From Candidatus Limnocylindrales bacterium (GTDB lineage: Bacteria > Chloroflexota > Limnocylindria > Limnocylindrales > CSP1-4), in contig JBMFSS010000002.1 in NCBI GenBank assembly GCA_049967415.1, positions 87,717 to 151,716 on the forward strand: 64,000 nucleotides of DNA. The letters run 5' to 3'. How positions within the stretch are numbered: position 1 is the first letter of the stretch; each line of letters begins with the position of its first letter. A model generated the notes under the pieces. It had not been told where the DNA came from and did no database searches. It saw nothing but the letters and a program-made list of their open reading frames with translations. This document shows positions 1-64,000 of this stretch, piece by piece. A program made the translations under genes and the position numbers.

Positions 1-1291
1 CAACCTCTGGCGATGCCGGCGTAGCCTCGGGGTGCGCGCCGCCGGGGAGGACCGCGGTCGGACTGCTCGCCAGCCGTGCCGCAAGTTCGGCCGCGATCCG
101 CGCCTCGTACTCCGCGGTATACCGGAAGGCGGCCGCCGCCAGCTGCTGTCGGGTCGGTGCACCCAGCCGCCCCTCCGCCCGCAGCTCGGCGAGGACCGCT
201 GGATAGTCCGACGGATCCGTTACGACGCCCACGCAGGCGTGATTCTTCGCGGCCGCGCGGATCAGCGTGGGGCCGCCGATGTCAATCTGCTCGACCAGCT
301 GCTCGAGCCCGGTCCCCGGCCGCGCGGCCGCCGCTGCGAACGGGTACAGGTTGACCACGACCAACTCGAAGGGATCGATTCCTTCTGCGGCCAGCTGCTC
401 GATGTGGTCCGGCCGGCGGAGATCGGCCAGCACCCCCGCCATGATCCGAGGGTGGAGCGTCTTGACCCGCCCGTCGAGCATCTCTGGGACACCCGTGACC
501 GCGGCGACGTCGGTCACCTCCAGCCCGGCCGCCCGCAGGATGCGCGCGGTGCCCTCGGTGGCGACCAGCGCAAACCCGAGCTCGGCAAGCCCCTGGGCAA
601 AGGCCTCCAGGCCAGTCCGGTCCGAGACCGAGAGCAAGGCCTGGCGTGGGCGCCCCGGCGGTGACGCCCGCCCGAGATCGAGTGCCGCCCGACCGTCAGC
701 CGTGACGGTGACCGCGCCGGCCGCCAGCAACGCGACGGCCCGCGGGAGGAGCCGGTGCTCGAGCGCCTGGAGCCGCCCGAAGAGCGACGCTTCGTCGTCT
801 CCGGGCAGAACCGCGAGCGTCTCTTGGAGGAGGATCGGGCCGCCGTCAGGCACCTCGTCGATCAGGCGGACCGTGACGCCGGTCACGCGAACCCCCGCCC
901 GGAGCGCATCGCGCACTGCTTGGGTACCGGGGAAGGCTGGCAGGAGGCTCGGATGCACCTTCAGCATGCGGCCGCGGAAGGCAGCCACCGTGGCCGGCCC
1001 AACGCTCCGCAGAAAGCCGGCCAGGGCCACGACTCGGGCGTTGGCCTCCGTCAGGGCTACGGCCACGGCCCGGTCCCACGCGTCCTCGTCGGGATGGTCT
1101 CCCGGCCGCACCACCGCGGTCGGGATCGACTGATCGCGGGCCCAATCGAGCGCCGGGCAGGGGCGATCGGCCAGGACGAGCACGACCCGCCCGCCCAACC
1201 AGCCCTCTCCTTGAGCGCGGCTAATCGCACGCAGGCTGCTGCCCCGGCCCGAGACGCAGACGGCGATGGGCACCGCGGGCCGCTCGCTCAT
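1..1291 (-). CDS. purN-purH: Phosphoribosylglycinamide formyltransferase (PurN) domain continuing in frame, with no stop, into the N-terminal (MGS-like) part of AICAR transformylase/IMP cyclohydrolase (PurH); 5'-partial at the window edge
   Basis: Minus-strand translation from the ATG at 1291..1289 reads MSERPAVPIAVCVSGRGSSLRAISRAQ...LVLADRPCPALDWARDQSIPTAVV (PurN N-terminus) and ...GRLQALEHRLLPRAVALLAAGAVTV (PurN C-terminus). It continues in the same frame as RPRQALLSVSDRTGLEAFAQGLAELGFALVATEGTARIL...IDIGGPTLIRAAAKNH, which is the PurH N-terminus with its signature motif. No in-frame stop occurs between the two domains (checked across 600-840). The ORF runs off the left edge, which is why it is missing from the ORF track. 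Confidence 0.75.
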   Translation of the reverse strand, partial: MSERPAVPIAVCVSGRGSSLRAISRAQGEGWLGGRVVLVLADRPCPALDWARDQSIPTAVVRPGDHPDEDAWDRAVAVALTEANARVVALAGFLRSVGPATVAAFRGRMLKVHPSLLPAFPGTQAVRDALRAGVRVTGVTVRLIDEVPDGGPILLQETLAVLPGDDEASLFGRLQALEHRLLPRAVALLAAGAVTVTADGRAALDLGRASPPGRPRQALLSVSDRTGLEAFAQGLAELGFALVATEGTARILRAAGLEVTDVAAVTGVPEMLDGRVKTLHPRIMAGVLADLRRPDHIEQLAAEGIDPFELVVVNLYPFAAAAARPGTGLEQLVEQIDIGGPTLIRAAAKNHACVGVVTDPSDYPAVLAELRAEGRLGAPTRQQLAAAAFRYTAEYEARIAAELAARLASSPTAVLPGGAHPEATPASPEV

Positions 1292-2598
1292 GGCGGCGCC
1301 GGGAGAAGCCACTCGAGGCGCGCCAGAATCGCCGGGACGTGGCGCAGGAAGACAGCCTCCTCGAAGCAAGCGGCCAGCGCATCGGCCGCGAGGCCGGCCG
1401 TGGCGGCATCGCCGGCCAGCACCTCGGCCAGCGGCCGGCCTTCCTCGGCTGCCCGGAGCGCGTTGCGCTGGACGATCGCATAGGCGGCCTCGCGCGAGAG
1501 GCCTGCCTGCTCCACCAACGCGAGGAGGACCCGACCCGAGGCATAGAGCCCCAGATCAGCGGCCAAGTTCGCCCGCATCCGTTCGGGGTGGACCCGGAGC
1601 CCCTCGAGCAGCGCCGTGAAGCTCGCGAGCATGTAGTCGAGCAGGATGGTGGCGTCGGGGAGGATCACCCGCTCGGCCGAGGAGTGGCTGATGTCCCGCT
1701 CATGCCAGAGCGCCTGGTTCTCAAGGGCCGCCAGGGCATAGGCCCGCAACAGGCGCGAGAGGCCCACCAGACGTTCGCTGTGGACCGGGTTGCGCTTGTG
1801 CGGCATCGCGCTCGAGCCCGCCTGCCCGGCCCGAAACGGCTCTTCGAGTTCGCCGATCTCGCTATGCGCGAGGTTGCGGATCTCGTCCGCGAAGCGTTCG
1901 ATCGAGCCCCCGGTGACAGCGAGGGCGGTGAGGAAGGCCGCGTGCCGATCGCGCTGCACGATCTGCGTACTGACCGGGTCGACCGCGAGTCCCAGGAAGG
2001 CCATCACCTCCGCCTCCAGGGTGGGATCGAGCTGGCTGTAGCTCCCGACCGGGCCCGAGAGCTTGCCGGTAGCGAGATCGGCCGCCGCGGCGCGGATCCG
2101 GGCGCGGTCCCGGTCGAGCTCGAAGGCCCAGCCGGCGAGCTTGAGGCCGAAGGTGATCGGCTCCGCGTGCACCGAATGGGTGCGCCCCAGCATGACCGTG
2201 TCGGCGTGCTCCCGGGCGCGTTGCACGACCACCCCGAGCGCGGCATCGAGGTCTGCGAGGAGCTGCTGGGCAGCCGCCTGGCACTGGAGAGCCAGGGCGG
2301 TGTCGAGCACGTCGCTGCTGGTCAGGCCCAGGTGCAGGTAGCGGCCCTCGGCGCCCACCGCCTCGGCAAGCTGGCGCACGAAGGCCACCACCTCATGGTC
2401 GGTGGTGCGCTCGAGGGTGGCGATCCGCGCGGGATCGACCCGCGCGCGGGCCGCGATCGCCTCGGCCGCCCCAGCGGGGACCTGGCCGTGGGCGGCCTGG
2501 GCCCGTACCACCGCCAGCTCGACGCGCAACATCGCTTCGACGCGCGCCTGCTCGGTCCAGATCGCGCCCATCTGGGGTCGGGTGTAGCGCGGGATCAC
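1288..2598 (-). CDS. purB: Adenylosuccinate lyase
   Basis: 436 aa. The N-terminus MIPRYTRPQMGAIWTEQAR matches the PurB start (B. subtilis MIERYSRPEMSAIW). The fumarase/aspartase-family motif GSSAMPHKRNP is present. Its stop overlaps the purN start (ATGA). Confidence 0.93.
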   Translation of the reverse strand: MIPRYTRPQMGAIWTEQARVEAMLRVELAVVRAQAAHGQVPAGAAEAIAARARVDPARIATLERTTDHEVVAFVRQLAEAVGAEGRYLHLGLTSSDVLDTALALQCQAAAQQLLADLDAALGVVVQRAREHADTVMLGRTHSVHAEPITFGLKLAGWAFELDRDRARIRAAAADLATGKLSGPVGSYSQLDPTLEAEVMAFLGLAVDPVSTQIVQRDRHAAFLTALAVTGGSIERFADEIRNLAHSEIGELEEPFRAGQAGSSAMPHKRNPVHSERLVGLSRLLRAYALAALENQALWHERDISHSSAERVILPDATILLDYMLASFTALLEGLRVHPERMRANLAADLGLYASGRVLLALVEQAGLSREAAYAIVQRNALRAAEEGRPLAEVLAGDAATAGLAADALAACFEEAVFLRHVPAILARLEWLLPAPP

Positions 2599-3998
2599 GC
2601 GAGCGGCGCTCCGTCACGGCCCGCTTTCGGCTCCGGCCCCGCGGCCGAGCCGGTGGCGGACGCCCCACTCGCCCACCACGCGCCAGGGAGCGTCGGCCCG
2701 TGGAGCGCGGGCCGGCGCGGCCGCTTGCCCCGAACGATCGTGGCGGTCCGATCCGCCCCCACGCTCACGATCGCGATCGGGGCGCCCGCCAGTTCCTCCA
2801 GTGCCTCGACATAGCGGCGGGCTGCGGCGGGCAACGCCTCGGCTCCACGCACCGCGCCCAGATCCTCGGTCCAGCCCTCAAAGGTCTCGTAGACCGGCTC
2901 GGCCCGCGCGAGGCGCTCGGCGGAAGCCGGCAGCTCCCGAACGAGCTGTCCATCGATCCGATACGCAACACAGACGCGCACCTGCGGGAGCCCCGAGAGG
3001 ATGTCGAGTTTGTTGAGCATGATGGCGCTGACGCTGTTGAGGGCCACCGCGCGGCGCAGCGGGACCGCGTCGAACCAGCCGCAGCGACGCCGACGCCCGG
3101 TGGTGGTCCCGAACTCGTGCCCCTGCTCCAGCAGGTAGCGGCCCGTGGCGTCGTTGAGCTCGGTGGGGAACGGCCCCGATCCAACCCGCGTCGCGTAGGC
3201 CTTCATCACCCCCACCACCTCATCGACCTGGAGCGGCCCGACACCACCCCCGGTGCAGGCCCCCCCGGCAATCGGGTTCGAGCTGGTGACGTACGGATAG
3301 GTGCCGTGGTCCAGATCGAGCAACGTGCCCTGGGCACCCTCCAGCAGGACGTGGCGCCCTGCCGCGAGGGCCGACTGGACCAGCCCGGTGGTATCCGCGA
3401 TGTGGGGACGGAGGCGCGCGCCCCAGTCGGTCGCGCGCTCGATCAGCGCCTCGAGCTCCACGGGGGCCAGGCCGTAGGTCTGCATCAGCACCGCGTTCTT
3501 CTCGGGCAGGACGCGCTCGAGGTGCGCCCGCAGCACGTCCGGCTCGAGCAGGTCCGCCATCCGGAGCCCGATGCGCCAGGCCCGGTCGGCGTAGGCGGGG
3601 CCGATGCCGCGACGAGTGGTCCCGATCTCCTCCCCCGCCAGGCGTGCCTCCATCGCCCCGTCGAGTGCCACGTGGTAGGGCAGGATCACGTGGGCCGCCT
3701 CGCTGACCCGGACCCGACCGGTCGCGACCCCGCGCGACTCGAGCATCGCGATCTCATCGAGGAGCGTCTGCGGGTTCACCACCACGCCGCCGCCGATGAT
3801 CGGGGTGACGTGCGGGTAGAGGACCCCGCTCGGAACCAGGTGCAGCGCGAAAACCGCTTCACCGAGCACGACCGTGTGCCCGGCGTTGTCGCCGCCCTGG
3901 TATCGGACCACCAAGTCGACCGACTCGGCGAGCAGATCGGTGGCCTTCCCCTTCCCCTCGTCGCCCCACTGGAGGCCGACCACGATCGTCACCGGCAT
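2595..3998 (-). CDS. purA: Adenylosuccinate synthetase
   Basis: The internal start MPVTIVVGLQWGDEGKGK (P-loop of PurA) is preceded by GAGGAGG. GGDNAGHTV and GIGPAYADR motifs are present. Its stop overlaps the purB GTG start (GTGA). The 82 codons upstream in the long ORF are an unsupported extension. Confidence 0.92.
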   Translation of the reverse strand: MPVTIVVGLQWGDEGKGKATDLLAESVDLVVRYQGGDNAGHTVVLGEAVFALHLVPSGVLYPHVTPIIGGGVVVNPQTLLDEIAMLESRGVATGRVRVSEAAHVILPYHVALDGAMEARLAGEEIGTTRRGIGPAYADRAWRIGLRMADLLEPDVLRAHLERVLPEKNAVLMQTYGLAPVELEALIERATDWGARLRPHIADTTGLVQSALAAGRHVLLEGAQGTLLDLDHGTYPYVTSSNPIAGGACTGGGVGPLQVDEVVGVMKAYATRVGSGPFPTELNDATGRYLLEQGHEFGTTTGRRRRCGWFDAVPLRRAVALNSVSAIMLNKLDILSGLPQVRVCVAYRIDGQLVRELPASAERLARAEPVYETFEGWTEDLGAVRGAEALPAAARRYVEALEELAGAPIAIVSVGADRTATIVRGKRPRRPALHGPTLPGAWWASGASATGSAAGPEPKAGRDGAPLA

Positions 3999-4074
3999 GT
4001 CAGGCGCCTCCTCGGAAATCGCAAGCAGCGCAGCAGCCGTGACCGCGGAGTGGGCCGCTCGCGACCATGGGCCA

Positions 4075-4767
4075 TCAGGGCCGGTGGCGGGCCCGGAGGA
4101 CCGCCAGCACGCGGCGGGGCTCAAGGCCCCGTTCGGCACAAAGGACGAGCGCATGGTATAGGAGGTCAGCGGTCTCGGCCGCAAGTGCCGCTTTGGTCTG
4201 CTCGCGATCCCCGGCGTTTTGGCTGCGGGCGGCCTCCGCGTCATCGCGGGCGGCCAGCAGCACCTCGGTTGCTTCCTCGGTCAGCTTGCGCGCCGCAGCG
4301 TCCACCCCCGCGTCAAGGAGCCGGGCCGTGTACGAACCCGCGGGCCGGTCGGCCGCCCGCTGCCCAATCGTCGCCCAGAGCGTCTCAAGCCAGGCAAATC
4401 CCTGCGGGTCCCAAGGCTGGGGCGGCAGCCGGTCAAAACAGCTGCGGGCGCCGGTATGGCAGGTGGGCCCGCTGGCCTCAGCCGTCACCAGGATGGCATC
4501 GGCGTCGCAGTCGAGCGCAAGCCCGCGCACGTTCAGTACGTTGCCGCTCGTCTCGCCCTTGCACCAGAGTCGCCCCCGGCTCCGCGAGTGGAAGTGTGCA
4601 AGGCCGGTCTCCAGCGTTGCCGCCAGCGCTTCGGCGTCCATGTACGCCAGCATCAGCACCGCCCCGTCCCCCGCGTCCCGGACCACGGCGGGAACCAGCC
4701 CGTCCGGTCCCCAACGGACCCGCGCAGGGTCGATGGCCGGGGCGATGGGCTCATCCGCGCGCATCAT
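4075..4767 (-). CDS. hisIE: Bifunctional phosphoribosyl-AMP cyclohydrolase / phosphoribosyl-ATP pyrophosphatase
   Basis: From MMRADEPI...: the HisI part has LAYMDAEAL...[16 protein letters not shown] and a CxxC...C zinc site. The C-terminal HisE (MazG-like) part has [12 protein letters not shown]...[10 protein letters not shown]. Its ATG overlaps the hisF stop (ATGA). Confidence 0.9.
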
Positions 4768-5597
4768 GCGGCCCGGGCCATCCGCACCGGGATGCCGGCT
4801 GCCGCCATGGCGTGCTTGACGGTGGCGATTCCGTGCAGGTCCCGGTGAAAGATGGATGCAGCCAGGACCGCGTCTGCCCCTCCTTCGAGGATTGCAGCCA
4901 CCAGGTCGTCCGGGCTGCCGGCTCCCCCTGACGCCACGACCGGGACCGAGACCGCCGCTGTCACCGCGCGCAGCAACGGCAGATCGTAGCCCCCGCGCGT
5001 CCCGTCCCGGTCGATGGACGTCAGGAGGATCTCGCCTGCGCCACGCGCGGCCGCCTCGGCAGCCCAGGCGACCACGTCCCGACCGGTCCCGGTTCGTCCG
5101 CCATGAACGACCACCTCCCAGTGCTGGCCTCGCGCCAGTGGCGCCGTTGCGGCGCCGCCGCGAGTCCCGCCGTCCAGGGGCGGGCCTCCGGGGTCGAGAC
5201 GCCGGGCGTCGATGGAGACCACCACGCATTGGCGGCCGAACCGTCGGGTGCAGCGATCGATCAGCGCCGGATCACCCACCGCTGCAGTGTTGATGGCGAC
5301 ACGATCGGCACCCGCCCGCAGAACCGCGCGCATGTCATCCACCGAGCGGACCCCGCCGCCGACGGTGAGGGGCACAAAAGCCCGTTTGGCCGTCCGCTCC
5401 ACCGCGTCGAGCAGGGTGCTCCGTCCTTCCACTGCGGCCGTGATGTCGAGCAAGACAATTTCGTCCGCGCCGGCCGCCGCATAGCGCGCCGCGAGCTCGG
5501 CCGGATCGCCTTCGTCCTGCAGTTCGACAAAGCGGGTTCCCTTGACAACCCGACCATCCCGCACGTCCAGACACGGGATCACCCGGCGGAGCAGCAT
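4764..5597 (-). CDS. hisF: Imidazole glycerol phosphate synthase cyclase subunit
   Basis: 277 aa; [20 protein letters not shown]...[11 protein letters not shown]...GGGVRS...ASGGAG, the classic HisF (beta/alpha)8 sequence. Confidence 0.95.
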
Positions 5598-6331
5598 CAG
5601 GGGCTCTCCTTCCGCAGGCCGCGAACGTCCCCCGCCGCGACCTCCACCAACCCGGAACGCGCGACCAGCTGCACGACGCCGGCAAGCAGACGCACTCCAT
5701 CCGGCCCGGATTTCTCCGGATGAAACTGCAGGCCCAGCAGACGCCCCTCAGCGACCACGCTTGCGAAGCGCCCGCCATGCTCTGTCTCGGCAACCACCAC
5801 CTGGGGGTCGGCAGGGACCGGCGCGAAGGAGTGCACGAAGTACATTGGCGCGTGGTCCGGCAGGCCCGCCAGCACCGGATGCCGCCGGACCGGGTCGACC
5901 GTGTTCCAGCCGATGTGGGGCAGGCGGGGTGCGTCGGGTAACCGGCGTGTCTCGCCGGCAATCCAGCCCAGCCCCCACGACCCATCTTCCTCCGACCGTC
6001 CAAAGAGCAGCTGCATCCCAAGGCAGATCCCCAGATACCAGGCCCCGTCAGAAACCGCGGCCTCCAGCGCCGCGTCCAGGCGGGCGCGCCGCAGGCGCCG
6101 GATCGCGGGCCCCTGGGCGCCCACCCCCGGCATCACCACCAGATCGGGCCGTCCCAGTTCCCTGCCGTTCCGCGCGACTCGGACGGTGGCCCCCACCAGC
6201 CGCAACGCCTGGCCGATACTGAGCAGGTTGCCTGCCCCGTAGTCGACGAGCGTGATCGACACCGTCTCGCCGGACTCGGCCACGGATCCGCCCGCACGGC
6301 TGTCGGCAAAGGGAGGCGGCTCAGAGCGCAT
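5597..6331 (-). CDS. hisH: Imidazole glycerol phosphate synthase glutaminase subunit
   Basis: Class-I GATase: [11 protein letters not shown]...PGVGAQG...GICLGMQLL (catalytic Cys)...HSF. The chosen start MRSEPPPF (ATG 6331) overlaps the hisB 3' end by 11 nt. The exact start is uncertain, and the long N-terminal extension in the ORF track is not supported. Confidence 0.85.
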
Positions 6332-6992
6332 CGCTTCCCTGCCCGGGCGCCTCGCCCAGCCGCCACTCCTCGCCCAGCCGCCCCTTCGTGGAGGCCACTC
6401 CCACCCTCCTCGGGTCCCGCGCCAGGGCCCCACGAAGGGCCCGCGCGAGGGCCTTGAAGGCCGCCTCGGCCACGTGGTGGTCGTTGGCCCCCGCCGCCTC
6501 CAGGTGGAGGGTGATTGCCGCCTCCCGCGCAAATGACTCGAGCGCGTGTGGGATCAGCTGGGTGGAGAGCGCCCCCACCCGCTCGCCGCGGAAAGCCACC
6601 CGCACCACGGCATAGGGCCGGCCGGAGCAGTCAACGGCCGCTTCCGCCAGCGCCTCATCCATTGGAACGCGCGCCTCGCCAAAGCGCTCGATCCCGACTC
6701 CATCACCGACGGCCTCTCGGACGGCGCGACCGAGGGTCAGTGCAACGTCCTCCACGCTGTGGTGCTCATCGATCTCCAGGTCGCCGGTGGCTGTGATCGC
6801 GAGATCGAAAAGCGCATGGTGCGCAAGGGCCGTCAGGAGGTGGTCGTAGAAGCCGACGCCGGTGGCGATCTGCGCCATCCCGGTTCCGTCGAGGTCCAGA
6901 ACGACCCGGACGTCGGTCTCGCGGGTGGTGCGACGCACCTCCGCACGGCGCCCGCGAGGACCGGCCCCGGGGGTTGCCGAAGCCGGGTTCAC
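6321..6992 (-). CDS. hisB: Imidazoleglycerol-phosphate dehydratase
   Basis: 223 aa; RRAEVRRTTRETDVRVVLDLDG...HH..E..H motifs of IGPD. The start codon overlaps the hisC stop. Confidence 0.9.
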   Translation of the reverse strand: MNPASATPGAGPRGRRAEVRRTTRETDVRVVLDLDGTGMAQIATGVGFYDHLLTALAHHALFDLAITATGDLEIDEHHSVEDVALTLGRAVREAVGDGVGIERFGEARVPMDEALAEAAVDCSGRPYAVVRVAFRGERVGALSTQLIPHALESFAREAAITLHLEAAGANDHHVAEAAFKALARALRGALARDPRRVGVASTKGRLGEEWRLGEAPGQGSDAL

Positions 6993-8167
6993 CGCCCTGC
7001 CTCCCGCGCACGCTCCCGCCGCGCTTGCCGGCCAGACCCGGCGCGGGGGGCGGGCTTCTCTCCGAGCGCCCTGACCAGCAGATCGTCCTGGTCGGGCGTT
7101 CGCACCGTCAGGCGCAGGAACCCACGGAGCGGCCCGCCTGCAAATCGGCGGGGCACGAGGCCGCTTCGGAGCAGCCGTTCGGCGGCCGCGTCCGCCCCCG
7201 CCGCGCCTCCTGCGTCGAGCAGGAGAAAGTTCGTCACGCTGTCGGGGACCCCCCAGCCGGCGGTCGCCAACGCGTCCCGGAGCCGCTGCCGTTCAGCCCT
7301 GATGGCAGCCACGTTGGCAGGCGCAAAGTTCGGATCGCGTAGTGCGCGGGTGGCGATCCACGCCGAGAGCACGCTCACGCTCCCCGGCGGCCGCACGCGT
7401 GCGAGGCGTGCGGCGTGCGGTGGATCAGCCAGCGCATATCCGACCCGGATCCCGGCCAGGCCGTGTGCCTTGGACAGCGTCCGCACCACCACGAGCCGCG
7501 GGAAAGCGGCCACCAGGCCAATCATGCTCTGGCCAGCGAAGTCACGATAGGCTTCGTCGACGACCACCGCGGGCCCGCCCTCCGGCAGCGCGGCGAGCCG
7601 CTGCAAGAGCCCCGGCAGCGCGTCCGGCCGCTCGGTGGTCCCGGTCGGATTGTTCGGGTCGCAGAGCCAGACGAGCGCCGCGCCCGCGGCGGCCCGCACC
7701 AACGCGTCGTGGTCCAGGCCAAACTCCGCCTCGGCCGGCCCGCGCGCCACCTCCACCACTGCCGCCCCGCGCTGGCGCGAGAGGATCGCGTACATGGCGT
7801 AGGTGGGTGGAGCGACCACGGCACGGCTCCCGGGCCTCAGCCAGGCCTTGGCCACGAGATCCAAGATCTCGTCAGCCCCCGCGCCCACCACGATGGCGCT
7901 GGGCTCGACCGCCTCCCGTGCAGCGATCGCTTCGGTCAGCTCGGCGTAGGTTGCATCGGGATACTCGTTGATGCGCTCGATCGGCGCAGCGCCCACCGCA
8001 CCGGGCAGCCAGGGCGGCCTCCGAGGCGAGGTGTTGGTGTCAAAACGGATCACCTGCTCGGGGTGCAGCTGGTAGGCCGCGGCAATCTGGGCGTCGCTCT
8101 CCTCCCATTGATATCCGGCAGCCTGATGTCTCCCATCGACGCTGGCGGCGACGCGGCTGGCACTCAC
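6989..8167 (-). CDS. hisC: Histidinol-phosphate aminotransferase
   Basis: 392 aa class-II aminotransferase with a PLP lysine context (LVVVRTLSKAHGLAGIRVGYA). It sits between hisD and hisB with 4-nt overlaps at both ends. Confidence 0.88.
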   Translation of the reverse strand: MSASRVAASVDGRHQAAGYQWEESDAQIAAAYQLHPEQVIRFDTNTSPRRPPWLPGAVGAAPIERINEYPDATYAELTEAIAAREAVEPSAIVVGAGADEILDLVAKAWLRPGSRAVVAPPTYAMYAILSRQRGAAVVEVARGPAEAEFGLDHDALVRAAAGAALVWLCDPNNPTGTTERPDALPGLLQRLAALPEGGPAVVVDEAYRDFAGQSMIGLVAAFPRLVVVRTLSKAHGLAGIRVGYALADPPHAARLARVRPPGSVSVLSAWIATRALRDPNFAPANVAAIRAERQRLRDALATAGWGVPDSVTNFLLLDAGGAAGADAAAERLLRSGLVPRRFAGGPLRGFLRLTVRTPDQDDLLVRALGEKPAPRAGSGRQARRERAREAGR

Positions 8168-9609
8168 GGTCGCGCGCTCCCGGCTCGCTGCCCTTTACTC
8201 TCGCCGGCACCCGCCCCACCGTCAGGCGACTGGGTCTCGAAGCGAATCTCGACAGCCCGACGGTGGGCCGGCAGTCCTTCGGCTTCCGCCACGGCCCCCA
8301 CCGCTGACGCGATTGACGCGAGACCGGCAGGGTCCAAAACCTGCGCCTGCATCCAGTGACCGAAGTCCGTGACCCCCAGCGGGCCCCGGACCCTGGCCAG
8401 TCGTCCGGTGGGCAGCACGTGATTGGACCCAGTGGCATAGTCACCGGCGGACTCGGGGGCCCAGGGGCCCAGGAAAACGCTTCCGGCGTGGTGAATCCGC
8501 GGGAGCAGCGCCAGGGCATCGCCGCAGGCCAGCGAGAGATGTTCGGGCGCATACTCGTTGACGAACGCGATCGCCTCGTCAATCCCGGCGGCCAGCACGA
8601 TCAGCCCGGAGGAGCGAAGCGAGGCGGCGAGAAGGCCGATGCGGCGCTGCTTGGGCAGCTGACGGTCGATCTCGAGCTGGACTCGCTCGGCAAGCTCGGT
8701 GTCGATGGTGACCAGCACGGCTGCTGAGTCAGGTCCGTGCTCGGCTTGACTCAGCAGGTCCGCGGCGACGTGCGCCGGGTTCGCCGTCTCATCCGCGAGC
8801 ACCAGGACTTCCGACGGACCGGCAGGCATGTCGATCCCGACGTCTCCGGTCACCTCGAGCTTGGCCGCCGTCACCCAGGCGTTCCCAGGACCCACAATCA
8901 GGTCGACCGGCACAACGGTTTCGGTCCCATAGGCCAGCGCCGCAATGGCCTGGGCTCCGCCGATCGCGTAGAACTCCTCGATCCCCAGCAGGCCGGCGGC
9001 ACCGAGCAGAACCGGCGAGATCCGCCCGTCACGCCCGGCAGGGCTTGCCACCGCGATCTGCCGGACACCCGCCAGGCGGGCCGGGATCACCCCCATCACC
9101 AGCGAGCTCGGGTACGCTGCCTCACCACCCGGCACGTAGATCCCGGCCCGGTCCACCGGGCGCCAGACCCGACCGACGCGGATCCCTGGCGCAACATCCA
9201 CCCACTCCTCGGGCTGGGGCACCTGCGCCCGATGGAACGTCTCGATATTCCGGATCATCAGCCGCAGCGCCTCCCGGAGCCCGGGGGCCAGACGCTCAGC
9301 CGCGCGGCACAGCACTTCGGGAGGAACGCGCAGCGGCGCCGGCGTCGCGGGCGGCGCGCCAGTCGGGATCCCCTCACTCCAGGCTCCGCCGAGGCTCGCA
9401 CCCAGCTCCCTCAACGCGGCGTCCTTTTCCGCTCGAACGCGCTCGACGACGGCGCGCGCCGGGACCCGCACCTCGGCCCCAGTCCCGGGTGATCGGGCAG
9501 TCAAGGCGCGGCGCTCGGCCGTGCTGATCGTGTCCAGGAAGACGCGCCGCAGCTGAACGTTTGCGACAGGACCGGTGCCATCCGGCCGATTTGCCTCGAT
9601 CCCGTTCAT
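8164..9609 (-). CDS. hisD: Histidinol dehydrogenase
   Basis: 481 aa; [25 protein letters not shown] and [25 protein letters not shown] motifs of HisD. Confidence 0.93.
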
Positions 9610-10454
9610 GGAAGGAGCAGCTCGACCGGGAGGACCAGGATCCCACTCGCACCGGCGGTACGCAGGCGGCCAAGGAGCCCCCAGACCTCGTCCGCACCCA
9701 CTACCGCATGGACCGCCACCATGCCCGGGCGGGCCAGGGGGACCACGCTGGGCGACCCCAGCCCCGGCAGCAGCGTTTCAATCTCCGGGAGAGCCCCGAT
9801 CGGTGCGTTCATCATCAAGTAACGACGCTCCCGGCCGTCAACCACCGCCCGCACCATGGTGACGACCTCATTGGCTGGACCGTCCACACCGGGGTTGGCC
9901 ACCAGGATCGCCTCGCTGGTGAGGAGCGTCCCAATCGAGCGGAGCCCGTTGACGAGCAGGGTCGAGCCAGTCGAAACCAGATCCACAATGGCGTCGGCCA
10001 CGCCCATCCGCGGCGCTACCTCTACCGCGCCGCTCAGGGGGACCAGGGTCACATCGATGCCGCGCTCGAGGAAGAAGCGGGCCGCATACGCCGGGTGCGA
10101 GGTGGCAATGCGACATCCAGCCAGATCCTCGAGTGTCTGGCCCGGCGCATCGGTGGGCACCGCGGCATCCAGCCGACAGCGCCCATAGTGAAGCGCCGCA
10201 CGCGTCTCCAGCGGGCGCCCGGACTCGGCCAGCAGGTTGGTCCCGGTGATGCCGATGTCGGCGACGCCGTCACCCACGAACTCCACCACGTCCTCGGTCC
10301 GGATGAACAGGATGTCCAACGGGAAATTGGCGCAATGACTGACCAGGGAGCGCTCGCGGGCGTCGAAGACGAGCCCCGCATCGTGGAGCAGCGCCAGAGT
10401 CGGTTCCAGCAGCCGCCCTTTGTTGGGGACCGCCAGGCGCAGCCGTGTTGTCAT
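9606..10454 (-). CDS. hisG: ATP phosphoribosyltransferase, long form
   Basis: Internal start MTTRLRLAVPNKGRL (cat at 10452-10454). 283 aa including a C-terminal regulatory domain. The upstream part of the track ORF is an Arg-rich artefact. Confidence 0.9.
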   Translation of the reverse strand: MTTRLRLAVPNKGRLLEPTLALLHDAGLVFDARERSLVSHCANFPLDILFIRTEDVVEFVGDGVADIGITGTNLLAESGRPLETRAALHYGRCRLDAAVPTDAPGQTLEDLAGCRIATSHPAYAARFFLERGIDVTLVPLSGAVEVAPRMGVADAIVDLVSTGSTLLVNGLRSIGTLLTSEAILVANPGVDGPANEVVTMVRAVVDGRERRYLMMNAPIGALPEIETLLPGLGSPSVVPLARPGMVAVHAVVGADEVWGLLGRLRTAGASGILVLPVELLLP

Positions 10455-10858
10455 GATTGAGCGGCCTCGACGCCGACGGCGGCGCTGACCCCGCCTCCCG
10501 CGACTCCAGGGGATCGGCCGATTGGCCCGCCACCGATCAGGCTCGGAAGCGGCTCCCCGCGGCGCGCGGCCCGCCGCTCGAGCGCCTGTCGATAGCCGCC
10601 CATGCCATGGTGCAGCCACCCGGCAATCCGGGTCACCGTGGCGGTGCTTGCACCCGAGCGCCGCGCTACCTCACCGTAGTGGAGCCCCTCTGCGAGCAAC
10701 CGGACTACCTGCCAGCGCTGCGCCAAATCGTGCAACTCTCCCAGCGTGCACAGATCGCGGAGGAAGCGCGCAGCCTCGTCCCGATCACGCAAATCCACGA
10801 TCGCATCGAGGAGTTCGTCGGTCTCTTGCGTCTGCCACGTCTCGCGCGCTTCGATCAC
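10451..10858 (-). CDS. TrpR-like YerC/YecD-family putative DNA-binding protein, translationally coupled upstream of hisG
   Basis: The core ...ETDELLDAIVDLRDRDEAARFLRDLCTLGELHDLAQRWQVVRLLAEGLHYGEVARRSGASTATVTRIAGWLHHGMGGYRQA matches the YerC/YecD (TrpR-related) family signature (TLxELxxxAQRxxVxxLLxxGxxYxExxxxTGxSTATIxR). The probable GTG start (VIEARETW...) is preceded by GGGAGAC. The stop overlaps the hisG ATG. The start coordinate is uncertain by a few nt. Confidence 0.7.
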   Translation of the reverse strand: MIEARETWQTQETDELLDAIVDLRDRDEAARFLRDLCTLGELHDLAQRWQVVRLLAEGLHYGEVARRSGASTATVTRIAGWLHHGMGGYRQALERRAARRGEPLPSLIGGGPIGRSPGVAGGGVSAAVGVEAAQS

Positions 10859-10924
10859 GCTGTCTCCCGTTCTTTTGCGCGGTCTCCTATGGGCCAGCCG
10901 ACGCCGCGGCTGAGCGGCGACCCG

Positions 10925-10962
10925 TCCTACGATGCTGCTATAGTAGCATAGTAACATGCTAG
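10925..10962. promoter_or_regulatory. AT-rich dyad-symmetric element in the divergent yerC-like/hisG - hisA promoter region (candidate operator)
   Basis: The sequence gctgcTATAGTAGCATAGTAACATGCTAG contains overlapping inverted repeats TGCTA-N3-TAGCA and TAGCAT-N6-ATGCTA with a CTAG core. It is the only AT-rich patch in about 1 kb of ~70% GC DNA, and it lies between divergent genes. Confidence 0.45.
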
Positions 10963-11759
10963 ATGAAGCAGATGACAGGATCCGGGGGACGTTCCCATCC
11001 AACACGGCTAGGCCACCGTTTCTCCTGATCCCGGCCATCGACTTGCTCGGGGGGCAGGTCGTTCGGCTCAGACATGGTGATCGCAGTCAAGTCACCGTCT
11101 ACCCCGTGGCGCCGTCTGAAGCGGTGTGGCAGTGGGCTGCGGCGGGCGCCGACCTGGTCCACGCGGTGGATCTCGACGGGGCCTTTGCCGGACGGGTCCA
11201 CCAGTGGATGGCGCTGCAGAGCGTCGCGGCAACTGCCTTGGCGGCCGGGATCGAGTGCGAGGTCGCCGGGGGGGTCCGCGATGAAGCGACGGCCGCGCGC
11301 CTTCTTGCGATGGGCGCGGCCCGGGTGGTGCTCGGAACTGCCATGTTGCTCGATCCGGCCCTGGCGCGACGTCTGGTCGAGCGGCATGGCAGCGCGCGGA
11401 TCGTTGCGGCGCTTGATGTTCGCGCTGGGATCGCCGTCGGCCAAGGATGGGCCGACGGCGCCCCGGGCCGGGAAGTGGATCTCGCCCTGGCCACGCTCGT
11501 CAGCGCCGGAGTGACCCAGGTCGAGGTGACCGCTATCGCGCGTGACGGCACCCTGAGCGGGCCTGACCTTGCGCTCCTCAGGCGAGTGCGGCAGGCGGCC
11601 CCGGACGTTACGCTGATCGCCTCGGGAGGCATCCGACAACCCGAGGAGATCAGCGCCCTCCGTGACCTGGGTTGCAACGGGGCCATCCTGGGACGGGCCC
11701 TGTATGAGGGAGCACTGGGCCTTGCTGACGCGCGCGCGGCGCTGGCCGGAACCTCGTAG
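10956..11759 (+). CDS. hisA: 1-(5-phosphoribosyl)-5-[(5-phosphoribosylamino)methylideneamino]imidazole-4-carboxamide isomerase
   Basis: LLIPAIDLLGGQVVRL...DLDGAF...IASGGI motifs of HisA. It is transcribed divergently from the rest of the his operon. The true start may be downstream of the first ATG, because the N-terminal ~20 aa are atypical. Confidence 0.88.
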   Translation: MLDEADDRIRGTFPSNTARPPFLLIPAIDLLGGQVVRLRHGDRSQVTVYPVAPSEAVWQWAAAGADLVHAVDLDGAFAGRVHQWMALQSVAATALAAGIECEVAGGVRDEATAARLLAMGAARVVLGTAMLLDPALARRLVERHGSARIVAALDVRAGIAVGQGWADGAPGREVDLALATLVSAGVTQVEVTAIARDGTLSGPDLALLRRVRQAAPDVTLIASGGIRQPEEISALRDLGCNGAILGRALYEGALGLADARAALAGTS

Positions 11760-11802
11760 CGAATCAAGCAGCCGGCCCGGGCTGCCGCCGGCTCGGTCCC
11801 CG

Positions 11803-13149
11803 TCACTCGCTCGAAATGCGCTGGCGCCGCAGCAGATCCGAAGGCCGTGGTCGCGCTCGAACCAGGGTGGCCTTGCCCGCGCTGACCGCGACCTCGGCCG
11901 GCCCGGTGTGTGAGAGGAACCAGGGCATCGATTGGGTGAAACCGTAGGCCCCGGCGTCGAGGAACGCGACAAGGTCCCCCGGCTGGGGGCGGGGGAACGC
12001 CCGTGCCTGCCCGAGAATGTCGAGCGCGGTGCAGAGTGGTCCGGTCATGAGGACCGCCACGGGCTCCCGAGCAGCCGCACCGTCGTGCGCGACCAGTTGC
12101 ATCCGGTGCATCCGGCCAGGGAGCGCAGGCGCCAGGAAATGGTTGATGCCGCCGTCGAGGATCGTGATGCAGCGCCCCTCGCGGTCCTTCACGTCCACAA
12201 CCCGAGCGAGATACGCGCCGATAGGGCCGCCCAAGTACCGACCGGGCTCAATCAGGATCCGCAGCTCCTGCGCTGCCGGGTCCCCCGCTGCACCGTGCAG
12301 GACGTCCCGCAGGCCACCGGCGAAGGAGCCCAGGTCGAGCGGCGCCTCGCCTTCCCGGTACGGGATCCCGAGCCCGCCGCCGACGTCGGCGAGCTGGAGC
12401 CGAAAGCCGGCTGCCGCGGCCAGCCGCCGCCCAGCCGCCACCGACCAAGCCGCATGGGCCGCCAGACGCACTGGGTCTCGAACCGCTCCCACCGCGAACA
12501 CGTGAACACCGAGCGGGACGAGCGCTGGCGACCGGACGGCATGCCGTGCTGCGGCCACGGCATCGTCCCAGGTCATCCCGAAATGCTCTGTCGGCCCCTG
12601 GTGATCTGGGCCGCCGGCGTCCGGGGGAGCGGCCAGGCGAAAGAGGAGTCCCACCGGCTGTTGCCCCGAGGACGCAGTGCGCTCGACCCGCCGGACCTCG
12701 CCAGGCGAATCAACGGCGATCGCACGCACCCCGGCCCGCACGGCCTGCCGGAGCAGCGCCTGGCTCTTGCCAGGCCCGGTGACGACGATCGCTCCGGGGG
12801 GTACCCCAGCGCGCAGCGCTGCGGCGAGCTCGCCTGCCGACGACACGTCCGCACCGACGCCGGTCCGTGCGAGCCGGGCAATGACGGCAAGCGACGGGTT
12901 CGCCTTGACCGCGTAGGCGATCTCCACCCGGTCCGGCAGAGCGGCGCGCAGGGCGCCGGCCCGGCGCTCGAGAGCGTCGAGGTCGTAGACGTAGAGTGGC
13001 GTCCCGAATTGCCGGGCAAGCGAGCGCGGGTCGAGGCCCGCCAAGCGACCGGCGCGCCAAATCTCGTCCTCCTCCTCCGCCGGTCCCCGGTCGCCCTCAA
13101 CGCGCCCTGCGGCGAGAGCAGCGGCGGCCGGCGCCGACCGGGGCGTCAC
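11803..13149 (-). CDS. lysA: Diaminopimelate decarboxylase
   Basis: 448 aa fold-III PLP decarboxylase: FGTPLYVYDLDALERRA...YAVKANP...GGGLGIPY...EPGRYL. Confidence 0.88.
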   Translation of the reverse strand: MTPRSAPAAAALAAGRVEGDRGPAEEEDEIWRAGRLAGLDPRSLARQFGTPLYVYDLDALERRAGALRAALPDRVEIAYAVKANPSLAVIARLARTGVGADVSSAGELAAALRAGVPPGAIVVTGPGKSQALLRQAVRAGVRAIAVDSPGEVRRVERTASSGQQPVGLLFRLAAPPDAGGPDHQGPTEHFGMTWDDAVAAARHAVRSPALVPLGVHVFAVGAVRDPVRLAAHAAWSVAAGRRLAAAAGFRLQLADVGGGLGIPYREGEAPLDLGSFAGGLRDVLHGAAGDPAAQELRILIEPGRYLGGPIGAYLARVVDVKDREGRCITILDGGINHFLAPALPGRMHRMQLVAHDGAAAREPVAVLMTGPLCTALDILGQARAFPRPQPGDLVAFLDAGAYGFTQSMPWFLSHTGPAEVAVSAGKATLVRARPRPSDLLRRQRISSE

Positions 13150-14000
13150 CGGAGCGCCTCCTCGATCGCCGTACGCGCGGTCGTGGACGCGTCTCGCTGC
13201 TTGACGATGGCCGCGCAGTGGAGGCCGATCCCGTGCTCCGCCGCGAACGCGCCAGCTGCGGGACGGATGGCCGGCACCACTACCGCACCCCGGGGGACCG
13301 TCAGCGGGTTCGCCGGGGTCCCCTGCAGGAGGCGGCTCTGTGGCAGGTCATACAGCCGGCTGGTCCCGGTGAGAATCGTCCCCGCCGCCAGCACTGCCCC
13401 TCGGCCGACAAGGACGCCGTCGAAGAGCCCGCACTGCGCCCCGACAAAGACGTCGTCCTCGATGATCACGGGGCGCGCGTTGGGCGGCTCGAGGACCCCG
13501 CCGATCTGTACCCCTGCCGCGAGGTGCACCCGTGCACCGACCTGCGCGCAGGACCCTACCAGGACGTGCGAGTCGACCATGGCTCCCTCCCCGATCCAGG
13601 CGCCCACGTTGATGAAGGAGGGCGGCATAACCACGACCCCAGGCCCGAGGTAGGAACCGGCGCGCACGCTTGTCCCTCCCGGCACGATCCGCCAAGGGCC
13701 GCCCGCGAGCCGTTTGGTTGGCAGACGCGTTCGGTCCTGGAACTCCAGCAAGCCCCCGAGGCGCCATCCGGTGGTTGCCGAGTCCCGGAAAAGCGTCAGC
13801 AACTCCTCGCGCAGCGCGACGTCGACCCGCCAACCACCGGGAGCTGCCGGGTCCGGCCATGCTGCGCGGCGGCGGCCCGCGTCGAGGTCATCGAGAAGCT
13901 GCTGCCCAGCACCGGCGTGCGGCGCCGGCAGTGCGGGACCCCTTGCAGCGGGCCGCACCGCCGCCGACGCCAAGCGGTGCCGAGGCGCCCGGCCAGTCAC
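13146..14000 (-). CDS. dapD: 2,3,4,5-tetrahydropyridine-2,6-dicarboxylate N-acyl(succinyl)transferase
   Basis: Left-handed beta-helix hexapeptide repeats (GPGVVVMPPSFINVGAWIGEGAMVDSHVLVGSCAQVGARVHLAAGVQIGG) and a WRIVPGGTSVR motif typical of actinobacterial-type DapD. It lies in a dap/lys operon with 4-nt overlaps. Confidence 0.78.
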   Translation of the reverse strand: MTGRAPRHRLASAAVRPAARGPALPAPHAGAGQQLLDDLDAGRRRAAWPDPAAPGGWRVDVALREELLTLFRDSATTGWRLGGLLEFQDRTRLPTKRLAGGPWRIVPGGTSVRAGSYLGPGVVVMPPSFINVGAWIGEGAMVDSHVLVGSCAQVGARVHLAAGVQIGGVLEPPNARPVIIEDDVFVGAQCGLFDGVLVGRGAVLAAGTILTGTSRLYDLPQSRLLQGTPANPLTVPRGAVVVPAIRPAAGAFAAEHGIGLHCAAIVKQRDASTTARTAIEEALR

Positions 14001-14989
14001 GCGACCCCTCCGCCCGCCCCGGCCCCGGCAACGCCGGGACTAGCCGGCTCGATCAGGCCGCCCTCCTGCAGCAGCACCCCCAGGCGGCCCCGAGCGGGCT
14101 CCTCCAGAGGGAGCAACGGGAGCCGCAGACGATCCTCGATCCAGCCCATCTGCGCCAGTGCTGACTTGACCGGGACGGGGTTCGGACCGCCCCGAAAGTT
14201 GGCCCGGAAGAGCGGCAGCCACCGGTCGTGCAGCTGGCGTGCTCGTGCCCAATCCCCGGCCCGCGCAGCGGCACACAGCGCGGCCATCTCGGCCGGGATC
14301 TCGTTGGATGCCACGCTGATCACGCCGTCGCCACCCATCGCCAGGACCGCCAGGGTCCAGGCGTCGTCGCCCGCCATCACCGCAAAGCCCGCCGGTCGGT
14401 CGCGGATGATGGTCGCGATCTGCTCCAGATTCCCCGACGCCTCCTTGACGGCCACGATCCGGGGGTGCTCGGCCAGCCGCAGGGTGGTCTCGGCTTCGAC
14501 GTTCGAACCGGTGCGTGATGGCACGTTGTAGATGACGATCGGGAGGCCGCCTTCGTCCGCGACGGCCGTGAAGTGCGCGGCGAGCATCCGCTGGTCGGGC
14601 CGGTTGTAGTAAGGGGCCACTATCAGGGCTGCATCGGCCCCCAACTCGGCCGCGCGGCGCGTGGCGCGGATGGTGGCCGCCGTGTCGTTGGTCCCGGTCC
14701 CCGCGATCACGGTTGCGTGGCGGTGCGCGCCTTCCACCGCGGCAGTGATCACGCGCTCGCGTTCGGCGGGCGCCAGGGTGGGTGATTCGCCCGTGGTGCC
14801 ACAGGGAACCAGGCCGTCGATCCCGAGGCGGACTTGCCACTCGATCAGGCGGCGCAGCGCCGACTCGGCGAGGCGCCCTTCAGCATCGAACGGCGTGACG
14901 AGGGCCGTGAACGCGCCGGCGATCCGCGGCCTCGGGCGGGGCGCGGTCGGCTGATCGGGGGTGTTCGTCGCGTGTTGCAGCGTGGACAT
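13997..14989 (-). CDS. dapA: 4-hydroxy-tetrahydrodipicolinate synthase
   Basis: TALVTPF...GLVPCGTTGESPTL...YNRP...AVKEASG (Schiff-base Lys) motifs of DapA. Confidence 0.9.
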   Translation of the reverse strand: MSTLQHATNTPDQPTAPRPRPRIAGAFTALVTPFDAEGRLAESALRRLIEWQVRLGIDGLVPCGTTGESPTLAPAERERVITAAVEGAHRHATVIAGTGTNDTAATIRATRRAAELGADAALIVAPYYNRPDQRMLAAHFTAVADEGGLPIVIYNVPSRTGSNVEAETTLRLAEHPRIVAVKEASGNLEQIATIIRDRPAGFAVMAGDDAWTLAVLAMGGDGVISVASNEIPAEMAALCAAARAGDWARARQLHDRWLPLFRANFRGGPNPVPVKSALAQMGWIEDRLRLPLLPLEEPARGRLGVLLQEGGLIEPASPGVAGAGAGGGVA

Positions 14990-15046
14990 CGGGTTGCTCC
15001 TCTTGTGCTTGCGTCGGCGTGGATGGGTGTCTGCTCCCAGTCGCCC

Positions 15047-15862
15047 TCAGGGCAGGGCAGGAGCAGCGGTTGCCACGGCGCGGTTGGCGGTGCTGGCCAA
15101 CGGCGCCGTCAGGCGGGCTGCGGCGATCAGCTCGTCAACTACCTCGTCGAACGAATGGATCCCCGCCGCTCGCGGGGCCGCGAGCAGCCATTCGGCGGCC
15201 GCGATCGCCCCCGCCGCGTAGGCCGATCGGTCGCGCGCGGTCAATCGCAGCTCGAACGTCTCGCCCGGCGCGTCGAACCCAACCAGGTGCATCCCGGGAG
15301 CCCACCCCGCGCGCACAGCGACCACTTCGAGCTCGTCGGTTCCCGGCGGGCCACCCCGCCCGGGCTCGGCCCGGCGACGCTTGACGGGATGCGCGGCAAG
15401 GATCCGGCGTGCGAGCTCGAGTGCCGTCCCAGAGGGCCGATCGGCTTTCCCCCTCCGGTGCCATTCGACGACGTAGGGGTCGTAGTCGGGAAGAAACCCG
15501 AGCATTTGCGTGGCGCCCTCAGCGAGGCGAGCCAGGACGTTGATGCCGGGGCTGAAGTTGCTGGCCGCCACCGCGCTGGCGCCATGCTGGTCGAGCAGGG
15601 CGGTCAACTCGGAGGGGGTGACCGTCCAGGCGGTGGTGCCAATGACGAAGCGCCGGCATCCGCCCGCCAGGGCCGAGGCGACGTTGGGCAGGACCGCGGC
15701 ACCACGGGAGAACTCAAAAGCCACCTCGACCGTGGCGAAGGCGCCGGGTGGATGCGAAGTCCGCGGCCGTCCAAGGACGCCGCATACCTCGGCCCCGCGC
15801 CCAGCGAGGGCATCCGCCACGGCCCTGCCCATCGGCCCATCCCCCAGTACGATCGCGCGCAT
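15047..15862 (-). CDS. dapB: 4-hydroxy-tetrahydrodipicolinate reductase
   Basis: The start MRAIVLGDGPMGRAV (Rossmann GxxGxxG) is preceded by GAGGAGGA. EWHRRGKADRPSGTA is the DapB signature (E.HH..K.D.PSGTA). Confidence 0.88.
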   Translation of the reverse strand: MRAIVLGDGPMGRAVADALAGRGAEVCGVLGRPRTSHPPGAFATVEVAFEFSRGAAVLPNVASALAGGCRRFVIGTTAWTVTPSELTALLDQHGASAVAASNFSPGINVLARLAEGATQMLGFLPDYDPYVVEWHRRGKADRPSGTALELARRILAAHPVKRRRAEPGRGGPPGTDELEVVAVRAGWAPGMHLVGFDAPGETFELRLTARDRSAYAAGAIAAAEWLLAAPRAAGIHSFDEVVDELIAAARLTAPLASTANRAVATAAPALP

Positions 15863-15919
15863 TTCGCCGTCCTCCTCGCGGAGGGGCCTGGAGCGGAGGT
15901 CCGATGGTCCGGACACACG

Positions 15920-15952
15920 AAAAAACCGCGGACCAAGCGACTGGTTCCGCGG
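15920..15952 (-). terminator. Intrinsic-terminator-like hairpin plus U-tract in the dapB 5' leader (possible attenuator or expression platform)
   Basis: On the minus-strand transcript, CCGCGGAACCAgucgcuUGGUCCGCGG is followed by UUUUUU, about 55 nt upstream of the dapB ATG. Confidence 0.5.
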
Positions 15953-16529
15953 CCTTCCGGGACCTCCGTGCCTGGAGGCCCCGTTCGTCGTCTGACGCGA
16001 AGCCCCCTAGGCCCGTGCCTCCCGGCAGGGCCGCCAGAGCTTCGCCTTCAGTCCGACGGTGTACATGACAATCGAACTATACGTTGGCTTGGGGACGGCC
16101 GTCAACGTCTGGCGTGGGATGTGTGAACGGCCAGCGATTCTGCGGCTGCTCCAGGCTGCGGCGGCGGCCCGGGCGTCAGGGAGGCCACCAGCCAGTGCAT
16201 GTGCAGCCCGCCCACCCGGTGCAACCGTACTCGCCACGATCGCTTCAGGTGCGCGAGACAGGCGGCATCCTCGGGCGAGCGCGCTGGTGTGTATAGAAAA
16301 AGGGCAGGAAAGGCAGCACGGTCGCTCCTTGCAGCGGTAGCGGCCAACCTCGTCGCCGACTACGTGCCCGGCGTCGAGGACCGCCGGCCGGCGTGGCCGC
16401 TCGGCCCGTTCCCCAAGTCGGCACGGCGAACAAACCCCCGCTGGCGAACGGCTACCGCAGGCGCGCCGCCTTCCGTTCAGGCCGTGCCGTGTGGGAGCGC
16501 ATCTCCGGCTGCAGCTCGATATCCCAGGG

Positions 16530-17771
16530 CTACGGAAGGTCGGGCTCGGGAGCGGAGTCACCCTGGAGCGCTGTCAGAATCGCCCCGTGCAGCCACCCGT
16601 TGGAAGCGACGATGGTCGCGGTGTCGAGCCGGCGGCGCCCGCCGAAATCAGTGAGCCGTCCACCCGCCTCTTCCACCAGCACCGAAGGTGCCGCCAGGTC
16701 CCAGGGATGGATCCCGACCTCGATCATTGCCTCGGCCGCCCCCTCGGCGAGGAGCGCGTAGCCCCAGAAGTCGCCGAAACCCCGATCCCGCCATACCCTC
16801 GCGACGAGATCCGCAAAGCCCGGCGCCCACCCGGTCCGCAGGACCTCAAATGGGGAGCCGTAGAGCAACTGCGCCTGACTGAGCGACCCGATCCTTGAGA
16901 CTCCCATCCGCGTGGCGGTGCCCGGGCCGTTCCGCTGCCAACGAAAGGTCCACGCCCCGCCACCCCGCCACGCGAACCAGCGCTGGTGCAGCGCAGGCGC
17001 CGAGAGGACCCCCACCTGCACCTCTCCATCTCGCTCGACGGCCAGGAGTGTCGCGAAGATCGGCACCCCGCGGACGTAGTTGTGCGTCCCGTCGATGGGG
17101 TCGATGTACCAGCGCGTGTCGGCCGTCCTAGCCTCCGACCCGTACTCCTCGCCGACCAGGCCGTGACCGGGATACATGTGCTGGATCTGCTCCCGGAGCA
17201 GTGCCTCGATCGCCCGATCGACCTGGGTGACCAGGGTGCGATCGGGCTTGGCGGTGATCTCGAGGTCGCGCTGGAAGTGGCTCAGGGCGATCGCATCCGC
17301 CTTGTCGCAGCCGCCCAAGGCGAATGAGAGCCAGTCTCGCAGCTCAGACTCGGTGCCGCGCCGCAGGGTGGCGCTCCACTCGGCTCCGCAGGCGGTCGCG
17401 TCGAAGGCCTCCACTCGGAAGGGGTTTGGGGCCCGCGCATCGTCGTCCATCCCTGTTACCAGCGCCCGCAGCAGGCCGCGCTCGAGCGTGTCATCGCGGA
17501 AAGCCACCGGGCCCTGCCAACCGCACACCACCCTCGCTCCCGCCTGCCTGACGGAAGAGAACAGCGCATCGGCCTTCGCGCATGCAGCGGCAATGGCCCT
17601 CCGGTCGGGCAACGCGGGGCATCCCGCGGTCAGCCACGGCCACTGCCTCGGCCACCTGGAGAGCGGCCGAGAGCGGCGTCCAGCACGGTCCCCATGTTGT
17701 GCGTCACCAGCCTCCGTACGCGAATCCCTGCCTGAATCGCTCCGGGCCGTTCCCGCGGATGTCGATGTCAA
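16530..17771 (-). CDS. hisN: Inositol-monophosphatase-family protein, likely histidinol-phosphate phosphatase (HisN-type), with an unassigned ~120-aa N-terminal extension
   Basis: IMPase motifs WYIDPIDGTHNY and HPWDLAAPSVLVEEAGG (WD.AAG) are present. Actinobacterial HisN belongs to this family. The first ~120 aa have no recognisable features and the true start is uncertain. Confidence 0.65.
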   Translation of the reverse strand: MTSTSAGTARSDSGRDSRTEAGDAQHGDRAGRRSRPLSRWPRQWPWLTAGCPALPDRRAIAAACAKADALFSSVRQAGARVVCGWQGPVAFRDDTLERGLLRALVTGMDDDARAPNPFRVEAFDATACGAEWSATLRRGTESELRDWLSFALGGCDKADAIALSHFQRDLEITAKPDRTLVTQVDRAIEALLREQIQHMYPGHGLVGEEYGSEARTADTRWYIDPIDGTHNYVRGVPIFATLLAVERDGEVQVGVLSAPALHQRWFAWRGGGAWTFRWQRNGPGTATRMGVSRIGSLSQAQLLYGSPFEVLRTGWAPGFADLVARVWRDRGFGDFWGYALLAEGAAEAMIEVGIHPWDLAAPSVLVEEAGGRLTDFGGRRRLDTATIVASNGWLHGAILTALQGDSAPEPDLP

Positions 17772-18168
17772 GCGGTCTGCAGAACAGCGACCTCGGCCCG
17801 CAGGGCAGGAAAAACCCAGTTCCTAATCTACCGCTTCGAACGCCGCACGAGGTTGGGCCTGGACAGACCCATGCAGCCCCCAGCGTAGGCGCACAAGTCT
17901 GCCTGGCTCTGCCGGTTCTATAGGATCTCTTCGACTCCACGCTACCCGCCGCGACTCGATCGCGCTCGCGATCCTCAAGCGTCACTACCGGCCTTCACTA
18001 CGGGCTGGACGGTCGCCCGCGGGCGCTGATCGCCCAGGGCCTGTCGCTGATCTGCCTCGCCGTCGGCGACGTCGACCGAGGGCGCGAGGCCGCGGGCGGT
18101 CGCTCGTGCCCCCGGCGCGCGTGGCTATCGGCCGGGTCCGGGCAGGCCTGGCTCGGCACGCCCGTCGG

Positions 18169-18795
18169 CTAACGACGCTCCAAGGCCAGGCTGGCACCGA
18201 TGGCGATGAGGACCAGGCCGGAGGTCTGTTCGAGCCGCCGGCGCAGGCCGGACTGCAGGAGGCGTGCCCGGGCGCGGTGGGCCAGCGCGGTGAGCCCCAC
18301 GTACCAAGCCGTATCCACCGCCACCCACAGCACCCCGAGGAGCAGGATGGTGGGCAGGACGGGCGCTCCGGCGGGGACGAACCCGGGTAGGAAGGCCAGG
18401 GCGAAGACGGCCGCCTTGGGGTTCGCCGCCTCGGTCACGAGCCCCAGCCGAAAGGCCCGCCAGCCGGCCGCCTTGCCCGGTGGCTCGCCGGACATCGTCG
18501 GCTCGGCGCGCCCGCGCAGCGACTGCACCCCCAGAGCGAGGAGGACCAAGGCGCCTCCGATCCGTAGCGCGGTGTAAACTGTCTCCGACGCGGCCAGCAG
18601 GGCGGAGAGCCCGCAGGCAGCGGCGATCGACCAGCCCAGGAGGCCCACCTGGCTGCCCGCGATGGTCAGTACGGTGGCCCGTCGGCCGGTGCGCAGCACC
18701 TGGCGCAGGAGGAGCGCGGTGGTCGGACCGGGCGCCATGGCGAGAAGAAACGAGGCGCCGAGAAAGGCGAGGAGGGTCGCGGCCATCCGGTGCAT
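18169..18795 (-). CDS. LysE/RhtB-family amino-acid exporter
   Basis: Starts MHRMAATLLAF (ATG 18795..18793). It is 208 aa with ~6 TM segments, and the ANPKAAVFALAFLPGF loop is typical of LysE/RhtB. The 5' 218 codons of the track ORF are spurious. Confidence 0.8.
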   Translation of the reverse strand: MHRMAATLLAFLGASFLLAMAPGPTTALLLRQVLRTGRRATVLTIAGSQVGLLGWSIAAACGLSALLAASETVYTALRIGGALVLLALGVQSLRGRAEPTMSGEPPGKAAGWRAFRLGLVTEAANPKAAVFALAFLPGFVPAGAPVLPTILLLGVLWVAVDTAWYVGLTALAHRARARLLQSGLRRRLEQTSGLVLIAIGASLALERR

Positions 18796-18891
18796 GATAC
18801 GAGGCCTGCTGGGTGGGCCCGAGCCCGATCGTCGGCAGACTAACGCGCCCGGCGGCGTGCCACGCTCCACGGGCGCCTGCCCAGTCGGGTA

Positions 18892-21291
18892 GTGTGCGAA
18901 CGATCGGATCGGGTCAACCGGCCGATTGTCCGACCGGCCACCGGTCCCCACACTGCCAAGCGAGAGCGGGACAGGATCGCGCACGGAGTACGTCATATGC
19001 CGCGCCGCGGATGGCGGGCCGACGACTCGCAGGGAGCCGCCGGTACCAGCGACCCTCGCCGCGACTTCTGGTCGTCGCGCGCGATCGCCGACGTGGTGCT
19101 GGAACACCTGAGCGACGCGGTGTTCGCCACTGACCCAGCAAACCGCGTGACGCTCTGGGGCCCCTCGGCGGAGCGGCTGTTCGGGTACTCCCGGGATGAG
19201 GCGTTGGGCCGGCCATTCGGCGAGCTGCTCCCCTATCGCATGGACGCCGAGGGCGACGAGGACGCCTTCATCGCGGCGCTCCGGGCCGGGCAGACCTGGC
19301 GTGGCTCGGGCAGCGTGCGCCTCCGCGACGGCACCGAGCGCTGGATCGAGTCGGTGGTGCGGCCCATCCTCGAGGACGGGCAGCTGCTCGGGAGCGTCTC
19401 GGTGAGCCGGGACATGACCGCCCAGCGCGCGGCCGCGCAGCAGCTCCACGACCAGGAGCGCTTCCTCGGCGCCGTGCTCGAGCTGATGGGCACCATCGTC
19501 AGTGTGTTGGACGCCCAGGGTCGCATCATGCGCCTCAACCGCGCGGCCCAGGAGGTGAGCGGGCGCACCCTCGCCGAGCTCGTGGGGCGACCCGTCTGGG
19601 AGGTGCTCGTCCCGCCTGCTGAGGCGGCGGCCGTGCGGGCCAGGTTCGCCCGCCTAGCCGCCGGTGAGGCGCCCGGCACCTCCGAGAACCACTGGGTCAG
19701 CGCCTCCGGCGAGGAGCGCCTCATCCGCTGGTCGAACACCTGCCTCACCGACGCGACCGGGGCCGTGACCCACGTGATCGGGGCAGGGATCGACATCACC
19801 GACGCGCGCCGCACCCGCGATGCCCTCGACGGCATCGAGGCGGTGGGACGACTGCTGGCCAGCAGCGGTCCCACGGAGGCCGCTCTCGACGCCGTGGTGG
19901 AGCGCCTGGGCACCCTGATGGGCTATCGGTACATGGCCCTCATCCTCCGCGATGGGGAGCGCTGGCGGCTCGGGGCGCAGCGCGGGTATGGGTCCCTACC
20001 GCCCTATTTCGAGCCCGGGCGCGGGGTCATCGGGCGCGTCATCCGCACCGGGGTCCCCGCCTTCGTGGCCGACGTGCTGGCCGATCCCGACTATGTGGCG
20101 GACGATGCGCGGGTGCGCAGCGAACTGTGCGTGCCGTTGCGGGCCGAGGGCGCCACGCTCGGCGTGCTCGACATCGAAGCCCTCCCGGAGGCGCCCCTCA
20201 CCGAGAGCGACCTGCGCCTGGCGGCCGCGGTGGCGGACCGCCTCGCTGCCGCCCTGCGCCTCGGACACGAACAGCTCGCCCTGCGCGAGCGGGTCCGTCT
20301 GTTCGGCGCCCTCACCGCGTTTGCGCGCCAAGCCGGGGAGGTCGGGGACCCCGAGCAGCTGTGGCCTGCTCTGACCGCTGCCGCGGCCTCGGTCATGGAC
20401 GCGGACCGCGTCTCCCTCACCACGCTGGATCGGAGCAGCGGGCAGTACGTACTGCGCGCGCTGGTCGGTGCGCCCGACGCGCTGGTGGGAACCGGGGTGA
20501 CCCCTGGCCAGGGCGCCGCTGGGCGCGCGATCGCGGAAGGTACCCCGATTCTCCTCGAGGTGCCGGTACAGCACCGCTGCCCCGACCTCGGGCTCCTCAC
20601 TGGGCCCGCCGAGGCCCTGGCGGTGGCCGCGGTGCCCCTGCTGCGCGAGGGCACGGTGCTCGGTGCGCTGGTGTTCGCCCGGTCTGCGGTGCGCGGCTTC
20701 AGCTCCCTCGAGCAGGAGGTGGCCGCGCTCCTCGGCGCGCAGGCTGCCCTCGCGGTGGCCAACGCCCACCTGCTCGCGGCGGTCTCCGAGCTCGCCATCC
20801 ACGATCCGCTGACCGGCCTCTACAACCGGCGACACTTCGACGCCGCGTTCGAGCTGGCGGTGGCGCGCTGGCGGCGGGACCGCGGGCGGTCGCCCCTCGC
20901 CGCGGTGATGTTCGATCTGGATCACTTCGGTGACTTCAACCGGGCGCACGGGCATCCGGTGGGCGACGAGGCGCTGCGCCGGTTCGCCGGGGTGCTGCGC
21001 GAACGGGTGCGCTCGTCGGACCTGGTGGCCCGCTACGGAGGTGAGGAGTTCGTGGTGGTGCTCGAGGACTGCGACCGGGACAGTGCGCGGGCCATCGCCG
21101 AGGCCATCCGGGCGACCTTCGAAGCGCGCCCCATTCCCGGTCCGGAGGGCGCCACCCTGCACGCAACCGTGTCCGCCGGCTGCGCCGTGCTGAACCCCGC
21201 CGAGCCCACCGCGGAAGCCCTCATCCGAGCCGCGGACGAGGGGCTCTTTATGGCCAAACGGGCGGGGCGCAACCGGGTGGTCGCCGTCTGA
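18892..21291 (+). CDS. Multidomain sensor diguanylate cyclase (PAS-PAS-GAF-GAF-GGDEF)
   Basis: Two PAS-like segments (...FATDPANRVTLWGPSAERLFGY..., ...LDAQGRIMRLNRAAQEVSG...), GAF-like segments, and a C-terminal GGDEF domain (RYGGEEFVVVLED, HDPLTGLYNRRHFD). An alternative start at M36 (18997) is possible. Confidence 0.85.
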   Translation: MCERSDRVNRPIVRPATGPHTAKRERDRIAHGVRHMPRRGWRADDSQGAAGTSDPRRDFWSSRAIADVVLEHLSDAVFATDPANRVTLWGPSAERLFGYSRDEALGRPFGELLPYRMDAEGDEDAFIAALRAGQTWRGSGSVRLRDGTERWIESVVRPILEDGQLLGSVSVSRDMTAQRAAAQQLHDQERFLGAVLELMGTIVSVLDAQGRIMRLNRAAQEVSGRTLAELVGRPVWEVLVPPAEAAAVRARFARLAAGEAPGTSENHWVSASGEERLIRWSNTCLTDATGAVTHVIGAGIDITDARRTRDALDGIEAVGRLLASSGPTEAALDAVVERLGTLMGYRYMALILRDGERWRLGAQRGYGSLPPYFEPGRGVIGRVIRTGVPAFVADVLADPDYVADDARVRSELCVPLRAEGATLGVLDIEALPEAPLTESDLRLAAAVADRLAAALRLGHEQLALRERVRLFGALTAFARQAGEVGDPEQLWPALTAAAASVMDADRVSLTTLDRSSGQYVLRALVGAPDALVGTGVTPGQGAAGRAIAEGTPILLEVPVQHRCPDLGLLTGPAEALAVAAVPLLREGTVLGALVFARSAVRGFSSLEQEVAALLGAQAALAVANAHLLAAVSELAIHDPLTGLYNRRHFDAAFELAVARWRRDRGRSPLAAVMFDLDHFGDFNRAHGHPVGDEALRRFAGVLRERVRSSDLVARYGGEEFVVVLEDCDRDSARAIAEAIRATFEARPIPGPEGATLHATVSAGCAVLNPAEPTAEALIRAADEGLFMAKRAGRNRVVAV

Positions 21292-21799
21292 CCGTGCCCC
21301 ACCCGCCAACCCGCGCTGTCTGCCCCGCCGAACCGCCGGTTGTGCATCAGGCAGACACGGTGATACCAGGGGGGACAGCCCACGTACCCCGCGGGCGGCT
21401 CCGCCGGCCGCCCAGGTCGACAGCGCTGCCGGCGCGGCGGGGGCCGCCCCCGCGGTCACGAGCGATGGCACCGCGGCGACTGCTGGGCGCCTGCCCTCGA
21501 CCTCGGGGCTCCCCGGGGTGGAAGGTACCAATGGCTGGGCCACCTGCTCGACCTGGTAGGTAGCCCCGGTGCCGGAAGCCCCGGAACGCGTGGGGAGACT
21601 GGCACCTATCCACCCCTACACTGACCCTCGGAATGTAGCGCCGCAGAGCATGCGGGCGGCGGGACCTAGGACCCTGACCGGACCCCGCCGGGTGCGCCAC
21701 ATTGTATTAGGCGTTTTTTGGCCATCCCCGGCCGCGGGACCCGCCCGGCCGGGCAGGCGCACCGGTGGCGAGCGGGCAGCTGTGAGTGAGGCATAGCAG

Positions 21800-23275
21800 A
21801 TGGCAGAGGCGGCCGGCAACGTGACGCGCGTCGAGGAACTCGGCGAGATCACGTCCACCCACGCGTACACCTTCTCGCTCAAGACCTTGACCTGGGGCAC
21901 GCTGGCGATCACGGCCCTCATGGGGCTGCTCTATTTCGCGGTCGGCTTTCCGCCGGCCTTCGACACCTTCTACGAGTCGATGTATTTCCATGCGGTGGGA
22001 ATCGGGCTGGCGGCGCTGGCGGCCTACCTCGTGATGGATACCTTCGACCTCCAGCGTTACGAGCCTCCGATGGACTTCCCGATCTCGTACCGGGCGTTCA
22101 TCGGTGTGGTCTTCGCGGCCATCGGCGGGATCCTCACCATCAATCCCACAGTCTGGAAGGACCTGCCCGACCTCGGGATGCTCTTCTACCTGACCGCCTT
22201 CATCCTCCTCTTTGACGTGGGCGGGGCGCTCTTCATCGAGCTCCTGCTGCTCCCCCGCAAGCAGGTCAGCGCGTACTGCTGCGAGAGCCACAACGTGGTC
22301 GAGTACGTGAGCCGCATCCTCCCGATCGCCCCGGCGCAGCGGCAGTCATACGCAAAGGTCGGGGTGGGCTACTGGCTCACCCTGGCCGCCATCGGCTCGG
22401 CGTTCCTGGCTGGCGTGGTGGGCTTCGTCAACCTCTGGGTCCGGGCTCTCGGCCCGTCGATCTTCGGGGGGTACATGGGCTGGCTCAAGCTCGACGCGAA
22501 CGGTTTCCTCGGCGCGACCCTGGACCCCCACACGCACATGATGGCGCTTGCGATCATGGCCGGGATCGTCTCGGTGGCGGCGGTCCGCTTCGGCGTCCTA
22601 GACGGCGCACCCTCCGTCCGGCGCACGGTCGCGCATGTCGGCCTCTGGATCTCGGTCTTCGGCGTCGCCGCCATGACCGTCATCCTGCTGGCGGTCGCCT
22701 TCCTCAACTTCACCCCGCCCACCCTCTTCGCGAGCGGCAAGGACGGGATCAATGGGATCGCGGGCGACGACGCATCGATGAGCCTGATCGGGATCGGGGC
22801 CATGGTCCTGGTGGTGGCGGTGCTCGCCGAGCGCCGTTTCTGGCGCGACCCCCTGCGCCTGATGGTGCTCGCCACCTGGGTCGCGGCGGTGGCCATCAAC
22901 ATCATCGAGGGCTTCTACATCGAGCTCAACGAGAACCAGTTCCAGGCCGCGCTCACCAAGAACGACGCCGCCTACAGCGTGGCGCAGCCGATGACGGGAG
23001 TCTTCCTGCTGATCGCCGTCTCGCTCGCGCTGCTGCTGGTCGACCATTACGAGATCGCCGGGGGTGCGCGACGCCTGGTGGCGTGGGTTGCGGGGATCGG
23101 ACTGCTGGTGACCCTGGTCGGTGTCACTCTCTGGACCTTTGCCGATCCCTCGCACAGCGGGATCCCCTTCGTCCTCTACGTGGCGGGTGTGGCGATCTGC
23201 TATCTGATGGTCGTCCTGGGTGCGTGGGCGGTCTGGACGGCCCGGACCGGCAGCTACCGGCGTACGTATCCATGA
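21800..23275 (+). CDS. Polytopic integral membrane protein of unknown function (~12 predicted TM helices)
   Basis: 491 aa of alternating long hydrophobic stretches, with no motif I can assign to a known family (CCESH, HTHMM, VDHYEI). Its TGA overlaps the ATG of the downstream heme O synthase gene (ATGA). It is preceded by a ~240-nt low-GC leader. Confidence 0.6.
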   Translation: MAEAAGNVTRVEELGEITSTHAYTFSLKTLTWGTLAITALMGLLYFAVGFPPAFDTFYESMYFHAVGIGLAALAAYLVMDTFDLQRYEPPMDFPISYRAFIGVVFAAIGGILTINPTVWKDLPDLGMLFYLTAFILLFDVGGALFIELLLLPRKQVSAYCCESHNVVEYVSRILPIAPAQRQSYAKVGVGYWLTLAAIGSAFLAGVVGFVNLWVRALGPSIFGGYMGWLKLDANGFLGATLDPHTHMMALAIMAGIVSVAAVRFGVLDGAPSVRRTVAHVGLWISVFGVAAMTVILLAVAFLNFTPPTLFASGKDGINGIAGDDASMSLIGIGAMVLVVAVLAERRFWRDPLRLMVLATWVAAVAINIIEGFYIELNENQFQAALTKNDAAYSVAQPMTGVFLLIAVSLALLLVDHYEIAGGARRLVAWVAGIGLLVTLVGVTLWTFADPSHSGIPFVLYVAGVAICYLMVVLGAWAVWTARTGSYRRTYP

Positions 23276-24222
23276 ACGCACATCCGCTGGGTCTGCCCTA
23301 CGGGGGCCTGCCGGCCGCAAGAACCGCCCCGGTGCCCCGTGGCCGAGCGCTGGCGCGCCGGCTGGGCGCGTACTGGGCGGTCCTGGATCCGCGCAGCGCC
23401 TCCCTTCTGACATTCACGGCGTTTGCGTCTGCCATCGTGGCCGGCGGCCTGCTGGTGCCCGCGCGGTTGGCCGGCATCACGCTGGCACTCGGGCTCTGCG
23501 CGCTGGGCGCCCGGGCGGTGGCGAACTATATCGACCGTGACATCGACGCCCTGATGACGCGTACCCGCTCGCGCCCGCTGCCCTCGGGCGCGATCCCGCC
23601 GGCCCATGCGCTGCGGCTGGGGATCGCCCTGATGGCGATTGGGCTCCTTGGCGTCGCCTCGTTCGGGATCCTGGCGCTGGCGCTCACCGTGCTCGGGCTG
23701 GCGGACAACCTGGTCGTCTACGCGCTCCTGACCAAGCGCTCCAGTCCCTGGAGCATTGTCCTCGGCGCACCTTCCGGCGGCGCGCCGGCCTTGGTCGGCT
23801 ATGTGGCCATAGCCGGCCGGATCGACCTGACCGCGCTCTTTCTGCTCGGTTTCGTGCTGGTGTGGACGCCGATCCACATCTGGAGCCTGGCGATCCGGAG
23901 CCGGGACGACTACGCGCGAGCCGACGTCCCGATGCTCCCGGTCACCTCCGGCGTCTGCTGGAGCGCGCGTTGCGTCGGACTCGCGAGTCTGGTGCTCGCC
24001 GTCCTGACGCTCGCGTTCGTGTTCGGGTCCGGCACGCGCCTGGTGGCGCCGATCGGTGCCCTTGCGACGGTGCTGGGGGCCGTGCTGGTCCTGGGCAGCC
24101 TGCGGCTGGTCCAGGCGCCGACGGCCGAACGTGCCTGGAAGTGCTTCAAGCTGACGGCCCCTTACCTCGGCACCCTCTTTGCGCTGCTGGCCCTGAACGC
24201 GGCCGTTGTGGGCGGCGTTTGA
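23272..24222 (+). CDS. ctaB: Protoheme IX farnesyltransferase (heme O synthase), UbiA family
   Basis: NYIDRDIDALMTRTRSRPLPSGAI matches the CyoE/CtaB signature (N.IDRDID..M.RT..RPL..G). About 8 TM helices. Starts at MNAHPLGLPYG. The upstream part of the track ORF is an out-of-gene extension. Confidence 0.85.
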   Translation: MNAHPLGLPYGGLPAARTAPVPRGRALARRLGAYWAVLDPRSASLLTFTAFASAIVAGGLLVPARLAGITLALGLCALGARAVANYIDRDIDALMTRTRSRPLPSGAIPPAHALRLGIALMAIGLLGVASFGILALALTVLGLADNLVVYALLTKRSSPWSIVLGAPSGGAPALVGYVAIAGRIDLTALFLLGFVLVWTPIHIWSLAIRSRDDYARADVPMLPVTSGVCWSARCVGLASLVLAVLTLAFVFGSGTRLVAPIGALATVLGAVLVLGSLRLVQAPTAERAWKCFKLTAPYLGTLFALLALNAAVVGGV

Positions 24223-24253
24223 TCGCTGGATGGCTGGGCGCCCTTGACGGGGT

Positions 24254-24949
24254 GTGGTTGCGCGTGCAATAGTTGTACCCGCAATGAATACCGACGCACG
24301 ATCAGCGTTCCCGGGCGCCCCGTCTGCCTGGGGCGACACAACCGGAACCGCTGGCTCACCAGAACCCCTTCGAATCGCCGCTCTGCTGGGCAGCACCCGG
24401 CGCGGTTCGCTGAACGCCGCCCTGCTTCGCGCGGCCCGCACGGTCGCTCCTGCCGACGTGATCATCGTTCCTCTCTCGATCGAGCAACTGCCCTTCTACA
24501 ACGGTGACCTGGAGTCAGAGGGCGGCAGCCCCCTGGTGCACTCGTTCCGGGCCGCGATCGCCGCCGCCGATGGTCTGCTGATCGTCACGCCGGAGTACAA
24601 CCACAGCCTTCCCGCGGTCGTCAAGAACGCGATTGACTGGGCCTCGCGTCCACCTTCCGACCGGTTGCTGGCTGGCCGCCCGGTCCTGCTCATGGGCGCG
24701 ACCGGCGGTCGCTCGGGCGTGAAGTACGCGCTGGGTCACGCGGCCGAGATCCTGGGTTTTCTGGGCGCGAGGCCGTTCGAGCGCCGGCTGGGCGTGCCGC
24801 TGGCCGGGGAGCGCCAGGGCCCGGACGGCGAGCTTTCCGACCCGGTGCTGCGAGGGGAAGTGGCGGCGCTGCTCGCGGAGTTCGCCGCGTCGATCCGGGC
24901 GGATCGTGCCGTTCCGGCAGCAGCCCTCGGGAGCTGGGCCGTGGCATGA
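24254..24949 (+). CDS. NAD(P)H-dependent FMN reductase family protein
   Basis: LRIAALLGSTRRGSLNAALL...LLIVTPEYNHSLPAVVKNAIDWASRP is the flavodoxin-like SsuE/ChrR/ArsH-family signature. The start is ambiguous (M1 or M11). Confidence 0.8.
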   Translation: MVARAIVVPAMNTDARSAFPGAPSAWGDTTGTAGSPEPLRIAALLGSTRRGSLNAALLRAARTVAPADVIIVPLSIEQLPFYNGDLESEGGSPLVHSFRAAIAAADGLLIVTPEYNHSLPAVVKNAIDWASRPPSDRLLAGRPVLLMGATGGRSGVKYALGHAAEILGFLGARPFERRLGVPLAGERQGPDGELSDPVLRGEVAALLAEFAASIRADRAVPAAALGSWAVA

Positions 24950-25179
24950 ACGCCGCGCCGGCTCCGATGCCGGAGCGTGCCGCAGTCGCCGAACGGGCTC
25001 GCGGCGCTGCTGTTTGACCGGACCACGCTCCGCGGGCCGCGGACCGAGATCAAGCGGTTCCGGTGGTGGCCCTGGGGGTCTGGTGGTGGCTCGCAAGGCG
25101 GACGTTCGAGGCCGGCTGCGCCCTGGGGGGCCATTCGCCCCGGCTCGCAGTAGGATCGACGTGCGCGAACGGAGGTTGC

Positions 25180-26375
25180 ATGGCTCGGATCATCGTGTAC
25201 ACCGGCAAGGGTGGCGTGGGCAAGACCAGCATCGCTGCCGCCACGGGGCTGCTGGCTGCCGCCCGGGGCTATCGCACCATCGTGCTCTCGACCGATGCGG
25301 CGCACAGCCTGGCCGACTCGTTTGACTTGCCGTTGGGACCCGAGCCCACGCCCGTGGCCCCCAACCTCTGGGGCCAGGAATCGGAGGTCTCGCACAACAT
25401 CCAGAAGTACTGGGGCGTCATCCAGGACTACGTCTCCACGGTCTTCCAGTGGCGCGGGCTGGACGAGGTGATGGCCGAGGAGATGAGCGTCCTCCCCGGC
25501 ATGGACGAGCTGGCGAGCCTGCTCTGGATCGCGGAACACCATGACAAGGGCCAGTACGACCTGATCGTGGTGGACGCAGCACCCACGGGGGAGACGCTGC
25601 GGCTGCTCTCGCTCCCGGAGGCGGGCAAGTGGTGGATCGAGAAGATCTACCCGATCAGCCGGCGCATCGCACAGGTGACCAACCCGATTGTGGGGCGGGT
25701 GATCGGGATGCCGATGCCCGGCGACGAGGTCTACACGGCCGGCGAGCAGCTCTTCGCCCGCCTCGAGCACATGCACGACCTGCTGGCCGATCCGCAGCTC
25801 ACCTCGATCCGCCTCGTGCTCAACCTCGAGAAGATGGTGATCAAGGAGGCCCAGCGCGCCTTCACGTACTTCCACCTGTACGGGTATCCGACCGACCTGG
25901 TGGTGTGCAACCGGGTGGTCCCGGAGGATGCGGGCCCCTACTTCGAGGCGTGGCGCCAGGCGCAGGCGCGGTACTGGCCGGAGGTCGAGGCAGACTTCGA
26001 TCCGATCCCCATCCGGCGCGCGCCCTTCTTTGAGCATGAAGTGGTGGGCATGCCCATGCTGCAGCAGCTGGGCGCCGAGGTGTTCGGCGAGGAGGACCCG
26101 ACGGGCTTCTTCTACCGGGGCAATCCCTACCGCGTCACCCGGGAGGACGGCGCCTTCGTGCTCGCGCTCGAGCTGCCGTTCACCTCGAAGGAGGAGGTGA
26201 CGCTCCATCGCAACGGCGACGAGCTGGTGGTGCAGGTGGGGTGGTGGCGGCGCAACCTGATCCTCCCCCGGTCCTGGTGGATCTGCCCACCGGAAGCGCC
26301 GGGTTCGAGGACCACGTGCTGAAGGTCAGGTTCTCGGCCGGACCGAGAACGAAGTCAGGAGCGTCGAAGCGATGA
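25180..26375 (+). CDS. ArsA/Get3-family P-loop ATPase with a C-terminal ArsA_HSP20-like domain, apparently frameshifted near 26270
   Basis: MARIIVYTGKGGVGKTS (deviant Walker A)...DAAPTGETLRLL (ArsA signature). The C-terminal region is alpha-crystallin-like (EDGAFVLALELPFTSKEEVTLHRNGDELVVQVGWWRRNLILPR). The annotated frame ends ...SWWICPPEAPGSRTTC* at 26322. Another frame reads LVDLPTGSAGFEDHVLKVRFSAGPRTKSGASKR* ending at 26375, which fits an HSP20 C-terminal strand. The shift lies in ctcccccggtcc (C5). Confidence 0.75.
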
Positions 26376-26601
26376 CAGATCTGGAAGACCAGCTGGCAGG
26401 GCTGGAGCAGCGGCTCGAGGCCCCGAGGCGCACCGGGAGCGGAGGCCTCGGGGGCTGATCGGTCTCTGGCGAGAGATGGTTCCCAGCGAGGCCCGGCGGC
26501 ACATGCGCGCCGCGCGCAAGGAGCAGCTCCTGGCCGCGCGGGCGGTGCTCGATCACTGGATCGAGCGAGCCGAGCGAGAACCCGCGGAGAACCTGCCGCG
26601 C
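26372..26601 (+). CDS. Small hypothetical helical protein (28-aa ORF MTDLEDQLAGLEQRLEAPRR... plus a following 50-aa ORF in another frame; together ~84 aa if a G5 run is really G6), translationally coupled to the ArsA-HSP20 gene
   Basis: The ATG at 26372 overlaps the TGA of the shifted ArsA-HSP20 frame (ATGA). The first reading frame stops at 26456-26458 inside cctcgggggctga. Another frame continues ...GLIGLWREMVPSEARRHMRAARKEQLLAARAVLDHWIERAEREPAENLPRRESIPLD*. Confidence 0.35.
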
Positions 26602-26634
26602 CGGGAGAGCATCCCGCTCGACTGACTCGGCGAC

Positions 26635-27537
26635 GTGCCGTCCGGCACGTCCCAACGGGGCGGGCGGAGGGTACATACTCGTCCCGTGGACACGGCGCCG
26701 GCTTCGAAGGGGGAAGGTCGCATCCGGCTGTGCGCCGGCGACGGTTGCGTGGTGGTCGCGCCGGCGCAAGGGGGCCGCGTGGCGTCCCTGACCGTTGCGG
26801 GGCATGAGCTCCTGGTCACCTCGGCCGAGAGCGTGTACGGCTGGGGCGCGTTCCCCATGGTGCCCTTTGCGGGCCGGATCCGGCGGGGCGTGCTGCGTTT
26901 CGCGGGCCGAGCCCACGAGCTGCCGCGCACCATGCCGCCGCACGCCATCCACGGGACGCTGGCCGATGCGGCCTGGACGGTGGCCGAGCCACCCGCCGAC
27001 GATCGGGTCTTGCTGACCGCGCCGCTGCTCCCGCCGTGGCCGTTTCGGGGCCGGGCGTTCCACCGGCTCCAGCTGGAACCGGGGGCTTTGCACTTGGAGC
27101 TGCGCGTCGAGGCCGAAGAGCCGATGCCGGCCTGGGTTGGCTGGCACCCGTGGTTCCGCCGGCACGTGGAGGGCGCCGCGGGCGAGCTCGAGCTGGTGGT
27201 CCGGCCGGGCCGCATGTTCGTTCGGGATGCCGAGGGTCTGCCGACCGGCCTGGCCGTGCCGCCGTCCCCACGCCCCTGGGACGATGTCTTCGCGGACCTC
27301 CCGGCGGCTCCCCGGCTGCGCTGGCCGGGGCTGCTGACACTGGACGTGGAATCGGCCTGCGGCTACTGGGTGATCTACGACGAGCAGCCCCATGGGCTCT
27401 GCGTCGAGCCACAGACCGCCCCGCCCGACGCGGCCAACTGGATCCCCGAGGACGCCCTGCTGGTTGCGCCGGGGCGGCCGCTGGTGACTGCCATGACGCT
27501 TCGCTGGCGACCTGACGAGGAGCGCCGGTCAGGCTGA
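26635..27537 (+). CDS. Aldose 1-epimerase (galactose mutarotase-like) family protein
   Basis: YGWGAFPMVPFAGRIRRG...HELPRTMPPHAIHGTL...WHPWF motifs of the aldose-1-epimerase fold. Confidence 0.75.
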   Translation: MPSGTSQRGGRRVHTRPVDTAPASKGEGRIRLCAGDGCVVVAPAQGGRVASLTVAGHELLVTSAESVYGWGAFPMVPFAGRIRRGVLRFAGRAHELPRTMPPHAIHGTLADAAWTVAEPPADDRVLLTAPLLPPWPFRGRAFHRLQLEPGALHLELRVEAEEPMPAWVGWHPWFRRHVEGAAGELELVVRPGRMFVRDAEGLPTGLAVPPSPRPWDDVFADLPAAPRLRWPGLLTLDVESACGYWVIYDEQPHGLCVEPQTAPPDAANWIPEDALLVAPGRPLVTAMTLRWRPDEERRSG

Positions 27538-27596
27538 CCCGCTCTGCCGCTGCCGGCGTCCAGGGCGCCCCGGGCCCCACCCGGGGCGGCGACGCG

Positions 27597-28526
27597 TCAG
27601 GCGAAGGCCACCGCCGCATAGCCGACGGTGCGATATGGATCGCCACCGGGCACGTCGGCCGAGGTGCCCGCAGCGAGCAGGGTCCCGGCCCGCAGCCCCA
27701 TCGCCCGCCAGGCCGCGACGGCGAAAAGGACCGGCTCGATGCCGCACATGCCGCAGGCAATCCCGGGGATCGCGGAAAAGCGGACCCCGGCCTCGCGGGC
27801 CGCGAGTTCCTCGCCGTCCAGGGCCAGGAGCGGCGGGAGCAACGTGCGGGTCACGGCCTCGGCCTCTGCCGCCGGCGGATAGTGCGCGAAGTCAGAGCTG
27901 GCCACCAGCGCCACGTCCCGCCCGGCGGCACGCTCCCGGGCCAGCAGCTCGCCGAGGCGCGCACCGGCCGCCATGCCCTCTTCCGTCGACTCGAAGGAGA
28001 CCAGCAGCGGCACAATGGCTGTGCCCGGGCAGGCCCGCACCACGAACGGCAGCTGGACCTCGATCGAGTGCTCCCGGAGGTGCGCCTCCGGGGCCGCCGC
28101 GAACGGGGTCCCCAGGCCCAGGATCCGACCGCTCAGCGCCGCGTCCACCGGGACGTCGCCGAGCGGCGTCCGCCACGCGCCCGAGGGCCAGATGGCCACG
28201 CCACGCAGCCCCGCCACGTAGTGGTTGGTGCCGGCCAGGACCACGGTGGCCGGGGGCTGCGCCCGCAGCGTGGCCCAGGCCGCGGCCGCGATGGGCCCGG
28301 AGTAGACCAGCCCGGCGTGCGGCACCACCAGGCCCACCGGACGCTGTCCAGGGTGGGACCCAGCGCCGGCGGCCGCGGCCTCGAGCTGTCCGTCCACCAG
28401 TCGCTGCAGGGCCGCCGCCGATCCCGGATAGAACGTCCCGGCGTGGGCGGGCCGCCGCACCGGTTCGGGCGGCGCGAACCCCTGCTCGCGCACGTCAGGG
28501 CTCCACGTCCAGGCCCACGCCGGCAA
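27597..28526 (-). CDS. AmmeMemoRadiSam system protein B (MEMO1-family)
   Basis: AHAGTFYPGS...VVPHAGLVYSGPIAA...SSDFAHYP motifs of the MEMO/extradiol-dioxygenase-class-III-like family. It overlaps the upstream radical SAM gene by 32 nt. Confidence 0.8.
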   Translation of the reverse strand: MPAWAWTWSPDVREQGFAPPEPVRRPAHAGTFYPGSAAALQRLVDGQLEAAAAGAGSHPGQRPVGLVVPHAGLVYSGPIAAAAWATLRAQPPATVVLAGTNHYVAGLRGVAIWPSGAWRTPLGDVPVDAALSGRILGLGTPFAAAPEAHLREHSIEVQLPFVVRACPGTAIVPLLVSFESTEEGMAAGARLGELLARERAAGRDVALVASSDFAHYPPAAEAEAVTRTLLPPLLALDGEELAAREAGVRFSAIPGIACGMCGIEPVLFAVAAWRAMGLRAGTLLAAGTSADVPGGDPYRTVGYAAVAFA

Positions 28527-29673
28527 GCGGCGTGCCGCAGTGCGGGCAGGCGTTCCCCCGCAGCGCGACGCGCGACACCCGGTAGCCGTCCCGGCGGATC
28601 AGGACCCGGCCACAGCCGCTGCAGCGCGTGTCGGTGTCGTCCTCGCCGGGGACGTTCCCCACGTAGACGTGCCGCAGTCCCGCCCGGCGCCCGATCTCGG
28701 CGGCGTCCCGAAGCGTGGCAACCGGCGTGACGGGCCAGTCGGCCATCCGATACGCGGGGTAGAACCGGCTCAGGTGCCAGGGCGTCTCCGGGCCCAGCTC
28801 CCGCGCGATCCAGTCGGCCGCCGCGGCCAGCTCGGCCGGGTCGTCGTTCTCGCCGGGCACGACCAGCGTGGTGACCTCCACCCAGATCCCCAGCCGTCGC
28901 ATCGCGACAAGGGTCTCCTTCACGGGCTCCAGGCGCGCGCCGCAGATCCGGCGGTAGAAGCGGTCGTCGAATGCCTTGAGGTCCACGTTGGCCGCGTCCA
29001 GCACCGGCGCCAGCAGTTCGAGCGCCTCCGGGGTCTCGTACCCGTTGGTCACGAACAGGTTGACGAGGCCGGCTTCGTGAGCGAGGCGCGCGGTGTCGAG
29101 CGCGTACTCGAAAAAGATGGCGGGCTCCACGTAGGTGTAGGCGATCGAGCGGGCGCCGGCCGCCAGGGCCTCCTGGACCACCTGTTCGGGCGGGAGGGTG
29201 CGCGTCGGGAGGTGGAACCCTTCGCGGGGGGCCTGGGAGATCTCCCAGTTCTGGCAGTAGCGGCAATGGAAGTTGCAGCCCACCGTGGAGATGGAGAAGG
29301 CGTCGGTGCCGGGAAGGACGTGGAAGAAGGGCTTCTTCTCGATCGGCTCGACGTGGACCGCCACCGCTTCGCCGTAGACCAGGCTCACCAGGGTCCCGTT
29401 CCGGTTCTCCCGGACCTGGCAGATCCCTGAGCGGCCCTCCCGGATCACGCAGCGATGGGCACAGACATCGCAGCGGATTGTCTGCGCCGCCGTGTGTCCC
29501 GAGAGGTGCGCGAGCGGGTCCTCCACCGGGGTGGCCAGCAGCGCCAGTGCGACGCCCCGGCCCTGGAGCGCGGGGTCCCTCGGGCGGCGTGGGTCGGGTG
29601 GCGCCCCGACCGTTGCGCCGTGCACAGCGGGGGCGTTGGTGTAGGTGTCCTGGTCCTGGACGCGAAATGGCAT
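28495..29673 (-). CDS. AmmeMemoRadiSam system radical SAM enzyme
   Basis: An N-terminal Cys cluster (CDVCAHRCVIREGRSGICQVR) is followed by the radical-SAM motif GCNFHCRYCQNW. The C-terminus ends in a CSGCG...CPHCG zinc-ribbon-like segment. Starts at MPFRVQDQ. Confidence 0.8.
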   Translation of the reverse strand: MPFRVQDQDTYTNAPAVHGATVGAPPDPRRPRDPALQGRGVALALLATPVEDPLAHLSGHTAAQTIRCDVCAHRCVIREGRSGICQVRENRNGTLVSLVYGEAVAVHVEPIEKKPFFHVLPGTDAFSISTVGCNFHCRYCQNWEISQAPREGFHLPTRTLPPEQVVQEALAAGARSIAYTYVEPAIFFEYALDTARLAHEAGLVNLFVTNGYETPEALELLAPVLDAANVDLKAFDDRFYRRICGARLEPVKETLVAMRRLGIWVEVTTLVVPGENDDPAELAAAADWIARELGPETPWHLSRFYPAYRMADWPVTPVATLRDAAEIGRRAGLRHVYVGNVPGEDDTDTRCSGCGRVLIRRDGYRVSRVALRGNACPHCGTPLAGVGLDVEP

Positions 29674-29791
29674 GCGGGAAGTATGCTCGCCAGCTCGCCT
29701 GGGCGACATGGCCGGAGGGGGCCGAATCATGCCGCCGTCCGGCCCGGGCCGGTGGATGCGCCCGGCATCGGCGCCTCCCCGCCTTGCGCCC

Positions 29792-30217
29792 TTACGTGGT
29801 GCGGAGCAGGTACGGCGACAGCCGGGCGGCGAGCTGCGGTTTCGGCAGCGCGCCCACGATCCGGTCCACTTCTCGGCCGTGCTTCAGGACGACCAGGGTC
29901 GGGATGCTGAACGCCTGGAACCGCTGGGCCAGGACGGGGTTATCGTCCACGTTCACCTTGACGACCTTGAGCCGCCCGGCGTACTCGCGGGCCAGCGCTT
30001 CCAGGGTTGGTGCCACGAAGCGGCAGGGTGCGCACCAAGGTGCCCAGAGGTCCACCAGCACCGCCACGGACGCATCCGCTTCCTGGTCGAAGGTGTCGTC
30101 GGTGGCGTGGACGAGCCACGGCAGGGTGGCCTTGCACGATGCGCAGACGGGCACCCCTCGGGGGCTGGGCCGAATCCGGTTTCGCGTTCCACAGGCCGGG
30201 CAGGTCAGGATGGAGAC
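29792..30217 (-). CDS. trxC: Thioredoxin with N-terminal zinc-ribbon (Trx2/TrxC-type)
   Basis: CPACGTRNRI...CASCKATL zinc finger, then WAPWCAPCR (WCGPC-type active site) ...FSIPTLVVLKHG. Probable GTG start near 30217. The long N-terminal extension in the ORF track is unsupported. Confidence 0.75.
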   Translation of the reverse strand, partial: VSILTCPACGTRNRIRPSPRGVPVCASCKATLPWLVHATDDTFDQEADASVAVLVDLWAPWCAPCRFVAPTLEALAREYAGRLKVVKVNVDDNPVLAQRFQAFSIPTLVVLKHGREVDRIVGALPKPQLAARLSPYLLRTT

Positions 30218-30270
30218 CGGCCCCTGGGGGCGCGGTCCAGTTGCGGCGTCGCCGGGTGTCCGAGGACCGT

Positions 30271-31722
30271 TCACGAGGGTTTCGAGAGGATCGCGATCGC
30301 CCGCAGCAGCTGCGTATCGCCGCTGGCGTTCAGCTGGGCAGGCGTGAGCTGGGAGGCGTCCGACGGCGACAGCGGCGAGGCGGTACTGGGCAGCGCCACC
30401 ACCACGTTCGGCGTGATCCCCTTGTGCCAGATCTGGTGTCCCTTGGGCGTGAGCCACTCCGCCACGCCGATGCGGACCCGCGAGCCGTCGCTCAACGCGT
30501 AGGTCTCGAGGACGGTTCCCGTCCCGAACGTGGTGACCCCCACGATGGTCGCCCGCCCGTTGTCCTGCAGCGCGCCGGCCAGGATCTCGGCCGCGCTCGC
30601 GGTGCCGTCGTCGACCAGCGCCACCATCGGGATCCGGGTGGCCGCACCACCCGACTGCGCCCGGGTGGTGGTCTCCTTGCCTGCGGCATCGCGCTGGATG
30701 AAGACCACGGTGCCGGCGGGAAGGAACTGCGAAGCCGCGCCCACCGCCTCGGAGACGTACCCCCCGGGATCGCCGCGGAGATCCAGCACCAGCGAGGTCG
30801 CGCCCGCGGCCTGGGCGGCCTTCAGCGCCGTCTTCAGCTGGGACGCCGCGTCCTGGGCGAACTGCTGGAGCTGGACGTCGGCGATGTGGGTGCCCGGCAG
30901 CATCGCCCAGGTGACGTTGGGCACGTCGATCGGGGCGCGCGTCACGGTGACCTCGCGGCTGGTGGTGGCGCCCGGATCGAGCACCTTGACCCGCACGGTG
31001 GAGCCGGTCGGACCGCGCAGCTCCGCGGCCAGGGTGTCGAACGAGTCGCCGGTCACGTCCCGGCCGTTGACGGCCAGGATCAGGTCGCCGGCCCGCAGTC
31101 CCGCCTTCTGTGCTGGGCTGCCCTCGAAGACCGAGACGATCGCTGGCCCCTGGGCCTTCATCGAGATCTCCACCCCGATCCCCTGGTAGGTCCCGGACAG
31201 GTCGGAGGAGAGGGCCGCGTACTGCTGGGGCGTCAGGAAGTCGCTGTGGCCGGTGTCGCCGAGCGCCTGGACCAGGCCCCGGATGGCGCCATAGGTCAGG
31301 TTCTGTGGATTCAGGGCAGCCCGGTCCACGTAGTGCTGCTCGACCAGGTTCCAGGCCTGGTAGAGCAGGCCGATCTCCGTTCGGGCATCCGCGGGGGGTC
31401 CGCTGCTGATGGAAGCCGTCCCGGCCGTGAGCCCGCCGCGGGCGTAGCCGACGCCGGCCAGGAAGCCCCCGGCCGCCACAATGGCCACCACCAGGAGCGC
31501 GGCCAGGCCCCGGACCGCCGCCTGGGACCGCTGCGGGGGCGAGGGCGGCCAGGTCGGGACGGCCGCAGCCAGGGCAGGGGTCGCCTCGACGCGCCGCGGC
31601 TCATCGCGGGACGGCTCTGCGGGAAGCGCCTCCCGGGGAGGTGGCTCCGCCGTCCCCGGTTCGCCGGCGGGGGGCGCGTCCGTCCGCGGGTCCTCGCCTG
31701 ATGGTTCATCGAGCGGCAACAT
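30271..31722 (-). CDS. ctpA: C-terminal processing peptidase (S41 family) with N-terminal membrane anchor
   Basis: Starts MLPLDEPSG. Has a TM segment (LAALLVVAIVAAGGFLAGV), a PDZ domain (GIGVEI...GSPAQKAGLRAGDLILAVNG) and an S41 core (LVLDLRGDPGGYV...ASAAEI). Confidence 0.85.
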   Translation of the reverse strand: MLPLDEPSGEDPRTDAPPAGEPGTAEPPPREALPAEPSRDEPRRVEATPALAAAVPTWPPSPPQRSQAAVRGLAALLVVAIVAAGGFLAGVGYARGGLTAGTASISSGPPADARTEIGLLYQAWNLVEQHYVDRAALNPQNLTYGAIRGLVQALGDTGHSDFLTPQQYAALSSDLSGTYQGIGVEISMKAQGPAIVSVFEGSPAQKAGLRAGDLILAVNGRDVTGDSFDTLAAELRGPTGSTVRVKVLDPGATTSREVTVTRAPIDVPNVTWAMLPGTHIADVQLQQFAQDAASQLKTALKAAQAAGATSLVLDLRGDPGGYVSEAVGAASQFLPAGTVVFIQRDAAGKETTTRAQSGGAATRIPMVALVDDGTASAAEILAGALQDNGRATIVGVTTFGTGTVLETYALSDGSRVRIGVAEWLTPKGHQIWHKGITPNVVVALPSTASPLSPSDASQLTPAQLNASGDTQLLRAIAILSKPS

Positions 31723-31790
31723 GGACGTGCAGCCTAGCACGGGGACGACCCCGTGCCCTTGCCGCCGGGACGCTCGTGGCTGGCGAGAGA

Positions 31791-32087
31791 TCAGCCGATG
31801 TGGGACTGGGGTGGCAGCGCGCCAGGCGATCCGGCCGGTGTGGGGGCGACCGCCCCCGTCTCCACCACGGATCCCGGTGCTGCCGGCGGGAGTGCCGCGG
31901 TTGATGCTGGGGCCGTCCCGGCAGGGGTCGAGGCTGGCGCCGCCTCCTCGCGCCCGCTCGCGGCGTCCTGGAAGCTGCGGATGGCCTTTCCGAGTGCCGC
32001 GCCCGTCTCGGGCAGCTTGCCTGGTCCGAGCACGAGTAGGGCGATCGCGAGCAGCAAAATCACGTGCCAGGGTGACAGTGCGCCCAT
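31791..32087 (-). CDS. tatA: Twin-arginine translocase subunit TatA/E
   Basis: MGALSPWHVILLLAIALLVLGPGKLPETGAALGKAIRSFQDA is the canonical TatA N-terminus. It ends in an Ala/Pro-rich tail. Confidence 0.88.
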   Translation of the reverse strand: MGALSPWHVILLLAIALLVLGPGKLPETGAALGKAIRSFQDAASGREEAAPASTPAGTAPASTAALPPAAPGSVVETGAVAPTPAGSPGALPPQSHIG

Positions 32088-32273
32088 ATCGTCTTCCTCC
32101 ATCGAGGTCGGCGAAGCGTCCCGCCGAGGAGCCTGGGCCGCGCCGACCGTGCGGGTACAGCCTAGCAGGCGCGGCCCGGCGCGCACCGGCGAAGATGGGC
32201 CCCGGCTGCCCACGGTCGCGACGCCGTGATGCCCATCCGGCCCCTGTGCGCCCGAAGAGAACCCGATGGGCGA

Positions 32274-33041
32274 TCAGTCGGCGAGGTCCACCAGCACCGG
32301 CGCGTGGTCGGAGGGGATCGGGTTCTTGCGGGCGTCGCGATCGATCTCCACGGCCGTGGCGCGTGCGGCCAGCGGCCGGGTCAGCAGGAGGTGATCGATG
32401 CGCATCCCCTGTCCCTTGTGAAACGAGCCGCCCCGGTAGTCCCACCAGCTGAACCGGCCGCCTTCCGGGTGGTGCTGCCGGTAGACGTCAACCAGCCCCC
32501 ATTCGAGGAGCGCATCGAACGCGGCCCGTTCTTCGGGCGTCACGTGGGTCGCCCCCGCAAAGGCCGCCGGGTCCCACACGTCCAGGTCGGTCGGCGCCAC
32601 GTTGAAGTCGCCGCCCAGCAGGAGCGGCTCACCCGGGTCGCGAGCCCCCAACCAGGCACGCAACCGCCCGAACCAGAGGAGTTTCGCCAGCCAGAACTCG
32701 CTGCCGACCGCGCGCCCGTTCGGGGCATAGAGGCTGGCCACGCGGACCCCGCCGCACCGGGCAGCCAGGAAGCGTGCCCCATCCGGGTCGGGGCCCTCGG
32801 CCAGACCCGGTTCGACCTCCGTGAGGCCCACGCGGCTGGCGATGGCGACGCCGTTCCAGCGGCCTTCGCCGTGATGGGCGAGCTCGTAGCCGGCAAGCCG
32901 GAACGCCAGTTCCGGCGCGGCTTCGTCCGTCAGCTTCGTCTCCTGCACCAGGAGCACGTCGACCTGGCGCCGCGCCAGCCACTCGGTGACCTTGGGCAGG
33001 CGGGCCTTCAGCGAGTTGACGTTCCAGGTCGCGATCCGCAT
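32274..33041 (-). CDS. xthA: Exodeoxyribonuclease III
   Basis: MRIATWNVNSL...LLVQETK...DFNVAP...SDHAPV motifs of the EEP-family AP endonuclease. Confidence 0.9.
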   Translation of the reverse strand: MRIATWNVNSLKARLPKVTEWLARRQVDVLLVQETKLTDEAAPELAFRLAGYELAHHGEGRWNGVAIASRVGLTEVEPGLAEGPDPDGARFLAARCGGVRVASLYAPNGRAVGSEFWLAKLLWFGRLRAWLGARDPGEPLLLGGDFNVAPTDLDVWDPAAFAGATHVTPEERAAFDALLEWGLVDVYRQHHPEGGRFSWWDYRGGSFHKGQGMRIDHLLLTRPLAARATAVEIDRDARKNPIPSDHAPVLVDLAD

Positions 33042-33092
33042 GCCATCCCCTGCTGACCCGCCAGCCGCGCCTCCTGCCGACTGGACCCTCGG

Positions 33093-33536
33093 CTACCGAG
33101 CGAGCGTCGCTGCGAGCGAGATCTCGACGTTGCCATGCAGCGCGCGCGAGACGGGGCACCCGTCCTTGGCGGCGGCCGCGATGGCCTGGAAGGCTTCCTC
33201 AGAGATGCCTGGCACGCGGGCTGTCACCTGCAGCTCGGAGCTGGCCACGGACCACTGGCCGTTGACGCGGTCGAAAGTGACGGTCGCGCTCACCTCGAGC
33301 TGCGTGGACGGCGTCCCGGCCTTCGCGAGTTCACTCGAGAGCGCCATGGAGTAGCAGGCCGCATGCGCCGCTGCAATGAGTTCCTCAGGGCTGGTCCGGC
33401 CCTCGGCTGCCTCCGTGCGAGAGGCCCACGTCACGGGGAGATCGGTGAACGCTCCGCTGGTGGCGGCTGAGACTCGGCCGGAACCGGAGGCGAGGTCGCC
33501 CTGCCAGACGACCCGGGCGCGACGACTGGTTGCCAT
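33093..33536 (-). CDS. osmC: OsmC/Ohr-family peroxiredoxin-like protein
   Basis: ~147 aa; ...AAAHAACYSMALS...KDGCPVSRAL, with the two conserved Cys of OsmC. Confidence 0.8.
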   Translation of the reverse strand: MATSRRARVVWQGDLASGSGRVSAATSGAFTDLPVTWASRTEAAEGRTSPEELIAAAHAACYSMALSSELAKAGTPSTQLEVSATVTFDRVNGQWSVASSELQVTARVPGISEEAFQAIAAAAKDGCPVSRALHGNVEISLAATLAR

Positions 33537-33670
33537 CTTGAGCCTCACTGCTGCTGGGGTTGCCCGTTGCGGCCCTCATGGTCCCACACTCGGGGGCCTC
33601 CCGCAGTCGTCGCGGTACCGCCCGGTCCGCGGTCGCCGGGCGGGCGTATTCTTTTCGGTGGGAGGCGCCC

Positions 33671-33702
33671 GTGGTCGGTGTCGGCCGTGGTCGGTGTCGG
33701 CC
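33671..33702. repeat. Perfect 16-nt tandem duplication (gtggtcggtgtcggcc x2)
   Basis: Seen directly in the sequence, upstream of the ACT-domain gene. Confidence 0.7.
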
Positions 33703-33782
33703 GCGTCGGGTTGGTCCGGTCCCAGGCACGGTCCGGGGTGGGAGTTCCCCGGTCCGCCAGGCAGCATCGACGGGAGGCCGGG

Positions 33783-34073
33783 ATGGCCATCTGGTTTACG
33801 GTCCGGCTGGATGATCGCCCCGGCTCGCTCGCGCGGCTCGCAGCGACCCTCGGGGACCGCGGAATCAATATCACCGGGATCGTGGGCGTGGCTGAGGACA
33901 CCGAGGGCGCGCTGATGCTGACGACCTCGGATGCGGACGGCACGCGGGCGGCGCTTGACGCGACCGGGATCGCTTTTGTCGAGCACGATTCGGCAGCCGA
34001 GCCTGCACCCGGGAATTTCGACGAGGTCCGGCAGGGGCTGGCCCAGCGTGGGCTCGACGTCGAGGCACGCTAG
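33783..34073 (+). CDS. ACT-domain protein
   Basis: MAIWFTVRLDDRPGSLARLAATLGDRGINITGI... is a single ACT fold of ~96 aa. The upstream part of the track ORF is not supported. Confidence 0.65.
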   Translation: MAIWFTVRLDDRPGSLARLAATLGDRGINITGIVGVAEDTEGALMLTTSDADGTRAALDATGIAFVEHDSAAEPAPGNFDEVRQGLAQRGLDVEAR

Positions 34074-34088
34074 CAAGCACGGGCAGCG

Positions 34089-34478
34089 ATGCCTGCCGAT
34101 CCGCGCCCGGGAGTGCAGGTGTTCGGCCGCCGGGACTCGCGCGACACGCAGAAAGCGTTGCGCTTCTTCAGGGAGCGGCGGATCCCGGTGCATTTCGTGG
34201 ACGTCGCGATCCGCCCGCCGGCGGCCGGGGAGCTGCGGCGGTTTGCGGATCGACTCGGGGCGACGGCGCTTCTCGACCGCGACGGCCGCCGATACCGGGA
34301 CCTGGGGCTGGCGTACCTTCGCGTCACCGAGTCTGAGCTCTTCGACCGCCTGGTGGCAGATCCCGCGCTGCTCCGCCTGCCGCTGGTCCGTAACGGGCCC
34401 GCCTGCACCGTGGGTCCCGCGGAGGCGATCTGGATCGGGTGGCTGCGCGCCGCGGCACCCGGTGAGACTCGCGGCTGA
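34089..34478 (+). CDS. ArsC/Spx/YffB-family protein (thioredoxin-fold)
   Basis: VQVFGRRDSRDTQKALRFFRERRIPVHFVDV... resembles the YffB/ArsC-family N-terminus, though the canonical Cys is replaced (no CxxC). Confidence 0.55.
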   Translation: MPADPRPGVQVFGRRDSRDTQKALRFFRERRIPVHFVDVAIRPPAAGELRRFADRLGATALLDRDGRRYRDLGLAYLRVTESELFDRLVADPALLRLPLVRNGPACTVGPAEAIWIGWLRAAAPGETRG

Positions 34479-34558
34479 GGCTGCTTGCTGACCCGTCGGG
34501 CCGCTGGTGCGGCGAGGTCCCGGGCAAACGGCGGCCCCAGGCAAGGCCGAACGCTTTG

Positions 34559-35377
34559 TCAGGGGGCCGGGATCACCAGCTTCTGGCCCACGTAGATCCT
34601 GTCCAGGTCCGTGATGCCGTTTGCGGCCGCGAGCGCCTGCACGCTCAGGCCATACCGGGCCGCGATCGAGGTCAGGGTCTCTCCCGGAGCGACCAGGTGG
34701 ATTTGCGGCGATGCGGGCGCCGGCGAGGCAAGGCCGCTCGGCACGGTGGTCGCGATCGCGGTGGGGGTGGGGCTGGGTGAGGCGGGCGACGTGGCAGGGG
34801 GGCTGGCGCTGGCGGGTATTCCCGACGCCGCGGCCGTGGGGCCGGCCGATGCACGTGCCGAAGCCGCCGCCGGTGGCCCTGCAGAGTTTGCGCGTCCGAT
34901 GAGCTCGGCCGAAAGAAACGCCAGCCCATAGCCCACGACCCCGGCGACGAGCAGTATCGCCAGCAGGGCGGAGAGGCGTGTCGCGACGGACGATGCACGC
35001 GCGGGATGGGCCCGGCTGCGGTCCGGGTCTTCGGCGCCGAGCACCACACCTGCGCGAGGCGGCGGACCGCTCCCGGCGGCGCCTGCGGCGCTGCTGTCGG
35101 GCAGGCTGGCGGCGGAAGGCGATCCTGACGCAGGCGCTGGCTCCGGGGCGGACGCCGATCCCGACGCGGGCGCTGACTCCGGGGCCGCCCGTGCCTCACC
35201 GAGGGTGGGAACGCCAAGCTCCGCCGACGCAAGCCAGTAGACGGGAGTCTCCGGGGCCGGCTCCGAACCAGCGGGCGGGCCGCCGGGGATGTCGCCCCCG
35301 GGCGACTGACGGTCTGTCTCCGCGGGATCTGGCACCACACGATGATAGAGGTGCGCGGCGCGCACCGGGGAAGGCAT
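34559..35377 (-). CDS. LysM-domain membrane-anchored protein with Ala/Ser/Pro-rich low-complexity linker
   Basis: C-terminal LysM domain (HLVAPGETLTSIAARYGLSVQALAAANGITDLDRIYVGQKLVIP) and a TM helix (LSALLAILLVAGVVGYGLAF). The start is uncertain (M48 chosen). Confidence 0.65.
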   Translation of the reverse strand: MPSPVRAAHLYHRVVPDPAETDRQSPGGDIPGGPPAGSEPAPETPVYWLASAELGVPTLGEARAAPESAPASGSASAPEPAPASGSPSAASLPDSSAAGAAGSGPPPRAGVVLGAEDPDRSRAHPARASSVATRLSALLAILLVAGVVGYGLAFLSAELIGRANSAGPPAAASARASAGPTAAASGIPASASPPATSPASPSPTPTAIATTVPSGLASPAPASPQIHLVAPGETLTSIAARYGLSVQALAAANGITDLDRIYVGQKLVIPAP

Positions 35378-35513
35378 GGAGCGCAGCACGCCGGTCGCCC
35401 CGGGCGAACCGATGCGCGCCGTGCAACGGCGCCGTGCGTGCGTCATGCTTGGCCAGTTTCGCGATGCCGACCGACCGGCCCGGTCGGCGTCCTCGGTCGC
35501 GACCCGGGAGGTG

Positions 35514-36476
35514 CGCATGCGCGTTGCGCTGATGAGCGAGCCACAGCAGGGGCTCGCCTATGACGAGCTGCTGGCACTGGCGCGTGCCGCGGAGTCCGCG
35601 GGGTTCGAGACGTTCTTCCGCTCCGACCACTACACGAGTTTCCCGGGCGAGGCGGGGCTTCCGACCACCGACGCGTGGACCACGCTGGCCGGCCTGGCCC
35701 GCGAAACGGGACGGATTGGCCTGGGGGTCCTGGTGTCGCCGGTCACGTTCCGGCCGCCGGGGCTGCTGGCGAAGGTGGTGACCACCGTCGATGAGATGAG
35801 CGGAGGGCGAGTCGAGCTCGGCCTGGGCGCCGGCTGGAACGAGCGAGAGCACGCGGAGCACGGGTTGCCCTTTCCCGACCTGCGCACGCGGTTCGACATG
35901 CTGGAGGAGCAGCTGGAGATCATCCACGGCCTCTGGGCAGAGCCGCCGGGCTGGTCCTTCGAGGGGCATTTCTGGCAGGTCCGTGGCGCGCGACTGGTCC
36001 CGCGCCCGGTGGAGCGCCGGGGCCGGCCTCACCCCAACCTGATCGTGGGCGGCGAAGGAAAGCCGCGCACGGCCCGCCTCGCCGCCCGATGGGCGGACGA
36101 GTTCAACGTCTCCGGCGCGCCCCCCGACGCGGTCCGCGCGGCCTTCGAGCGAGTGAAACAGGCCTGCGAAACGATCGGCCGCGATCCGGCCACCATGGTG
36201 CAATCGGCGATGGTGGGCGTGCTCGTGGCGCCCACCCCGGCGGGGGTGAATCGGCGCGTGCGCGCCCTCCTCGGGATGTTGGGCCGCGATGCCGAGGGGG
36301 CAGGGGAGTGGCTGGCAGAACGCCGCCCCCGCTGGATCGTCGGCACGCATGCTGAGGCGCTTGAGCAGGTGGCTCGTTACGCGGCAGCCGGCGTCCAGCG
36401 GATCATGCTGCAGGACCTGCTGCCGCGGGACCTCGAGATGGTGCAGGAACTCGGCGAGCTGTTCGAGCTGCGCTAG
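35514..36476 (+). CDS. LLM-class (luciferase-like) F420-dependent oxidoreductase
   Basis: MRVALMSEPQQG...FFRSDHY...GRVELGLGAGW motifs typical of F420-dependent LLM oxidoreductases. The start is at the internal ATG 35514. Confidence 0.75.
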   Translation, partial: RMRVALMSEPQQGLAYDELLALARAAESAGFETFFRSDHYTSFPGEAGLPTTDAWTTLAGLARETGRIGLGVLVSPVTFRPPGLLAKVVTTVDEMSGGRVELGLGAGWNEREHAEHGLPFPDLRTRFDMLEEQLEIIHGLWAEPPGWSFEGHFWQVRGARLVPRPVERRGRPHPNLIVGGEGKPRTARLAARWADEFNVSGAPPDAVRAAFERVKQACETIGRDPATMVQSAMVGVLVAPTPAGVNRRVRALLGMLGRDAEGAGEWLAERRPRWIVGTHAEALEQVARYAAAGVQRIMLQDLLPRDLEMVQELGELFELR

Positions 36477-36536
36477 TCGCTGCGGGCCGGACGGGCCCAT
36501 GACGGTTGTTCGTCCGCGCGCTCCGCGGGCGAGGCA

Positions 36537-37049
36537 TCAGCGAATGAGGCCGATCCGTGCCGGCGGCCAGTAGCGCGCCCAGGGCCGCCCGATGACCGTT
36601 GCCGGGTCCACCGGCCCGAATGTCCGTGAATCGGTCGAGCGGAGCGTGTCGTCGCCGCGCAGGTCCAGTCGGCCCTCGGGTGTGGTCGCGTGGACACGCT
36701 TCACGAGCCAGCGGGATGGGTCGCGCGGGTCCGGGACCGCCACCAGGTCGGATGCTCGCGGCGGGTGCGATCGGTAGGCGTCGGGGTCCACCAGGACCCA
36801 GTCCCCGGGGTGCAGGAGCGGGCGCATGCTGTCACCGACGACCGCGCAGCGGAAGGTCCAACTTCGGAACGCCCGCGCCAGCGGGGGGGCGAGTGCGATG
36901 CCGGCGGCCGCGAGCAGGATCCCGGCCCGGAGGCCGGCCCGGAAGCGCGCATCGGCTCCCTGGCCGGCCCCTGGATTGCTGTCATCGCGCGGGGCCACCG
37001 AAGGGTTCCCCCGTCCTGGGCCCGGGCGGGGACCTGCTGGCTGCGACAC
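36537..37049 (-). CDS. sodX: Nickel-type superoxide dismutase maturation protease (S26 family, SodX)
   Basis: CAVVGDSMRPLLHPGDWVLVD...WLVKRVHAT...GDDTLRSTDSRTFGPV are S26 signal-peptidase-like catalytic motifs. It lies immediately downstream of sodN. Probable GTG start ~37049. The longer track ORF overlaps sodN and is not credible. Confidence 0.75.
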   Translation of the reverse strand: MSQPAGPRPGPGRGNPSVAPRDDSNPGAGQGADARFRAGLRAGILLAAAGIALAPPLARAFRSWTFRCAVVGDSMRPLLHPGDWVLVDPDAYRSHPPRASDLVAVPDPRDPSRWLVKRVHATTPEGRLDLRGDDTLRSTDSRTFGPVDPATVIGRPWARYWPPARIGLIR

Positions 37050-37069
37050 CGCGACGCCGGCCGAGGCGG

Positions 37070-37504
37070 TCAGGCCGTCGGCCGGCCGCCCTTGGTCTCC
37101 CAGAAGATGTCTCCGAACTCCTTGACGAGCGCCAGTAGATCGGCTGCCGCCTGGGCGTCCACCGTCTGCTTGCACTTGCTGGCCTGCTTCATGATCCGCC
37201 AGACGAGGTCGTGCAGCTGCGGGTACTTCGCCACGTGCTCGGGCTTGAAGTAGTCGCCCCAGATCACCCGCACCTCGTGCTTGACGGACTCGGCGTACTT
37301 CTCCTTGACTTCGACCATGCGGATGAACTGGTTGCGCTGGGTGGGATCGTCGCCGAGGTTCTGGTTCATCAGCTCGACCATGCGAGCCACTGACCGGGCC
37401 CCGTATTCGGCGATCGACGGATCGTAGATCCCGCACGGGATGTCACAGTGAGCGTGGAGCGCGTGGCGCGGCGCGATGGCGGTCTCGATTCGTTCGCGAA
37501 GCAC
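37070..37504 (-). CDS. sodN: Nickel-containing superoxide dismutase precursor
   Basis: A pro-peptide (MLRERIETAIAPRHALHA) is followed by the Ni-hook HCDIPCGIYDP. Confidence 0.92.
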   Translation of the reverse strand: MLRERIETAIAPRHALHAHCDIPCGIYDPSIAEYGARSVARMVELMNQNLGDDPTQRNQFIRMVEVKEKYAESVKHEVRVIWGDYFKPEHVAKYPQLHDLVWRIMKQASKCKQTVDAQAAADLLALVKEFGDIFWETKGGRPTA

Positions 37505-37604
37505 GGTGGTCCCCTCCGGGTACGGGCGTAGACCTGGTCATCGTGCCACGGAAGTGGCCCCCGTGCTCGTTGGCGAGCGGCCCTCGGCCGTTGCCAGGGG
37601 CGGG

Positions 37605-37710
37605 CGGCGGCAGGAGCGGCCGGCGGCAGGAGCGGCCGGCGGCAGGAGCGGCCGGCGCGCTGTCGGGGCGCCAGCGGGGTATCGGAGCCGGCGCGCTGTC
37701 GGGGCGCCAG
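37605..37710. repeat. Tandem repeats in the 5' region of the LysM gene: three perfect 16-nt units (cggcggcaggagcggc) followed by a 22-nt unit (cggcgcgctgtcggggcgccag) present twice
   Basis: Seen directly in the sequence, 20-120 nt upstream of the probable ATG at 37729. Confidence 0.75.
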
Positions 37711-37728
37711 GGTCGGTATCATGCCGCC

Positions 37729-39378
37729 ATGTACGATCGCCGGGCTGGCGACCCGGATGGCGCGTTGGTCTGCCCCTTCGTGGCCCTGGCCGCGGACCGT
37801 GACGCGCGTTCCCAGGGCCCGGATCGGAACCACCGCTGTTACGCGGAGCCCACCCCGGCCCCGCGCGCCATCGCACACCAGCAGGAGTACTGCCTGACGG
37901 CCGCGTTCCCCGCGTGTCCCACGTTCCAGGACTGGGCGCGACGCGAGTCGGCCCGGCCGATCGCCCCGGCCGCCGGCGCCACGCCATCCGTGGCGCCTGC
38001 GCGGCAGCCGCCGGAGATGCCCGCAGCGACCGATGCTCCGGGGCCGGCTGGCGAACCGGCGGAAGGCCTGGACGAGCGAGGAGCGCCCGGATTGTGGGCC
38101 GACGCGCGCGCGTGGGCTGCGCCCCCGCCCTGGCAGGCCGGGAGCGAGGAGGATCGCGCGGGGGCAGGCGCAGGGTCCCGAGGCCCGGGCGGGCACGAGC
38201 GCGCGGCGGGATGGGGCGAGTCTGCGCTGCGCGGCGAACCACTGCAGTCCATCCCCCCTTCTGTCGAAGGCGCCCGGCCCGGCATCGACCGGCACCCCTT
38301 CGAGGAACCCGCGCCCACCGCGGGGTCCGTGCCGGAGGCCCCGGATGCCGGATCGCCCCCGCCCGCCAGTGGCCGCGAGGAAGGCGCGGCCGCACCTGGC
38401 GTTCCCGGTGCGCGACGAGTCGAGCGACGGCCGGGCGATGAGACGGCGCCTGGCCCGGGTGCGACCGGCTCGTGGGACGGCGCGCCGTGGGACACGCCCG
38501 CGTTCCTGCTGGGCCGTCGGGACGCCAGGTCTCCGGGAAACCGAAGCGAGCTGCCGACGGGCGCCCGGCCCGGCGGCCCTGAGGCCGTCTCGGCTCCGCG
38601 GACGACGCCGCCGCCGGCGCTGACGCACCCCAGCCCGGACGTGCGACCGGACGGAACCCCGCGCCCGGGCCGGGGCGGCCGGCCGGGCGCGTCACTGCCC
38701 GCGGCCGGGCTGCGGGCGCCGGCGTCCCAGCCGGGCGTGCTGGGGACGGGCTCGTCCCGGCCGAGGCCCGGGATCGGCGCTGCCCAGGAACCGGCGCCGC
38801 GCGCGGGGCTGCTCTCCCGGTCCGGGTTGGCGGGGCTGCCCGCGGCCAGGGGGTTGTTGCTGCACCGGGCCGAGGTCGGTGCCCCGGAGGACGGGATCGG
38901 TGCCGGAGCGCCAGCCTGGGAGCGCCCGCTGCGCCAGGAGCGGTTTCCCGATCTCCGCACGCGAGTGGGGCTGCCGCAGGTCCCCAGGGTGTGGCTGGGA
39001 GCCATCGCGGTCGTGGTGGCTGCGGTCGTCCTGTTTTTCCTCCCGACCCTGGCCCCGGGCTTTTTCGGGGCGCCGCGCCTGGCGACGCCGGTTGCCACCG
39101 CCAGCGTCGCCCCGACCGTGTCGCTGGCGCCGACACCGCCTCCGCTGCCGACACCCACCATCTACACCGTGGTGCAGGGCGACACGCTTTCGGTCATCGC
39201 CAGCCGCTACGGGTTGACGGTGAGCCAGTTGCTCAAGGCCAACCCCCAGATCAAGAACGCGAACCTTCTGGCGGTGGGCGACCAGATCACGATCCCGGTC
39301 AAGGGTTCCTCGATCAGCGGGGCAGCGGGCGGAGCTGCAGGCAGTACGGCGCCCGGGGGGGCAAGCGGGGCTCCCTGA
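37729..39378 (+). CDS. LysM-domain protein with Cys-rich N-terminus, long Pro/Ala/Gly-rich disordered region and a single TM helix
   Basis: N-terminus: MYDRRAGDPDGALVCPFVALAADRDARSQGPDRNHRCY...CLTAAFPACPTF (five Cys, one His). TM helix: VWLGAIAVVVAAVVLFFL. C-terminal LysM: YTVVQGDTLSVIASRYGLTVSQLLKANPQIKNANLLAVGDQITIP. Confidence 0.7.
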   Translation: MYDRRAGDPDGALVCPFVALAADRDARSQGPDRNHRCYAEPTPAPRAIAHQQEYCLTAAFPACPTFQDWARRESARPIAPAAGATPSVAPARQPPEMPAATDAPGPAGEPAEGLDERGAPGLWADARAWAAPPPWQAGSEEDRAGAGAGSRGPGGHERAAGWGESALRGEPLQSIPPSVEGARPGIDRHPFEEPAPTAGSVPEAPDAGSPPPASGREEGAAAPGVPGARRVERRPGDETAPGPGATGSWDGAPWDTPAFLLGRRDARSPGNRSELPTGARPGGPEAVSAPRTTPPPALTHPSPDVRPDGTPRPGRGGRPGASLPAAGLRAPASQPGVLGTGSSRPRPGIGAAQEPAPRAGLLSRSGLAGLPAARGLLLHRAEVGAPEDGIGAGAPAWERPLRQERFPDLRTRVGLPQVPRVWLGAIAVVVAAVVLFFLPTLAPGFFGAPRLATPVATASVAPTVSLAPTPPPLPTPTIYTVVQGDTLSVIASRYGLTVSQLLKANPQIKNANLLAVGDQITIPVKGSSISGAAGGAAGSTAPGGASGAP

Positions 39379-39477
39379 CCGGTTCATCCCGGTCCGCGTG
39401 AGGCTCCGGACTGGAACGTTCTGGCCCCGCCGGGCCGGCGCCCACGCGGGGTTGCGGTGGCCGCCTCCGGTCCCGGA

Positions 39478-40344
39478 TCAGACCTCGCGGCGTTCGAAGA
39501 GCAGGACGGCCAGCAAGAGCACGAGGCCGATCCAGGCGACGGCCCAGCCGAGCTCCCCGGGAGCGGGAGGTCCGGCGACGGAGAACGGGCTGAAGCGGCC
39601 GACCGCGACGCTCCCGGCGATTCCGCCCTGGGCCAACTGCCCGGGCGTGGGTTCCAGGCTGGCGGTGGCGCCGATCCAGAACGTGTCGCTGGGAAGGAGC
39701 CGCTGGCTGACCGCAGCGATCTGCTGCAGCGACTCGACTCCGAAGAGCGCAGCGAAGCGGCCCAGCAGGCCCAGCACCCAGGCCAGCCCGAAGAGGACCA
39801 CCGAAATGGCGCCTCCGGTGATCATCGAGAGCCGGGTGCTCAGGGCCAGTGAGAAGGTCAGGAGCACGGCCCCTTCGCCGCCCATGAACACGATCGCCTG
39901 GAGGGGGTGCGGGGGAACCCAGCCCGTGACCCACGCGCATGCGACGATCTCCGCGGCGCCCGCGACGGTCGCGTAGACCGCGACGATGACCATCAGCCCC
40001 AGCCACTTGCCCAGGACCAGCTCCGAACGGCGCACGGGTCGTGCGAGCAGCGCCAGCGCGACGCCGCTCTCCACGTCGCCCGCGATGGCCGGCGCGCCAA
40101 ACACGACGGCGATCATGGCCAGGACGAAGCTGAACATGAAGGCCACCATGATCAGCAGCTGCGAGACCGCCAGGCGGACCTGCACCTCGCTCACACCGTC
40201 CGCGCGTGCAAGCCCCACGAAGCGGTCGAATCCCCATCCGGTCACAACCACCACCAGCAGCGTCAGCCCGAGCAGGGCCCAGGCCAGCCGCCGTCGGACC
40301 GCCTCGCGGAGTGTCAGCGCGCCGAGGCGCAGGATGTTGCTCAC
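39478..40344 (-). CDS. ABC-2-type transporter permease
   Basis: ~6 TM segments. The GTG start (VSNILRLGALTL) overlaps the stop of the upstream ATPase gene (GTGA). Confidence 0.7.
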   Translation of the reverse strand: MSNILRLGALTLREAVRRRLAWALLGLTLLVVVVTGWGFDRFVGLARADGVSEVQVRLAVSQLLIMVAFMFSFVLAMIAVVFGAPAIAGDVESGVALALLARPVRRSELVLGKWLGLMVIVAVYATVAGAAEIVACAWVTGWVPPHPLQAIVFMGGEGAVLLTFSLALSTRLSMITGGAISVVLFGLAWVLGLLGRFAALFGVESLQQIAAVSQRLLPSDTFWIGATASLEPTPGQLAQGGIAGSVAVGRFSPFSVAGPPAPGELGWAVAWIGLVLLLAVLLFERREV

Positions 40345-41240
40345 CCGCGCTCTGCCCCCACCAGCGCCAGGAAGCGGTCCTCGAGGGTCTGCTGGAGCGG
40401 CTCCACCGCCTGAATCCTCCCGCCCAATCGCACCGCTTCGGCGACCAGGTCGGGGATCGCGTCCGGCTCGATTCCCTCGACGGTGAGCCGGTCTCCATCG
40501 CGGTGCACGTGGCCAAAGCGGCCCAACGAGGGGAGCACCTCGTCGGGCAGGTCGGTCGCCCGAAGAAGCACGCTGCGGCTCGACAGGAGCCCGGGCAGAG
40601 CCCCGGTGGCCACCACTCTTCCCCGGTCGACGACAGCCACCCGGTCGCACACCCGTTCGACCTCGCCGAGCAGGTGCGAGTTCAGAAAGACGGTCACGCC
40701 GTGCTCGCGGAGGCCGTGGATGATCTGGCGCACGTCCTGGCGACCCACCGGGTCCAGGGCGGAGGTCGGCTCGTCAAGAATCACCAGGTCAGGCGGCCCG
40801 AGCAGGGCCACACCAAGCCCCAGCCGCTGCTGCATCCCTTTCGAGAAGCCACCCACTCGGTCGTCCGCCCGGTCCGCCAGCCCCACCGTGAGGAGTGCCG
40901 ATCGGATCGCGCTCGCCCAGTCGGAGCGCTCGATGCGGGCCAGCGAACAGTGCAGGGCGAGCACCTCGCGCGCGGTCAGCCACGGCTGGTACCGGAACAG
41001 CTCCGGCAGGTACCCGATACGGGCCCTGGCCGAGCGATCGCCGAGCGGCGCCCCCAGCACCCATCCCGTGCCGCTCGCGGGGTAGGCAAGCCCGAGCAGG
41101 AGCTTCACGGCCGTGGTCTTGCCGGCCCCGTTCGGGCCCAGGAAACCGAAGGTCTCGCCGCGCGGTACGTCCAGGTCGAGGCCGTCCAGCGCCGTCGTGC
41201 GCCCGTACCGCTTCGTCAGGCCGACGGCGCGAATCGCCAT
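40341..41240 (-). CDS. ABC transporter ATP-binding protein
   Basis: Walker A GPNGAGKTT, signature FSKGMQQRLGL, Walker B LVILDEPTSALD. Starts at MAIRAVGLTKRYG. Confidence 0.88.
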   Translation of the reverse strand: MAIRAVGLTKRYGRTTALDGLDLDVPRGETFGFLGPNGAGKTTAVKLLLGLAYPASGTGWVLGAPLGDRSARARIGYLPELFRYQPWLTAREVLALHCSLARIERSDWASAIRSALLTVGLADRADDRVGGFSKGMQQRLGLGVALLGPPDLVILDEPTSALDPVGRQDVRQIIHGLREHGVTVFLNSHLLGEVERVCDRVAVVDRGRVVATGALPGLLSSRSVLLRATDLPDEVLPSLGRFGHVHRDGDRLTVEGIEPDAIPDLVAEAVRLGGRIQAVEPLQQTLEDRFLALVGAERG

Positions 41241-41293
41241 GCCGTCGTCCGCCGATGGCCGCGACGCGACCGGCCGCCCGCTCATGCAGGGCG

Positions 41294-41620
41294 TCAGCGG
41301 GGCGCGAGGTTGATGGCGGTGATCTTGCCGGCCTCCACGCGGAATGTCGCGTCGAGATCCTGCGACTGGGCCCCCGGCCGGACCACGAGCAGGTTGCACT
41401 CGAGGGTGTTGCCCAGGTCGCGGCCCTCGCCGGGGAGCATCTTCATCCCCCGGTCGGCGCGCAGGAACCAGCCGGCCATCTGCTCGCCCCGCAGCACCTT
41501 GACGTTGCCCATCACGTGGATGCGCATCTCGGCCTGCTCGTCGAAGAGCCGTACGGCGGCCTCGCGGTTGCCCGAGTTGAGCAGCTCGAAGAAGACGTCC
41601 ATGGTCTCTACGGCACCCAT
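41294..41620 (-). CDS. NTF2-like/SnoaL-like small protein
   Basis: ~108 aa starting MGAVETMDVFFELLNSGNREAAVRLF... It sits upstream of the ABC pair and the call is weak. Confidence 0.4.
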   Translation of the reverse strand: MGAVETMDVFFELLNSGNREAAVRLFDEQAEMRIHVMGNVKVLRGEQMAGWFLRADRGMKMLPGEGRDLGNTLECNLLVVRPGAQSQDLDATFRVEAGKITAINLAPR

Positions 41621-41789
41621 GAACGGAGTGTACGCCGCAGGCCGATGGGCAGCCGCCGATCGCGCCACCGGGCGGCCGGTGGAGGTCTCCTCCCAGCGGA
41701 AGCCTCTCGGCACGGTCCCATGCGCCTGGCGCGCCGCGGACGCTCGCAGGCTCCCTCGCCGGCGGAGCTTCAGCGTCACTCTGCTCTGT

Positions 41790-43814
41790 CTACCCGGGCG
41801 CGGCCGTTGCCTCCACGTCCAGGGCGGCACGGACCCGGCGCACCAGCTCCGCTGCCATCTCGTACCGCCCGAAGCTGGGCATCAGGTAGATCCCGTTGGC
41901 GAGCGTGCGGAGATCCTCGATCAGCTGCACCGCCAGCTCAAGGCCCCGCTCCGCGCCGCGCTCGTCGGCGGCCCGCATTGCCTCGCGGATCCCCTCGGGG
42001 ATGGTGATCCCGGGGACCTCGTTGTGCAGGAACTCCGCGTGGCGGGCCGACTGCAGCGGCAACACACCGACCAGCATGGGGACCGGCAGCCGGCGGGTGC
42101 CCCAGCGCCGCTCGATCGCGTCCGCCAGGCGGTCCCACTGGGTCCGGTCGTAGATCGGCTGGGTCATCACCAGCTGGGCGCCGGCCGCGAGCTTCTGCTC
42201 CAGCCGTGCCAGTTCGTGGTCGAGGTCGGCGGCCGTGGCATCCAGGGCGCAGGCGATCGTGAACCCGGCCCGGGCGCCGATCGGGCTGCCGGCCGCGTCT
42301 TCGCCACGGTTCAGGCGTGCCAGGATTGCGACCAGCCCGATCGAGTCGACGTCCCAGACGCCCGTGCCGGCCGGGTAGTCGCCGGTCCGGGGAGGGTCCC
42401 CGGTGAGCGCCAGGACGTCGCGGATCCCCAGAGCGTGGGCCCCCAGCAACTCGGACTCCAGCGCCATCAGGTTTCGATCGCGGGTGGTGACGTGGACCAG
42501 GCACTCCAGGCCCACGTCCCGCTGGATGGCGAATGCCACCGCCATGGCCCCCATGCGGACCCGGGCCATGGCGCTGTCGCTGATGTTGACAAGGTCGGCC
42601 CCGGCATCCCGGAGGAGCCGCGCGGCCTCCAGAGTCCGCTCGATGCGAACGGAGCGGGGTGGGTCGATCTCGACGCTGATCACGAAGCGGCCGGCGGCCA
42701 GGGCACGAGCCAGCCCGGTGGGCTCGGGGGTATCGTCAGCGGCCGCCTCCACGCGCCCTGTCCGGGGAAGCTCGTGTCCCGACGAGCGCGCGGCGAGGGG
42801 CCTGTCCGGGGGCTCGGCCGAAGGCTGGCTCGCAGGCCCGCGCTGGCCCTCGGGCGCAGGCGCGTCCTGGTGCCCGGCCCCGTGCGAGACGCTGAGCGCC
42901 GAGTCCAGGGCCGCGCGCATGGCCGCTACGTGGGCGGGCGTGGTGCCACAGCAGCCGCCCACGATCCCGGCGCCTGCCGCGAGAAAGCGCGGCACCATCC
43001 GGCCGAAGTAGTCGGGGTCGGCCGCGTAGACGAACTGGCCCTCCACGCGCTGGGGCAGTCCGGCATTGGGCATGATCGTGCGGGCCGTGGCGGAGGATCG
43101 GGGCATGCCTTCGAGCGCGTCGAGACACACCAGAGGGCCCGCGCCGCAGTTGACACCCAGCGCATCGACGCCGGCTCGGGCCAGCGCGAGCGCGGCAACC
43201 TCAGGCGTGGTGCCGTCGCTGGCGCGCAGCTCCTCGCCGAAGGTCATCTCGGCCACTACCGGGAGGTCGCACAGCTCCTGCGCCACCGCGATGGCCGCCA
43301 GCAGCTCGTCCAGGCGGCTGAACGTCTCCAGAACCAGCAGGTCCGCCCCGCCTTCCAGGAGCCCCTCCACCTGTTCGCGGAAGGCTGCCCGGACGCGCTC
43401 GCCTGAGACGCGCACCGGTCCCCGGGCCGCGGGGCCCAGCGGCCCCACCGACCCCGCCACCAGCACATCGCGGCCGGCCACGTCGCGCGCCTCGCGGGCC
43501 AGCTGGGCCGCCCGGCGGCTGATGCGGCCGGCCTCCGCGGCAAGCCCGAAGGGCGCCAGGCGCAGGCGGTTGGCGCCGAACGAACAGGTCTCGATGGCGT
43601 CGGCGCCTGCTGCCACGTACTCGCGGTGTATGGCGCTCACCAGGCCCGGACGGGTGAGCACCAGCTGGTCGAGGGAGGCTTGCTGCGGGATGCCACGGCT
43701 GTAGAGCAGCGTGCCCATGGCGCCGTCGAACAGGATGGGTCGCTGGACAATCCGTGCTCGGAACGCGGCTCGGGGATGGGAAATGCGGGTTGTCGGGTCG
43801 GAGGCATGGTCCAT
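41790..43814 (-). CDS. Bifunctional homocysteine S-methyltransferase / 5,10-methylenetetrahydrofolate reductase
   Basis: N-terminal Hcy-binding (pterin-independent) domain: ILFDGAMGTLL...GADAIETCSFGAN...GVNCG...GGCCGTTP (zinc-binding Cys). C-terminal MetF TIM barrel: FVISVEIDPP... Confidence 0.85.
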   Translation of the reverse strand: MDHASDPTTRISHPRAAFRARIVQRPILFDGAMGTLLYSRGIPQQASLDQLVLTRPGLVSAIHREYVAAGADAIETCSFGANRLRLAPFGLAAEAGRISRRAAQLAREARDVAGRDVLVAGSVGPLGPAARGPVRVSGERVRAAFREQVEGLLEGGADLLVLETFSRLDELLAAIAVAQELCDLPVVAEMTFGEELRASDGTTPEVAALALARAGVDALGVNCGAGPLVCLDALEGMPRSSATARTIMPNAGLPQRVEGQFVYAADPDYFGRMVPRFLAAGAGIVGGCCGTTPAHVAAMRAALDSALSVSHGAGHQDAPAPEGQRGPASQPSAEPPDRPLAARSSGHELPRTGRVEAAADDTPEPTGLARALAAGRFVISVEIDPPRSVRIERTLEAARLLRDAGADLVNISDSAMARVRMGAMAVAFAIQRDVGLECLVHVTTRDRNLMALESELLGAHALGIRDVLALTGDPPRTGDYPAGTGVWDVDSIGLVAILARLNRGEDAAGSPIGARAGFTIACALDATAADLDHELARLEQKLAAGAQLVMTQPIYDRTQWDRLADAIERRWGTRRLPVPMLVGVLPLQSARHAEFLHNEVPGITIPEGIREAMRAADERGAERGLELAVQLIEDLRTLANGIYLMPSFGRYEMAAELVRRVRAALDVEATAAPG

Positions 43815-43852
43815 GGTCGTGAACAGCGTACTCGACCTGGGCCGTTGATCCG

Positions 43853-44269
43853 TCAGATGCGCAGACCCAGGACCCGTTTCTCACGCAGCGCGAGGCTCAG
43901 CGCCAGCGCCACCGCACTGACGACGAGCGCCGCCATGACGGCGACCCAGAGCACCCCGAGAGTGAACGGTCGGGCCGGCCAGCCGTAGATCGTGAAGCCC
44001 AGCTGCAGCCGGTCGCTGGTGAGCGCGAGCACCAGCACCATCGCCGTGTTGATCGCCACCCCCGCCAGACCCAGAGTCAAGACGTTGAGCGGCAGCGCCA
44101 GCAATCGAGCTATCGGGCGCAGGCAGGTGTTGAGCAGGCCCAGGATGATTGCGACCAGCAGGAGCTTCCACCAGTCGGGTCCGACGTCGAACTGGAGACC
44201 GGGGACCAGCTCCACCGCGGCCAGCAGGGCCGCGGCGTTGATCCCGATCGGGATCAGCATGTCCAGCAC
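43853..44269 (-). CDS. Holin-family small membrane protein (Phage_holin_4_2/YvlD-like)
   Basis: 138 aa with 3-4 TM segments; LVPG...LNTCLRPIARLLALPLNVLTLGLAGVAINT matches the family pattern. Confidence 0.65.
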   Translation of the reverse strand: MLDMLIPIGINAAALLAAVELVPGLQFDVGPDWWKLLLVAIILGLLNTCLRPIARLLALPLNVLTLGLAGVAINTAMVLVLALTSDRLQLGFTIYGWPARPFTLGVLWVAVMAALVVSAVALALSLALREKRVLGLRI

Positions 44270-44331
44270 GCGGGCATTCTAGGTGCCCGGGCCAGCATCC
44301 GGAGCCCGCACCCGAGGCGCACCGCGCCCGG

Positions 44332-46305
44332 ATGGCGGCGCCCCGTACCATGTGCAGCGTGAACCGTCCGGCCGATCCCTACGTCCCTCCGCAGCCCGAT
44401 CCCTACGAACCGTTCGAGCCGTACGTCTTCGACTACCGGCCCCTTCCCATCACCCCCTTCGAGTACGTCCTCCGGGATTTCCTGGACGAGCTCTTCCTTG
44501 CCTATCCCGTGCTGGCGACGCGGGTGGGCGACCACCGGTTCGACAATCGCTGGCCCGATCTGTCCGGCACCGGCCGGCTGACCCGCATCGGCGCGCTGCG
44601 CCGCTGGCGGTCGCGGTTCGAACCGATGCGCGACCTCGGCCTGACCCCCGACGAGCGGGTGGACCGGCAGGTTCTCCTCGAGGCCATAGACGGCATGCTC
44701 TTCGAGGAGGAGGTCCTTCGAGAGGAGACGTGGAACCCGCTCTTCTACGTGGAGCTGCTGGGGGACGGGTTTCACCTGCTGCTGGCACGCGACTACGCGC
44801 CGTGGCACCACCGGGGCGCGGCGTTCGCCTGGCGGCTTCGCTACCTCCCGCAGGTCACCGCCGCGGCCCGCGCCAACCTGCTGGGAATGCCTGGCCGGCC
44901 GGTCTCCCGGCTCCATACGGAAGCGGCCCTGGAGCACCTGGATGGCATTGGCCAGCTCATCGACGAGGCGGTCCGCATCGCCGACAGGAACCGGTACGAC
45001 GAGGAATCGTTCCGGCTGCCGGGGCGGCTGGCCGAGGTGGTTCCGGGTGCACGCGCGGCCTTGACTGATTTCCGGGACTACCTGGAACGGGACGTCCTGC
45101 CGCGGGCGCAGGGCGATGGCCGCCTGGGTCCGGACCTCTACGCCCGCAAGCTGCGTCTCATCCTCGCCAGCGACCTGTCGCCGGCCGACCTGGCGGCCCG
45201 GGCGAACCGGGACCTGGTGGCCGTGCGGGCCGAGATGGGGCGGCTGGCGCGGGCACTCTGGCCCACCTGGATGGGCGACGCGCCGTTGCCCGTCGCGTCC
45301 CGCACGCCCAGGGCGCCGGACGGTGCGCGGCTGGCCGCCCCGGCCGAGATCCGGATGGCGCAGGGTGCCGTGGACGACGCTGACGGCCCCGTTGTGCGCG
45401 CGGTCCTCGACGCGATCTCGCGGGAGCACCGGCAGCCCGAGGAGCTGGCGGACTACTGCCGACGAGAGGTGGGCCGGATCGAGCGGTTCGTCCGTCGCAA
45501 CCAGATGATCGGGCTGCCGCACGAGCCGCTCGAGATCGCCTGGACGCCCGTCTTCATGCGTGCGCTCGGAGGCGCCTTTCTCGACCCGCCGGGCCCGCTG
45601 GAGCGCGGCCAGAAGAGCCTCCTCTTCATCACGCCGCCGGGCGAGGACTGGCCCGCGGACCGCGTGGAGTCGTACCTGCGCGAGGACAACGACCGGATGC
45701 TGCGGCTCCTCTGTATCCACGAGGCGATCCCCGGGCATTTTCTGCAGCTCGACTGGTCCAACCGGTGCCCGTCGATCGTTCGTTCCATCTTCGCGTCGGG
45801 GGCTTTCATCGAGGGCTGGGCGGTCTACATCACGCAATCGATGATGGACGTCGGCTACGGTCGGCGGGATCCGGCACTGATGCTGACCCACTGGAAGTTC
45901 TACCTGCGCTCGATCATCAACGCGCTGCTCGACGTGGGCATCCACGCCGGCTCCATGTCCGAGGACGAGGCGATGCGGCTGATGGTGGAGATCGGCTTTC
46001 AGGAAGAGCAGGAGGCGCGCGCCAAGTGGACCCGGGCGCGTCTCACGTCGGGGCAACTCTCCACCTACTACGTGGGCGCCGCGGAGCTCTGGGAGCTGGA
46101 GCTCGAGGCGCGCCGCCAATGGGCGGCCGCACACGGGGGACGGCGTGAGGACGTGGTGCCGCCGGCGCTGGTGGGCGGCTGGGGCGACGTCGGCGACTTC
46201 GACTACCGGGGGCACCTGCAGGAGCTCGTCTCGCACGGGTCGCCGCCCGTCCGCTGGCTGCGGCGGATCGTGCTGGGCGAGACCCCGGTGGCGTCCAAGG
46301 CCTGA
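44332..46305 (+). CDS. DUF885-family putative metallopeptidase
   Basis: CIHEAIPGHFLQ (HExxH-like motif characteristic of DUF885); 657 aa. Confidence 0.7.
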   Translation: MAAPRTMCSVNRPADPYVPPQPDPYEPFEPYVFDYRPLPITPFEYVLRDFLDELFLAYPVLATRVGDHRFDNRWPDLSGTGRLTRIGALRRWRSRFEPMRDLGLTPDERVDRQVLLEAIDGMLFEEEVLREETWNPLFYVELLGDGFHLLLARDYAPWHHRGAAFAWRLRYLPQVTAAARANLLGMPGRPVSRLHTEAALEHLDGIGQLIDEAVRIADRNRYDEESFRLPGRLAEVVPGARAALTDFRDYLERDVLPRAQGDGRLGPDLYARKLRLILASDLSPADLAARANRDLVAVRAEMGRLARALWPTWMGDAPLPVASRTPRAPDGARLAAPAEIRMAQGAVDDADGPVVRAVLDAISREHRQPEELADYCRREVGRIERFVRRNQMIGLPHEPLEIAWTPVFMRALGGAFLDPPGPLERGQKSLLFITPPGEDWPADRVESYLREDNDRMLRLLCIHEAIPGHFLQLDWSNRCPSIVRSIFASGAFIEGWAVYITQSMMDVGYGRRDPALMLTHWKFYLRSIINALLDVGIHAGSMSEDEAMRLMVEIGFQEEQEARAKWTRARLTSGQLSTYYVGAAELWELELEARRQWAAAHGGRREDVVPPALVGGWGDVGDFDYRGHLQELVSHGSPPVRWLRRIVLGETPVASKA

Positions 46306-46414
46306 GCGGGCACCGTGCCTGCCGTGCCGGCTGGGAACCGGGCCGCGCGCAGCGCCCGTTGCGCGGGCTATCCTCCGCTTGTGCCCGGCACGGGCCGGGG
46401 GACGGAGGTGACAG

Positions 46415-47056
46415 ATGCCGGTCATCACGATCTCGAGGCAGTTCGGGTCCGGTGGGTCGCGTGTGGCGGCGTTGGTGGCGGAGCGCCTGCACGTTGAGGT
46501 GGTCGACCAGTCGCTGATCGCCGAGGTGGCAAGGAGGGCCGCGCTCTCGCCCGAGGACGTCCAGGCGGAAGACGAGCGGCCATCCACGCTGCTCGATCGC
46601 CTGGCGCTCTCCTTCTCCCCGCTCGCGGTGGGCCTGGGTGTGGCCTGGGAGCCCCCGTATCCGGATCCCGCCTACGATCCCCGCCGCGAGGTCCTGCAGC
46701 TGACCCAGGACGTGGTGCGAGAGGTGGCCAGGTCGGGGAACGCCGTCATCGTGGGGCGGGGCGGAGCGTTCATCCTGCACGACCGCCCGGACCTGCTCTC
46801 GGTCTTCCTGCACGCAGACCCCGCCTTCCGCCGGAAGAGCGTGATGGAGCGCGAGGGGATCGACCAGGCGGCCGCCGATCGGCGTCTCCGCGAGATGGAT
46901 TCCAACCGCGCCGCGTACATCAAACAGGTCTACGGGCACGACTGGCTGGACCTGCGCCTGTACGACCTGGCCATAGATACCGGGCGACTTGGCCTGGAAA
47001 CGGCCGCCGCCGTCATCCTGGCGGCCGCGGAAGCCCGCGGCGGCACCCGCCCGTGA
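46415..47056 (+). CDS. Cytidylate-kinase-like family P-loop protein
   Basis: MPVITISRQFGSGGSRVA has the CMK-like-family N-terminal P-loop. Confidence 0.65.
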   Translation: MPVITISRQFGSGGSRVAALVAERLHVEVVDQSLIAEVARRAALSPEDVQAEDERPSTLLDRLALSFSPLAVGLGVAWEPPYPDPAYDPRREVLQLTQDVVREVARSGNAVIVGRGGAFILHDRPDLLSVFLHADPAFRRKSVMEREGIDQAAADRRLREMDSNRAAYIKQVYGHDWLDLRLYDLAIDTGRLGLETAAAVILAAAEARGGTRP

Positions 47057-47086
47057 GCTGCCGCCCGCGCGCACGAGCTGGGAACC

Positions 47087-47120
47087 GAAGTGACCCGCCG
47101 CACCAGCGACGGGTCACTTC
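47087..47120. terminator. Perfect 11-bp stem / 12-nt loop hairpin between convergent genes
   Basis: GAAGTGACCCGccgcaccagcgaCGGGTCACTTC lies 30 nt after the CMK-like stop. There is no clean U-tract, and GGGGCTTTTAT follows about 15 nt later. Confidence 0.5.
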
Positions 47121-47305
47121 GTGGAGGAGGTGAGGGGCTTTTATCTGACCCATAGTCTTGCGCTGGGCGCGTCGCAGGCCAAGTGCCGACCGGCCGTCCC
47201 GGGATGGGCCAACCGCCCGGTTGCGGCCGGTGTCGGGCCGGTTCCTGGGCCCATCAACCCGGCCCGGGTTGTGTCCATGTGCGCACGGGGGCCCGGCGCC
47301 CGCGC

Positions 47306-48763
47306 CTATTCCGGCGGGAGCTGGTGCACCTGTTCCAGGGCGAGGCGGTAGAGCCCGGCTCCGTCAACCCCGGTGGACGGCGAGCGCAGCGCGCGGAGGT
47401 TCTCGACCAGCGCACGCTCGAGGCCGGCGTCGGTCAGGCGGTCGAGGATCCGTGCGGCATGGGCCGCAAAGCGGAGCACCTGCAGTGTCTCCGGGCGGGT
47501 CGGGTCATCCCAGAACCAGGCGTCCGAAGCGAACATCGCCAGCCGCGAGGACTGGGCGTTGAGCAGGTCCTGCAGCAGCGCCTCGTGGGCTCGGCGGGCC
47601 CGGGTGGCCGAGGCGCCCGGGCCGTTGATCGGGAGAGCCGCCTCGGCCACGACGCGCGCGACGTATTCAGAGGCCGGGACGTACCCGGCGGCGACGTCGG
47701 CGTACCCGTCGCGGGCCTGCCACGGGTCCACGCCGATTGGCTTCAGCAGCGCATCGGTGAGCGTGTCGATGGCGGCCGCGAGCCGGTCCAGGGCCAGGCG
47801 CAGGGGCTGCTTCCAGCGGCCGTCAACGGCGTCCGGGCACTCCGCGCTCCAGCGCAGGACGCCGTGGAGGCACGACCAGCTGGTCCGTTCCCGGATGGTC
47901 ATGATCGGCAGGGCGGGCCGGGTCGCCTCTGCCAGCGCGGCCCCGAGCGTCACCACCTCCAGGCTGGGATCGCCCACGTCGCTGCCGTACCAGCTGGTCA
48001 GCCGCGCGAGGAAGAGCTCCCGGAACCCTTGGTGGTGACCGTAGAGCTCGCCGTCGGTGGCGATCAGCGCCAACGGCGGGTCCCCCGAAGGCAGTGGCTC
48101 CGCCAGCCGGGGCAGCACCCGGCCGCGCACGAAGTCGTCCGCGTTCTGGGTCGCACCGGGGTCGAAGCTGACCGCCGTGGACAGGTCACGGTCGTAGAAC
48201 ATCACCAGCATCGAGTGGCCGCCCCCAACCTCCACTCGGTACGGTCGACGGGTGTCGAGGTCGCCATCCGTGCCCGCCTGCCACGGCGCGAGGATCGTGT
48301 AGCCGATCCCCTCCTCGGCGCACAGGCGCAGAGTGAGCAGATCGACCGCCGTCTCGGGGAGCCATATCCCGGCTGGGCGGTGTCCGTACCGCAGTGCAAA
48401 ATCGCGGATGCCCCAGCGGATCTCCGTCCGCCGGTCGCGTATGGGAGCGAGGGGAAGGATGATGTGGTGCCAGGGAAGCGCCATCGCGTTCGAGCCGTCG
48501 TCCTGCTCCGCGATGGCCCTGTACAGGTCCGGCCGGTGCTGCTGCAGCCACAGCGCGAGGGTGGGGCCCAGGTCCCACCCGATATGCCGGAAGTTGCCGC
48601 GCAACGCGTTCGGGGCGTAACACTCGTCGGTGACGCGGTCGGTCCAGTCGTGGGCCGGGGCGGCGCTTGGGTCCGGCGGTACCTCGCCGGTGAACGGATC
48701 CCGCCTGTCGGGCTGGTAGAAGTGGCCGTGAACGGCGAGTCGAGGACGGGCCGGGCTGGTCAT
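47306..48763 (-). CDS. Glycoside hydrolase family 57 protein (GH57 N-terminal domain plus C-terminal domain)
   Basis: LAVHGHFYQPDRRDPF is the GH57 N-terminal signature. Confidence 0.75.
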   Translation of the reverse strand: MTSPARPRLAVHGHFYQPDRRDPFTGEVPPDPSAAPAHDWTDRVTDECYAPNALRGNFRHIGWDLGPTLALWLQQHRPDLYRAIAEQDDGSNAMALPWHHIILPLAPIRDRRTEIRWGIRDFALRYGHRPAGIWLPETAVDLLTLRLCAEEGIGYTILAPWQAGTDGDLDTRRPYRVEVGGGHSMLVMFYDRDLSTAVSFDPGATQNADDFVRGRVLPRLAEPLPSGDPPLALIATDGELYGHHQGFRELFLARLTSWYGSDVGDPSLEVVTLGAALAEATRPALPIMTIRERTSWSCLHGVLRWSAECPDAVDGRWKQPLRLALDRLAAAIDTLTDALLKPIGVDPWQARDGYADVAAGYVPASEYVARVVAEAALPINGPGASATRARRAHEALLQDLLNAQSSRLAMFASDAWFWDDPTRPETLQVLRFAAHAARILDRLTDAGLERALVENLRALRSPSTGVDGAGLYRLALEQVHQLPPE

Positions 48764-48802
48764 GCGCTGGGACCGTTCATGCGCTGGCCCGGCGGATCTG
48801 GA

Positions 48803-51223
48803 TCATGGCCGGGGCGCGAGCTCTTCCGCCAGGTGGTCGCGCGAGCTGACCACGTCGCAGCGCACGGTGACGGATCGGACCTCGCCGGGCTCCAGCGCGA
48901 GCGGCCAGCGGAGGAGCAGGCAGCTGCCCTGGTACTGGCGTTCGAACCCGGCCTCGGAGTTCGAGACCGTCTCGACCGGGTACCAGGCCACGTCGGCGGG
49001 CGGCTGCAGGCTGGCCGTGACGCTGGCTCCCTCGGCATCGTTGCCGAAGGCCACCCAGGGCAGGACCCCGGGGCGCTGCGCCGAGTCGTGGGCATACCGC
49101 GCGGACCCCGCCGGCGCAGCGGCCGGGACCGTGTAGTGGGCCGCCGGGTTGCCGCCCCCACCGGCAAGGTCCACGTTCCACTCGAGGACCAGGTCGATCA
49201 CGATGCGGGTGCCACCGCGGTGCTGCACGGCCACCTCGAGCTCGAGGGACGGATCCAGTCGGCCGCCGCCGGACCGGAAAGTCTTCGTCACCCGGACCGG
49301 CTGGCCATCGATCCGGCCGTCCCGTGCCGCGACCAGTTCTGCCTGGCCCAGCCGCGTCACCCGGTAGGGGGAGTCGACCAGGTCACCCAGCTCCGTGTAC
49401 TCCTGGAGCCGGAAATCTTCCGGCGTGGTTCCCTGCGGGACCGCATGCAGCAAGCCCGAGCGCCGCTCGTGGCGATCGTAGATCAGGAGCCGGCTGAGCC
49501 CCGGCTCCTTGGTCATCACGATGTCGTGGATTGTCCTGGGAGCCTCGCCCGGCCCCGCGCCATCCGGCCCAGCGACGCTGCCCGGCTGAGCCCCGGTTTC
49601 TGCCGCCGCGCGCGCCTCGTGCTCCCGGAGCGTGGCGTGGTACGCCTCCGGCCGGCGTCGCATGACCGACGCCAGTGCCAGGCGCGTGGCCCGCAGGTCC
49701 CAGCTGCCGAGGGCCGCGCCCTCCTCGAGGTCCACCGTGAGCACCTGCCCGGATCCCGCGAGGTAGGCCTCGGGCACCCCGTCCAGGTCGGTGTCGAGGA
49801 GCGCGGCGCCGTTCGCCGGCGCGGCGATCAAGGCTTCCGCGGCCCGGCTCCGGGAGGCCTGGAACGGGCCGCCGGGGCTCGCGTTCCCGGGGGCGGCAGG
49901 TTCCCCGCCGCGAAGGGCAGGTTCCCCGCCGCGAAGGGCAGGTTCCCCGCCGCGAAGGGCAGGTTCGCCGCCGGGGACGATATCGCCCGGGGCGCGATCG
50001 CCGGGGACGGGATCGCCCCCCGTGGCGTCGCGCATGCGAACGCGGTCGGCCAGATCTTCCGCGGCGATGAGGTGTGCACAGGTGGCCAGGCGCATGTGCA
50101 CGATATAGATCCCGCCGAAGAGCCCGTGCCAGTAACAGTCGTTGGACTGCCCCCGGTACAGGTGATCCAGCGCCGCTTCCCGTTCGGGGCCCGGCGGCAT
50201 CCCGGCGACCTTGGCCGACACCCGCAGCATCTGCTTGTGAAGGTCGTTGATCTCCCGGTAACGAGCCTGGAAGTTACGCCAGAACCCGCCGTGCAGGTAG
50301 CGCTTTTCCGGCAGATCCTCCTCAAACGCACGCTTGACGAGCGCGGTGAAAACGGTGGACTGGTCCGGTGGCAGGGCCCACTCCCCCATCTCGATATAGG
50401 AGGCGGTGGGCACGTAGACGCGCCCCACGGGGGGCTCGCGGTCGAGCCAGGCCGAGGGCGTCACCGTCGCCAGCCAGTCGGTGTTCTCCTCCAGCAGGTC
50501 GAAGAAACGGTCGATCCAGCGGCCCCGCCCCCAGCAGTGCTCGTACGTGCCCGGCCACGCGCCGAACTTCTCGCCGTCATCGCCCATGAAGCCGAGCCGC
50601 CGCCCGTCGTCCGTGGCGTGGTCGCGCAGGTGGGCGATCACGTCTTCCGGGGCCCCGAACGGGATCCGGTACCGCAGGCCCTGCTCCGTGCCGAAGACGC
50701 GCAGCAGGCGCCCCTGGTCCTCGGTCACGTACGCACCCCACATCTCGTCTTCCGCGATCGCGGCGGCCCGGAAGTGGTTGTCGTCGAGAATGGTCCACTC
50801 GTAGCCCGCGTCGGCCAGCACCGACGGGAGCTGGGGCTCCCACACGCGCTCTGCCAGCCAGGCGCCGCGGGGTCGACGGCCGAAGAGCCGTTCCACGCCG
50901 TCCGCCATGCGCAGCAGCTGGCCGCGCCGGTCCCGCTCGGGCAGGGAAACCAGGACCGGCTCGTAATAGCCGCCTCCCAGCACCTCGACCTGGTCGCGCG
51001 CCACGAGCGCACCCAGGCGCGAGATGAATTCCGGATGCGCAGCGCCGACCCATTCGATCAGGGGACCGGTGTAGTGGAGGGAGAGGCGGACGCCAGGGTG
51101 TCGCTCGAGGGCGCCCAGGAGCGGCTGATACGCCTTCTGGAAGACGTCCTCGAAGACCCAGCCGAAGTTGCCAACCGGTTGATGGTTGTGGATCGCGAGC
51201 GCGAGTGCAATGCGGCCGCTCAC
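48803..51223 (-). CDS. GH57-family alpha-glucan-active enzyme (branching-enzyme/amylopullulanase-like), 806 aa, with an internal 7-aa tandem repeat
   Basis: ALAIHNHQPVGNF...EWTILDDNHF (GH57 catalytic region), and an internal GGEPALR x4 linker. Confidence 0.8.
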   Translation of the reverse strand: MSGRIALALAIHNHQPVGNFGWVFEDVFQKAYQPLLGALERHPGVRLSLHYTGPLIEWVGAAHPEFISRLGALVARDQVEVLGGGYYEPVLVSLPERDRRGQLLRMADGVERLFGRRPRGAWLAERVWEPQLPSVLADAGYEWTILDDNHFRAAAIAEDEMWGAYVTEDQGRLLRVFGTEQGLRYRIPFGAPEDVIAHLRDHATDDGRRLGFMGDDGEKFGAWPGTYEHCWGRGRWIDRFFDLLEENTDWLATVTPSAWLDREPPVGRVYVPTASYIEMGEWALPPDQSTVFTALVKRAFEEDLPEKRYLHGGFWRNFQARYREINDLHKQMLRVSAKVAGMPPGPEREAALDHLYRGQSNDCYWHGLFGGIYIVHMRLATCAHLIAAEDLADRVRMRDATGGDPVPGDRAPGDIVPGGEPALRGGEPALRGGEPALRGGEPAAPGNASPGGPFQASRSRAAEALIAAPANGAALLDTDLDGVPEAYLAGSGQVLTVDLEEGAALGSWDLRATRLALASVMRRRPEAYHATLREHEARAAAETGAQPGSVAGPDGAGPGEAPRTIHDIVMTKEPGLSRLLIYDRHERRSGLLHAVPQGTTPEDFRLQEYTELGDLVDSPYRVTRLGQAELVAARDGRIDGQPVRVTKTFRSGGGRLDPSLELEVAVQHRGGTRIVIDLVLEWNVDLAGGGGNPAAHYTVPAAAPAGSARYAHDSAQRPGVLPWVAFGNDAEGASVTASLQPPADVAWYPVETVSNSEAGFERQYQGSCLLLRWPLALEPGEVRSVTVRCDVVSSRDHLAEELAPRP
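49896..49976 (-). repeat. In-frame 21-nt tandem repeat (3 perfect units plus 1 degenerate) encoding (GEPALRG)n inside the GH57 gene
   Basis: gcaggttccccgccgcgaagg x3, then gcaggttcgccgccgggg. Confidence 0.8.
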
Positions 51224-51251
51224 CGCCCTCTCTCCTCCCTGTCGATTCTGG

Positions 51252-53432
51252 TCAGGTGGCTCTCGCGCGCCGGCTGGATCTCCGGGCCCGTCCGACCGGT
51301 GTCGAAGCCGCGGGCAAGTAGAGCTGCTCGACGTACTCCTCGAGCATGCGCGTCGTGGAGAACTGCCAGATGGTGCTGCGGATGGACTCGCGCACCGTGG
51401 CCAGCCAGGCCCCGGGGAGCCCGTCGCGATCGCGCTCGTAGTAGCGCGGAACCACCTCTTCCTCCAGCAGCCGGTAGAGCTCCTGCGAGTCGGCCCAGTC
51501 CTGTGCCCCCTCGTCGGGGTTGGTGGTGCGGCCGCCGATGGCCCAGCCGTTGGTGCCCGACCACGCCTCGTCCCACCAGCCGTCGAGGACCGAGAGGTTG
51601 ACGACGCCGTTGGCCGCCGCCTTCATGCCGCTCGTCCCGGATGCCTCCAGCGGTCGTCGCGGGTTGTTGAGCCAGACATCCACGCCCTGGATCAGGAACC
51701 GCGCGACGCGCATGTCGTAGTCCTCGATGATGAAGACGCGGCCTTTCAGGCGTGGCGAACGGCTCCGTTCCCAGATCTCCTGGATCACGCGCTGGCCCGG
51801 CCGGTCGGCGGGATGCGCCTTGCCGGCGAAGATCACCTGGACCGGCCGCTCGGGGTTCCAGAGGATGCGGGCGAGCCGATCCTCGTCGCTGAAGAGGAGG
51901 GAGGCGCGCTTGTAGGTCGCGAAGCGGCGCGCGAAGCCGATCGTGAGTGCAGCCGGGTCGACCACGTGGCTGAGGGCCTGGAGCTCTTCGGGCGGCTCGC
52001 CGTGGCGCGCGAGCTGGCTGAGCAATCGGCCGCGTGCGAAGTGCGCGAGCTCGAGCTTCTGCCGCGCGTGCGCCGCCCAGAGCTGGTGGTCGCCGATCTG
52101 GCCGAGCCGGTCCCAGAAGCGGCGGGCCCGAACCTCGGGGTCCAGGTCGTCGAGATCGCCGTCAAGCTCCTCGTAGAGGCTGCGCAGCGGCCGTCCGACC
52201 CAGCTCGGCACGTGGATCCCGTTGGTGATGCCGAGGATGGGGCGCTCGAGGATCCCCTGCCAGGTGGCGTTGGCGGTCTGCGCATGCAGGTGGCTGACCG
52301 CGTTGGCCCCGTTGGTCAGGCGCAGGCTGAAGGCCGTCATGTCGAACTGCGACGGGTCACCTTCTGCGCCGCGCCCCAGCTCCAGGACCCGGTCGAGGTC
52401 TACCCCGTCCGGCCCGCCCAGGGGTGCAGCGAGCCGCTGGACAAGGCCCGCGTCGAATCGCTCGTTCCCGGCCGAGACGGGCGTGTGAATGGTGAAGACG
52501 GAGTTCCGGCGGACCTGCGCCGCGGCCTCTTCGAAGGGAGTGCCCTGGGCTACCAGCTCGCGGGTGCGCTCGACCAGCATCATGGCCGAATGCCCCTCGT
52601 TGAGATGCCAGACCACCGGCTGGATCTGCAGTGCCCGCAGCGCCCGCACCCCGCCCACGCCCAGGACCATCTCCTGGCAGAAGCGCATCTCGCGGCCGCG
52701 GACGTACAGCATCCCCGTGATGGGGCGGTCCTCGGGGGCGTTCTCGCCGATGTCGGTGTCGAGGAGGAGCAAGGGGACGCGGCCCACCTGTGCCAGCCAG
52801 ACGGCGCACCAGACGGTCCGGCCCGGCAGCTCCACCGGCACCACCAACGGGTCGCCCTCGGACGAGGCGACCCGCAGCAGCGGCAGGCGCAGCGGGTCGT
52901 AGTCGGGGTAGGCGTGCTCCTGGTGGCCGTCGGCGTCGATGGTCTGGCGGAAGTAGCCGCGGCGGTAGAAGAGCCCCACGGCCACGAAGGGGAGGGCCAT
53001 GTCGGAAGCCGTCTTGGCGTGGTCCCCGGCCAGGACCCCGAGCCCGCCGGAGTAGATCCCCATCGACTCGGTCAGCCCGTACTCGGCGCAGAAGTAGGCA
53101 ATCGGGCCGCTCAGGGCGTTGGCGTGGTGCCGTGCGAACCAGTGCCCCGTGCCGTTCGCCATGTAGTGCTGGAAGTCCCGCATGATGGTGTCGTACTCGG
53201 CCATGAACGCGGGGTTCTCGAGCAGGTCGCTCCAGCGCTGGTGGCTCATGAGGATCGAGATGGGGTTGCGATAACGCGACCACGCCCCCGGGTCGATGCG
53301 GGAGAAGAGCTGCCGCACCTCGGGGTGCCAGGTCGAGTACAGGTTGTACGCGAGGGCCCGGAGCCCTTCCAGCTGGGCCGGGAGCCGAATGGCCGGTGGC
53401 AGGAGGGTCGGAACAGAGGGAGCGGTCTGCAT
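51252..53432 (-). CDS. glgP: Alpha-glucan phosphorylase (glycogen/maltodextrin phosphorylase, GT35)
   Basis: 726 aa; ...AYFCAEYGL..., EASGTSGMKAAANG (PLP-Lys motif of GT35). Confidence 0.9.
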   Translation of the reverse strand: MQTAPSVPTLLPPAIRLPAQLEGLRALAYNLYSTWHPEVRQLFSRIDPGAWSRYRNPISILMSHQRWSDLLENPAFMAEYDTIMRDFQHYMANGTGHWFARHHANALSGPIAYFCAEYGLTESMGIYSGGLGVLAGDHAKTASDMALPFVAVGLFYRRGYFRQTIDADGHQEHAYPDYDPLRLPLLRVASSEGDPLVVPVELPGRTVWCAVWLAQVGRVPLLLLDTDIGENAPEDRPITGMLYVRGREMRFCQEMVLGVGGVRALRALQIQPVVWHLNEGHSAMMLVERTRELVAQGTPFEEAAAQVRRNSVFTIHTPVSAGNERFDAGLVQRLAAPLGGPDGVDLDRVLELGRGAEGDPSQFDMTAFSLRLTNGANAVSHLHAQTANATWQGILERPILGITNGIHVPSWVGRPLRSLYEELDGDLDDLDPEVRARRFWDRLGQIGDHQLWAAHARQKLELAHFARGRLLSQLARHGEPPEELQALSHVVDPAALTIGFARRFATYKRASLLFSDEDRLARILWNPERPVQVIFAGKAHPADRPGQRVIQEIWERSRSPRLKGRVFIIEDYDMRVARFLIQGVDVWLNNPRRPLEASGTSGMKAAANGVVNLSVLDGWWDEAWSGTNGWAIGGRTTNPDEGAQDWADSQELYRLLEEEVVPRYYERDRDGLPGAWLATVRESIRSTIWQFSTTRMLEEYVEQLYLPAASTPVGRARRSSRRARAT

Positions 53433-53614
53433 CAGTGGATGCGATGCTACACGAAGCCGCGTCGATAAACCGATTTACTCGGCACCCCGGGCCGGGACCG
53501 GCGCGACCGGGGAAGTGCTTCCAGCCCGGTGCGGGTGAAGCCCGGGGGCCGGCCGGTGTGCGACGGCTCCGGTGCGGGGCCGCAGGGCGCCCGGCTGGCG
53601 TACCATCCGGATCC

Positions 53615-55093
53615 ATGCGGATCGCGATGGTGAGCTCCGAGTGTGAGCCGTTTGCCAAGACCGGCGGGTTGGCCGACGTGGTAGATGCCCTGGCCCGGGC
53701 GCTGGGGGAGATGGGCCACCAGGTGGACGTCTACCTGCCGCGCTACCGGGGCCTGGAGGCTCCCGGGCCTGTCACCCGGACCACGGTTTTCGTTCCGGCG
53801 TCGGGGGGGCCGGGAACATCCTTCGCAGACGTCCTCTCCGCCCGGGCCGACGGCTACCGCCTCCGGCTGGTCGACCACCCGTACAGCTACGACCGGGCCG
53901 GTCTCTACGGCGAGGCCGGCTCGGACTACCCGGACAACGGAGCACGCTTCGCGCTGCTGGGCCAGGTGGCGCTGGAGACGATCCGGGCCGAAGGGGGCGG
54001 GGTCTCGGTCCTGCACGGGCACGACTGGCAGTCCGGCCCGGCGGTGCTGCTGCGCGATCACCGGTACGGCAGCGATCCGCTGCTCGCGGGGATGGCCACC
54101 CTGGTCACGTGCCACAACCTCGCCTACCACGGCTGGGTCCCGCGCGAACGGGCAGCCGATCTGGGACTGCCGCCCAGCGTTGGACGCCCCGATGGCGTGG
54201 ACCTGCTGCGCGAGGCGGTCGTGGCGGCTGACATGGTGAACACGGTCAGCCCGACCTACGCGCTGGAGTCAAGGACGCCCGAGTACGGCGCGGGGCTGGA
54301 CGACGTGCTGCGGGGACGGGGGGACCGGTATGTCGGGATCCTGAACGGGATCGACCGCCGGCTCTGGGACCCGGCTTCCGACCCGGCGCTGCCCAGCCGG
54401 TACTCGGCCCGGGACCTGGACGGCAAGCGGGCGTGCAAGGCCGAGCTGTGCTCCCGGCTGGGGATCGACGCCCGGCCGGACGACCGGAGCGGGCGAGGTG
54501 CCCCGCTGTTCGGGATGGTGGGGCGGCTCGACCCGCAGAAGGGGTTCGACCTGCTGACCGGAGCCGCCGAAGCGATGGTGGAGGCGGGCGGCCGCCTGGT
54601 GATCCTGGGCACCGGTGACGAGCGGCTGGTGGCGGGACTGCGGGAGACGGCGTTGCGCCACCCGGGCCGGGTCGCCGTCCTGGAGCGCTTCGACCGGGAT
54701 GAGGCGCGCCGCGTCTACGCGGCCAGTGACCTGCTCCTGATGCCCTCCCGGTTCGAGCCGTGCGGGCAGAGCCAGATGATCGCGATGCGCTACGGCACCA
54801 TCCCCGTGGTCCGGGCAACCGGCGGGCTGGCCGATACCGTGCGCGACGCGGATGCCGATCCGGCCGACGGCGACGGGTTCGTCTTCGGACCGCCGGCCGC
54901 CAGCGCCCTGGTGGACGCGGCGACGCGGGCGATGGCCGCCTACCGGGACCCGGGCCGCTGGCAGGCGCTGATGCGCCGGGCCATGGCGCGGGACTTCTCC
55001 TGGGCGGCCTCCGCACCGCGGTACCTGGACGCTTACCGGCGGGCGCTCGAGATCCGGCAGGCGGCCCCCGGGGGCGCGGCGCCCCGCTTCTGA
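53615..55093 (+). CDS. glgA: Glycogen synthase (GT5, ADP/UDP-glucose type)
   Basis: MRIAMVSSECEPFAKTGGLADVV (KTGGL motif), ...HCHDWQ-like HGHDWQS, C-terminal PSRFEPCGQSQM. Confidence 0.92.
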   Translation: MRIAMVSSECEPFAKTGGLADVVDALARALGEMGHQVDVYLPRYRGLEAPGPVTRTTVFVPASGGPGTSFADVLSARADGYRLRLVDHPYSYDRAGLYGEAGSDYPDNGARFALLGQVALETIRAEGGGVSVLHGHDWQSGPAVLLRDHRYGSDPLLAGMATLVTCHNLAYHGWVPRERAADLGLPPSVGRPDGVDLLREAVVAADMVNTVSPTYALESRTPEYGAGLDDVLRGRGDRYVGILNGIDRRLWDPASDPALPSRYSARDLDGKRACKAELCSRLGIDARPDDRSGRGAPLFGMVGRLDPQKGFDLLTGAAEAMVEAGGRLVILGTGDERLVAGLRETALRHPGRVAVLERFDRDEARRVYAASDLLLMPSRFEPCGQSQMIAMRYGTIPVVRATGGLADTVRDADADPADGDGFVFGPPAASALVDAATRAMAAYRDPGRWQALMRRAMARDFSWAASAPRYLDAYRRALEIRQAAPGGAAPRF

Positions 55094-55128
55094 GCGGGCC
55101 CGCAGCCCCGCGCGCTACCATCGGCCGC

Positions 55129-57096
55129 ATGCTGTTCGACTTCTCGACCGTCACTGCCGACTCGGTCGCGGCGGATACCGACGCGGGCCTTGCGCAGGCC
55201 GACGCCCTTGTCGAGGACGTGGTGCCACGTGGTGGCGCCACGTTCAGAGACACCATGCTGCCGCTTGACCAGGCCCTGGATCGTGTGCAGGTGGCATACG
55301 GCCAGGGCGCGTTCATGGCCCGGGTGCATCCGGACGCCGCGGTTCGTGCTGCCGGCCAGCGTTCAGAGGAGCGGCTTGCCAAGTGGCGCGTCGCGCTGCT
55401 CTTCCGGGCAGACCTCTACCGGGCCATCCGCTCCTATGCCGCAACCGCCGAGGGGCAGGCGCTCGCCGGGGAGCGGTTGCGCCTGGTCGAGCACTGGCTG
55501 CGCGACTTCCGGCGTGCCGGGCAGGAACTGCCCGCGCCCGCCCGGGACGAGCTCGAGCGGTTGCGCGCGCGCCTGGTCGAGCTGGAGGTGGCTTTCCAGC
55601 GCAATGTCGACGAGTTTCAGGACGGGCTGGAGCTGACGCGCGAGGAGCTCGCCGGGCTGCCCGAATCGTACGTGGATCGGCTGCCGGCCGGGACCCGGCC
55701 GGGAACCTGGAGAGTCGGGCTCGAATACCCCAGTGTCTTCCCCTTCCTGGATCAGTCGGAACGGCGCGATCTCCGCGAGCAGCTGGAGTTCAAGCTCTTC
55801 AACCGCGCCGCCACCGTCAACCGGCCGGTCATTGCGGAGGCGCTGGAGATCCGGAAGCGGATCGCCGCGCTGTTCGGCCTGCCCTCGTGGGCGCACTACG
55901 CGCTCGAGGTCAAGATGGCCCGGGACCCGGAGGCGGTCCAGCGCTTCTACGAGCAGCTGGTGCCGCCCCTCCAGTCCAAGGCGCGTGACGAGATCGCGCG
56001 TCTCGGCCGGCTGCTGGAGGCCGGGACCGGGGATCCGGTGCTGCGCTCGTGGGACTGGCGGTACTACGACAACCAGATCCGACGCACGGAGTTCGGGCTG
56101 GACCAGAACGTGGTCGCGGAGTACCTGCCCCTGGAACGCGTCATGGAGGGCCTGCTCGACCTGACCGGCGAGGTGTTCGGGCTGGAGTACCAGCGGATCG
56201 ATCCGGCGCTGGCCTGGCACCCCGACGTGGCGCTGTACGAGATCCACGACCGTGCCACGGGCACCCGCATCGCGCGCTTCTACGCCGACCTCTTCCCGCG
56301 CGAAGGCAAGTTCGGGCATGCCGCCGTCTTCCAGCTCGTTTCCGGCCACCGCCGACCCGACGGCTCGTACGTAGAACCTTCCTGTGCGATCGTGGCCAAC
56401 CTGACCCGGCCGTCGGTCGATCAGCCGTCGCTGCTCCGGCATGACGAGGTGGTGACGCTCTTCCACGAGTTCGGCCACGTGCTCCACCACTCCCTGTCGC
56501 GGACCGAGTTCGTGCGTTTCTCGGGGACCGAGACGGAGCCGGATTTCGTGGAGGCCCCCAGCCAGATCATGGAGCATTGGGCCTGGGACGCATCGGTCCT
56601 GCGCCGCTTCGCGCGGCACTATCGAACCGGCGAGCCCATGCCGGAGGCGCTGGTCGAGCAGCTCGTGCGCGCCCGGGACCTGAACGTCGGGATCCGGATG
56701 CTTCGGCAGGTCTCCCTGGGCCTGCTCGACATGGGTTTCCACGACACCGCGCCAGAGCGCGACCTGGACGCCATCAACCGGGAGTCCTGGTCGGTCATCG
56801 GGCTCCCGTACCACGAGGGCACGTTCTACGCGGGCGGCTTCGAGCACCTCTTCGGGGGCTACGACGCCGGCTACTACGGGTATCTCTGGTCCAAGGTCTA
56901 CGGAGACGACATGTTCGGGCGGTTCCGGGCAGCAGGCGTGACGAACCCGGAGGTGGGGGCAGCCTACCGGCGCGAGATCCTGGAATCGGGCGGATCCCGG
57001 GATGCCGCGGAGATGCTGCGCGCCTTCCTGGGCCGCGAGCCGTCGAACGCCACCTTCCTGGAGCTGCTGGGGATCGAGCCGGGCCCGCCCGCCTGA
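55129..57096 (+). CDS. M3-family zinc metallopeptidase (oligopeptidase/Dcp-like)
   Basis: TLFHEFGHVLHH (HEXXH) and the downstream E. Starts at MLFDFSTVTADS. Confidence 0.88.
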   Translation: MLFDFSTVTADSVAADTDAGLAQADALVEDVVPRGGATFRDTMLPLDQALDRVQVAYGQGAFMARVHPDAAVRAAGQRSEERLAKWRVALLFRADLYRAIRSYAATAEGQALAGERLRLVEHWLRDFRRAGQELPAPARDELERLRARLVELEVAFQRNVDEFQDGLELTREELAGLPESYVDRLPAGTRPGTWRVGLEYPSVFPFLDQSERRDLREQLEFKLFNRAATVNRPVIAEALEIRKRIAALFGLPSWAHYALEVKMARDPEAVQRFYEQLVPPLQSKARDEIARLGRLLEAGTGDPVLRSWDWRYYDNQIRRTEFGLDQNVVAEYLPLERVMEGLLDLTGEVFGLEYQRIDPALAWHPDVALYEIHDRATGTRIARFYADLFPREGKFGHAAVFQLVSGHRRPDGSYVEPSCAIVANLTRPSVDQPSLLRHDEVVTLFHEFGHVLHHSLSRTEFVRFSGTETEPDFVEAPSQIMEHWAWDASVLRRFARHYRTGEPMPEALVEQLVRARDLNVGIRMLRQVSLGLLDMGFHDTAPERDLDAINRESWSVIGLPYHEGTFYAGGFEHLFGGYDAGYYGYLWSKVYGDDMFGRFRAAGVTNPEVGAAYRREILESGGSRDAAEMLRAFLGREPSNATFLELLGIEPGPPA

Positions 57097-57269
57097 GCGT
57101 GCCCCTGGAGACGCGCGAGCCGCCCCCATCCGGGCGGCCTGAGCCCGGTCACGAGGCGCGGGCGGCGCGCGCGCCAGGACCGAAGCGGCCGGACGTGGCA
57201 TCCTCTTCGGGCTGAGCCTGCTGGCATGCGGCATGTCGGCGCTCGTCTTCGTGGCAGAGGTCCGTCCAC

Positions 57270-58598
57270 GTGAGCCGTCAGCGTGTCGTGATCATGGGAG
57301 CCGCCGGGCGCGACTTCCATGACTTCAACGTCGCCTATCGCAACGATCCGGAGGTGGAGGTGGTGGCGTTCACCGCCACCCAGATCCCGGGCATCGCCGA
57401 CCGGCGCTATCCACCGGAACTGGCCGGGGAGCTCTACCCCAACGGCATCCCGATCGTGCCCGAGGATGCGCTCGACCGGGTCATCCGGGACGAGCGGGTC
57501 GATACCGTGGTCTTCGCCTACAGCGACGTGTCGCATGAGCACGTGATGCACAGCGCGTCGCGTGCGTTGGCCCAAGGGGCCGACTTCGTGCTCCTGGGTC
57601 CGGCTCGAACCATGATCGAGAGCAGCCGGCCGGTGATCGCCGTGTGCGCGGTTCGCACCGGTTCGGGCAAGAGCCAGACCACGCGCCGCGTCGCGACGAT
57701 CCTGGACGAGCTGGGGCTCCGGCCCGTGGTGATCCGGCACCCCATGCCCTACGGGGACCTGGCCGCGCAGAAGGTCCAGCGCTATGCCGAGTACGCCGAC
57801 CTGGACCGCTACGAGACCACCATCGAGGAGCGCGAGGAGTACGAGCCGCACCTCGACGCGGGGCACGTCGTCTATGCCGGCGTGGACTACGGCGCCATCC
57901 TGCGCCAGGCGGAGCAGGAGGCCGACGTCATCCTCTGGGATGGCGGCAACAATGACTTCAGCTTCTACCGACCCGACCTGACGATCGTGGTGGCCGACCC
58001 GCTCCGCGCTGGCGACGAGCTCCGGTACCACCCCGGCGAGACCAACCTGCGCCTGGCTGACGTGATCGTGGTCAACAAGATCGATTCGGCGAGCCCGGAG
58101 CAGCTGGCCCTGCTCCGCGAGCACATCGGCCAGGTGAACCCGCACGCCGCGCTCATCGAGGCGCGTTCCCGGCTGGAGCTGGTGGGCGGTGAGATCGAGG
58201 GCAAGCGTGTGGTGGTGGTCGAGGATGGGCCCACCCTCACGCACGGCGGCATGACCTACGGCGCCGGGATCGTGGCCGCGCGACGCTTCGGTGCGCAGCT
58301 CGTGGAGCCGGCCCCGTACGCAGTCGGCAGCATCCTGGCCACGCTGCAGCGATACCCGGCGCTCCAGCCGCTGCTGCCGGCCATGGGCTATGGCGAGCAG
58401 CAGATCCACGAGCTCCAGGAGACGCTGAACGCGGTGCCCGCGGACCTGGTGCTCGCGGCCACGCCGATCGACCTGCGTCGCGTCCTGACCCTGAACAAGC
58501 CCATCGTGCGCGTCCGCTACGAACTCGACGAGGCGAGCGGCCCGTCGCTGCGCGGGCTCGTGGAGCAGGCGGTTCGCCGGGCGCCCACCAGGTCCTGA
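57270..58598 (+). CDS. P-loop protein resembling the cyclic 2,3-diphosphoglycerate synthetase (cPGS) family
   Basis: GTG start; VVIMGAAGRDFHDFNVAYRNDPEVEVVAF (N-terminal Rossmann-like segment) ...AVCAVRTGSGKSQTTRRV (Walker A). 442 aa. The family assignment comes from recalled architecture, not an alignment. Confidence 0.5.
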   Translation: MSRQRVVIMGAAGRDFHDFNVAYRNDPEVEVVAFTATQIPGIADRRYPPELAGELYPNGIPIVPEDALDRVIRDERVDTVVFAYSDVSHEHVMHSASRALAQGADFVLLGPARTMIESSRPVIAVCAVRTGSGKSQTTRRVATILDELGLRPVVIRHPMPYGDLAAQKVQRYAEYADLDRYETTIEEREEYEPHLDAGHVVYAGVDYGAILRQAEQEADVILWDGGNNDFSFYRPDLTIVVADPLRAGDELRYHPGETNLRLADVIVVNKIDSASPEQLALLREHIGQVNPHAALIEARSRLELVGGEIEGKRVVVVEDGPTLTHGGMTYGAGIVAARRFGAQLVEPAPYAVGSILATLQRYPALQPLLPAMGYGEQQIHELQETLNAVPADLVLAATPIDLRRVLTLNKPIVRVRYELDEASGPSLRGLVEQAVRRAPTRS

Positions 58599-58687
58599 AC
58601 AGGCCCCGGGCCGCTGCGCCCCGAGATCCCGTGGAGGGCCGGCCGGCCGGCCCTCCACGCAGCGTCACGGAACAGGAGGTATGTCGA

Positions 58688-59683
58688 ATGCCCGGATCCA
58701 CTGACCCGGTCGCACCGGGGGCACCCGCCCCGGCCGCTGGCCAGACACGCCACTATCTGACGGTTGCGTCGTTGTCGCCCCAGGAGTTCGCCCGCCTGCT
58801 CTCCCTGTCGCGCCGGATGAAGGAGACGCCGGCGGCGTGGCGGCAGGCCATCCCGGCCGGCAAGCTGGCGATGATCTTTGACAAGCCGTCGACCCGGACT
58901 CGGGTCAGCTTCGAGGCGGCTGCAGTGAACCTGGGGATGCATCCCCTGATGCTGCGTCCCGACGAACTGCAGATCGGGCGGGGCGAGCCGCCGCAGGACA
59001 CCGCGCGCGTCCTCTCCCGCCTGGTGGACGCCATCGCCTGGCGGACCTTCTCGCACGAGCGGCTCGAGGCGTTTGCTTCGTACTGCACGATCCCGGTGGT
59101 CAACGCGCTGACTGACACCCACCACCCCTGCCAGGCGCTGGCGGACCTGATGACCATCGAGGAGTCAATCGGCTCCCTGCCCGGGCGCCGGCTCGCCTAT
59201 GTCGGCGACGGCAACAACGTCGCGCACTCCCTCATCGAGGCCGGGGCGCTGGCGGGCCTGCACGTGGTGCTCGCCACGCCCGAGGGGTACGAGCCCGATG
59301 GCTCCATCGTGGCCGCCGCGCGTGAACGCGGCCGCCAGACCGGCGCCAGCGTCGAGATCGTGCGCGACCCGGCCGAGGCCGTGCGGGAGGCGGATGCCGT
59401 GTACACGGACGTGTGGACGTCCATGGGCGAGGAGCAGGAGCGCGAGGCGCGCCGGCAGGCGTTCCGTGGCTACGTGGTGAGCCCGGCGCTGATGGCCCTG
59501 GCCGCGCCGCACGCGATCTTCCTGCACTGCCTGCCGGCCCACCGGGGGGAGGAGGTCGAGGAAGCGGTCATCGAAGGGCCGCGCTCGCGGGTCTGGGACG
59601 AGGCCGAGAACCGGCTCTGGACGGAGCAGGCCGTCCTCTATGCGCTGCTGACCGGCGACTGGCGCGGCGATCGGATCGGCTGA
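58688..59683 (+). CDS. argF: Ornithine carbamoyltransferase
   Basis: STRTRVSFE (carbamoyl-phosphate binding), HPCQ and HCLP motifs. AGGAGG lies 8 nt upstream of the ATG. Confidence 0.9.
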   Translation: MPGSTDPVAPGAPAPAAGQTRHYLTVASLSPQEFARLLSLSRRMKETPAAWRQAIPAGKLAMIFDKPSTRTRVSFEAAAVNLGMHPLMLRPDELQIGRGEPPQDTARVLSRLVDAIAWRTFSHERLEAFASYCTIPVVNALTDTHHPCQALADLMTIEESIGSLPGRRLAYVGDGNNVAHSLIEAGALAGLHVVLATPEGYEPDGSIVAAARERGRQTGASVEIVRDPAEAVREADAVYTDVWTSMGEEQEREARRQAFRGYVVSPALMALAAPHAIFLHCLPAHRGEEVEEAVIEGPRSRVWDEAENRLWTEQAVLYALLTGDWRGDRIG

Positions 59684-59776
59684 GGCAGGCTCGCAAGCGG
59701 CGCCTGCACCGGCGACCCCACGCGCTGCCGCGTGGCCTGAGCCGTGCCGCGGAGCTGACTCGGGCAAATTGCCCGG

Positions 59777-60262
59777 TCACTCCTCCTCGGCGTGCGCCTC
59801 GATGCCGTTCTCCGCGTCCAGGAACGGCAGGATCACTCGTTCCTCCTGCTCGAAGTGCGCGCTCATGAGGGCGTGGAGCCCGTACAGTCGCGCGCGCAGG
59901 TCCACCAGCTGGCGGTGCGAGGGCTCCCGCCGCAGGGCCAGCCAGTCGGCCTCCAGCCGTTCCACGAACTGCCGGATCTGCTGGTGTTGCAGCCGCAGCA
60001 GCCGCGTGGCCCACGGGGTGCCGGCCAGGCGGTCCATCTCCGGGTAGCAGAAGTTGTCCTCCCAGTCGAGATGCGGGAGGAGCGTCTTCTCAACCGAGTC
60101 GAGCAGGCTGCGCAGCGCGCTTGCAAGGTCGCGGGCCGCGAGGTTCCCGGCCATCTCGGCGGTCGCCTCGATGCGAGTGACGACGTGCTCCATCTCCCGG
60201 TGTTCGTGGCCCAGGATGCGGCGCTCGATCGCCACGCCTTGCCGCTGTGATGTGGCCATGCC
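59777..60262 (-). CDS. Hemerythrin HHE cation-binding domain protein
   Basis: Multiple H/E ligands in a four-helix pattern (HEHREMEH...HLDWEDNFCYPE...HALMSAHFEQEE). Starts at MATSQRQG. Confidence 0.7.
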   Translation of the reverse strand, partial: GMATSQRQGVAIERRILGHEHREMEHVVTRIEATAEMAGNLAARDLASALRSLLDSVEKTLLPHLDWEDNFCYPEMDRLAGTPWATRLLRLQHQQIRQFVERLEADWLALRREPSHRQLVDLRARLYGLHALMSAHFEQEERVILPFLDAENGIEAHAEEE

Positions 60263-60449
60263 AGCCTCCCTGGGACGCTCTACTCGTCCGCTATCGAGTC
60301 TCCGGGCCGGAACGGCCGCCGGCCAGTGCCCTCTGTCCCTGATTGGGGGGCGCGATGCCACGTGGCGATCTCTCCTCTCCCGGTGGGCGCGCAGCTCGGC
60401 GCAGGGACCACTCGCCGGCGCCCTGCGGCCGGGCTGGTAGGCTGATCCC

Positions 60450-62834
60450 ATGGCTCAGGCGCGCGAGGAGGCCCGCATCGGGCGGCGACTCGAGGTTTCC
60501 GGGATCGTGCAGGCGGTGGGGTTCCGGCCCTTTGTCTATCGGCTTGCCCGTGAGCTTGCGCTGGACGGGCGGGTGCGCAACGCCGCTGGACGGGTCGAGA
60601 TCGAGGCCGCGGGCACCCTGTCGCAGCTGGACGCCTTCGCCCATCGCCTGGTCGCCGATGCGCCGCCGCGCGCCCGGGTCGAGCTGCTCACCGCGCAGCC
60701 GCTCCCGGATGGTGCGATGCCTGCGCCGGGGAGCGGCTTCGCGATCCTGGAAAGCGTCGCCGCGGTCTCGGCCGAACGTCTCTTTCCGCCGGACATCGCG
60801 ACCTGCGACGACTGCCTGCGTGAACTGTTTGACCCGCAGGACCGCCGCTACCGCTACCCCTTCATCAACTGCACGAACTGCGGGCCGCGCGCCACCATCA
60901 TCGAGGACCTGCCCTACGATCGCCCGCGCACGTCCATGCGGGCGTTCCCGCTCTGCCCGGATTGCGAGGCCGAGTACCGCGATCCCGGGAATCGCCGGTT
61001 CCACGCGGAACCGGTCGCCTGCCCCAGCTGCGGGCCGCAGCTCGTCTACCGACGGTCCGGTGATCCGGCTCCGGGGGCGGTCCGCGAGGCCGCGCTCCAG
61101 GCCGCGATCGCAGACCTTGCCGCCGGCCGCATCGTGGCGGTCAAGGGGTTGGGCGGCTACCACCTCGCCTGCGACGCGACCAACGCCAGCGCCGTGGCCC
61201 GGTTGCGAGACCGCAAGCAGCGCTGGGCCAAGCCGTTCGCGGTCATGGTTCGGGACCTGGCCGCGGCGCGGGCGGTGGCACGGGTCACCGACGATGAGGC
61301 GGGGCTGCTCACCTCGCCGGCCCGCCCGATCGTGCTGCTCGAGCGGCGGGCTCCATCGCCCGGGGCCGCGGACGTCCTGGCCGACGGCGTGGCCAACGGT
61401 GACCGGCGGGTGGGTCTCTTCCTGCCCTACACGCCGCTGCACCACCTGCTGCTCGATGGTTTCCCGCGGCCCATCGTGTTGACCAGCGGCAACCTGTCCG
61501 ACGAACCGCTGGTCACCGACGACGCGGAGGCGCTGGTCCGCCTGGGTGCGATCGCGGACGCGTTCCTCCAGCACGACCGCGAGATTCGTGCCCGCTACGA
61601 CGACTCGGTGACGAGGGTCGTGGCCGGCCGCGAATCCATCCTGCGCCGAGGGCGCGGCTACGCTCCCGATCCGCTGGACCTCCCCGTCGCGGCGCCCTGG
61701 CCGCTCCTGGCCGTGGGCGCCGAGCTGAAACACACGTTCACGCTCGCCTCGGGACGCCGTGCCTACGTCGCGCCGCACACGGGGGACCTGGAGGATCTGC
61801 TGACCTTCCGCGCCTTCGAGGGAAACCTGGCGCACCTTGGACGGCTGCTGGCACTGGAGCCGCAGATCGCCGCCCATGATCTGCACCCCGCCTACCTGTC
61901 CACCCAGTACGCCGTCCGGCACTTTCCCGCCGCGCGGCGCGTGGGCGTGCAGCACCACCATGCGCACCTGGCGTCCTGCGCCGCGGAGGCCGGGCTGCGC
62001 GGCCCGTTCCTGGGCGTCGTCTACGACGGGCTGGGGATGGGGGACGATGGCACCTTCTGGGGCGGCGAGGTCATGGTCGCTGACCTGGCGGCCTACCGGC
62101 GCGTGGCGCGGTTCGCGCTGGCGCCGCTGCCCGGGGGCGCGCTGGCCGTGCAGAAGCCCTACCGCATGGCACTTGGCTACCTGTTCGGGCTGGAGCAGGA
62201 TGACGTGACCATGCGTCCCGACTTTCCCGCCGCGACTCCCCGTCAACTGGCCGACCTTGCCGGCGCGTTCCTGGATCGACTGGTGCCCAGGGAGGTCGCG
62301 ATCGTGCGGACCCAGGTGGCCCGGCGGCTCAACACCCCGCTGGCGTCGAGCGCCGGGAGGCTCTTTGACGCAGTGAGCAGCCTGCTGGGAATCCGTGACG
62401 TGTCCGAGTACGAGGGGCAGGCGGCCGTGGAGCTGGAGGCCCGCGCCGACTTCGGCATCCGGGCCGGGCCGCTGCCGTACCGGCTGGCCAGCCGGGGCGA
62501 GCTGCTGGTGTACGACCCCGCGCCTACCCTGGCTGCTCTGCTGGAGGCACGGACGGCCGGCGTTCCCGCCGCGACCCTGGCGGCGCGTTTCCATGAGACC
62601 ATCGCCGAGCTCACCCGGGAACTCTGCGCCGCGGGGCGCCGGGCCAGCGGGCTCCGGACCGTGTGCCTGTCGGGCGGCGTGTTTCAGAACCAGTGGCTGG
62701 CCGAAGCCCTGCTTGCGCGGCTCACCGCGGACGGGTTCGAGCCGTTCATCAACCGCCGCGTCCCGGTGAACGACGGCGGGATCAGCTACGGGCAGGCCGC
62801 GGTCGCTGCTGCGCGCCTCGCCGCGGGAGCGTAG
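60450..62834 (+). CDS. hypF: [NiFe]-hydrogenase maturation carbamoyltransferase HypF
   Basis: Acylphosphatase domain (RRLEVSGIVQAVGFRPFVYRLA), two CxxC-x18-CxxC zinc fingers (CDDCLREL...CTNCGPR; CPDCEAEY...CPSCGP), YrdC-like and Kae1-like domains. Confidence 0.93.
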   Translation: MAQAREEARIGRRLEVSGIVQAVGFRPFVYRLARELALDGRVRNAAGRVEIEAAGTLSQLDAFAHRLVADAPPRARVELLTAQPLPDGAMPAPGSGFAILESVAAVSAERLFPPDIATCDDCLRELFDPQDRRYRYPFINCTNCGPRATIIEDLPYDRPRTSMRAFPLCPDCEAEYRDPGNRRFHAEPVACPSCGPQLVYRRSGDPAPGAVREAALQAAIADLAAGRIVAVKGLGGYHLACDATNASAVARLRDRKQRWAKPFAVMVRDLAAARAVARVTDDEAGLLTSPARPIVLLERRAPSPGAADVLADGVANGDRRVGLFLPYTPLHHLLLDGFPRPIVLTSGNLSDEPLVTDDAEALVRLGAIADAFLQHDREIRARYDDSVTRVVAGRESILRRGRGYAPDPLDLPVAAPWPLLAVGAELKHTFTLASGRRAYVAPHTGDLEDLLTFRAFEGNLAHLGRLLALEPQIAAHDLHPAYLSTQYAVRHFPAARRVGVQHHHAHLASCAAEAGLRGPFLGVVYDGLGMGDDGTFWGGEVMVADLAAYRRVARFALAPLPGGALAVQKPYRMALGYLFGLEQDDVTMRPDFPAATPRQLADLAGAFLDRLVPREVAIVRTQVARRLNTPLASSAGRLFDAVSSLLGIRDVSEYEGQAAVELEARADFGIRAGPLPYRLASRGELLVYDPAPTLAALLEARTAGVPAATLAARFHETIAELTRELCAAGRRASGLRTVCLSGGVFQNQWLAEALLARLTADGFEPFINRRVPVNDGGISYGQAAVAAARLAAGA

Positions 62835-62849
62835 AGGAGGCAATCCGCC

Positions 62850-63188
62850 GTGTGTCTGGGCATCCCGGGGAAGGTGATCGAGATCCGCGACGAGGGCGGG
62901 CTCGCCATGGGGCGCGTCGACTTCGGGGGCGTGCGCAAGGAGGCCTGCCTGGCGTACGTGCCGGAGGTCACGGTTGGCGACTACGTCATCGTGCACGTGG
63001 GCTTCGCCATCAGCACCGTTGACGAGGAGGAGGCGCTTCGGACGCTGGAGCTGCTGGACCAGATGGGCGACCTGGTGGACCAGGAACTCGCCACCATGGG
63101 CCCGGGCATGGACGCGCCCGCGGTGGTCGACCTGGGTCCGGGAGGGGCCGCCCTCGCGAGTGGCGGCCTCGGGCAGGGGCAGCCGTGA
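62850..63188 (+). CDS. hypC: [NiFe]-hydrogenase maturation factor HypC
   Basis: [12 protein letters not shown] (GTG start; the essential Cys2 is present). GGAGG lies 8 nt upstream. Confidence 0.9.
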
Positions 63189-64000
63189 AGTACGTTGACG
63201 AGTTCCGCGACGGGCGCAAGGCGCAGACCCTGGTCCACGAGATTCACCGGATCACGACGCGCCCCTGGACCATCATGGAGGTCTGCGGCGGCCAGACCCA
63301 CACGATCGTGAAGCAGGGGATCGACGAGATGCTCCCTGCCGGCGTGCGCATGATCCATGGGCCCGGCTGCCCGGTATGCGTCACGCCGCTGGAGCAGGTC
63401 GACAAGGCGCTGGCGATCGCCGCCGACCCGAACGTGATCTTCACCAGCTACGGCGACATGCTGCGCGTCCCGGGCTCGACCACGGACCTGCTGGCGCTGC
63501 GGGCACGGGGGGCGGACGTGCGGACCGTCTACTCGCCGCTGGACGCGGTGCGCCTCGCGCGCGAACACCCGGATCGCCAGGTGGTCTTCTTTGCGATCGG
63601 CTTCGAGACCACCGCACCGGCCAACGCGATGGCGGTCTGGCAGGCGGCGGAGCAGGGGATCGAGAACTTCAGCGTGCTGGTCAGTCACGTGCTGGTACCG
63701 CCCGCCATGGAGGCGATTCTGGAATCGCCCTCCAATCTGGTCCAGTCCTTCCTGGCCGCCGGGCACGTCTGCGCCGTGATGGGCTGGACCGAGTACGAGC
63801 CGATTGCGGCCAAGTACCACGTGCCGATTGTGGTGACCGGCTTCGAGCCGCTCGACCTCCTCGAAGGGATGCTGATGGCGATCCGCCAGCTGGAAGAGGG
63901 CCGCGCGGAGGTTGAGAACCAGTACGCGCGGGCCGTGCGCCGCGAGGGCAACCGGCTCGCCCAGGAGACCGTCTTTCGCGTCTTCGAGATCGGCGACCGG
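63185..64000 (+). CDS. hypD: [NiFe]-hydrogenase maturation factor HypD (3'-partial)
   Basis: GTG start overlapping the hypC stop (GTGA); [14 protein letters not shown] and FEPLD motifs. It runs off the window end and so is not in the ORF track. Confidence 0.88.

Follow-up and report, generated by a model that had tools for sequence, protein, structure and literature searches.

Introduction

Get3d proteins combine a Get3/ArsA-fold ATPase with a C-terminal alpha-crystallin domain, as in Nostoc All4481 (PDB 3IGF/8EGK) and Arabidopsis At1g26090 (PDB 8ELF) (Barlow et al., JBC 2023, PMC10248533). They have been defined in cyanobacteria and Chlorobi and tied to photosynthesis. Their alpha-crystallin domain sits in the Get4 site and lacks the canonical oligomerisation loop and the other usual oligomerisation features; no partner of Get3d is known, and any would have to be a new one (PMC10248533). 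Conservation of Get3d-type ATPases extends from green bacteria and cyanobacteria to plant chloroplasts, and the role of the alpha-crystallin domain within them is not known.

In small heat-shock proteins, a C-terminal I-x-I/V motif binds the beta4/beta8 groove of the alpha-crystallin domain of a neighbouring subunit. Examples include the ERTIPITRE segment of alphaB-crystallin and the ...INIE terminus of M. jannaschii Hsp16.5.

Here we examine a locus in a 64 kb stretch of Limnocylindrales DNA (the window) where an ATPase of this general kind is followed immediately by a gene for a small helical protein. Our overall reading, to which we assign a probability of about 60%, is that the locus represents a conserved ATPase-partner operon in which each gene is one base short, and whose products are proposed to have a chaperone or targeting function.

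Results

An ATPase with an alpha-crystallin-like tail domain

The first gene (25180-26375) encodes, once its reading frame is repaired, a protein of 398 residues with a Get3/ArsA fold and a C-terminal ArsA_HSP20 domain. Its features are as follows.

25171-25175, + strand: ribosome-binding site GGAGG of the ATPase gene, read from the sequence, 4 nt ahead of the ATG at 25180
25180-26270, + strand: frame 1 part of the ATPase gene, residues 1-363 and the first two bases of codon 364
25204-25227, + strand: P-loop GKGGVGKT, ATPase residues 9-16
26146-26333, + strand: ArsA_HSP20 (alpha-crystallin-like) domain, PF17886, residues 323-385 after repair, split by frame break 1
26271-26375, + strand: frame 3 part of the ATPase gene, residues 365-398 with the stop TGA at 26373-26375, located by tblastn
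26320-26322, + strand: premature TGA closing the ATPase reading frame as written, after 17 out-of-frame residues

Judged by curated profile cut-offs and its deviant Walker A motif, GKGGVGKT, the protein is a member of the Get3/ArsA/TRC40 superfamily. PF02374 (ArsA_ATPase) matches with E=1e-85 and 288 bits against a Pfam cut-off of 24, and TIGR00345 with 252 bits against an NCBIfam cut-off of 135. The Walker A motif and the ArsA_HSP20 architecture had both been recognised in a preliminary description of this DNA, and both are borne out. Switch I (STDAAHSLADSF) is intact and switch II carries a family-specific change (DAAPTGET), both lying in the frame 1 part, and the archaeal Get3 structures 3zq6 and 3ug6 align with the ATPase motifs. 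The whole protein contains a single cysteine; the CxxC zinc motif is absent, with archaeal CEFC aligned to GPYFEAW.

Reading of the tail domain depends on frame. In tblastn comparisons, orthologue residues 1-375 are covered in one frame, and residues 363-398 are found at 94% identity in frame 3. The frame 3 part codes for the final pair of beta-strands in the alpha-crystallin-like domain and for a basic tail, and the ATPase as written is without these last two strands of the beta-sandwich. That the annotated reading frame ends wrongly, as had been suspected, is also seen with PF17886: the match spans only profile positions 1-43 of 63 (51 bits) on the frame as written and positions 1-63 of 63 (72 bits) after repair. 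The alpha-crystallin domain of Nostoc All4481 aligns with this tail domain. An AF2 monomer model of a 97% identical orthologue (P0121; pTM 0.75, mean pLDDT 74) contains a seven-strand beta domain at residues 318-385, including strands 371-377 and 380-385. Helices 138-203 of the same model, a candidate region for a client-binding chamber, are hydrophobic and Met/Pro-rich (GMPMPG), with a low pLDDT of 53-65.

A small helical partner overlapping the ATPase stop codon

The second gene (26372-26625) begins inside the first and continues as listed below.

26357-26361, + strand: AGGAG, ribosome-binding site for the partner, lying within the 3' end of the ATPase gene
26372-26424, + strand: frame 2 part of the partner gene, residues 1-17 and two bases of codon 18
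26425-26625, + strand: frame 1 part of the partner gene, residues 19-84 with the stop at 26623-26625, from tblastn and family alignments
26632-26651, + strand: perfect 9-bp inverted repeat GACGTGCCG / CGGCACGTC, 7 nt past the partner stop, from an inverted-repeat search

The partner ATG at 26372 and the repaired ATPase stop at 26373-26375 overlap as ATGA, an overlap that had been proposed from the adjacent-frame stop ending at 26375, and the same 4-nt overlap is present at orthologous loci. The 30 nt around AGGAG are shared without change by the closest relatives (L001, L002, L006 and L007) and differ in the more distant L005. As written, the partner is shortened to 28 residues. The preliminary description of an ATGA-coupled, helical protein of about 84 residues holds, with its end moved from 26601 to 26625. 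The frame 1 part contains an invariant core, HMRAARKEQLLAARAVLDHWIER, and the C-terminal tail PRRESIPLD, and matches residues 19-84 of an orthologue at 95% identity (tblastn). Beyond its stop codon, the inverted repeat could form a terminator-like hairpin, though without a T-run; a consensus promoter and terminator scan around the operon called nothing, this repeat included.

The repaired small protein has 131 homologues, all tagged PF27253 (AF_1253) and mostly of 84-117 residues, with a best E-value of 2e-32 at 100% coverage, and its profile search gave 754 clusters at 50% identity among 1.8 billion proteins. From the precomputed tags of these homologues and their full-length homology, the partner is assigned to PF27253, a family of uncharacterised small proteins. 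Our literature search turned up neither a function nor a partner for this family. Nearly all family members (152/162) end in I-x-[LVIF]-[DEQ]-COOH preceded by R-R-E-S.

An AF2 model of the partner, with a pTM of only 0.35, places helices at residues 2-24, 29-36 and 39-69 and leaves the tail, residues 70-84, unstructured. The protein is soluble, with no transmembrane segment. It has a conserved hydrophobic-x-hydrophobic motif on a flexible C-terminal extension of the small heat-shock protein type, the extension being the tail that AF2 leaves unstructured. Searching the PDB by sequence returned insignificant coiled-coil matches alone, and Foldseek with the partner model returned none. PADLOC defence-system models matched neither the ATPase nor the partner, and no Rfam family reached its gathering threshold anywhere in the window.

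Conservation of the gene pair

A partner-profile search of species-representative genomes gave 78 loci, 75 of them assessable. The ATPase lies directly upstream on the same strand at 66 of the 75, with gaps of -23 to +18 nt (the -4 overlap occurs at 20 loci), and every ATPase at these paired loci retains the alpha-crystallin-like domain. Approached from the ATPase, a PF27253 gene is directly downstream at 3/3 further loci, in three unrelated neighbourhoods. Nine partner-like loci do not adjoin an ATPase; five are true stand-alone copies, for instance beside archease-RtcB, and the remaining four match only weakly or in part. No natural fusion of ATPase and partner occurs among the 150 best representatives of the family, the longest of which has 192 residues.

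The preliminary description had read the pair as a two-gene module of ATPase and small partner, a proposal that orthologues without the HSP20 tail and the partner gene would contradict. Both are present in the orthologues compared, which favours that proposal. On this comparative evidence, the locus is a two-gene operon conserved in Limnocylindria-type Chloroflexota of soil and freshwater, with genes translationally coupled through ATGA. In the species-representative search, the partner family is almost confined to non-phototrophic Chloroflexota and does not appear in cyanobacteria or Chlorobi; the partner may be a lineage-specific accessory.

Two single-base frame breaks

Relative to intact orthologues each gene is one base short, so that the ATPase passes from frame 1 to frame 3 and the partner from frame 2 to frame 1. 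The relevant sites are listed below.

26269-26271, + strand: frame break 1, base missing at 26270|26271 in the CG? codon of Arg364, from DNA alignments against L001, L002, L005, L006 and L007
26421-26425, + strand: frame break 2, base missing at about 26424|26425 (GCC CC? GAG), from DNA alignments and the inverted repeat
26450-26454, + strand: G5 run, read as CGG GGG (Arg-Gly) in the correct frame, 26 nt downstream of break 2

With one base restored at each site, the proteins have the exact lengths of their orthologues (398 and 84 residues) and are 97% and 94% identical to them, so the repairs are not a product of chance. Both breaks had been described as -1 frameshifts at five-base homopolymers. 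That each is a one-base loss stands; the homopolymers do not account for them, since the C5 run is unchanged in length and the G5 run lies 26 nt away from the break it was thought to explain.

Break 1 falls directly 3' of the C5 run at 26265-26269, which is equally long in the relatives, and the alignment reads CCCCCG-CGC-CCTGG in the relatives against CCCCCG-GT-CCTGG in the window. The most parsimonious repair is LILPR-VLVDLP, retaining an arginine conserved at 90% or more, rather than LILPPVLVDLP. Neither inverted nor direct repeats mark the site, the longest match being an ordinary 6-7 nt.

At break 2 the window reads GCCC-C-GAGG against GCCC-TG-GAGG in the relatives. Translated in frame 1, 26425-26454 gives EAHRERRPRG, an exact match to residues 19-28 in the closest relatives (L001), and the missing base must therefore lie at 26421-26425. 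It follows that reading the downstream G5 run as G6, the repair first put forward, carries about ten out-of-frame residues (PRRTGSGGLG) into the partner, because the true break is upstream of that run. The corrected partner reads MTDLEDQLAGLEQRLEA[L/P]EAHRERRPRGLIGLW... and is 94% identical to P0001. A GC-rich hairpin (-32.7 kcal/mol over 55 nt) includes this site: break 2 falls within its 5' arm, 26418-26429, which pairs with 26445-26456. The TG -> C change perfects the stem CCCCGAGGC/GCCTCGGGG, a type of match in which only 0.9% of random positions lie, and the resulting quasi-palindrome is more perfect in the window than in the relatives.

Two simple undercalls of C-runs would require R364P, at a position conserved at 90% or more, and L18P, at a position that is always hydrophobic in the relatives. 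The window contains 171 C/G runs of at least 5 nt. The block compared with relatives includes 41 of these, and no frame is broken at any of them. This leaves the window without a general homopolymer problem of the sort that the preliminary description had blamed on the assembly. A possible third frameshift, suggested by an apparent 23-residue insertion in the downstream aldose-epimerase-like gene, proved to be a 71-nt intergenic insertion.

Origin of the missing bases

All orthologous loci examined are intact save one, L028, which lies in a public long-read MAG and has its own, different single-base indel. The sixteen flanking genes are likewise intact, and a codon-usage (codon log-odds) scan over the 64 kb detected no further break. 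Neither the window's own ATPase nor a neighbouring protein of 491 residues has an exact match in the protein reference collections. On either side of break 1 the pN/pS ratio is about 0.05, and the derived changes on the window branch downstream of the breaks comprise four synonymous codons against one nonsynonymous. Given intact orthologues and flanking genes, and purifying selection that is undiminished downstream, the breaks are either very recent or artefactual.

We lean slightly towards an artefact over a very recent real inactivation. The preliminary description had gone further in calling assembly error more likely, a choice that the sequence alone does not decide. A local error of sequencing, polishing or consensus, in an organism whose operon is intact, is in our estimate marginally better than an even bet. 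It agrees with the recovery of exact orthologous lengths and high identity from one base per site, with codon-level conservation that continues past each break, and with a ribosome-binding site and ATGA junction that are perfectly conserved. Both sites are also C- or G-rich and adjoin C-runs, break 2 lies within a stable GC hairpin, and the long-read MAG with L028 has a single-base indel in the same gene. Set against this, two errors 154 nt apart with none in the other ~62 kb are improbable under a uniform error rate, the breaks are not simple homopolymer length errors, and the quasi-palindrome at break 2 is a signature of real templated mutation.

These same objections lend weight to two real single-base deletions, which would make the operon a very recently inactivated pseudogene pair in the organism or its dominant strain, a possibility that we place somewhat short of even odds. 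Clustering of breaks within one operon, with none in the 16 neighbouring genes or elsewhere in the 64 kb, is expected after release from selection and not from random error; homopolymer miscounting is the best explanation of neither break, with 171 C/G runs of at least 5 nt in the window and no other frame broken, and the complex TG -> C change that perfects a hairpin follows the pattern of quasi-palindrome templated mutation. Nonetheless, there is no sign of relaxed constraint in either the downstream pN/pS, which equals the upstream value, or the 4:1 excess of synonymous codons; both frameshifts, each independent of the other, must then have arisen extremely recently; and all but one of the other orthologous loci are intact. 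Programmed -1 ribosomal frameshifting, under which the genes would be functional as written, might be suggested by two shifts in the same direction, both beside C-runs, with a hairpin after break 2. This we regard as having a negligible chance of being correct: no orthologue requires it, which effectively refutes it, a slippery X XXY YYZ heptamer is absent from both sites, and the hairpin includes the shift site itself instead of lying downstream of it. For annotation of the window, between the slightly favoured artefact and recent inactivation, the pair should either be flagged as pseudogenes or await read-level confirmation.

Discussion

The first gene encodes a single-domain Get3/ArsA-fold ATPase of Get3d architecture. 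The preliminary description had considered this architecture to be of unknown function, which is partly outdated, as the architecture is that of Get3d (PMC10248533) and the partner family already exists in Pfam as PF27253. The ATPase is of a known kind; its operon link to the partner we found described in no paper.

By analogy with Get3d, we propose with moderate to low confidence that the ATPase may act as a chaperone or targeting factor. As has been proposed for Get3d, it would be a homodimer, regulated by ATP, that serves hydrophobic clients (tail-anchored proteins, for example) as a holdase or targeting factor, with the small protein as its dedicated cofactor. The N-terminal heptad helix of the partner would dimerise, and its disordered, nearly invariant tail, [R/P]-R-R-E-S-I-x-[L/V]-[E/D]-COOH, could dock on the ATPase. 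The most plausible site would be the beta4/beta8 groove in the alpha-crystallin-like domain, where the I-x-I/V tails of small heat-shock proteins bind on neighbouring subunits. Such docking might tune the closed and open states of the ATPase or the release of its client. We hold the docking step with moderate to low confidence, on its resemblance to small heat-shock protein I-x-I tails. The alpha-crystallin domain of Get3d is without the usual oligomerisation features (PMC10248533), an observation that counts against tail docking. Also weighing against the wider reading are the near-confinement of the partner family to non-phototrophic Chloroflexota, the nine partner-like loci away from an ATPase, the lack of any fusion among the 150 best representatives, and the greater sequence similarity of the ATPase domain to archaeal Get3 than to Nostoc Get3d.

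Extended to its furthest, this model would have the AF_1253-family protein as the dedicated cofactor that bacterial Get3d-type ATPases have so far lacked. Acting as a dimeric, helical adaptor, it would insert its RRESIxLE tail, similar to those of small heat-shock proteins, into an alpha-crystallin domain that is otherwise an orphan, and would gate the cycle of ATPase and client. We consider this extension speculative and on balance unlikely. If true, it would provide the first function for the Get3d alpha-crystallin domain and for PF27253, and would show recognition between an alpha-crystallin domain and an I-x-I motif split over two polypeptides. The partner is in any case a concrete candidate for a Get3d partner, being translationally coupled to the ATPase in dozens of species and carrying a near-invariant docking motif like that of small heat-shock proteins.

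Comparison with known systems

Homologues of the ATPase are called 'arsenite-transporting ATPase' by JGI annotation pipelines, and about 8 kb separates the locus from an ArsC-family gene (window 34089-34475). A true ArsA arsenite-pump subunit, with the small protein as an ars accessory factor, is nevertheless very improbable. E. coli R773 ArsA (PDB 1F48) belongs to the same Pfam ATPase family and has the same DTAP-type switch II region, but consists of tandem halves with metalloid cysteines encoded in an ars operon, none of which applies to the window ATPase. The latter has one ATPase domain in place of tandem A1-A2 halves; with one cysteine in the whole protein, it has no three-Cys metalloid site; TIGR04291 gives 88 bits, far below its cut-off of 650; and arsB, arsD or arsR adjoins the gene in none of the varied neighbourhoods examined. 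We therefore reject ArsA identity.

Cytosolic and archaeal Get3/TRC40 proteins share the ATPase fold and motifs, and 3zq6 and 3ug6 are the best PDB matches by sequence (E=1e-45 to 1e-41). Get3 is also controlled by small helical or basic partner segments, namely the Get1 coiled-coil domain, the Get2 N-terminal basic helix and Get4. In contrast, our partner is soluble and has no sequence or fold match to Get1, Get2 or Get4, and the window ATPase has no CxxC motif. Small heat-shock proteins resemble the pair in a different respect: the R-R-E-S-I-x-[L/V]-[E/D]-COOH motif occurs on a disordered tail of the partner in 152/162 members, and the ATPase has an alpha-crystallin-like domain without such a tail of its own, although motif and domain lie here on two separate polypeptides.

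Closest in architecture is Get3d. The PF02374 and PF17886 domains, the deviant Walker A and the missing CxxC zinc motif are shared, and the top Foldseek match of the P0121 model is NosGet3d (8egk_A/B; 396-398 columns, E=5e-23, TMq 0.65, TMt 0.72), the closest solved structure along the full length, with the alpha-crystallin domain included. However, the window ATPase is only 24% identical to NosGet3d, its ATPase domain matches archaeal Get3 (E=1e-45) more closely in sequence than it does Nostoc Get3d (E=1e-25), and the protein scores 138 bits against the cut-off of 325 of the NosAFP equivalog (NCBIfam). Its hosts are Limnocylindria-type Chloroflexota, which to our knowledge are not phototrophs. 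Finally, the window-type ATPase has a dedicated, translationally coupled small partner, of which none has been described for Get3d.

Results

Organisation of the ATPase-partner operon

The window has a G+C content of 72%, and within it an ATPase gene (25180-26375, +; 398 codons once repaired) is followed by a short partner gene (26372-26625, +; 84 codons once repaired). The features of this operon are as follows.

25180 (+): ATG start of the ATPase gene, with GGAGG just upstream
ATPase residues 9-16: P-loop, GKGGVGKT
26320-26322 (+): premature TGA stop of the unrepaired ATPase, preceded by 17 residues without any match
26372 (+): ATG start of the partner ORF, overlapping the repaired ATPase stop at 26373-26375

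The ATPase reading frame matches the Pfam ArsA_ATPase family (E=1e-85) and scores 252 bits against the NCBIfam TRC40/GET3/ArsA model (cut-off 135). Coverage of the ArsA_HSP20 profile by the unrepaired protein ends at position 43 of 63; the +3 frame from 26271 carries the ATPase on as VLVDLPTGSAGFEDHVLKVRFS... to the stop at 26373-26375, and restoring one base gives an end-to-end Pfam match to the HSP20 profile. The unrepaired partner ORF runs for 28 codons before a stop, and the +1 frame picks it up at 26425 and extends as far as 26625. These reading frames agree with a preliminary description in which an ATPase bearing an HSP20-like tail overlaps a small ORF and -1-type breaks interrupt the reading twice. 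In the unrepaired sequence, partner Met35 is an internal ATG from which a 49-aa ORF (26476-26625) runs through the full conserved core and tail. Even if the second break is real, this ORF could in principle yield a truncated partner; no convincing ribosome-binding site was seen ahead of its ATG (26476).

In close relatives with ~88% nucleotide identity (loci L001-L004, L006 and L007; JGI metagenomes, plus a Logan assembly), both genes are intact, at 398 and 84 codons, overlap by the 4 nt ATGA and stand in the gene order of the window. Alignment places break 1 between 26270 and 26271 (window CCCCCG-GT-CCTGG, relatives CCCCCG-CGC-CCTGG); the lost base falls in the codon after a C5 run (CG?, Arg364), and this run is of equal length in the window and its relatives. 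Break 2 lies between 26424 and 26425 (window GCCC-C-GAGG, relatives GCCC-TG-GAGG). The preliminary description had lengthened the G5 run at 26450-26454, which sits in frame 26 nt downstream of break 2; 26425-26454 translates as EAHRERRPRG, identical in the closest relatives (L001). Because the true break is upstream of the G5 run, some 10 residues of the small protein proposed there were out of frame. The correct repair is MTDLEDQLAGLEQRLEA[L/P]EAHRERRPRGLIGLWREMVPSEARRHMRAARKEQLLAARAVLDHWIERAEREPAENLPRRESIPLD, with 94% identity to the homologous partner P0001. Both gaps could alternatively be counted as C-run undercalls (C6 to C5, C5 to C4), at the cost of R364P and L18P; conservation of Arg364 is at least 90%, and partner position 18 is hydrophobic in all relatives. 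As a finding the frameshifts are ordinary, and the preliminary description had mislocated them.

Origin of the two breaks

A tblastn search with 18 syntenic proteins of a related contig recovered 16 flanking genes (21.8-36.5 kb) as intact, single full-length alignments, only the ATPase and partner being split, and a codon-usage frame scan of the 64 kb revealed no break besides these two. All 171 C/G runs of at least 5 nt in the window, 41 of them within the verified block, are free of frame breaks, which gives no indication of a general homopolymer problem. Relative to the nearest relatives, pN/pS is ~0.05 in the ATPase on either side of break 1, and ~0.13 in the partner; past the breaks, substitutions derived on the window branch comprise 4 synonymous versus 1 conservative nonsynonymous codon. 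Neither measure shows any sign of operon decay, so the breaks, if not artefacts, must be extremely recent.

We slightly favour an artefact of sequencing or consensus, with the operon intact in the organism (about 53-55%). Conservation is perfect once one base is repaired, and the orthologous locus of a public long-read MAG (L028, MFD06714.bin.2.119) has its own single-base indel, a CTT-G-CTC insertion at ~5180-5190 that splits the ATPase into two frames; however, at no uniform rate would random error be likely to strike twice at a spacing of 154 nt and nowhere else. Real mutation at both sites, which has a little less than an even chance, would have to be extremely recent in an operon so well preserved, but draws support from the setting of break 2. 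The partner gene contains a GC-rich hairpin with arms at 26418-26429 and 26445-26456, and break 2 falls in the 5' one; through the complex TG-to-C change, 9 nt of the window pair perfectly as an inverted match (CCCCGAGGC/GCCTCGGGG) of a kind that covers only 0.9% of random positions. Relatives hold the same quasi-palindrome with a less perfect stem. Frameshifts accompanied by adjacent substitutions are known to arise through templated correction of quasi-palindromes, and the position and perfection of the stem suggest such an origin for break 2. Programmed frameshifting that decodes both genes as written is very improbable, since no orthologue needs it.

Identity of the ATPase

Aligned to solved Get3 proteins, the ATPase retains its P-loop and switch I (STDAAHSLADSF) intact. 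Its switch II is of a family-specific form, with DAAPTGET (invariant in 40 relatives) in place of DTAPTGHT; GPYFEAW replaces the archaeal CxxC, and the entire protein has one cysteine. An arsenite pump was rejected because there is a single ATPase domain per protein, the ArsA equivalog model gives 88 bits against a cut-off of 650, and no ars genes adjoin the ATPase in any neighbourhood examined. In the AF2 model of P0121, a 97% identical ATPase (pTM 0.75), residues 318-385 form a seven-strand beta domain; the model's best PDB match, over all 398 columns, is Nostoc Get3d (8egk), with archaeal Get3 ranking behind and covering the ATPase part only. Break 1 as written deletes the last two beta-strands (371-377 and 380-385). 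As modelled, the ATPase has the Get3d architecture and is a new example of the Get3d type, with incomplete membership.

The partner family and its linkage

The repaired partner has 131 small-protein homologues (full coverage, best E=2e-32), and every one of them bears the precomputed PF27253 'AF_1253' tag. Among 1.8 billion representatives a profile search returned 754 clusters, and the best 150 of these, all 39-192 aa, include no partner-ATPase fusion. Scanned over one genome per species, the profile found 78 loci, nearly all in Chloroflexota (Limnocylindria and Limnocylindrales), with one labelled Glassbacteria and one Solirubrobacteraceae. Of these, 75 extend far enough upstream to be assessed, and in 66 an alpha-crystallin-domain ATPase gene directly precedes the partner on the same strand, at gaps of -23 to +18 nt, with ATGA overlap in 20 loci; unlinked loci are stand-alone paralogues (e.g. 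beside archease-RtcB), a single remnant and a small number of weak matches. Conversely, all three further ATPase loci picked from the homologue list have a PF27253 gene directly downstream, in three different neighbourhoods. Conservation across neighbourhoods is limited to the ATPase-partner pair, the usual signature of proteins acting together.

Family members share a heptad helix at the N-terminus (LxxRLAxLExRL), an amphipathic core that is invariant (P-x-E-x-R-x-H-[ML]-R-A-A-R-K-E-Q-L-L-A-A-R-x-[FL]-[LI]-D-H-W-I) and, in 152 of 162, a C-terminal [R/P]-R-R-E-S-I-x-[L/V]-[E/D]-COOH. AF2 predicts helices at 2-24, 29-36 and 39-69 and an unstructured tail; the absence of a compact monomer fold (pTM 0.35) suggests that the partner oligomerises or folds upon binding.

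Stand-alone paralogues at L020 (752-1009) and L021 (2037-2294), of 85-86 aa, keep the tail and sit just upstream of archease and RtcB genes with no ATPase adjacent; one of the two MAGs holds a second partner locus, L052, truncated by the start of its contig. Five remote members (P0383, P0387, P0397, P0407 and P0413; 73-78 aa) carry the core P-x-E-x-R-x-H-x-R-x-A-R-K-E twice in tandem, making it a repeatable helical unit, and most lack the RRESIxLE tail.

Other observations in the window

A 71-nt insertion (27517-27587) separates convergent aldose-epimerase-like (26635-27537, +) and Memo-like (27597-28526, -) genes, which overlap by 25 nt in L001 and L006; the C-terminus of the window's epimerase-like protein is unlike theirs. 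The Memo-like gene overlaps a radical-SAM gene, the two together (27597-29730, -) forming a pair of AmmeMemoRadiSam type; no AMMECR1 gene was seen within the surrounding syntenic block. A 491-aa polytopic membrane protein (21800-23275) has no Pfam match and 96% identity in relatives; in close relatives its gene always precedes UbiA prenyltransferase and FMN reductase genes. ARAGORN calls a 102-nt tRNA-Arg(ACG) at 4925-5026 (-), where codon usage is coding-like and Rfam finds no tRNA at gathering score; the call is probably a false positive. The long ORF at 37543-39376 (+) has coding-like codon usage in its last third only (38695-39303) and could be an over-extended or compositionally unusual gene.

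Discussion

The partner's C-terminal tail resembles the I-x-I/V anchoring motif of small heat-shock proteins, whose C-termini insert into the beta4/beta8 groove of a neighbouring alpha-crystallin domain (alphaB-crystallin, Hsp16.5). On this likeness we propose a speculative docking model, to which we give a chance well below even. The partner would dimerise via its N-terminal zipper and dock one tail on each alpha-crystallin-like domain of the dimeric ATPase. In this way it would modulate either the closed state of this putative Get3d-like holdase/targeting ATPase or its release of clients. Alternatively, the basic helices of the partner might lie at the ATPase dimer interface in a Get1- or Get2-like geometry.

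The partner family is already in Pfam, uncharacterised. Full-text literature on ArsA_HSP20/PF17886, PF27253/AF_1253 and Get3d yielded only a 2023 structural paper, which gives Get3d partners and the role of the alpha-crystallin domain as open questions (PMC10248533); the conserved operon link and tail motif are therefore a modestly new, testable lead. Its reach is limited, as the partner seems confined to non-phototrophic Chloroflexota. Both genes are also interrupted in the window.

Get3d proteins of Chloroflexi and Chlorobi conserve the catalytic loops; Get3d lacks the CxxC, and its alpha-crystallin domain occupies the Get4-binding surface (PMC10248533). The window ATPase shares the domain architecture of Get3d (PMC10248533), whereas it falls below the NCBIfam NosAFP equivalog cut-off (138 versus 325 bits), and its ATPase domain is nearer in sequence to archaeal Get3 than to Nostoc Get3d.

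Follow-up and report, generated by a model that had tools for sequence, protein, structure and literature searches.

Gene content and gene starts at the locus

The locus lies on the reverse strand of the window, which is the whole stretch of 64,000 nucleotides that was analysed; the DNA derives from a high-GC Chloroflexota bacterium with affinity to Limnocylindria. In the direction of transcription, a gene for an S41 C-terminal processing peptidase that is membrane-anchored and contains a PDZ domain (30271..31722; TIGR00225, 276.7 bits; Pfam Peptidase_S41 and PDZ) is followed by a gene for a TrxC-like thioredoxin (trx, 29792..30274, 160 aa), a spacer of 118 nt from the trx stop to the next start (29674..29791), the gene for the AmmeMemoRadiSam radical SAM protein (rSAM, 28495..29673) and the gene for a Memo-like protein (AmmeMemoRadiSam system protein B, 27597..28493). 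On the forward strand, an aldose-1-epimerase-like gene (26635..27537; Pfam Aldose_epim, 72.9 bits) converges with the 3' end of Memo, as had been described before, with 59 nt separating their stop codons.

The AmmeMemoRadiSam system is represented in NCBIfam/TIGRFAMs by TIGR04335 (AMMECR1-like, A; Pfam PF01871), TIGR04336 (Memo-like, B) and TIGR04337 (radical SAM). The rSAM protein scored 362.5 bits with TIGR04337 (cutoff 220) and Memo 211.7 bits with TIGR04336 (cutoff 26) as well as 158 bits with Pfam Memo. Both proteins thus exceed the curated cutoffs, which bears out the original prediction of an AmmeMemoRadiSam pair; the locus is an ordinary rSAM-Memo pair of this known system and adds no new component to it. 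Besides these scores, it shares with the system its intact cysteine motifs, its Memo metal-site residues and its tight gene coupling. It differs in lacking AMMECR1 over the 27-34 kb of flanking sequence on each side, and in two features of its rSAM: an N-terminal extension of ~60 aa, specific to the clade, with the motif [DE]x[YF]TxxP, and an 11-aa insertion ahead of the first cysteine.

ATG 29673 is the most likely start of the rSAM gene. It yields a protein of 392 aa, a length found in its closest homologs, and sets the gap to trx at 118 nt. Substitutions in the first 65 codons were skewed to the third position, which supports this start, and at the level of codon comparison the N-terminal extension proved to be translated and under purifying selection. 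No Shine-Dalgarno sequence precedes the ATG. For Memo, a 32-nt overlap with rSAM had been proposed, which requires TTG 28526 (309 aa), an unlikely start with no Shine-Dalgarno sequence. GTG 28493 (298 aa), separated from the rSAM TGA by a single nucleotide, preceded by GGAG 7 nt upstream and called likewise in the relatives L002 and L084, fits better; depending on the Memo start, the two genes in the window are therefore 1 nt apart or overlap by 32 nt. In L002, L084, L085, L086 and L170-L172, the two genes are separated by 1-13 nt or overlap by 4 nt, while in L001 a later called Memo start leaves 166 nt between them. The arrangement of TGA, one base and GTG with its own GGAG probably couples the translation of rSAM and Memo. 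Moreover, one apparent in-frame rSAM-Memo fusion of 688 aa was found (P0243).

The spacer between trx and rSAM contained no terminator or promoter consensus and no Rfam hit, and its folding z-score was -0.29. A Guanidine-II match of 22 bits on the opposite strand stayed below threshold. The final ~75 nt of the spacer share homology with the sequence after an EamA transporter gene in L002, L004 and L084. A -10-like hexamer, CATACT (29680..29685, reverse strand), may act as the promoter for a rSAM-Memo transcript without a leader: [CG]ATACT recurs in the equivalent place in the window, L001, L002, L004, L084 and L085, whatever the upstream gene, while the surrounding non-coding bases diverge, and CATACT-N6-ATG occurs only once in the window. 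The conservation of this box 6-7 nt before the rSAM ATG suggests a leaderless mRNA, and from the box and the missing Shine-Dalgarno sequence we infer that rSAM-Memo probably has its own promoter. A generic sigma-70 scan did not recover the box; promoter rules in Chloroflexota are poorly known.

The rSAM and Memo proteins carry intact cysteine and metal-site motifs

The CNFHCRYCQNW motif and the additional N- and C-terminal cysteine clusters previously noted in rSAM were all present. In an alignment of 25 homologs, the CxxxCxxC cysteines (C133/C137/C140), the N-terminal C-x2-C-x3-C-x9-C (C68/71/75/85) and the C-terminal C-x2-C-x21-C-x2-C (C351/354/376/379) were invariant. The AlphaFold2 model of rSAM reached a pLDDT of 87.6, with the ~60-aa N-terminal extension, which holds the D-x-Y-T-x-x-P motif, predicted to be disordered. 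Among solved folds, the model came closest to the pyruvate formate lyase (PFL) activating enzyme (PDB 3cb8, 3c8f, 8fo0; Foldseek E=1e-13, target-normalised TM 0.78-0.81), a match ~100,000-fold better than that of the next family. The predicted core fold and the CxxxCxxC cluster are common to both proteins, but their identity is only 16-17%, the window rSAM falls far below the PflA HMM cutoff, and it has additional Cys4 modules at both termini and, instead of an evident glycyl radical enzyme, Memo as its partner.

In Memo, residues H59, H91, D201, H204 and C250, at least 96% conserved among 47 homologs, are all present. The protein is homologous to human MEMO1 (PDB 3bcz, 7kq8) over residues 13-205 (E=3e-13), and the PHAG, NH and SSDFxH motifs of the metal site align. 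The match is nevertheless distant (53 bits), and the prokaryotic Memo, unlike its human counterpart, shares an operon with a radical SAM enzyme, a component missing from animals.

The thioredoxin gene is linked to the S41 gene

The zinc-finger thioredoxin was, as previously stated, found immediately upstream on the same strand, and CPAC-x15-CASC and WCAPC could be read from its translation. Its start had been placed near 30217; the actual start is GTG 30274. The protein passes the generic thioredoxin model TIGR01068 (104.4 against a cutoff of 96.8) and remains below the TrxC equivalog NF008229 (105.3 against 125). It resembles E. coli-type thioredoxin 2 in its N-terminal zinc finger of two CxxC pairs and its WCxPC, with HMM positions 4-135 of 141 aligned across the zinc finger, and differs from it in the score below the equivalog cutoff and in the coupling of its gene to an S41 protease gene. 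The GTG start of trx overlaps the S41 TGA (GTGA) in the window and in L001, and the corresponding overlap in L002 is ATGA. Comparison with the homologs in L002 and L084 places the likely start of the S41 gene at ATG 31722.

In L002 and L004 (relatives at 89% and 82% identity; L004 is CAVZXW01), an EamA transporter gene stands between trx and rSAM. In L084, a 78% relative, trx is internally deleted to a 38-codon relic next to an intact rSAM-Memo pair, and in the 61-67% relatives L085, L086 (ERZ25039602) and L170-L172 (L170 is GCA_040960765.1) trx is absent. A single S41-Trx open reading frame in L004 was considered as a fusion and rejected, since this metagenome-assembled genome has a further S41 fragment in a different frame, which indicates a frameshift. 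This comparison shows trx to be linked to S41 and dispensable. Judged by gene order, trx closes the S41 unit, lies outside the rSAM-Memo module and neighbours it by chance; it would have come to lie beside rSAM only after the intervening EamA gene was lost in the lineage of the window and L001.

Only the rSAM-Memo pair is conserved across changing contexts

Upstream of rSAM-Memo, we found S41 with Trx, S41 with EamA, S41 alone, an acetyltransferase, or a V-ATPase operon plus a hydrolase. The aldose-1-epimerase-like gene is syntenic in L001, L002, L004 and L084, and not in L085, L086 and L170-L172. Across these contexts, gene-order comparison shows the rSAM-Memo pair to be the only conserved element.

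No AMMECR1 was detected in the 64 kb by motif scan, jackhmmer or an HMM of 31 AMMECR1 sequences (E<=10), in line with the original prediction. Matches to AMMECR1 obtained by tblastn at 53169-53381 (best E=0.011) were rejected as spurious, as they lie inside an open reading frame (51252-53432) that, assigned by eye, reads like an alpha-glucan phosphorylase. Gene context was compared across 169 rSAM loci, a sample biased to the best 80 matches of each scan and containing many truncated loci. The description of the system as usually tripartite turned out to be weaker than stated. Outside the clade of the window, AMMECR1 lay within 10 kb in all 15 well-flanked loci in which Memo is adjacent to rSAM. 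The rSAM gene stood alone, with neither partner nearby, in 52 of the 73 loci flanked by 5 kb or more in each direction; the missing AMMECR1 in the window thus says little about the genome. Eight sampled rSAM proteins, six of them lone, scored 330-377 bits with TIGR04337. A metagenome scan with the window rSAM, used for context statistics only, gave no relative above 65% identity. Among 6229 matches of an AMMECR1 profile search, two that were inspected on long contigs were canonical clusters of divergent AMMECR1 and rSAM-Memo from other lineages.

The closest comparison is provided by sister Chloroflexota/Limnocylindria loci (L005, L007, L009, L041, L087, L089-L091), which share the order rSAM-Memo on a single strand and whose rSAM proteins are 55-65% identical to that of the window. 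In contrast to the window, these loci have a divergent AMMECR1 immediately upstream of rSAM, a short rSAM N-terminus (the 354-aa form) and no S41 or thioredoxin gene. The layout with AMMECR1 unlinked marks one Chloroflexota clade, in which rSAM also has the N-terminal extension.

We consider it probable, at roughly 0.72, that rSAM and Memo form a self-contained module with its own promoter, that AMMECR1 resides elsewhere and that trx comes from the S41 unit by chance. The two genes, rSAM then Memo, would have moved as a module within this clade with no AMMECR1 nearby. We assume here that the genome most probably encodes AMMECR1 at another site.

Loss of AMMECR1, a thioredoxin partner and glycyl radical activation as alternatives

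AMMECR1 might instead have been lost from the genome of the clade, leaving rSAM-Memo to work alone, with the rSAM extension and its [DE]x[YF]TxxP motif perhaps taking over part of the AMMECR1 role. This appears unlikely to us, although several observations point in its direction. AMMECR1 was missing from all 12 clade loci (the window, L001-L004, L006 on JBGQBD01, L084-L086 and L170-L172), nine of which have ~10 kb or more on both sides (the window, with 27-34 kb each, L001, L002, L004, L006, L086 and L170-L172), while outside the clade the well-flanked loci with adjacent Memo keep it. Moreover, the translated and selected extension carries the motif in 9/9 scanned clade loci (the window, L001-L004, L006 and L084-L086) and in 0/8 sister loci with divergent AMMECR1; the N-terminal motif in L170-L172 was read from the protein alignment. 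However, a single phylogenetic event lies behind the correlation between the extension and AMMECR1, which therefore has little statistical weight, and dispersal is so common (the 52 loci of 73) that the local absence of AMMECR1 is weak evidence. The three TIGRFAMs families of the system were defined by genome-wide co-occurrence, which also counts against a two-component variant, and the extension is ~60 aa long and predicted to be disordered, whereas AMMECR1 is a folded domain of ~190 aa. A three-protein system reduced to rSAM and Memo, with the disordered rSAM tail as a built-in replacement for the lost AMMECR1, a docking element or even a substrate, is distinctly unlikely. If true, it would provide a minimal system for solving the chemistry of Memo and AMMECR1.

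The original prediction had taken thioredoxin as the reductant or partner of rSAM-Memo; in its fullest form, this would make it a dedicated redox partner, co-transcribed with the pair and standing in functionally for AMMECR1. The two lie on the same strand only 118 nt apart, trx is adjacent or nearly adjacent to rSAM in four related loci, and the conserved cysteines of Memo and AMMECR1 could need reduction. A terminator between trx and rSAM had been named as the finding that would speak against the link; no terminator-like site was found, so that read-through co-transcription from the S41-trx unit is possible, and the evidence against the thioredoxin link comes from comparative synteny. Here, the expected co-occurrence failed to appear: a thioredoxin flanked rSAM in 4 of the 169 loci only, namely the window and its three closest relatives, all at least 82% identical to the window, and it was missing from the 61-67% relatives and from ~165 other rSAM loci. 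The translational coupling of trx is to S41 and not to the rSAM gene, EamA intervenes in L002 and L004, and rSAM-Memo persists intact beside the trx relic of L084. Furthermore, thioredoxin (~-270 mV) is too weak for the [4Fe-4S]2+/1+ couple of radical SAM enzymes, for which flavodoxin or ferredoxin normally serves as the reductant. A thioredoxin partnership is thus strongly disfavoured, as far as synteny can tell, and we hold its co-transcribed form to be very improbable. The case illustrates that adjacency of genes in one genome can mislead, and the thioredoxin lead should be dropped.

That rSAM would be a glycyl-radical-enzyme activase, as implied by the JGI name of many of its homologs ('pyruvate formate lyase activating enzyme') and by PFL-AE being both the closest solved fold of the model and the best PDB sequence match (27 bits), is scarcely credible given that the activase models stay far below their cutoffs (PflA 42.5 against 231.75, YjjW 52.1 against 250.2, NrdG 35.6 against 131.15) while TIGR04337 passes, that the conserved neighbour of rSAM is Memo and not a glycyl radical enzyme, and that a scan of the window for RVxG[YFW] gave four matches only, in unrelated frames well away from the pair. 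The neighbours within 10 kb of rSAM-Memo have other assignments.

Proposed chemistry of the rSAM-Memo module

Conservation of both Memo and AMMECR1 extends from archaea to humans; MEMO1 has been tied to cell motility and cancer, and AMMECR1 linked with an X-linked syndrome. An extended AmmeMemoRadiSam neighbourhood was reportedly described by Burroughs et al. in 2019 (J Biol Chem). A literature search for the TIGRFAM names and for prokaryotic experiments returned no experimentally known function, in agreement with the earlier description of the system as biochemically uncharacterised, and the prokaryotic link to rSAM is the best clue to the biochemical function of Memo and AMMECR1. The clade of the window offers an autonomous, tightly coupled rSAM-Memo pair, fused in one case and with no AMMECR1 nearby, and thereby a convenient minimal construct for co-expressing the two proteins and looking for their substrate.

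For the self-contained rSAM-Memo module, we infer the following mechanism as a whole. The CxxxCxxC [4Fe-4S] cluster of rSAM, in a PFL-AE-like fold, would cleave SAM reductively and take a hydrogen atom from a bulky substrate, which may be a protein, a peptide or an RNA. The electrons for the cluster would be expected from flavodoxin or ferredoxin and not from thioredoxin. The N- and C-terminal Cys4 modules would ligate a second metal centre or bind the substrate, and Memo, whose His/His/Asp/His/Cys metal site is intact, would act on that substrate too, in a coupled step that depends on metal. Balaji and Aravind, who first noted the AmmeMemoRadiSam neighbourhood in 2007, proposed RNA base modification (PMC2034487). 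Related rSAM domains also occur in peptide-processing systems (PMC7159879), and RiPP recognition elements are fused to some Memo-like proteins (PMC12710340).

A radical SAM-Memo pair of the AmmeMemoRadiSam type

The window has a G+C content of ~72%, and its nearest relatives are MAGs of uncultured Chloroflexota (Limnocylindria/Chloroflexia). On the minus strand, genes for TatA, an S41 C-terminal processing peptidase, a thioredoxin (trx), a radical SAM protein (rSAM) and a Memo-like protein follow one another 5' to 3'. The rSAM gene (28495-29673) scored 362.5 bits against TIGR04337 (cutoff 220) and the Memo-like gene (27597-28493) 211.7 bits against TIGR04336 (cutoff 26), indicating that the predicted pair is real. 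The membrane-anchored S41 peptidase (30271-31722) matched TIGR00225 with 276.7 bits. The thioredoxin (29792-30274) passed the generic model TIGR01068; it also aligned to the TrxC model, zinc finger included, with a score under that model's cutoff. The motifs quoted in the original prediction (CNFHCRYCQNW, CPAC-x15-CASC and WCAPC) were each found in the window proteins, and the additional cysteines towards both ends of rSAM are invariant across 25 homologs. Taken together, the HMM scores, motifs and N- and C-terminal cysteines uphold the initial observation. The aldose-1-epimerase-like gene said to converge on the 3' end of the pair was also confirmed (26635-27537, plus strand). The locus is a genuine, if ordinary, representative of a known system that is biochemically uncharacterised.

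The nearest homologs of rSAM have 392 aa and begin with MP(F/L)R, matching a start at ATG 29673. Compared with three relatives, the first 65 codons differ mostly at third positions (19/24, 36/48 and 38/61), indicating that this region is translated; with this start, the trx-rSAM spacer is 118 nt. The 32-nt overlap previously described between rSAM and Memo requires a Memo start at TTG 28526, which has no ribosome-binding site. GTG 28493, which has GGAG 7 nt upstream and lies 1 nt past the rSAM TGA, fits better, and the Memo homologs of two related loci (L002 and L084) are called equivalently. The two genes are tightly coupled whichever start applies. Moreover, the JGI homolog P0243, a relative of L002, is a 688-aa in-frame rSAM-Memo fusion (junction ...LAGIGLDT/REVRAPAHAGTFYP...). 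It comes from a 2.5-kb contig, belongs to the 90%-identity cluster of the protein P0002, and is either a true fusion or an assembly error; if real, it would strengthen the case for a joint function of the two proteins.

Genomic context of the thioredoxin gene

The thioredoxin had been proposed as reductant or partner of the pair, with a start near 30217. We place the start at GTG 30274, the sole canonical one that retains the zinc finger. It overlaps the S41 stop (GTGA), as it does in the related loci L001 (GTGA) and L002 (ATGA). We assembled 172 related loci by scanning genomes and metagenomes and by looking up exact proteins; the sample is weighted towards the best 80 matches of each scan and includes many truncated loci. 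Among all 169 loci with a TIGR04337-type rSAM, a real thioredoxin was found in the flanks of only four (the window, L001, L002 and L004), a distribution that does not bear out co-occurrence of thioredoxin with the system.

The order is S41-Trx-rSAM-Memo in L001 (95% rSAM identity to the window), and S41-Trx-EamA-rSAM-Memo, with an intervening EamA transporter gene, in L002 (89%) and L004 (82%). L084 (78%) reads S41-(trx relic)-EamA-rSAM-Memo; its relic is a 38-codon mini-ORF (6406-6522, plus) that keeps the GTGA overlap of its start with the S41 stop and the final ~24 codons of trx (HRIVGALPKPGLAARLLPHL) but has lost both zinc finger and WCxPC site. Further away, the order becomes S41-rSAM-Memo-CDGSH in L085 (65-67%), acetyltransferase-rSAM-Memo in L086 (63%) and V-ATPase operon-hydrolase-rSAM-Memo in L170-L172 (61-64%).

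These arrangements have a straightforward evolutionary reading: trx lies 3' of the S41 gene and was deleted in one lineage, where rSAM-Memo remained intact; it came to adjoin rSAM in the window/L001 lineage only, through loss of EamA. A scan of the spacer found no terminator-like site between trx and rSAM. The usual reductants of radical SAM clusters are flavodoxin and ferredoxin, whereas the potential of thioredoxin is too high for them, which agrees with synteny in arguing against partnership. With trx coupled to S41, separated by EamA in two loci and reduced to a relic in a third, its association with rSAM-Memo appears to be an accident of local gene order. It should be noted that the single 638-aa S41-thioredoxin ORF of L004 (7133-9049, plus) was not retained as a fusion, since this MAG carries another S41 fragment in a different frame, which points to a frameshift.

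Absence of a linked AMMECR1 gene

As originally predicted, AMMECR1, the third usual partner, is missing from the window: nothing credible was found there by an LRGC[IM]G signature scan, by jackhmmer, by an HMM from 31 AMMECR1 sequences (E<=10) or by tblastn. The jackhmmer seeds were verified by Pfam (138-168 bits) and recovered 30 AMMECR1 genes at other loci. The best tblastn match (E=0.011) falls inside an ORF (51252-53432) read as alpha-glucan phosphorylase.

We then considered the 73 loci in which rSAM is flanked by 5 kb or more on each side. rSAM was alone in 52, accompanied by both Memo and AMMECR1 in 15, by AMMECR1 only in 1 and by Memo only in 5, every one of the latter in the window's clade. 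Eight sampled rSAMs, six of them lone, scored 330-377 bits on TIGR04337 and are therefore true family members. Dispersal of the three genes is thus common, so that an AMMECR1-free window says little about the genome. In contrast to the window's clade, a divergently transcribed AMMECR1 gene adjoins rSAM in the sister Chloroflexota loci L005, L007, L009, L041, L087, L089, L090 and L091.

A clade-specific rSAM extension and the upstream region

Residues 1-60 of rSAM (29494-29673, minus) form a ~60-aa extension in which the motif [DE]x[YF]TxxP is conserved (DTYTNAP in the window). Among the loci compared, it is confined to the window's clade, at loci without an adjacent AMMECR1. The extension is predicted to be disordered (AlphaFold2 pLDDT 36-59) and is under purifying selection. 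Its correlation with unlinked AMMECR1 is suggestive only, because it reflects a single phylogenetic event.

The final ~75 nt 5' of the rSAM ATG can be aligned between the window, L001, L002, L004 and L084, irrespective of whether trx or EamA precedes them. A CATACT hexamer (29680-29685, minus), 6-7 nt 5' of the ATG, is invariant in the four relatives and reads GATACT at the same position in L085. There is no Shine-Dalgarno sequence between it and the ATG, and CATACT-N6-ATG occurs once in the whole window. A generic sigma-70 scan did not call this box, and the trx-rSAM spacer matched no Rfam family and had an unremarkable folding energy. CATACT is a candidate -10 box that would drive a leaderless rSAM-Memo transcript.

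Fold and possible function

The AlphaFold2 model of rSAM is confident (pLDDT 87.6, pTM 0.88). In a Foldseek comparison, the nearest solved fold was that of pyruvate formate-lyase activating enzyme (E=1e-13; TM 0.78-0.81 on target), ahead of NifB, TYW1, viperin and LipA by about five orders of magnitude; the same enzyme is the sole PDB sequence match. The target of this enzyme is a protein loop. rSAM nevertheless scored below the cutoff of every activase HMM tested and is therefore activase-like rather than an activase. Memo retains the metal-site residues that it shares with human MEMO1.

As a best guess, rSAM would use a SAM-derived radical to abstract hydrogen from a macromolecular substrate, and Memo would carry out a metal-dependent step coupled to this reaction. 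Related hints come from the literature: peptide-processing systems contain relatives of the Memo-AMMECR1-type rSAM domain (PMC7159879), RiPP recognition elements are fused to some Memo-like proteins (PMC12710340), and an older proposal for the system was RNA base modification (PMC2034487). Of mild interest is the Chloroflexota clade itself, in which rSAM-Memo is an autonomous module, the N-terminus of rSAM is modified and AMMECR1 is unlinked.

Other features of the loci

Upstream of the pair (30271-33548, minus), genes for an OsmC peroxiredoxin, exonuclease III, TatA, S41 protease and Trx have an oxidative-stress flavour. The corresponding region of L001 (2059-9876) additionally encodes an ArsC/Spx-like protein and a Ni-SOD with S26 peptidase, and in L085 a peroxiredoxin adjoins S41. 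A weak Guanidine-II riboswitch match opposite the S41/TatA genes (31737-31776, plus; 22.4 bits, gathering 32, E=0.25) is probably due to chance. ARAGORN called a 102-nt tRNA-Arg(ACG) at 4925-5026 (minus), with the anticodon at position 40; no tRNA in the entire window reached the Rfam gathering score, and hence either the call is doubtful or the gene is unusual. An ATPase of the ArsA/GET3 type that carries an HSP20-like domain at its C-terminus is encoded in the window (25063-26322, plus) and in L001 (12980-14427), where a small AF_1253-family gene comes next and FMN reductase and UbiA prenyltransferase genes adjoin. In L170, L171 and L172 (1-9970), a complete V/A-type ATPase operon and an alpha/beta hydrolase gene directly precede rSAM-Memo, and NiFe hydrogenase and Hyp maturation genes lie near the pair.

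Follow-up and report, generated by a model that had tools for sequence, protein, structure and literature searches.

Which reaction is catalyzed by a P-loop protein whose gene directly precedes that of an ornithine carbamoyltransferase (OTC), and why do the two genes lie together? This question is raised by a locus of an uncultured bacterium of the Candidatus Limnocylindrales (Chloroflexota), contained in a 64-kb stretch of DNA that was analysed as a whole and is called the window below. The initial annotation had described the protein, of 442 residues, as similar to cyclic 2,3-diphosphoglycerate synthetase (cDPGS), had considered compatible-solute synthesis as its possible role, and had regarded the pairing with argF as unexplained. 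From the comparisons given below, the protein is very probably a bacterial orthologue of the arginine synthetase ArcE; together with OTC it would catalyze the first two, consecutive steps of the published "arginine synthetase pathway", which would explain the adjacency. The features of the locus are collected in Table 1.

Table 1. Features of the arcE-argF locus and its surroundings (numbering according to the window)
Feature	Position	Strand	Basis and remarks
M3-family oligopeptidase	55129..57096	+	Pfam Peptidase_M3, 3e-123; directly upstream of arcE
arcE (predicted arginine synthetase, ATP-forming arginine deiminase)	57270..58598	+	ORF, 442 aa, GTG start
N-terminal motif VVIMGAAGRDFHDF	57285..57326	+	residues 6-19; first strand-loop-helix of the Rossmann-like N-domain
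P-loop / Walker A RTGSGKSQT	57654..57680	+	residues 129-137
Walker-B-like WDGGNND	57936..57956	+	W223, G225 and D229 near-invariant; aligns with (I/V)(L/M)EGSG of cDPGS
NKID, NKxD-type motif	58074..58085	+	sequence; weak Pfam cobW match and HypB matches fall here
Perfect GC-rich hairpin, 12-bp stem, 4-nt loop, without T-tract	58631..58658	+	in the 89-nt arcE-argF spacer
argF/arcB, ornithine carbamoyltransferase, 331 aa	58688..59683	+	Pfam OTCace_N and OTCace, NCBIfam
Hemerythrin-domain protein, about 160 aa	59777..60259	-	Pfam PF01814; start inferred from 160-aa relatives
hypF, carbamoyl-phosphate-dependent [NiFe]-hydrogenase maturation carbamoyltransferase	60450..62834	+	Pfam acylphosphatase, zf-HYPF (two copies), YrdC, HypF_C, HypF_C_2
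hypC	62850..63188	+	Pfam HupF_HypC, 6.5e-28
hypD, 5' part, runs off the window	63185..64000	+	Pfam HypD, 3e-111

The ORF of the 442-residue protein is clearly a gene, judging from its codon-position GC content (0.74/0.45/0.91), its thousands of homologues (more than 8000 retrieved) and its high-confidence AlphaFold2 model (mean pLDDT 92.6, with 31 diverse homologues as input). In this model, which provides the structure prediction proposed with the initial annotation, the protein adopts a two-domain fold shared with the cDPGS structure 8ORK. Both motifs noted at the outset, the Rossmann-like N-terminal segment and the Walker A motif, are present; G10, G13, R14 and H17 of the former region are family-invariant or near-invariant, while R129, T130, G131, G133 and K134 of the latter are kept in at least 90% of the family, with RTGxGKS being near-invariant across it. 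The co-orientation with the downstream argF was likewise confirmed. OTC is a complete gene, the next one on the same strand after arcE, and scored 415 bits against NF001986 (cut-off 306) and 388 bits against TIGR00658 (cut-off 281) of NCBIfam; its likely start is an ATG at position 58688, with AGGAGG 8 nt before it and at a distance of 89 nt from the arcE stop at 58598. In close relatives, the gene call for OTC also comprises 331 residues.

Database names and family models give little guidance on the upstream protein. Its best homologue, 100% identical and from a Candidatus Limnocylindrales MAG, carries the NCBI name 'cyclic 2,3-diphosphoglycerate synthase', and the family is labelled 'predicted GTPase' in IMG. 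Scans with NCBIfam (release 20.0) matched no family model, either for the 442-residue protein or for ArcE of Pyrococcus furiosus, and the Pfam scan yielded a marginal cobW/HypB/UreG match only (residues 233-296, 23.3 bits, profile positions 113-179/180).

ArcE was characterised as the product of TK2200 in Thermococcus kodakarensis (Michimori, Yokooji & Atomi, PNAS 2024; PMC11032458). Formerly a 'hypothetical protein / putative GTPase', TK2200 was found because its distribution complements that of arcA and because it lies close to arcB and arcC (PMC11032458). It reversibly catalyzes the reaction L-arginine + ADP + Pi <-> L-citrulline + NH3 + ATP, which is near equilibrium (Keq about 10), with L-arginine, free ammonia and ADP as its specific substrates and 8% relative activity for GDP (PMC11032458). 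ArcE, OTC (ArcB) and carbamate kinase (ArcC) together constitute the "arginine synthetase pathway" (PMC11032458). Homologues were reported from many bacteria, including Chloroflexi, and from a few eukaryotes, and the roles of ArcE outside T. kodakarensis were stated as unevaluated in the discovery paper (PMC11032458).

We compared the 442-residue protein to TK2200 through orthologues from Pyrococcus and Thermococcus and through the termini of TK2200 as encoded by published primers. The Thermococcales proteins were recovered by a homologue search seeded with an archaeal representative of the family (P0136). In BLASTP, the P. furiosus protein PF0547 (P0356) is 65% identical to the 442-residue protein over 439 aa (599 bits), and a Thermococcus sp. 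protein (P0403) 66% over 436 aa. The gene of the former adjoins hypC and hypD in P. furiosus COM1, and Supplementary Table 1 of a 2026 study gives the tags of arcE, hypC and hypD as PF0547/0548/0549 and PFC_01860/65/70 (PMC13260591). Primers of the same study that anneal in TK2200 encode MAEKKKKRVLI... and ...KNCEKLKK-stop; the termini of P0356 (MAEKKRRRVVI... and ...KKCEKLKK) as well as those of P0403 match these ends. The hypC/hypD neighbours and the matching termini identify P0356 with the ArcE that Michimori et al. list for P. furiosus, and an identity of 65% to this protein suggests ArcE activity for the product of the window gene. The taxonomic spread of the homologues, with Chloroflexi, Acidobacteria, Caldisericum-type bacteria and a few eukaryotes, agrees with the published one (PMC11032458). 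The window gene is thus predicted to encode an ArcE from an uncultured bacterium, of a functional class that has already been published. Its product resembles TK2200 in length, in having two domains with a P-loop and in its LpxK-like core, and both belong to a family whose genes cluster with arcB/arcC. The window gene differs in its host, a bacterium of about 72% GC that is not obviously a hyperthermophile, in adjoining arcB, whereas TK2200, TK0871 and TK2158 are dispersed in T. kodakarensis, and in the local absence of arcC. LpxK itself (tetraacyldisaccharide 4'-kinase, PDB 4EHX/4EHY) is a membrane-associated lipid A kinase without the N-terminal Rossmann-like domain, and is 14% identical.

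That the protein is a cDPGS producing the compatible solute cDPG, as its NCBI product name says, is hardly credible. The initial comparison to this enzyme holds at the level of the fold, as cDPGS of M. fervidus (PDB 8ORK/8ORU; also 9SXB) has the same two domains, and fails at the level of function. The structure-based identity is just 15%; phmmer found no match to M. fervidus cDPGS (8ORK/8ORU) at E <= 1, and the match to 9sxb is partial (residues 214-321, 25.6 bits, E 6e-5). In the P-loop of cDPGS, K145 and R146 close on 2,3-DPG and hydrogen-bond it (PMC10690619); the corresponding residues of the 442-residue protein are T130 and G131, in a motif that is conserved to at least 90%. The profile alignment accordingly places GTGKR[IV]GKT of both PDB cDPGS sequences opposite a-v-R-T-G-x-G-K-S of the ArcE family; it was made with HMMER and left the N-terminal regions unaligned, which in cDPGS contain E45/K46, residues that the partner subunit supplies to the active site. 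When a homologue search was seeded with 158 aa of M. fervidus cDPGS, all sequences obtained were fragments, the longest being no more than 273 aa, and IMG labels true cDPGS fragments differently from the ArcE family. P. furiosus ArcE is weakly similar to cDPGS, and T. kodakarensis has a gene annotated as cDPGS, TK1039, that is separate from TK2200; ArcE and cDPGS therefore represent two separate lineages of paralogues, with the window gene on the ArcE side. It is surrounded by genes of the arginine pathway and not by those of glycolysis or of 2-phosphoglycerate kinase, and its best homologues stem from Candidatus Limnocylindrales and many other bacterial and archaeal phyla, whereas cDPG is exclusive to hyperthermophilic methanogens (PMC10690619). 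The NCBI name, which no NCBIfam model supports, looks like a misannotation, and compatible-solute synthesis is very improbable.

The NKxD-type motif and the weak Pfam cobW match count against a plain ArcE reading. The motif is an inheritance from a SIMIBI/G3E-like ancestry. A rival reading is a G3E-type (CobW/HypB/UreG-like) metallochaperone NTPase that serves the neighbouring hyp genes, where it might stand in for HypB. We consider this very improbable: the cobW match is limited to the part of the profile given above, the single cysteine of the protein leaves no CxCC-type metal site, and the protein is 65% identical to orthologues of an arginine/citrulline enzyme that prefers ADP, with GDP at the 8% cited above (PMC11032458). 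Furthermore, in most relatives the gene is accompanied by arc genes and lacks hyp genes nearby.

For the gene neighbourhood of the family, we surveyed 80 related genome loci from at least eight phyla (taxa comprising Chloroflexota, Acidobacteriota, Caldisericota, Aminicenantes, Myxococcota, KSB1, Calditrichota, Clostridia and several archaeal phyla), 69 of which have at least 1 kb of downstream sequence. Identity to the 442-residue protein across the 80 loci is 56-74%, a striking conservation over two domains. OTC and/or carbamate kinase are located directly downstream on the same strand in 18 of the 69 loci; the downstream gene of about 315 aa passes the NCBIfam equivalog TIGR00746 (carbamate kinase). 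Arginyl-tRNA synthetase is encoded directly upstream on the same strand in 16 Anaerolineae-type loci. Tight arcE-arcB-arcC operons were observed in relatives with 72-75% (L087, L088) and 83% identity (L091), and in one protein (P0125) carbamate kinase and ArcE are naturally fused. The neighbourhood and the fusion tie the family to arginine/citrulline/carbamoyl-phosphate chemistry. Genes for hypF, hypC or hypD were found near arcE in none of the 80 wider genome loci.

By orthology, the 442-residue protein would interconvert arginine and citrulline with ATP/ADP, and OTC (ArcB) would turn citrulline and Pi into ornithine and carbamoyl phosphate. Mg-ATP or Mg-ADP would be bound by the P-loop domain, which is LpxK- and cDPGS-like and more distantly resembles those of the SIMIBI enzymes CTP synthase and dethiobiotin synthetase. 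During synthesis of arginine, the gamma-phosphate may activate the ureido oxygen of citrulline, such that NH3 could displace the phosphate to yield the guanidino group; the catabolic direction would be the reverse of these steps, with phosphoryl transfer to ADP as the last one. We infer this phosphoryl-isourea mechanism by analogy to related P-loop enzymes: the synthetase domain of CTP synthase, dethiobiotin synthetase and cobyrinic acid a,c-diamide synthase are of low similarity and act on other substrates. A phosphorylated substrate oxygen has also been proposed for cDPGS (PMC10690619). Arginine deiminase (ArcA) occupies the same metabolic position in the ADI pathway, converting arginine to citrulline and NH3 upstream of ArcB and ArcC; its fold is unrelated to that of ArcE, and its reaction is an irreversible hydrolysis in which no ATP is conserved. 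Among the scanned ORFs of the window, no Pfam match to the arginine deiminase family was obtained.

As to the direction of the pathway, catabolism of arginine to citrulline with a yield of ATP appears more likely, since the operons of relatives contain carbamate kinase and an oligopeptidase gene lies upstream. The same M3 oligopeptidase gene precedes arcE in the close relatives L085 and L086. The same enzyme could instead act in biosynthesis, with citrulline being made from ornithine and carbamoyl phosphate and then converted to arginine with NH3 and ATP, in replacement of argininosuccinate synthetase and lyase. For this speaks that the reaction is reversible in vitro, that arginine can be made from citrulline through ArcE in T. 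kodakarensis, and that the authors of the discovery paper proposed a biosynthetic role for some bacteria without argG/argH (PMC11032458); arcC is also absent from the cluster, and no argG or argH was seen in the window. On the other side, carbamate kinase in the operons of relatives at 83% and 72-75% identity is a catabolic signature, the upstream gene encodes an oligopeptidase, and the absence of argG/argH covers the 64-kb window, not the genome. We therefore consider biosynthesis possible, though clearly the less probable direction.

With catabolism as the preferred direction, the fate of carbamoyl phosphate is of interest, as tblastn detected no carbamate kinase within the 64-kb window. In the relative at 83% identity (L091), the gene order is arcE-arcB-arcC, hemerythrin (on the minus strand), hycI-hypA-hypF-hypC-hypD, while relatives at 95% and 88% identity have the arcC-less arrangement of the window. 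Most simply, this sub-lineage of the Limnocylindrales would have lost arcC. The hemerythrin gene, convergent to OTC and separated from the OTC stop by only 93 nt, occupies the same position between arc and hyp genes in L085, L086, L089 and L091, and in relatives the hyp cluster goes on with hypE. HypF uses carbamoyl phosphate. With arcC lost from the cluster, carbamoyl phosphate probably goes to the adjacent HypF, to pyrimidine synthesis or to a carbamate kinase encoded elsewhere.

A more specific proposal would be that the arcC-less arcE-arcB pair is physically coupled to hypF-hypC-hypD(-hypE) and chiefly provides HypF, in an arginine-fuelled and ATP-neutral manner, with carbamoyl phosphate, from which the cyanide ligands of [NiFe]-hydrogenase derive; we regard this as a tentative and rather unlikely scenario. 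Genetic proof that ArcE/ArcB supply carbamoyl phosphate to HypF comes so far only from the archaeon T. kodakarensis, where the two enzymes provide it for pyrimidines and [NiFe]-hydrogenase maturation (2026; PMC13260591). In Supplementary Table 1 of this study, arcE adjoins hypC/D(/F) in Pyrococcus sp. ST04 and P. furiosus; the arcE-hyp adjacency and bacteria are not discussed there (PMC13260591). The adjacency is lineage-restricted: apart from Pyrococcus, it was observed only in relatives with at least 83% identity. Its occurrence both in the window and in P. furiosus and Pyrococcus sp. ST04 is suggestive and is treated as a lead, not a finding, because of the lack of hyp genes in all 80 wider loci.

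For the annotation of genomes, these results assign a specific published function to a gene that databases label 'cyclic 2,3-diphosphoglycerate synthase' or 'predicted GTPase'. With more than 8000 homologues retrieved and no model in NCBIfam release 20.0, the misannotation is likely to be widespread, and could prompt readers to assume that mesophilic bacteria synthesize compatible solutes. In metabolic reconstructions of Chloroflexota MAGs, the gene may add an ATP-yielding step to the breakdown of arginine, or allow citrulline to be converted to arginine in a single step. The apparent loss of arcC and the abutting hyp cluster offer the lead that in a bacterium, too, the carbamoyl phosphate for hydrogenase maturation may come from arginine.

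Regarding regulatory elements, no Rfam match was obtained in the whole window, and a sigma-70 promoter scan around the arcE locus found none. Two terminator-like matches near the locus are both located inside genes. The spacer between arcE and argF was calculated to fold as RNA with -46.5 kcal/mol (z -2.2), whereby the stem of the hairpin listed in Table 1 gains one flanking pair.

Carbamoyl phosphate is produced by the arginine synthetase ArcE together with the ornithine carbamoyltransferase (OTC) ArcB, the product of argF, and is used by HypF. In the window, the arcE-argF pair is followed downstream by hypF-hypC-hypD (see table), an order also found at the related loci L083, L085, L086 and L091, with hypE added in relatives. 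In P. furiosus, arcE likewise adjoins hypC/hypD, and locus tags given in the Supplementary Table of the 2026 paper (PMC13260591) place it next to hypC/D/F in Pyrococcus sp. ST04; this adjacency goes unremarked in the ArcE papers.

A hemerythrin-domain gene separates the arc genes from the hyp cluster and is kept in this position in L085, L086, L089 and L091; one possible role of its product is oxygen or iron sensing. At L091, a relative at 83% identity, a carbamate kinase gene is located between the OTC and hemerythrin genes (L091:3460-4461). No carbamate kinase gene is present at this place in the window, where 93 nt are left (59683-59777), and it is likewise missing there in the relatives at 88% and 95% identity; arcC thus seems to have been lost specifically in this lineage.

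In Anaerolineae-type genomes, arcE is directly preceded by the co-oriented arginyl-tRNA synthetase gene argS (loci L011, L012, L013, L014, L016, L019, L022, L027, L037, L038, L044, L046, L048, L049, L060 and L065). This adjacency, of which we noticed no mention in the ArcE papers, is a second, independent genomic tie of arcE to arginine.

The arcE-argF gap measures 64-89 nt in closer relatives (83-95% identity), as opposed to 4-10 nt in more distant ones (72-75%). The spacer of the window contains a perfect GC-rich hairpin, GTGGAGGGCCGG-CCGG-CCGGCCCTCCAC, without a T-tract, which may function in attenuation, termination or mRNA stability. For the start of arcE, NCBI begins the identical protein, P0001 (434 aa), at Met9 (57294) instead of the GTG at 57270, so that the first beta-strand (RVVI) ahead of GAAGRDFH, which is conserved, is mostly cut off; judged by the family alignment, the GTG is the better fit.

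Among the ArcE homologues, P0125 (766 aa) is a natural fusion in which residues 3-309 form a carbamate kinase (337 bits against TIGR00746; the NF009007 cut-off is also passed) and residues 327-766 an ArcE domain with 53% identity to the window protein. A eukaryote, Creolimax fragrantissima (Ichthyosporea), encodes the full-length homologue P0162 at 45% identity, consistent with the remark that arcE is present in a few eukaryotes (PMC11032458). In another homologue, P0250 (806 aa), the ArcE sequence is split by an intein carrying a LAGLIDADG homing-endonuclease domain.

Features of the window
Feature	Position	Strand	Remarks
ORF, 579 aa	11914-13653	+	no Pfam match
ORF, 492 aa	21797-23275	+	no Pfam match
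Memo-like and radical-SAM genes	27597-29883	-	overlapping
Nickel-containing superoxide dismutase	37070-37537	-	Pfam Sod_Ni, 8.6e-47
Homocysteine S-methyltransferase and methylenetetrahydrofolate reductase domains	41790-43880	-	single ORF
Glycogen/alpha-glucan cluster	47306-55093		two GH57, DUF3417 glucan phosphorylase, glycogen synthase
Hairpin	58631-58658	+	12-bp stem, 4-nt loop; within 89-nt arcE-argF spacer
Hemerythrin-domain gene	59777-60259	-	~160 aa; strand opposite to arc genes
hypF-hypC-hypD	60450-64000	+	

Elsewhere in the window, pairing of Memo-like and radical-SAM genes is typical of the AmmeMemoRadiSam system. The glycogen/alpha-glucan cluster, in which one of the GH57 enzymes is of the 4-alpha-glucanotransferase type, shows synteny with L089. 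Of the long ORFs lacking a Pfam match, the 492-aa one is strongly coding-like (GC3 0.91) and the 579-aa one weaker (GC3 0.84). The Sod_Ni gene and the [NiFe]-hydrogenase maturation genes are encoded within the same 64 kb.
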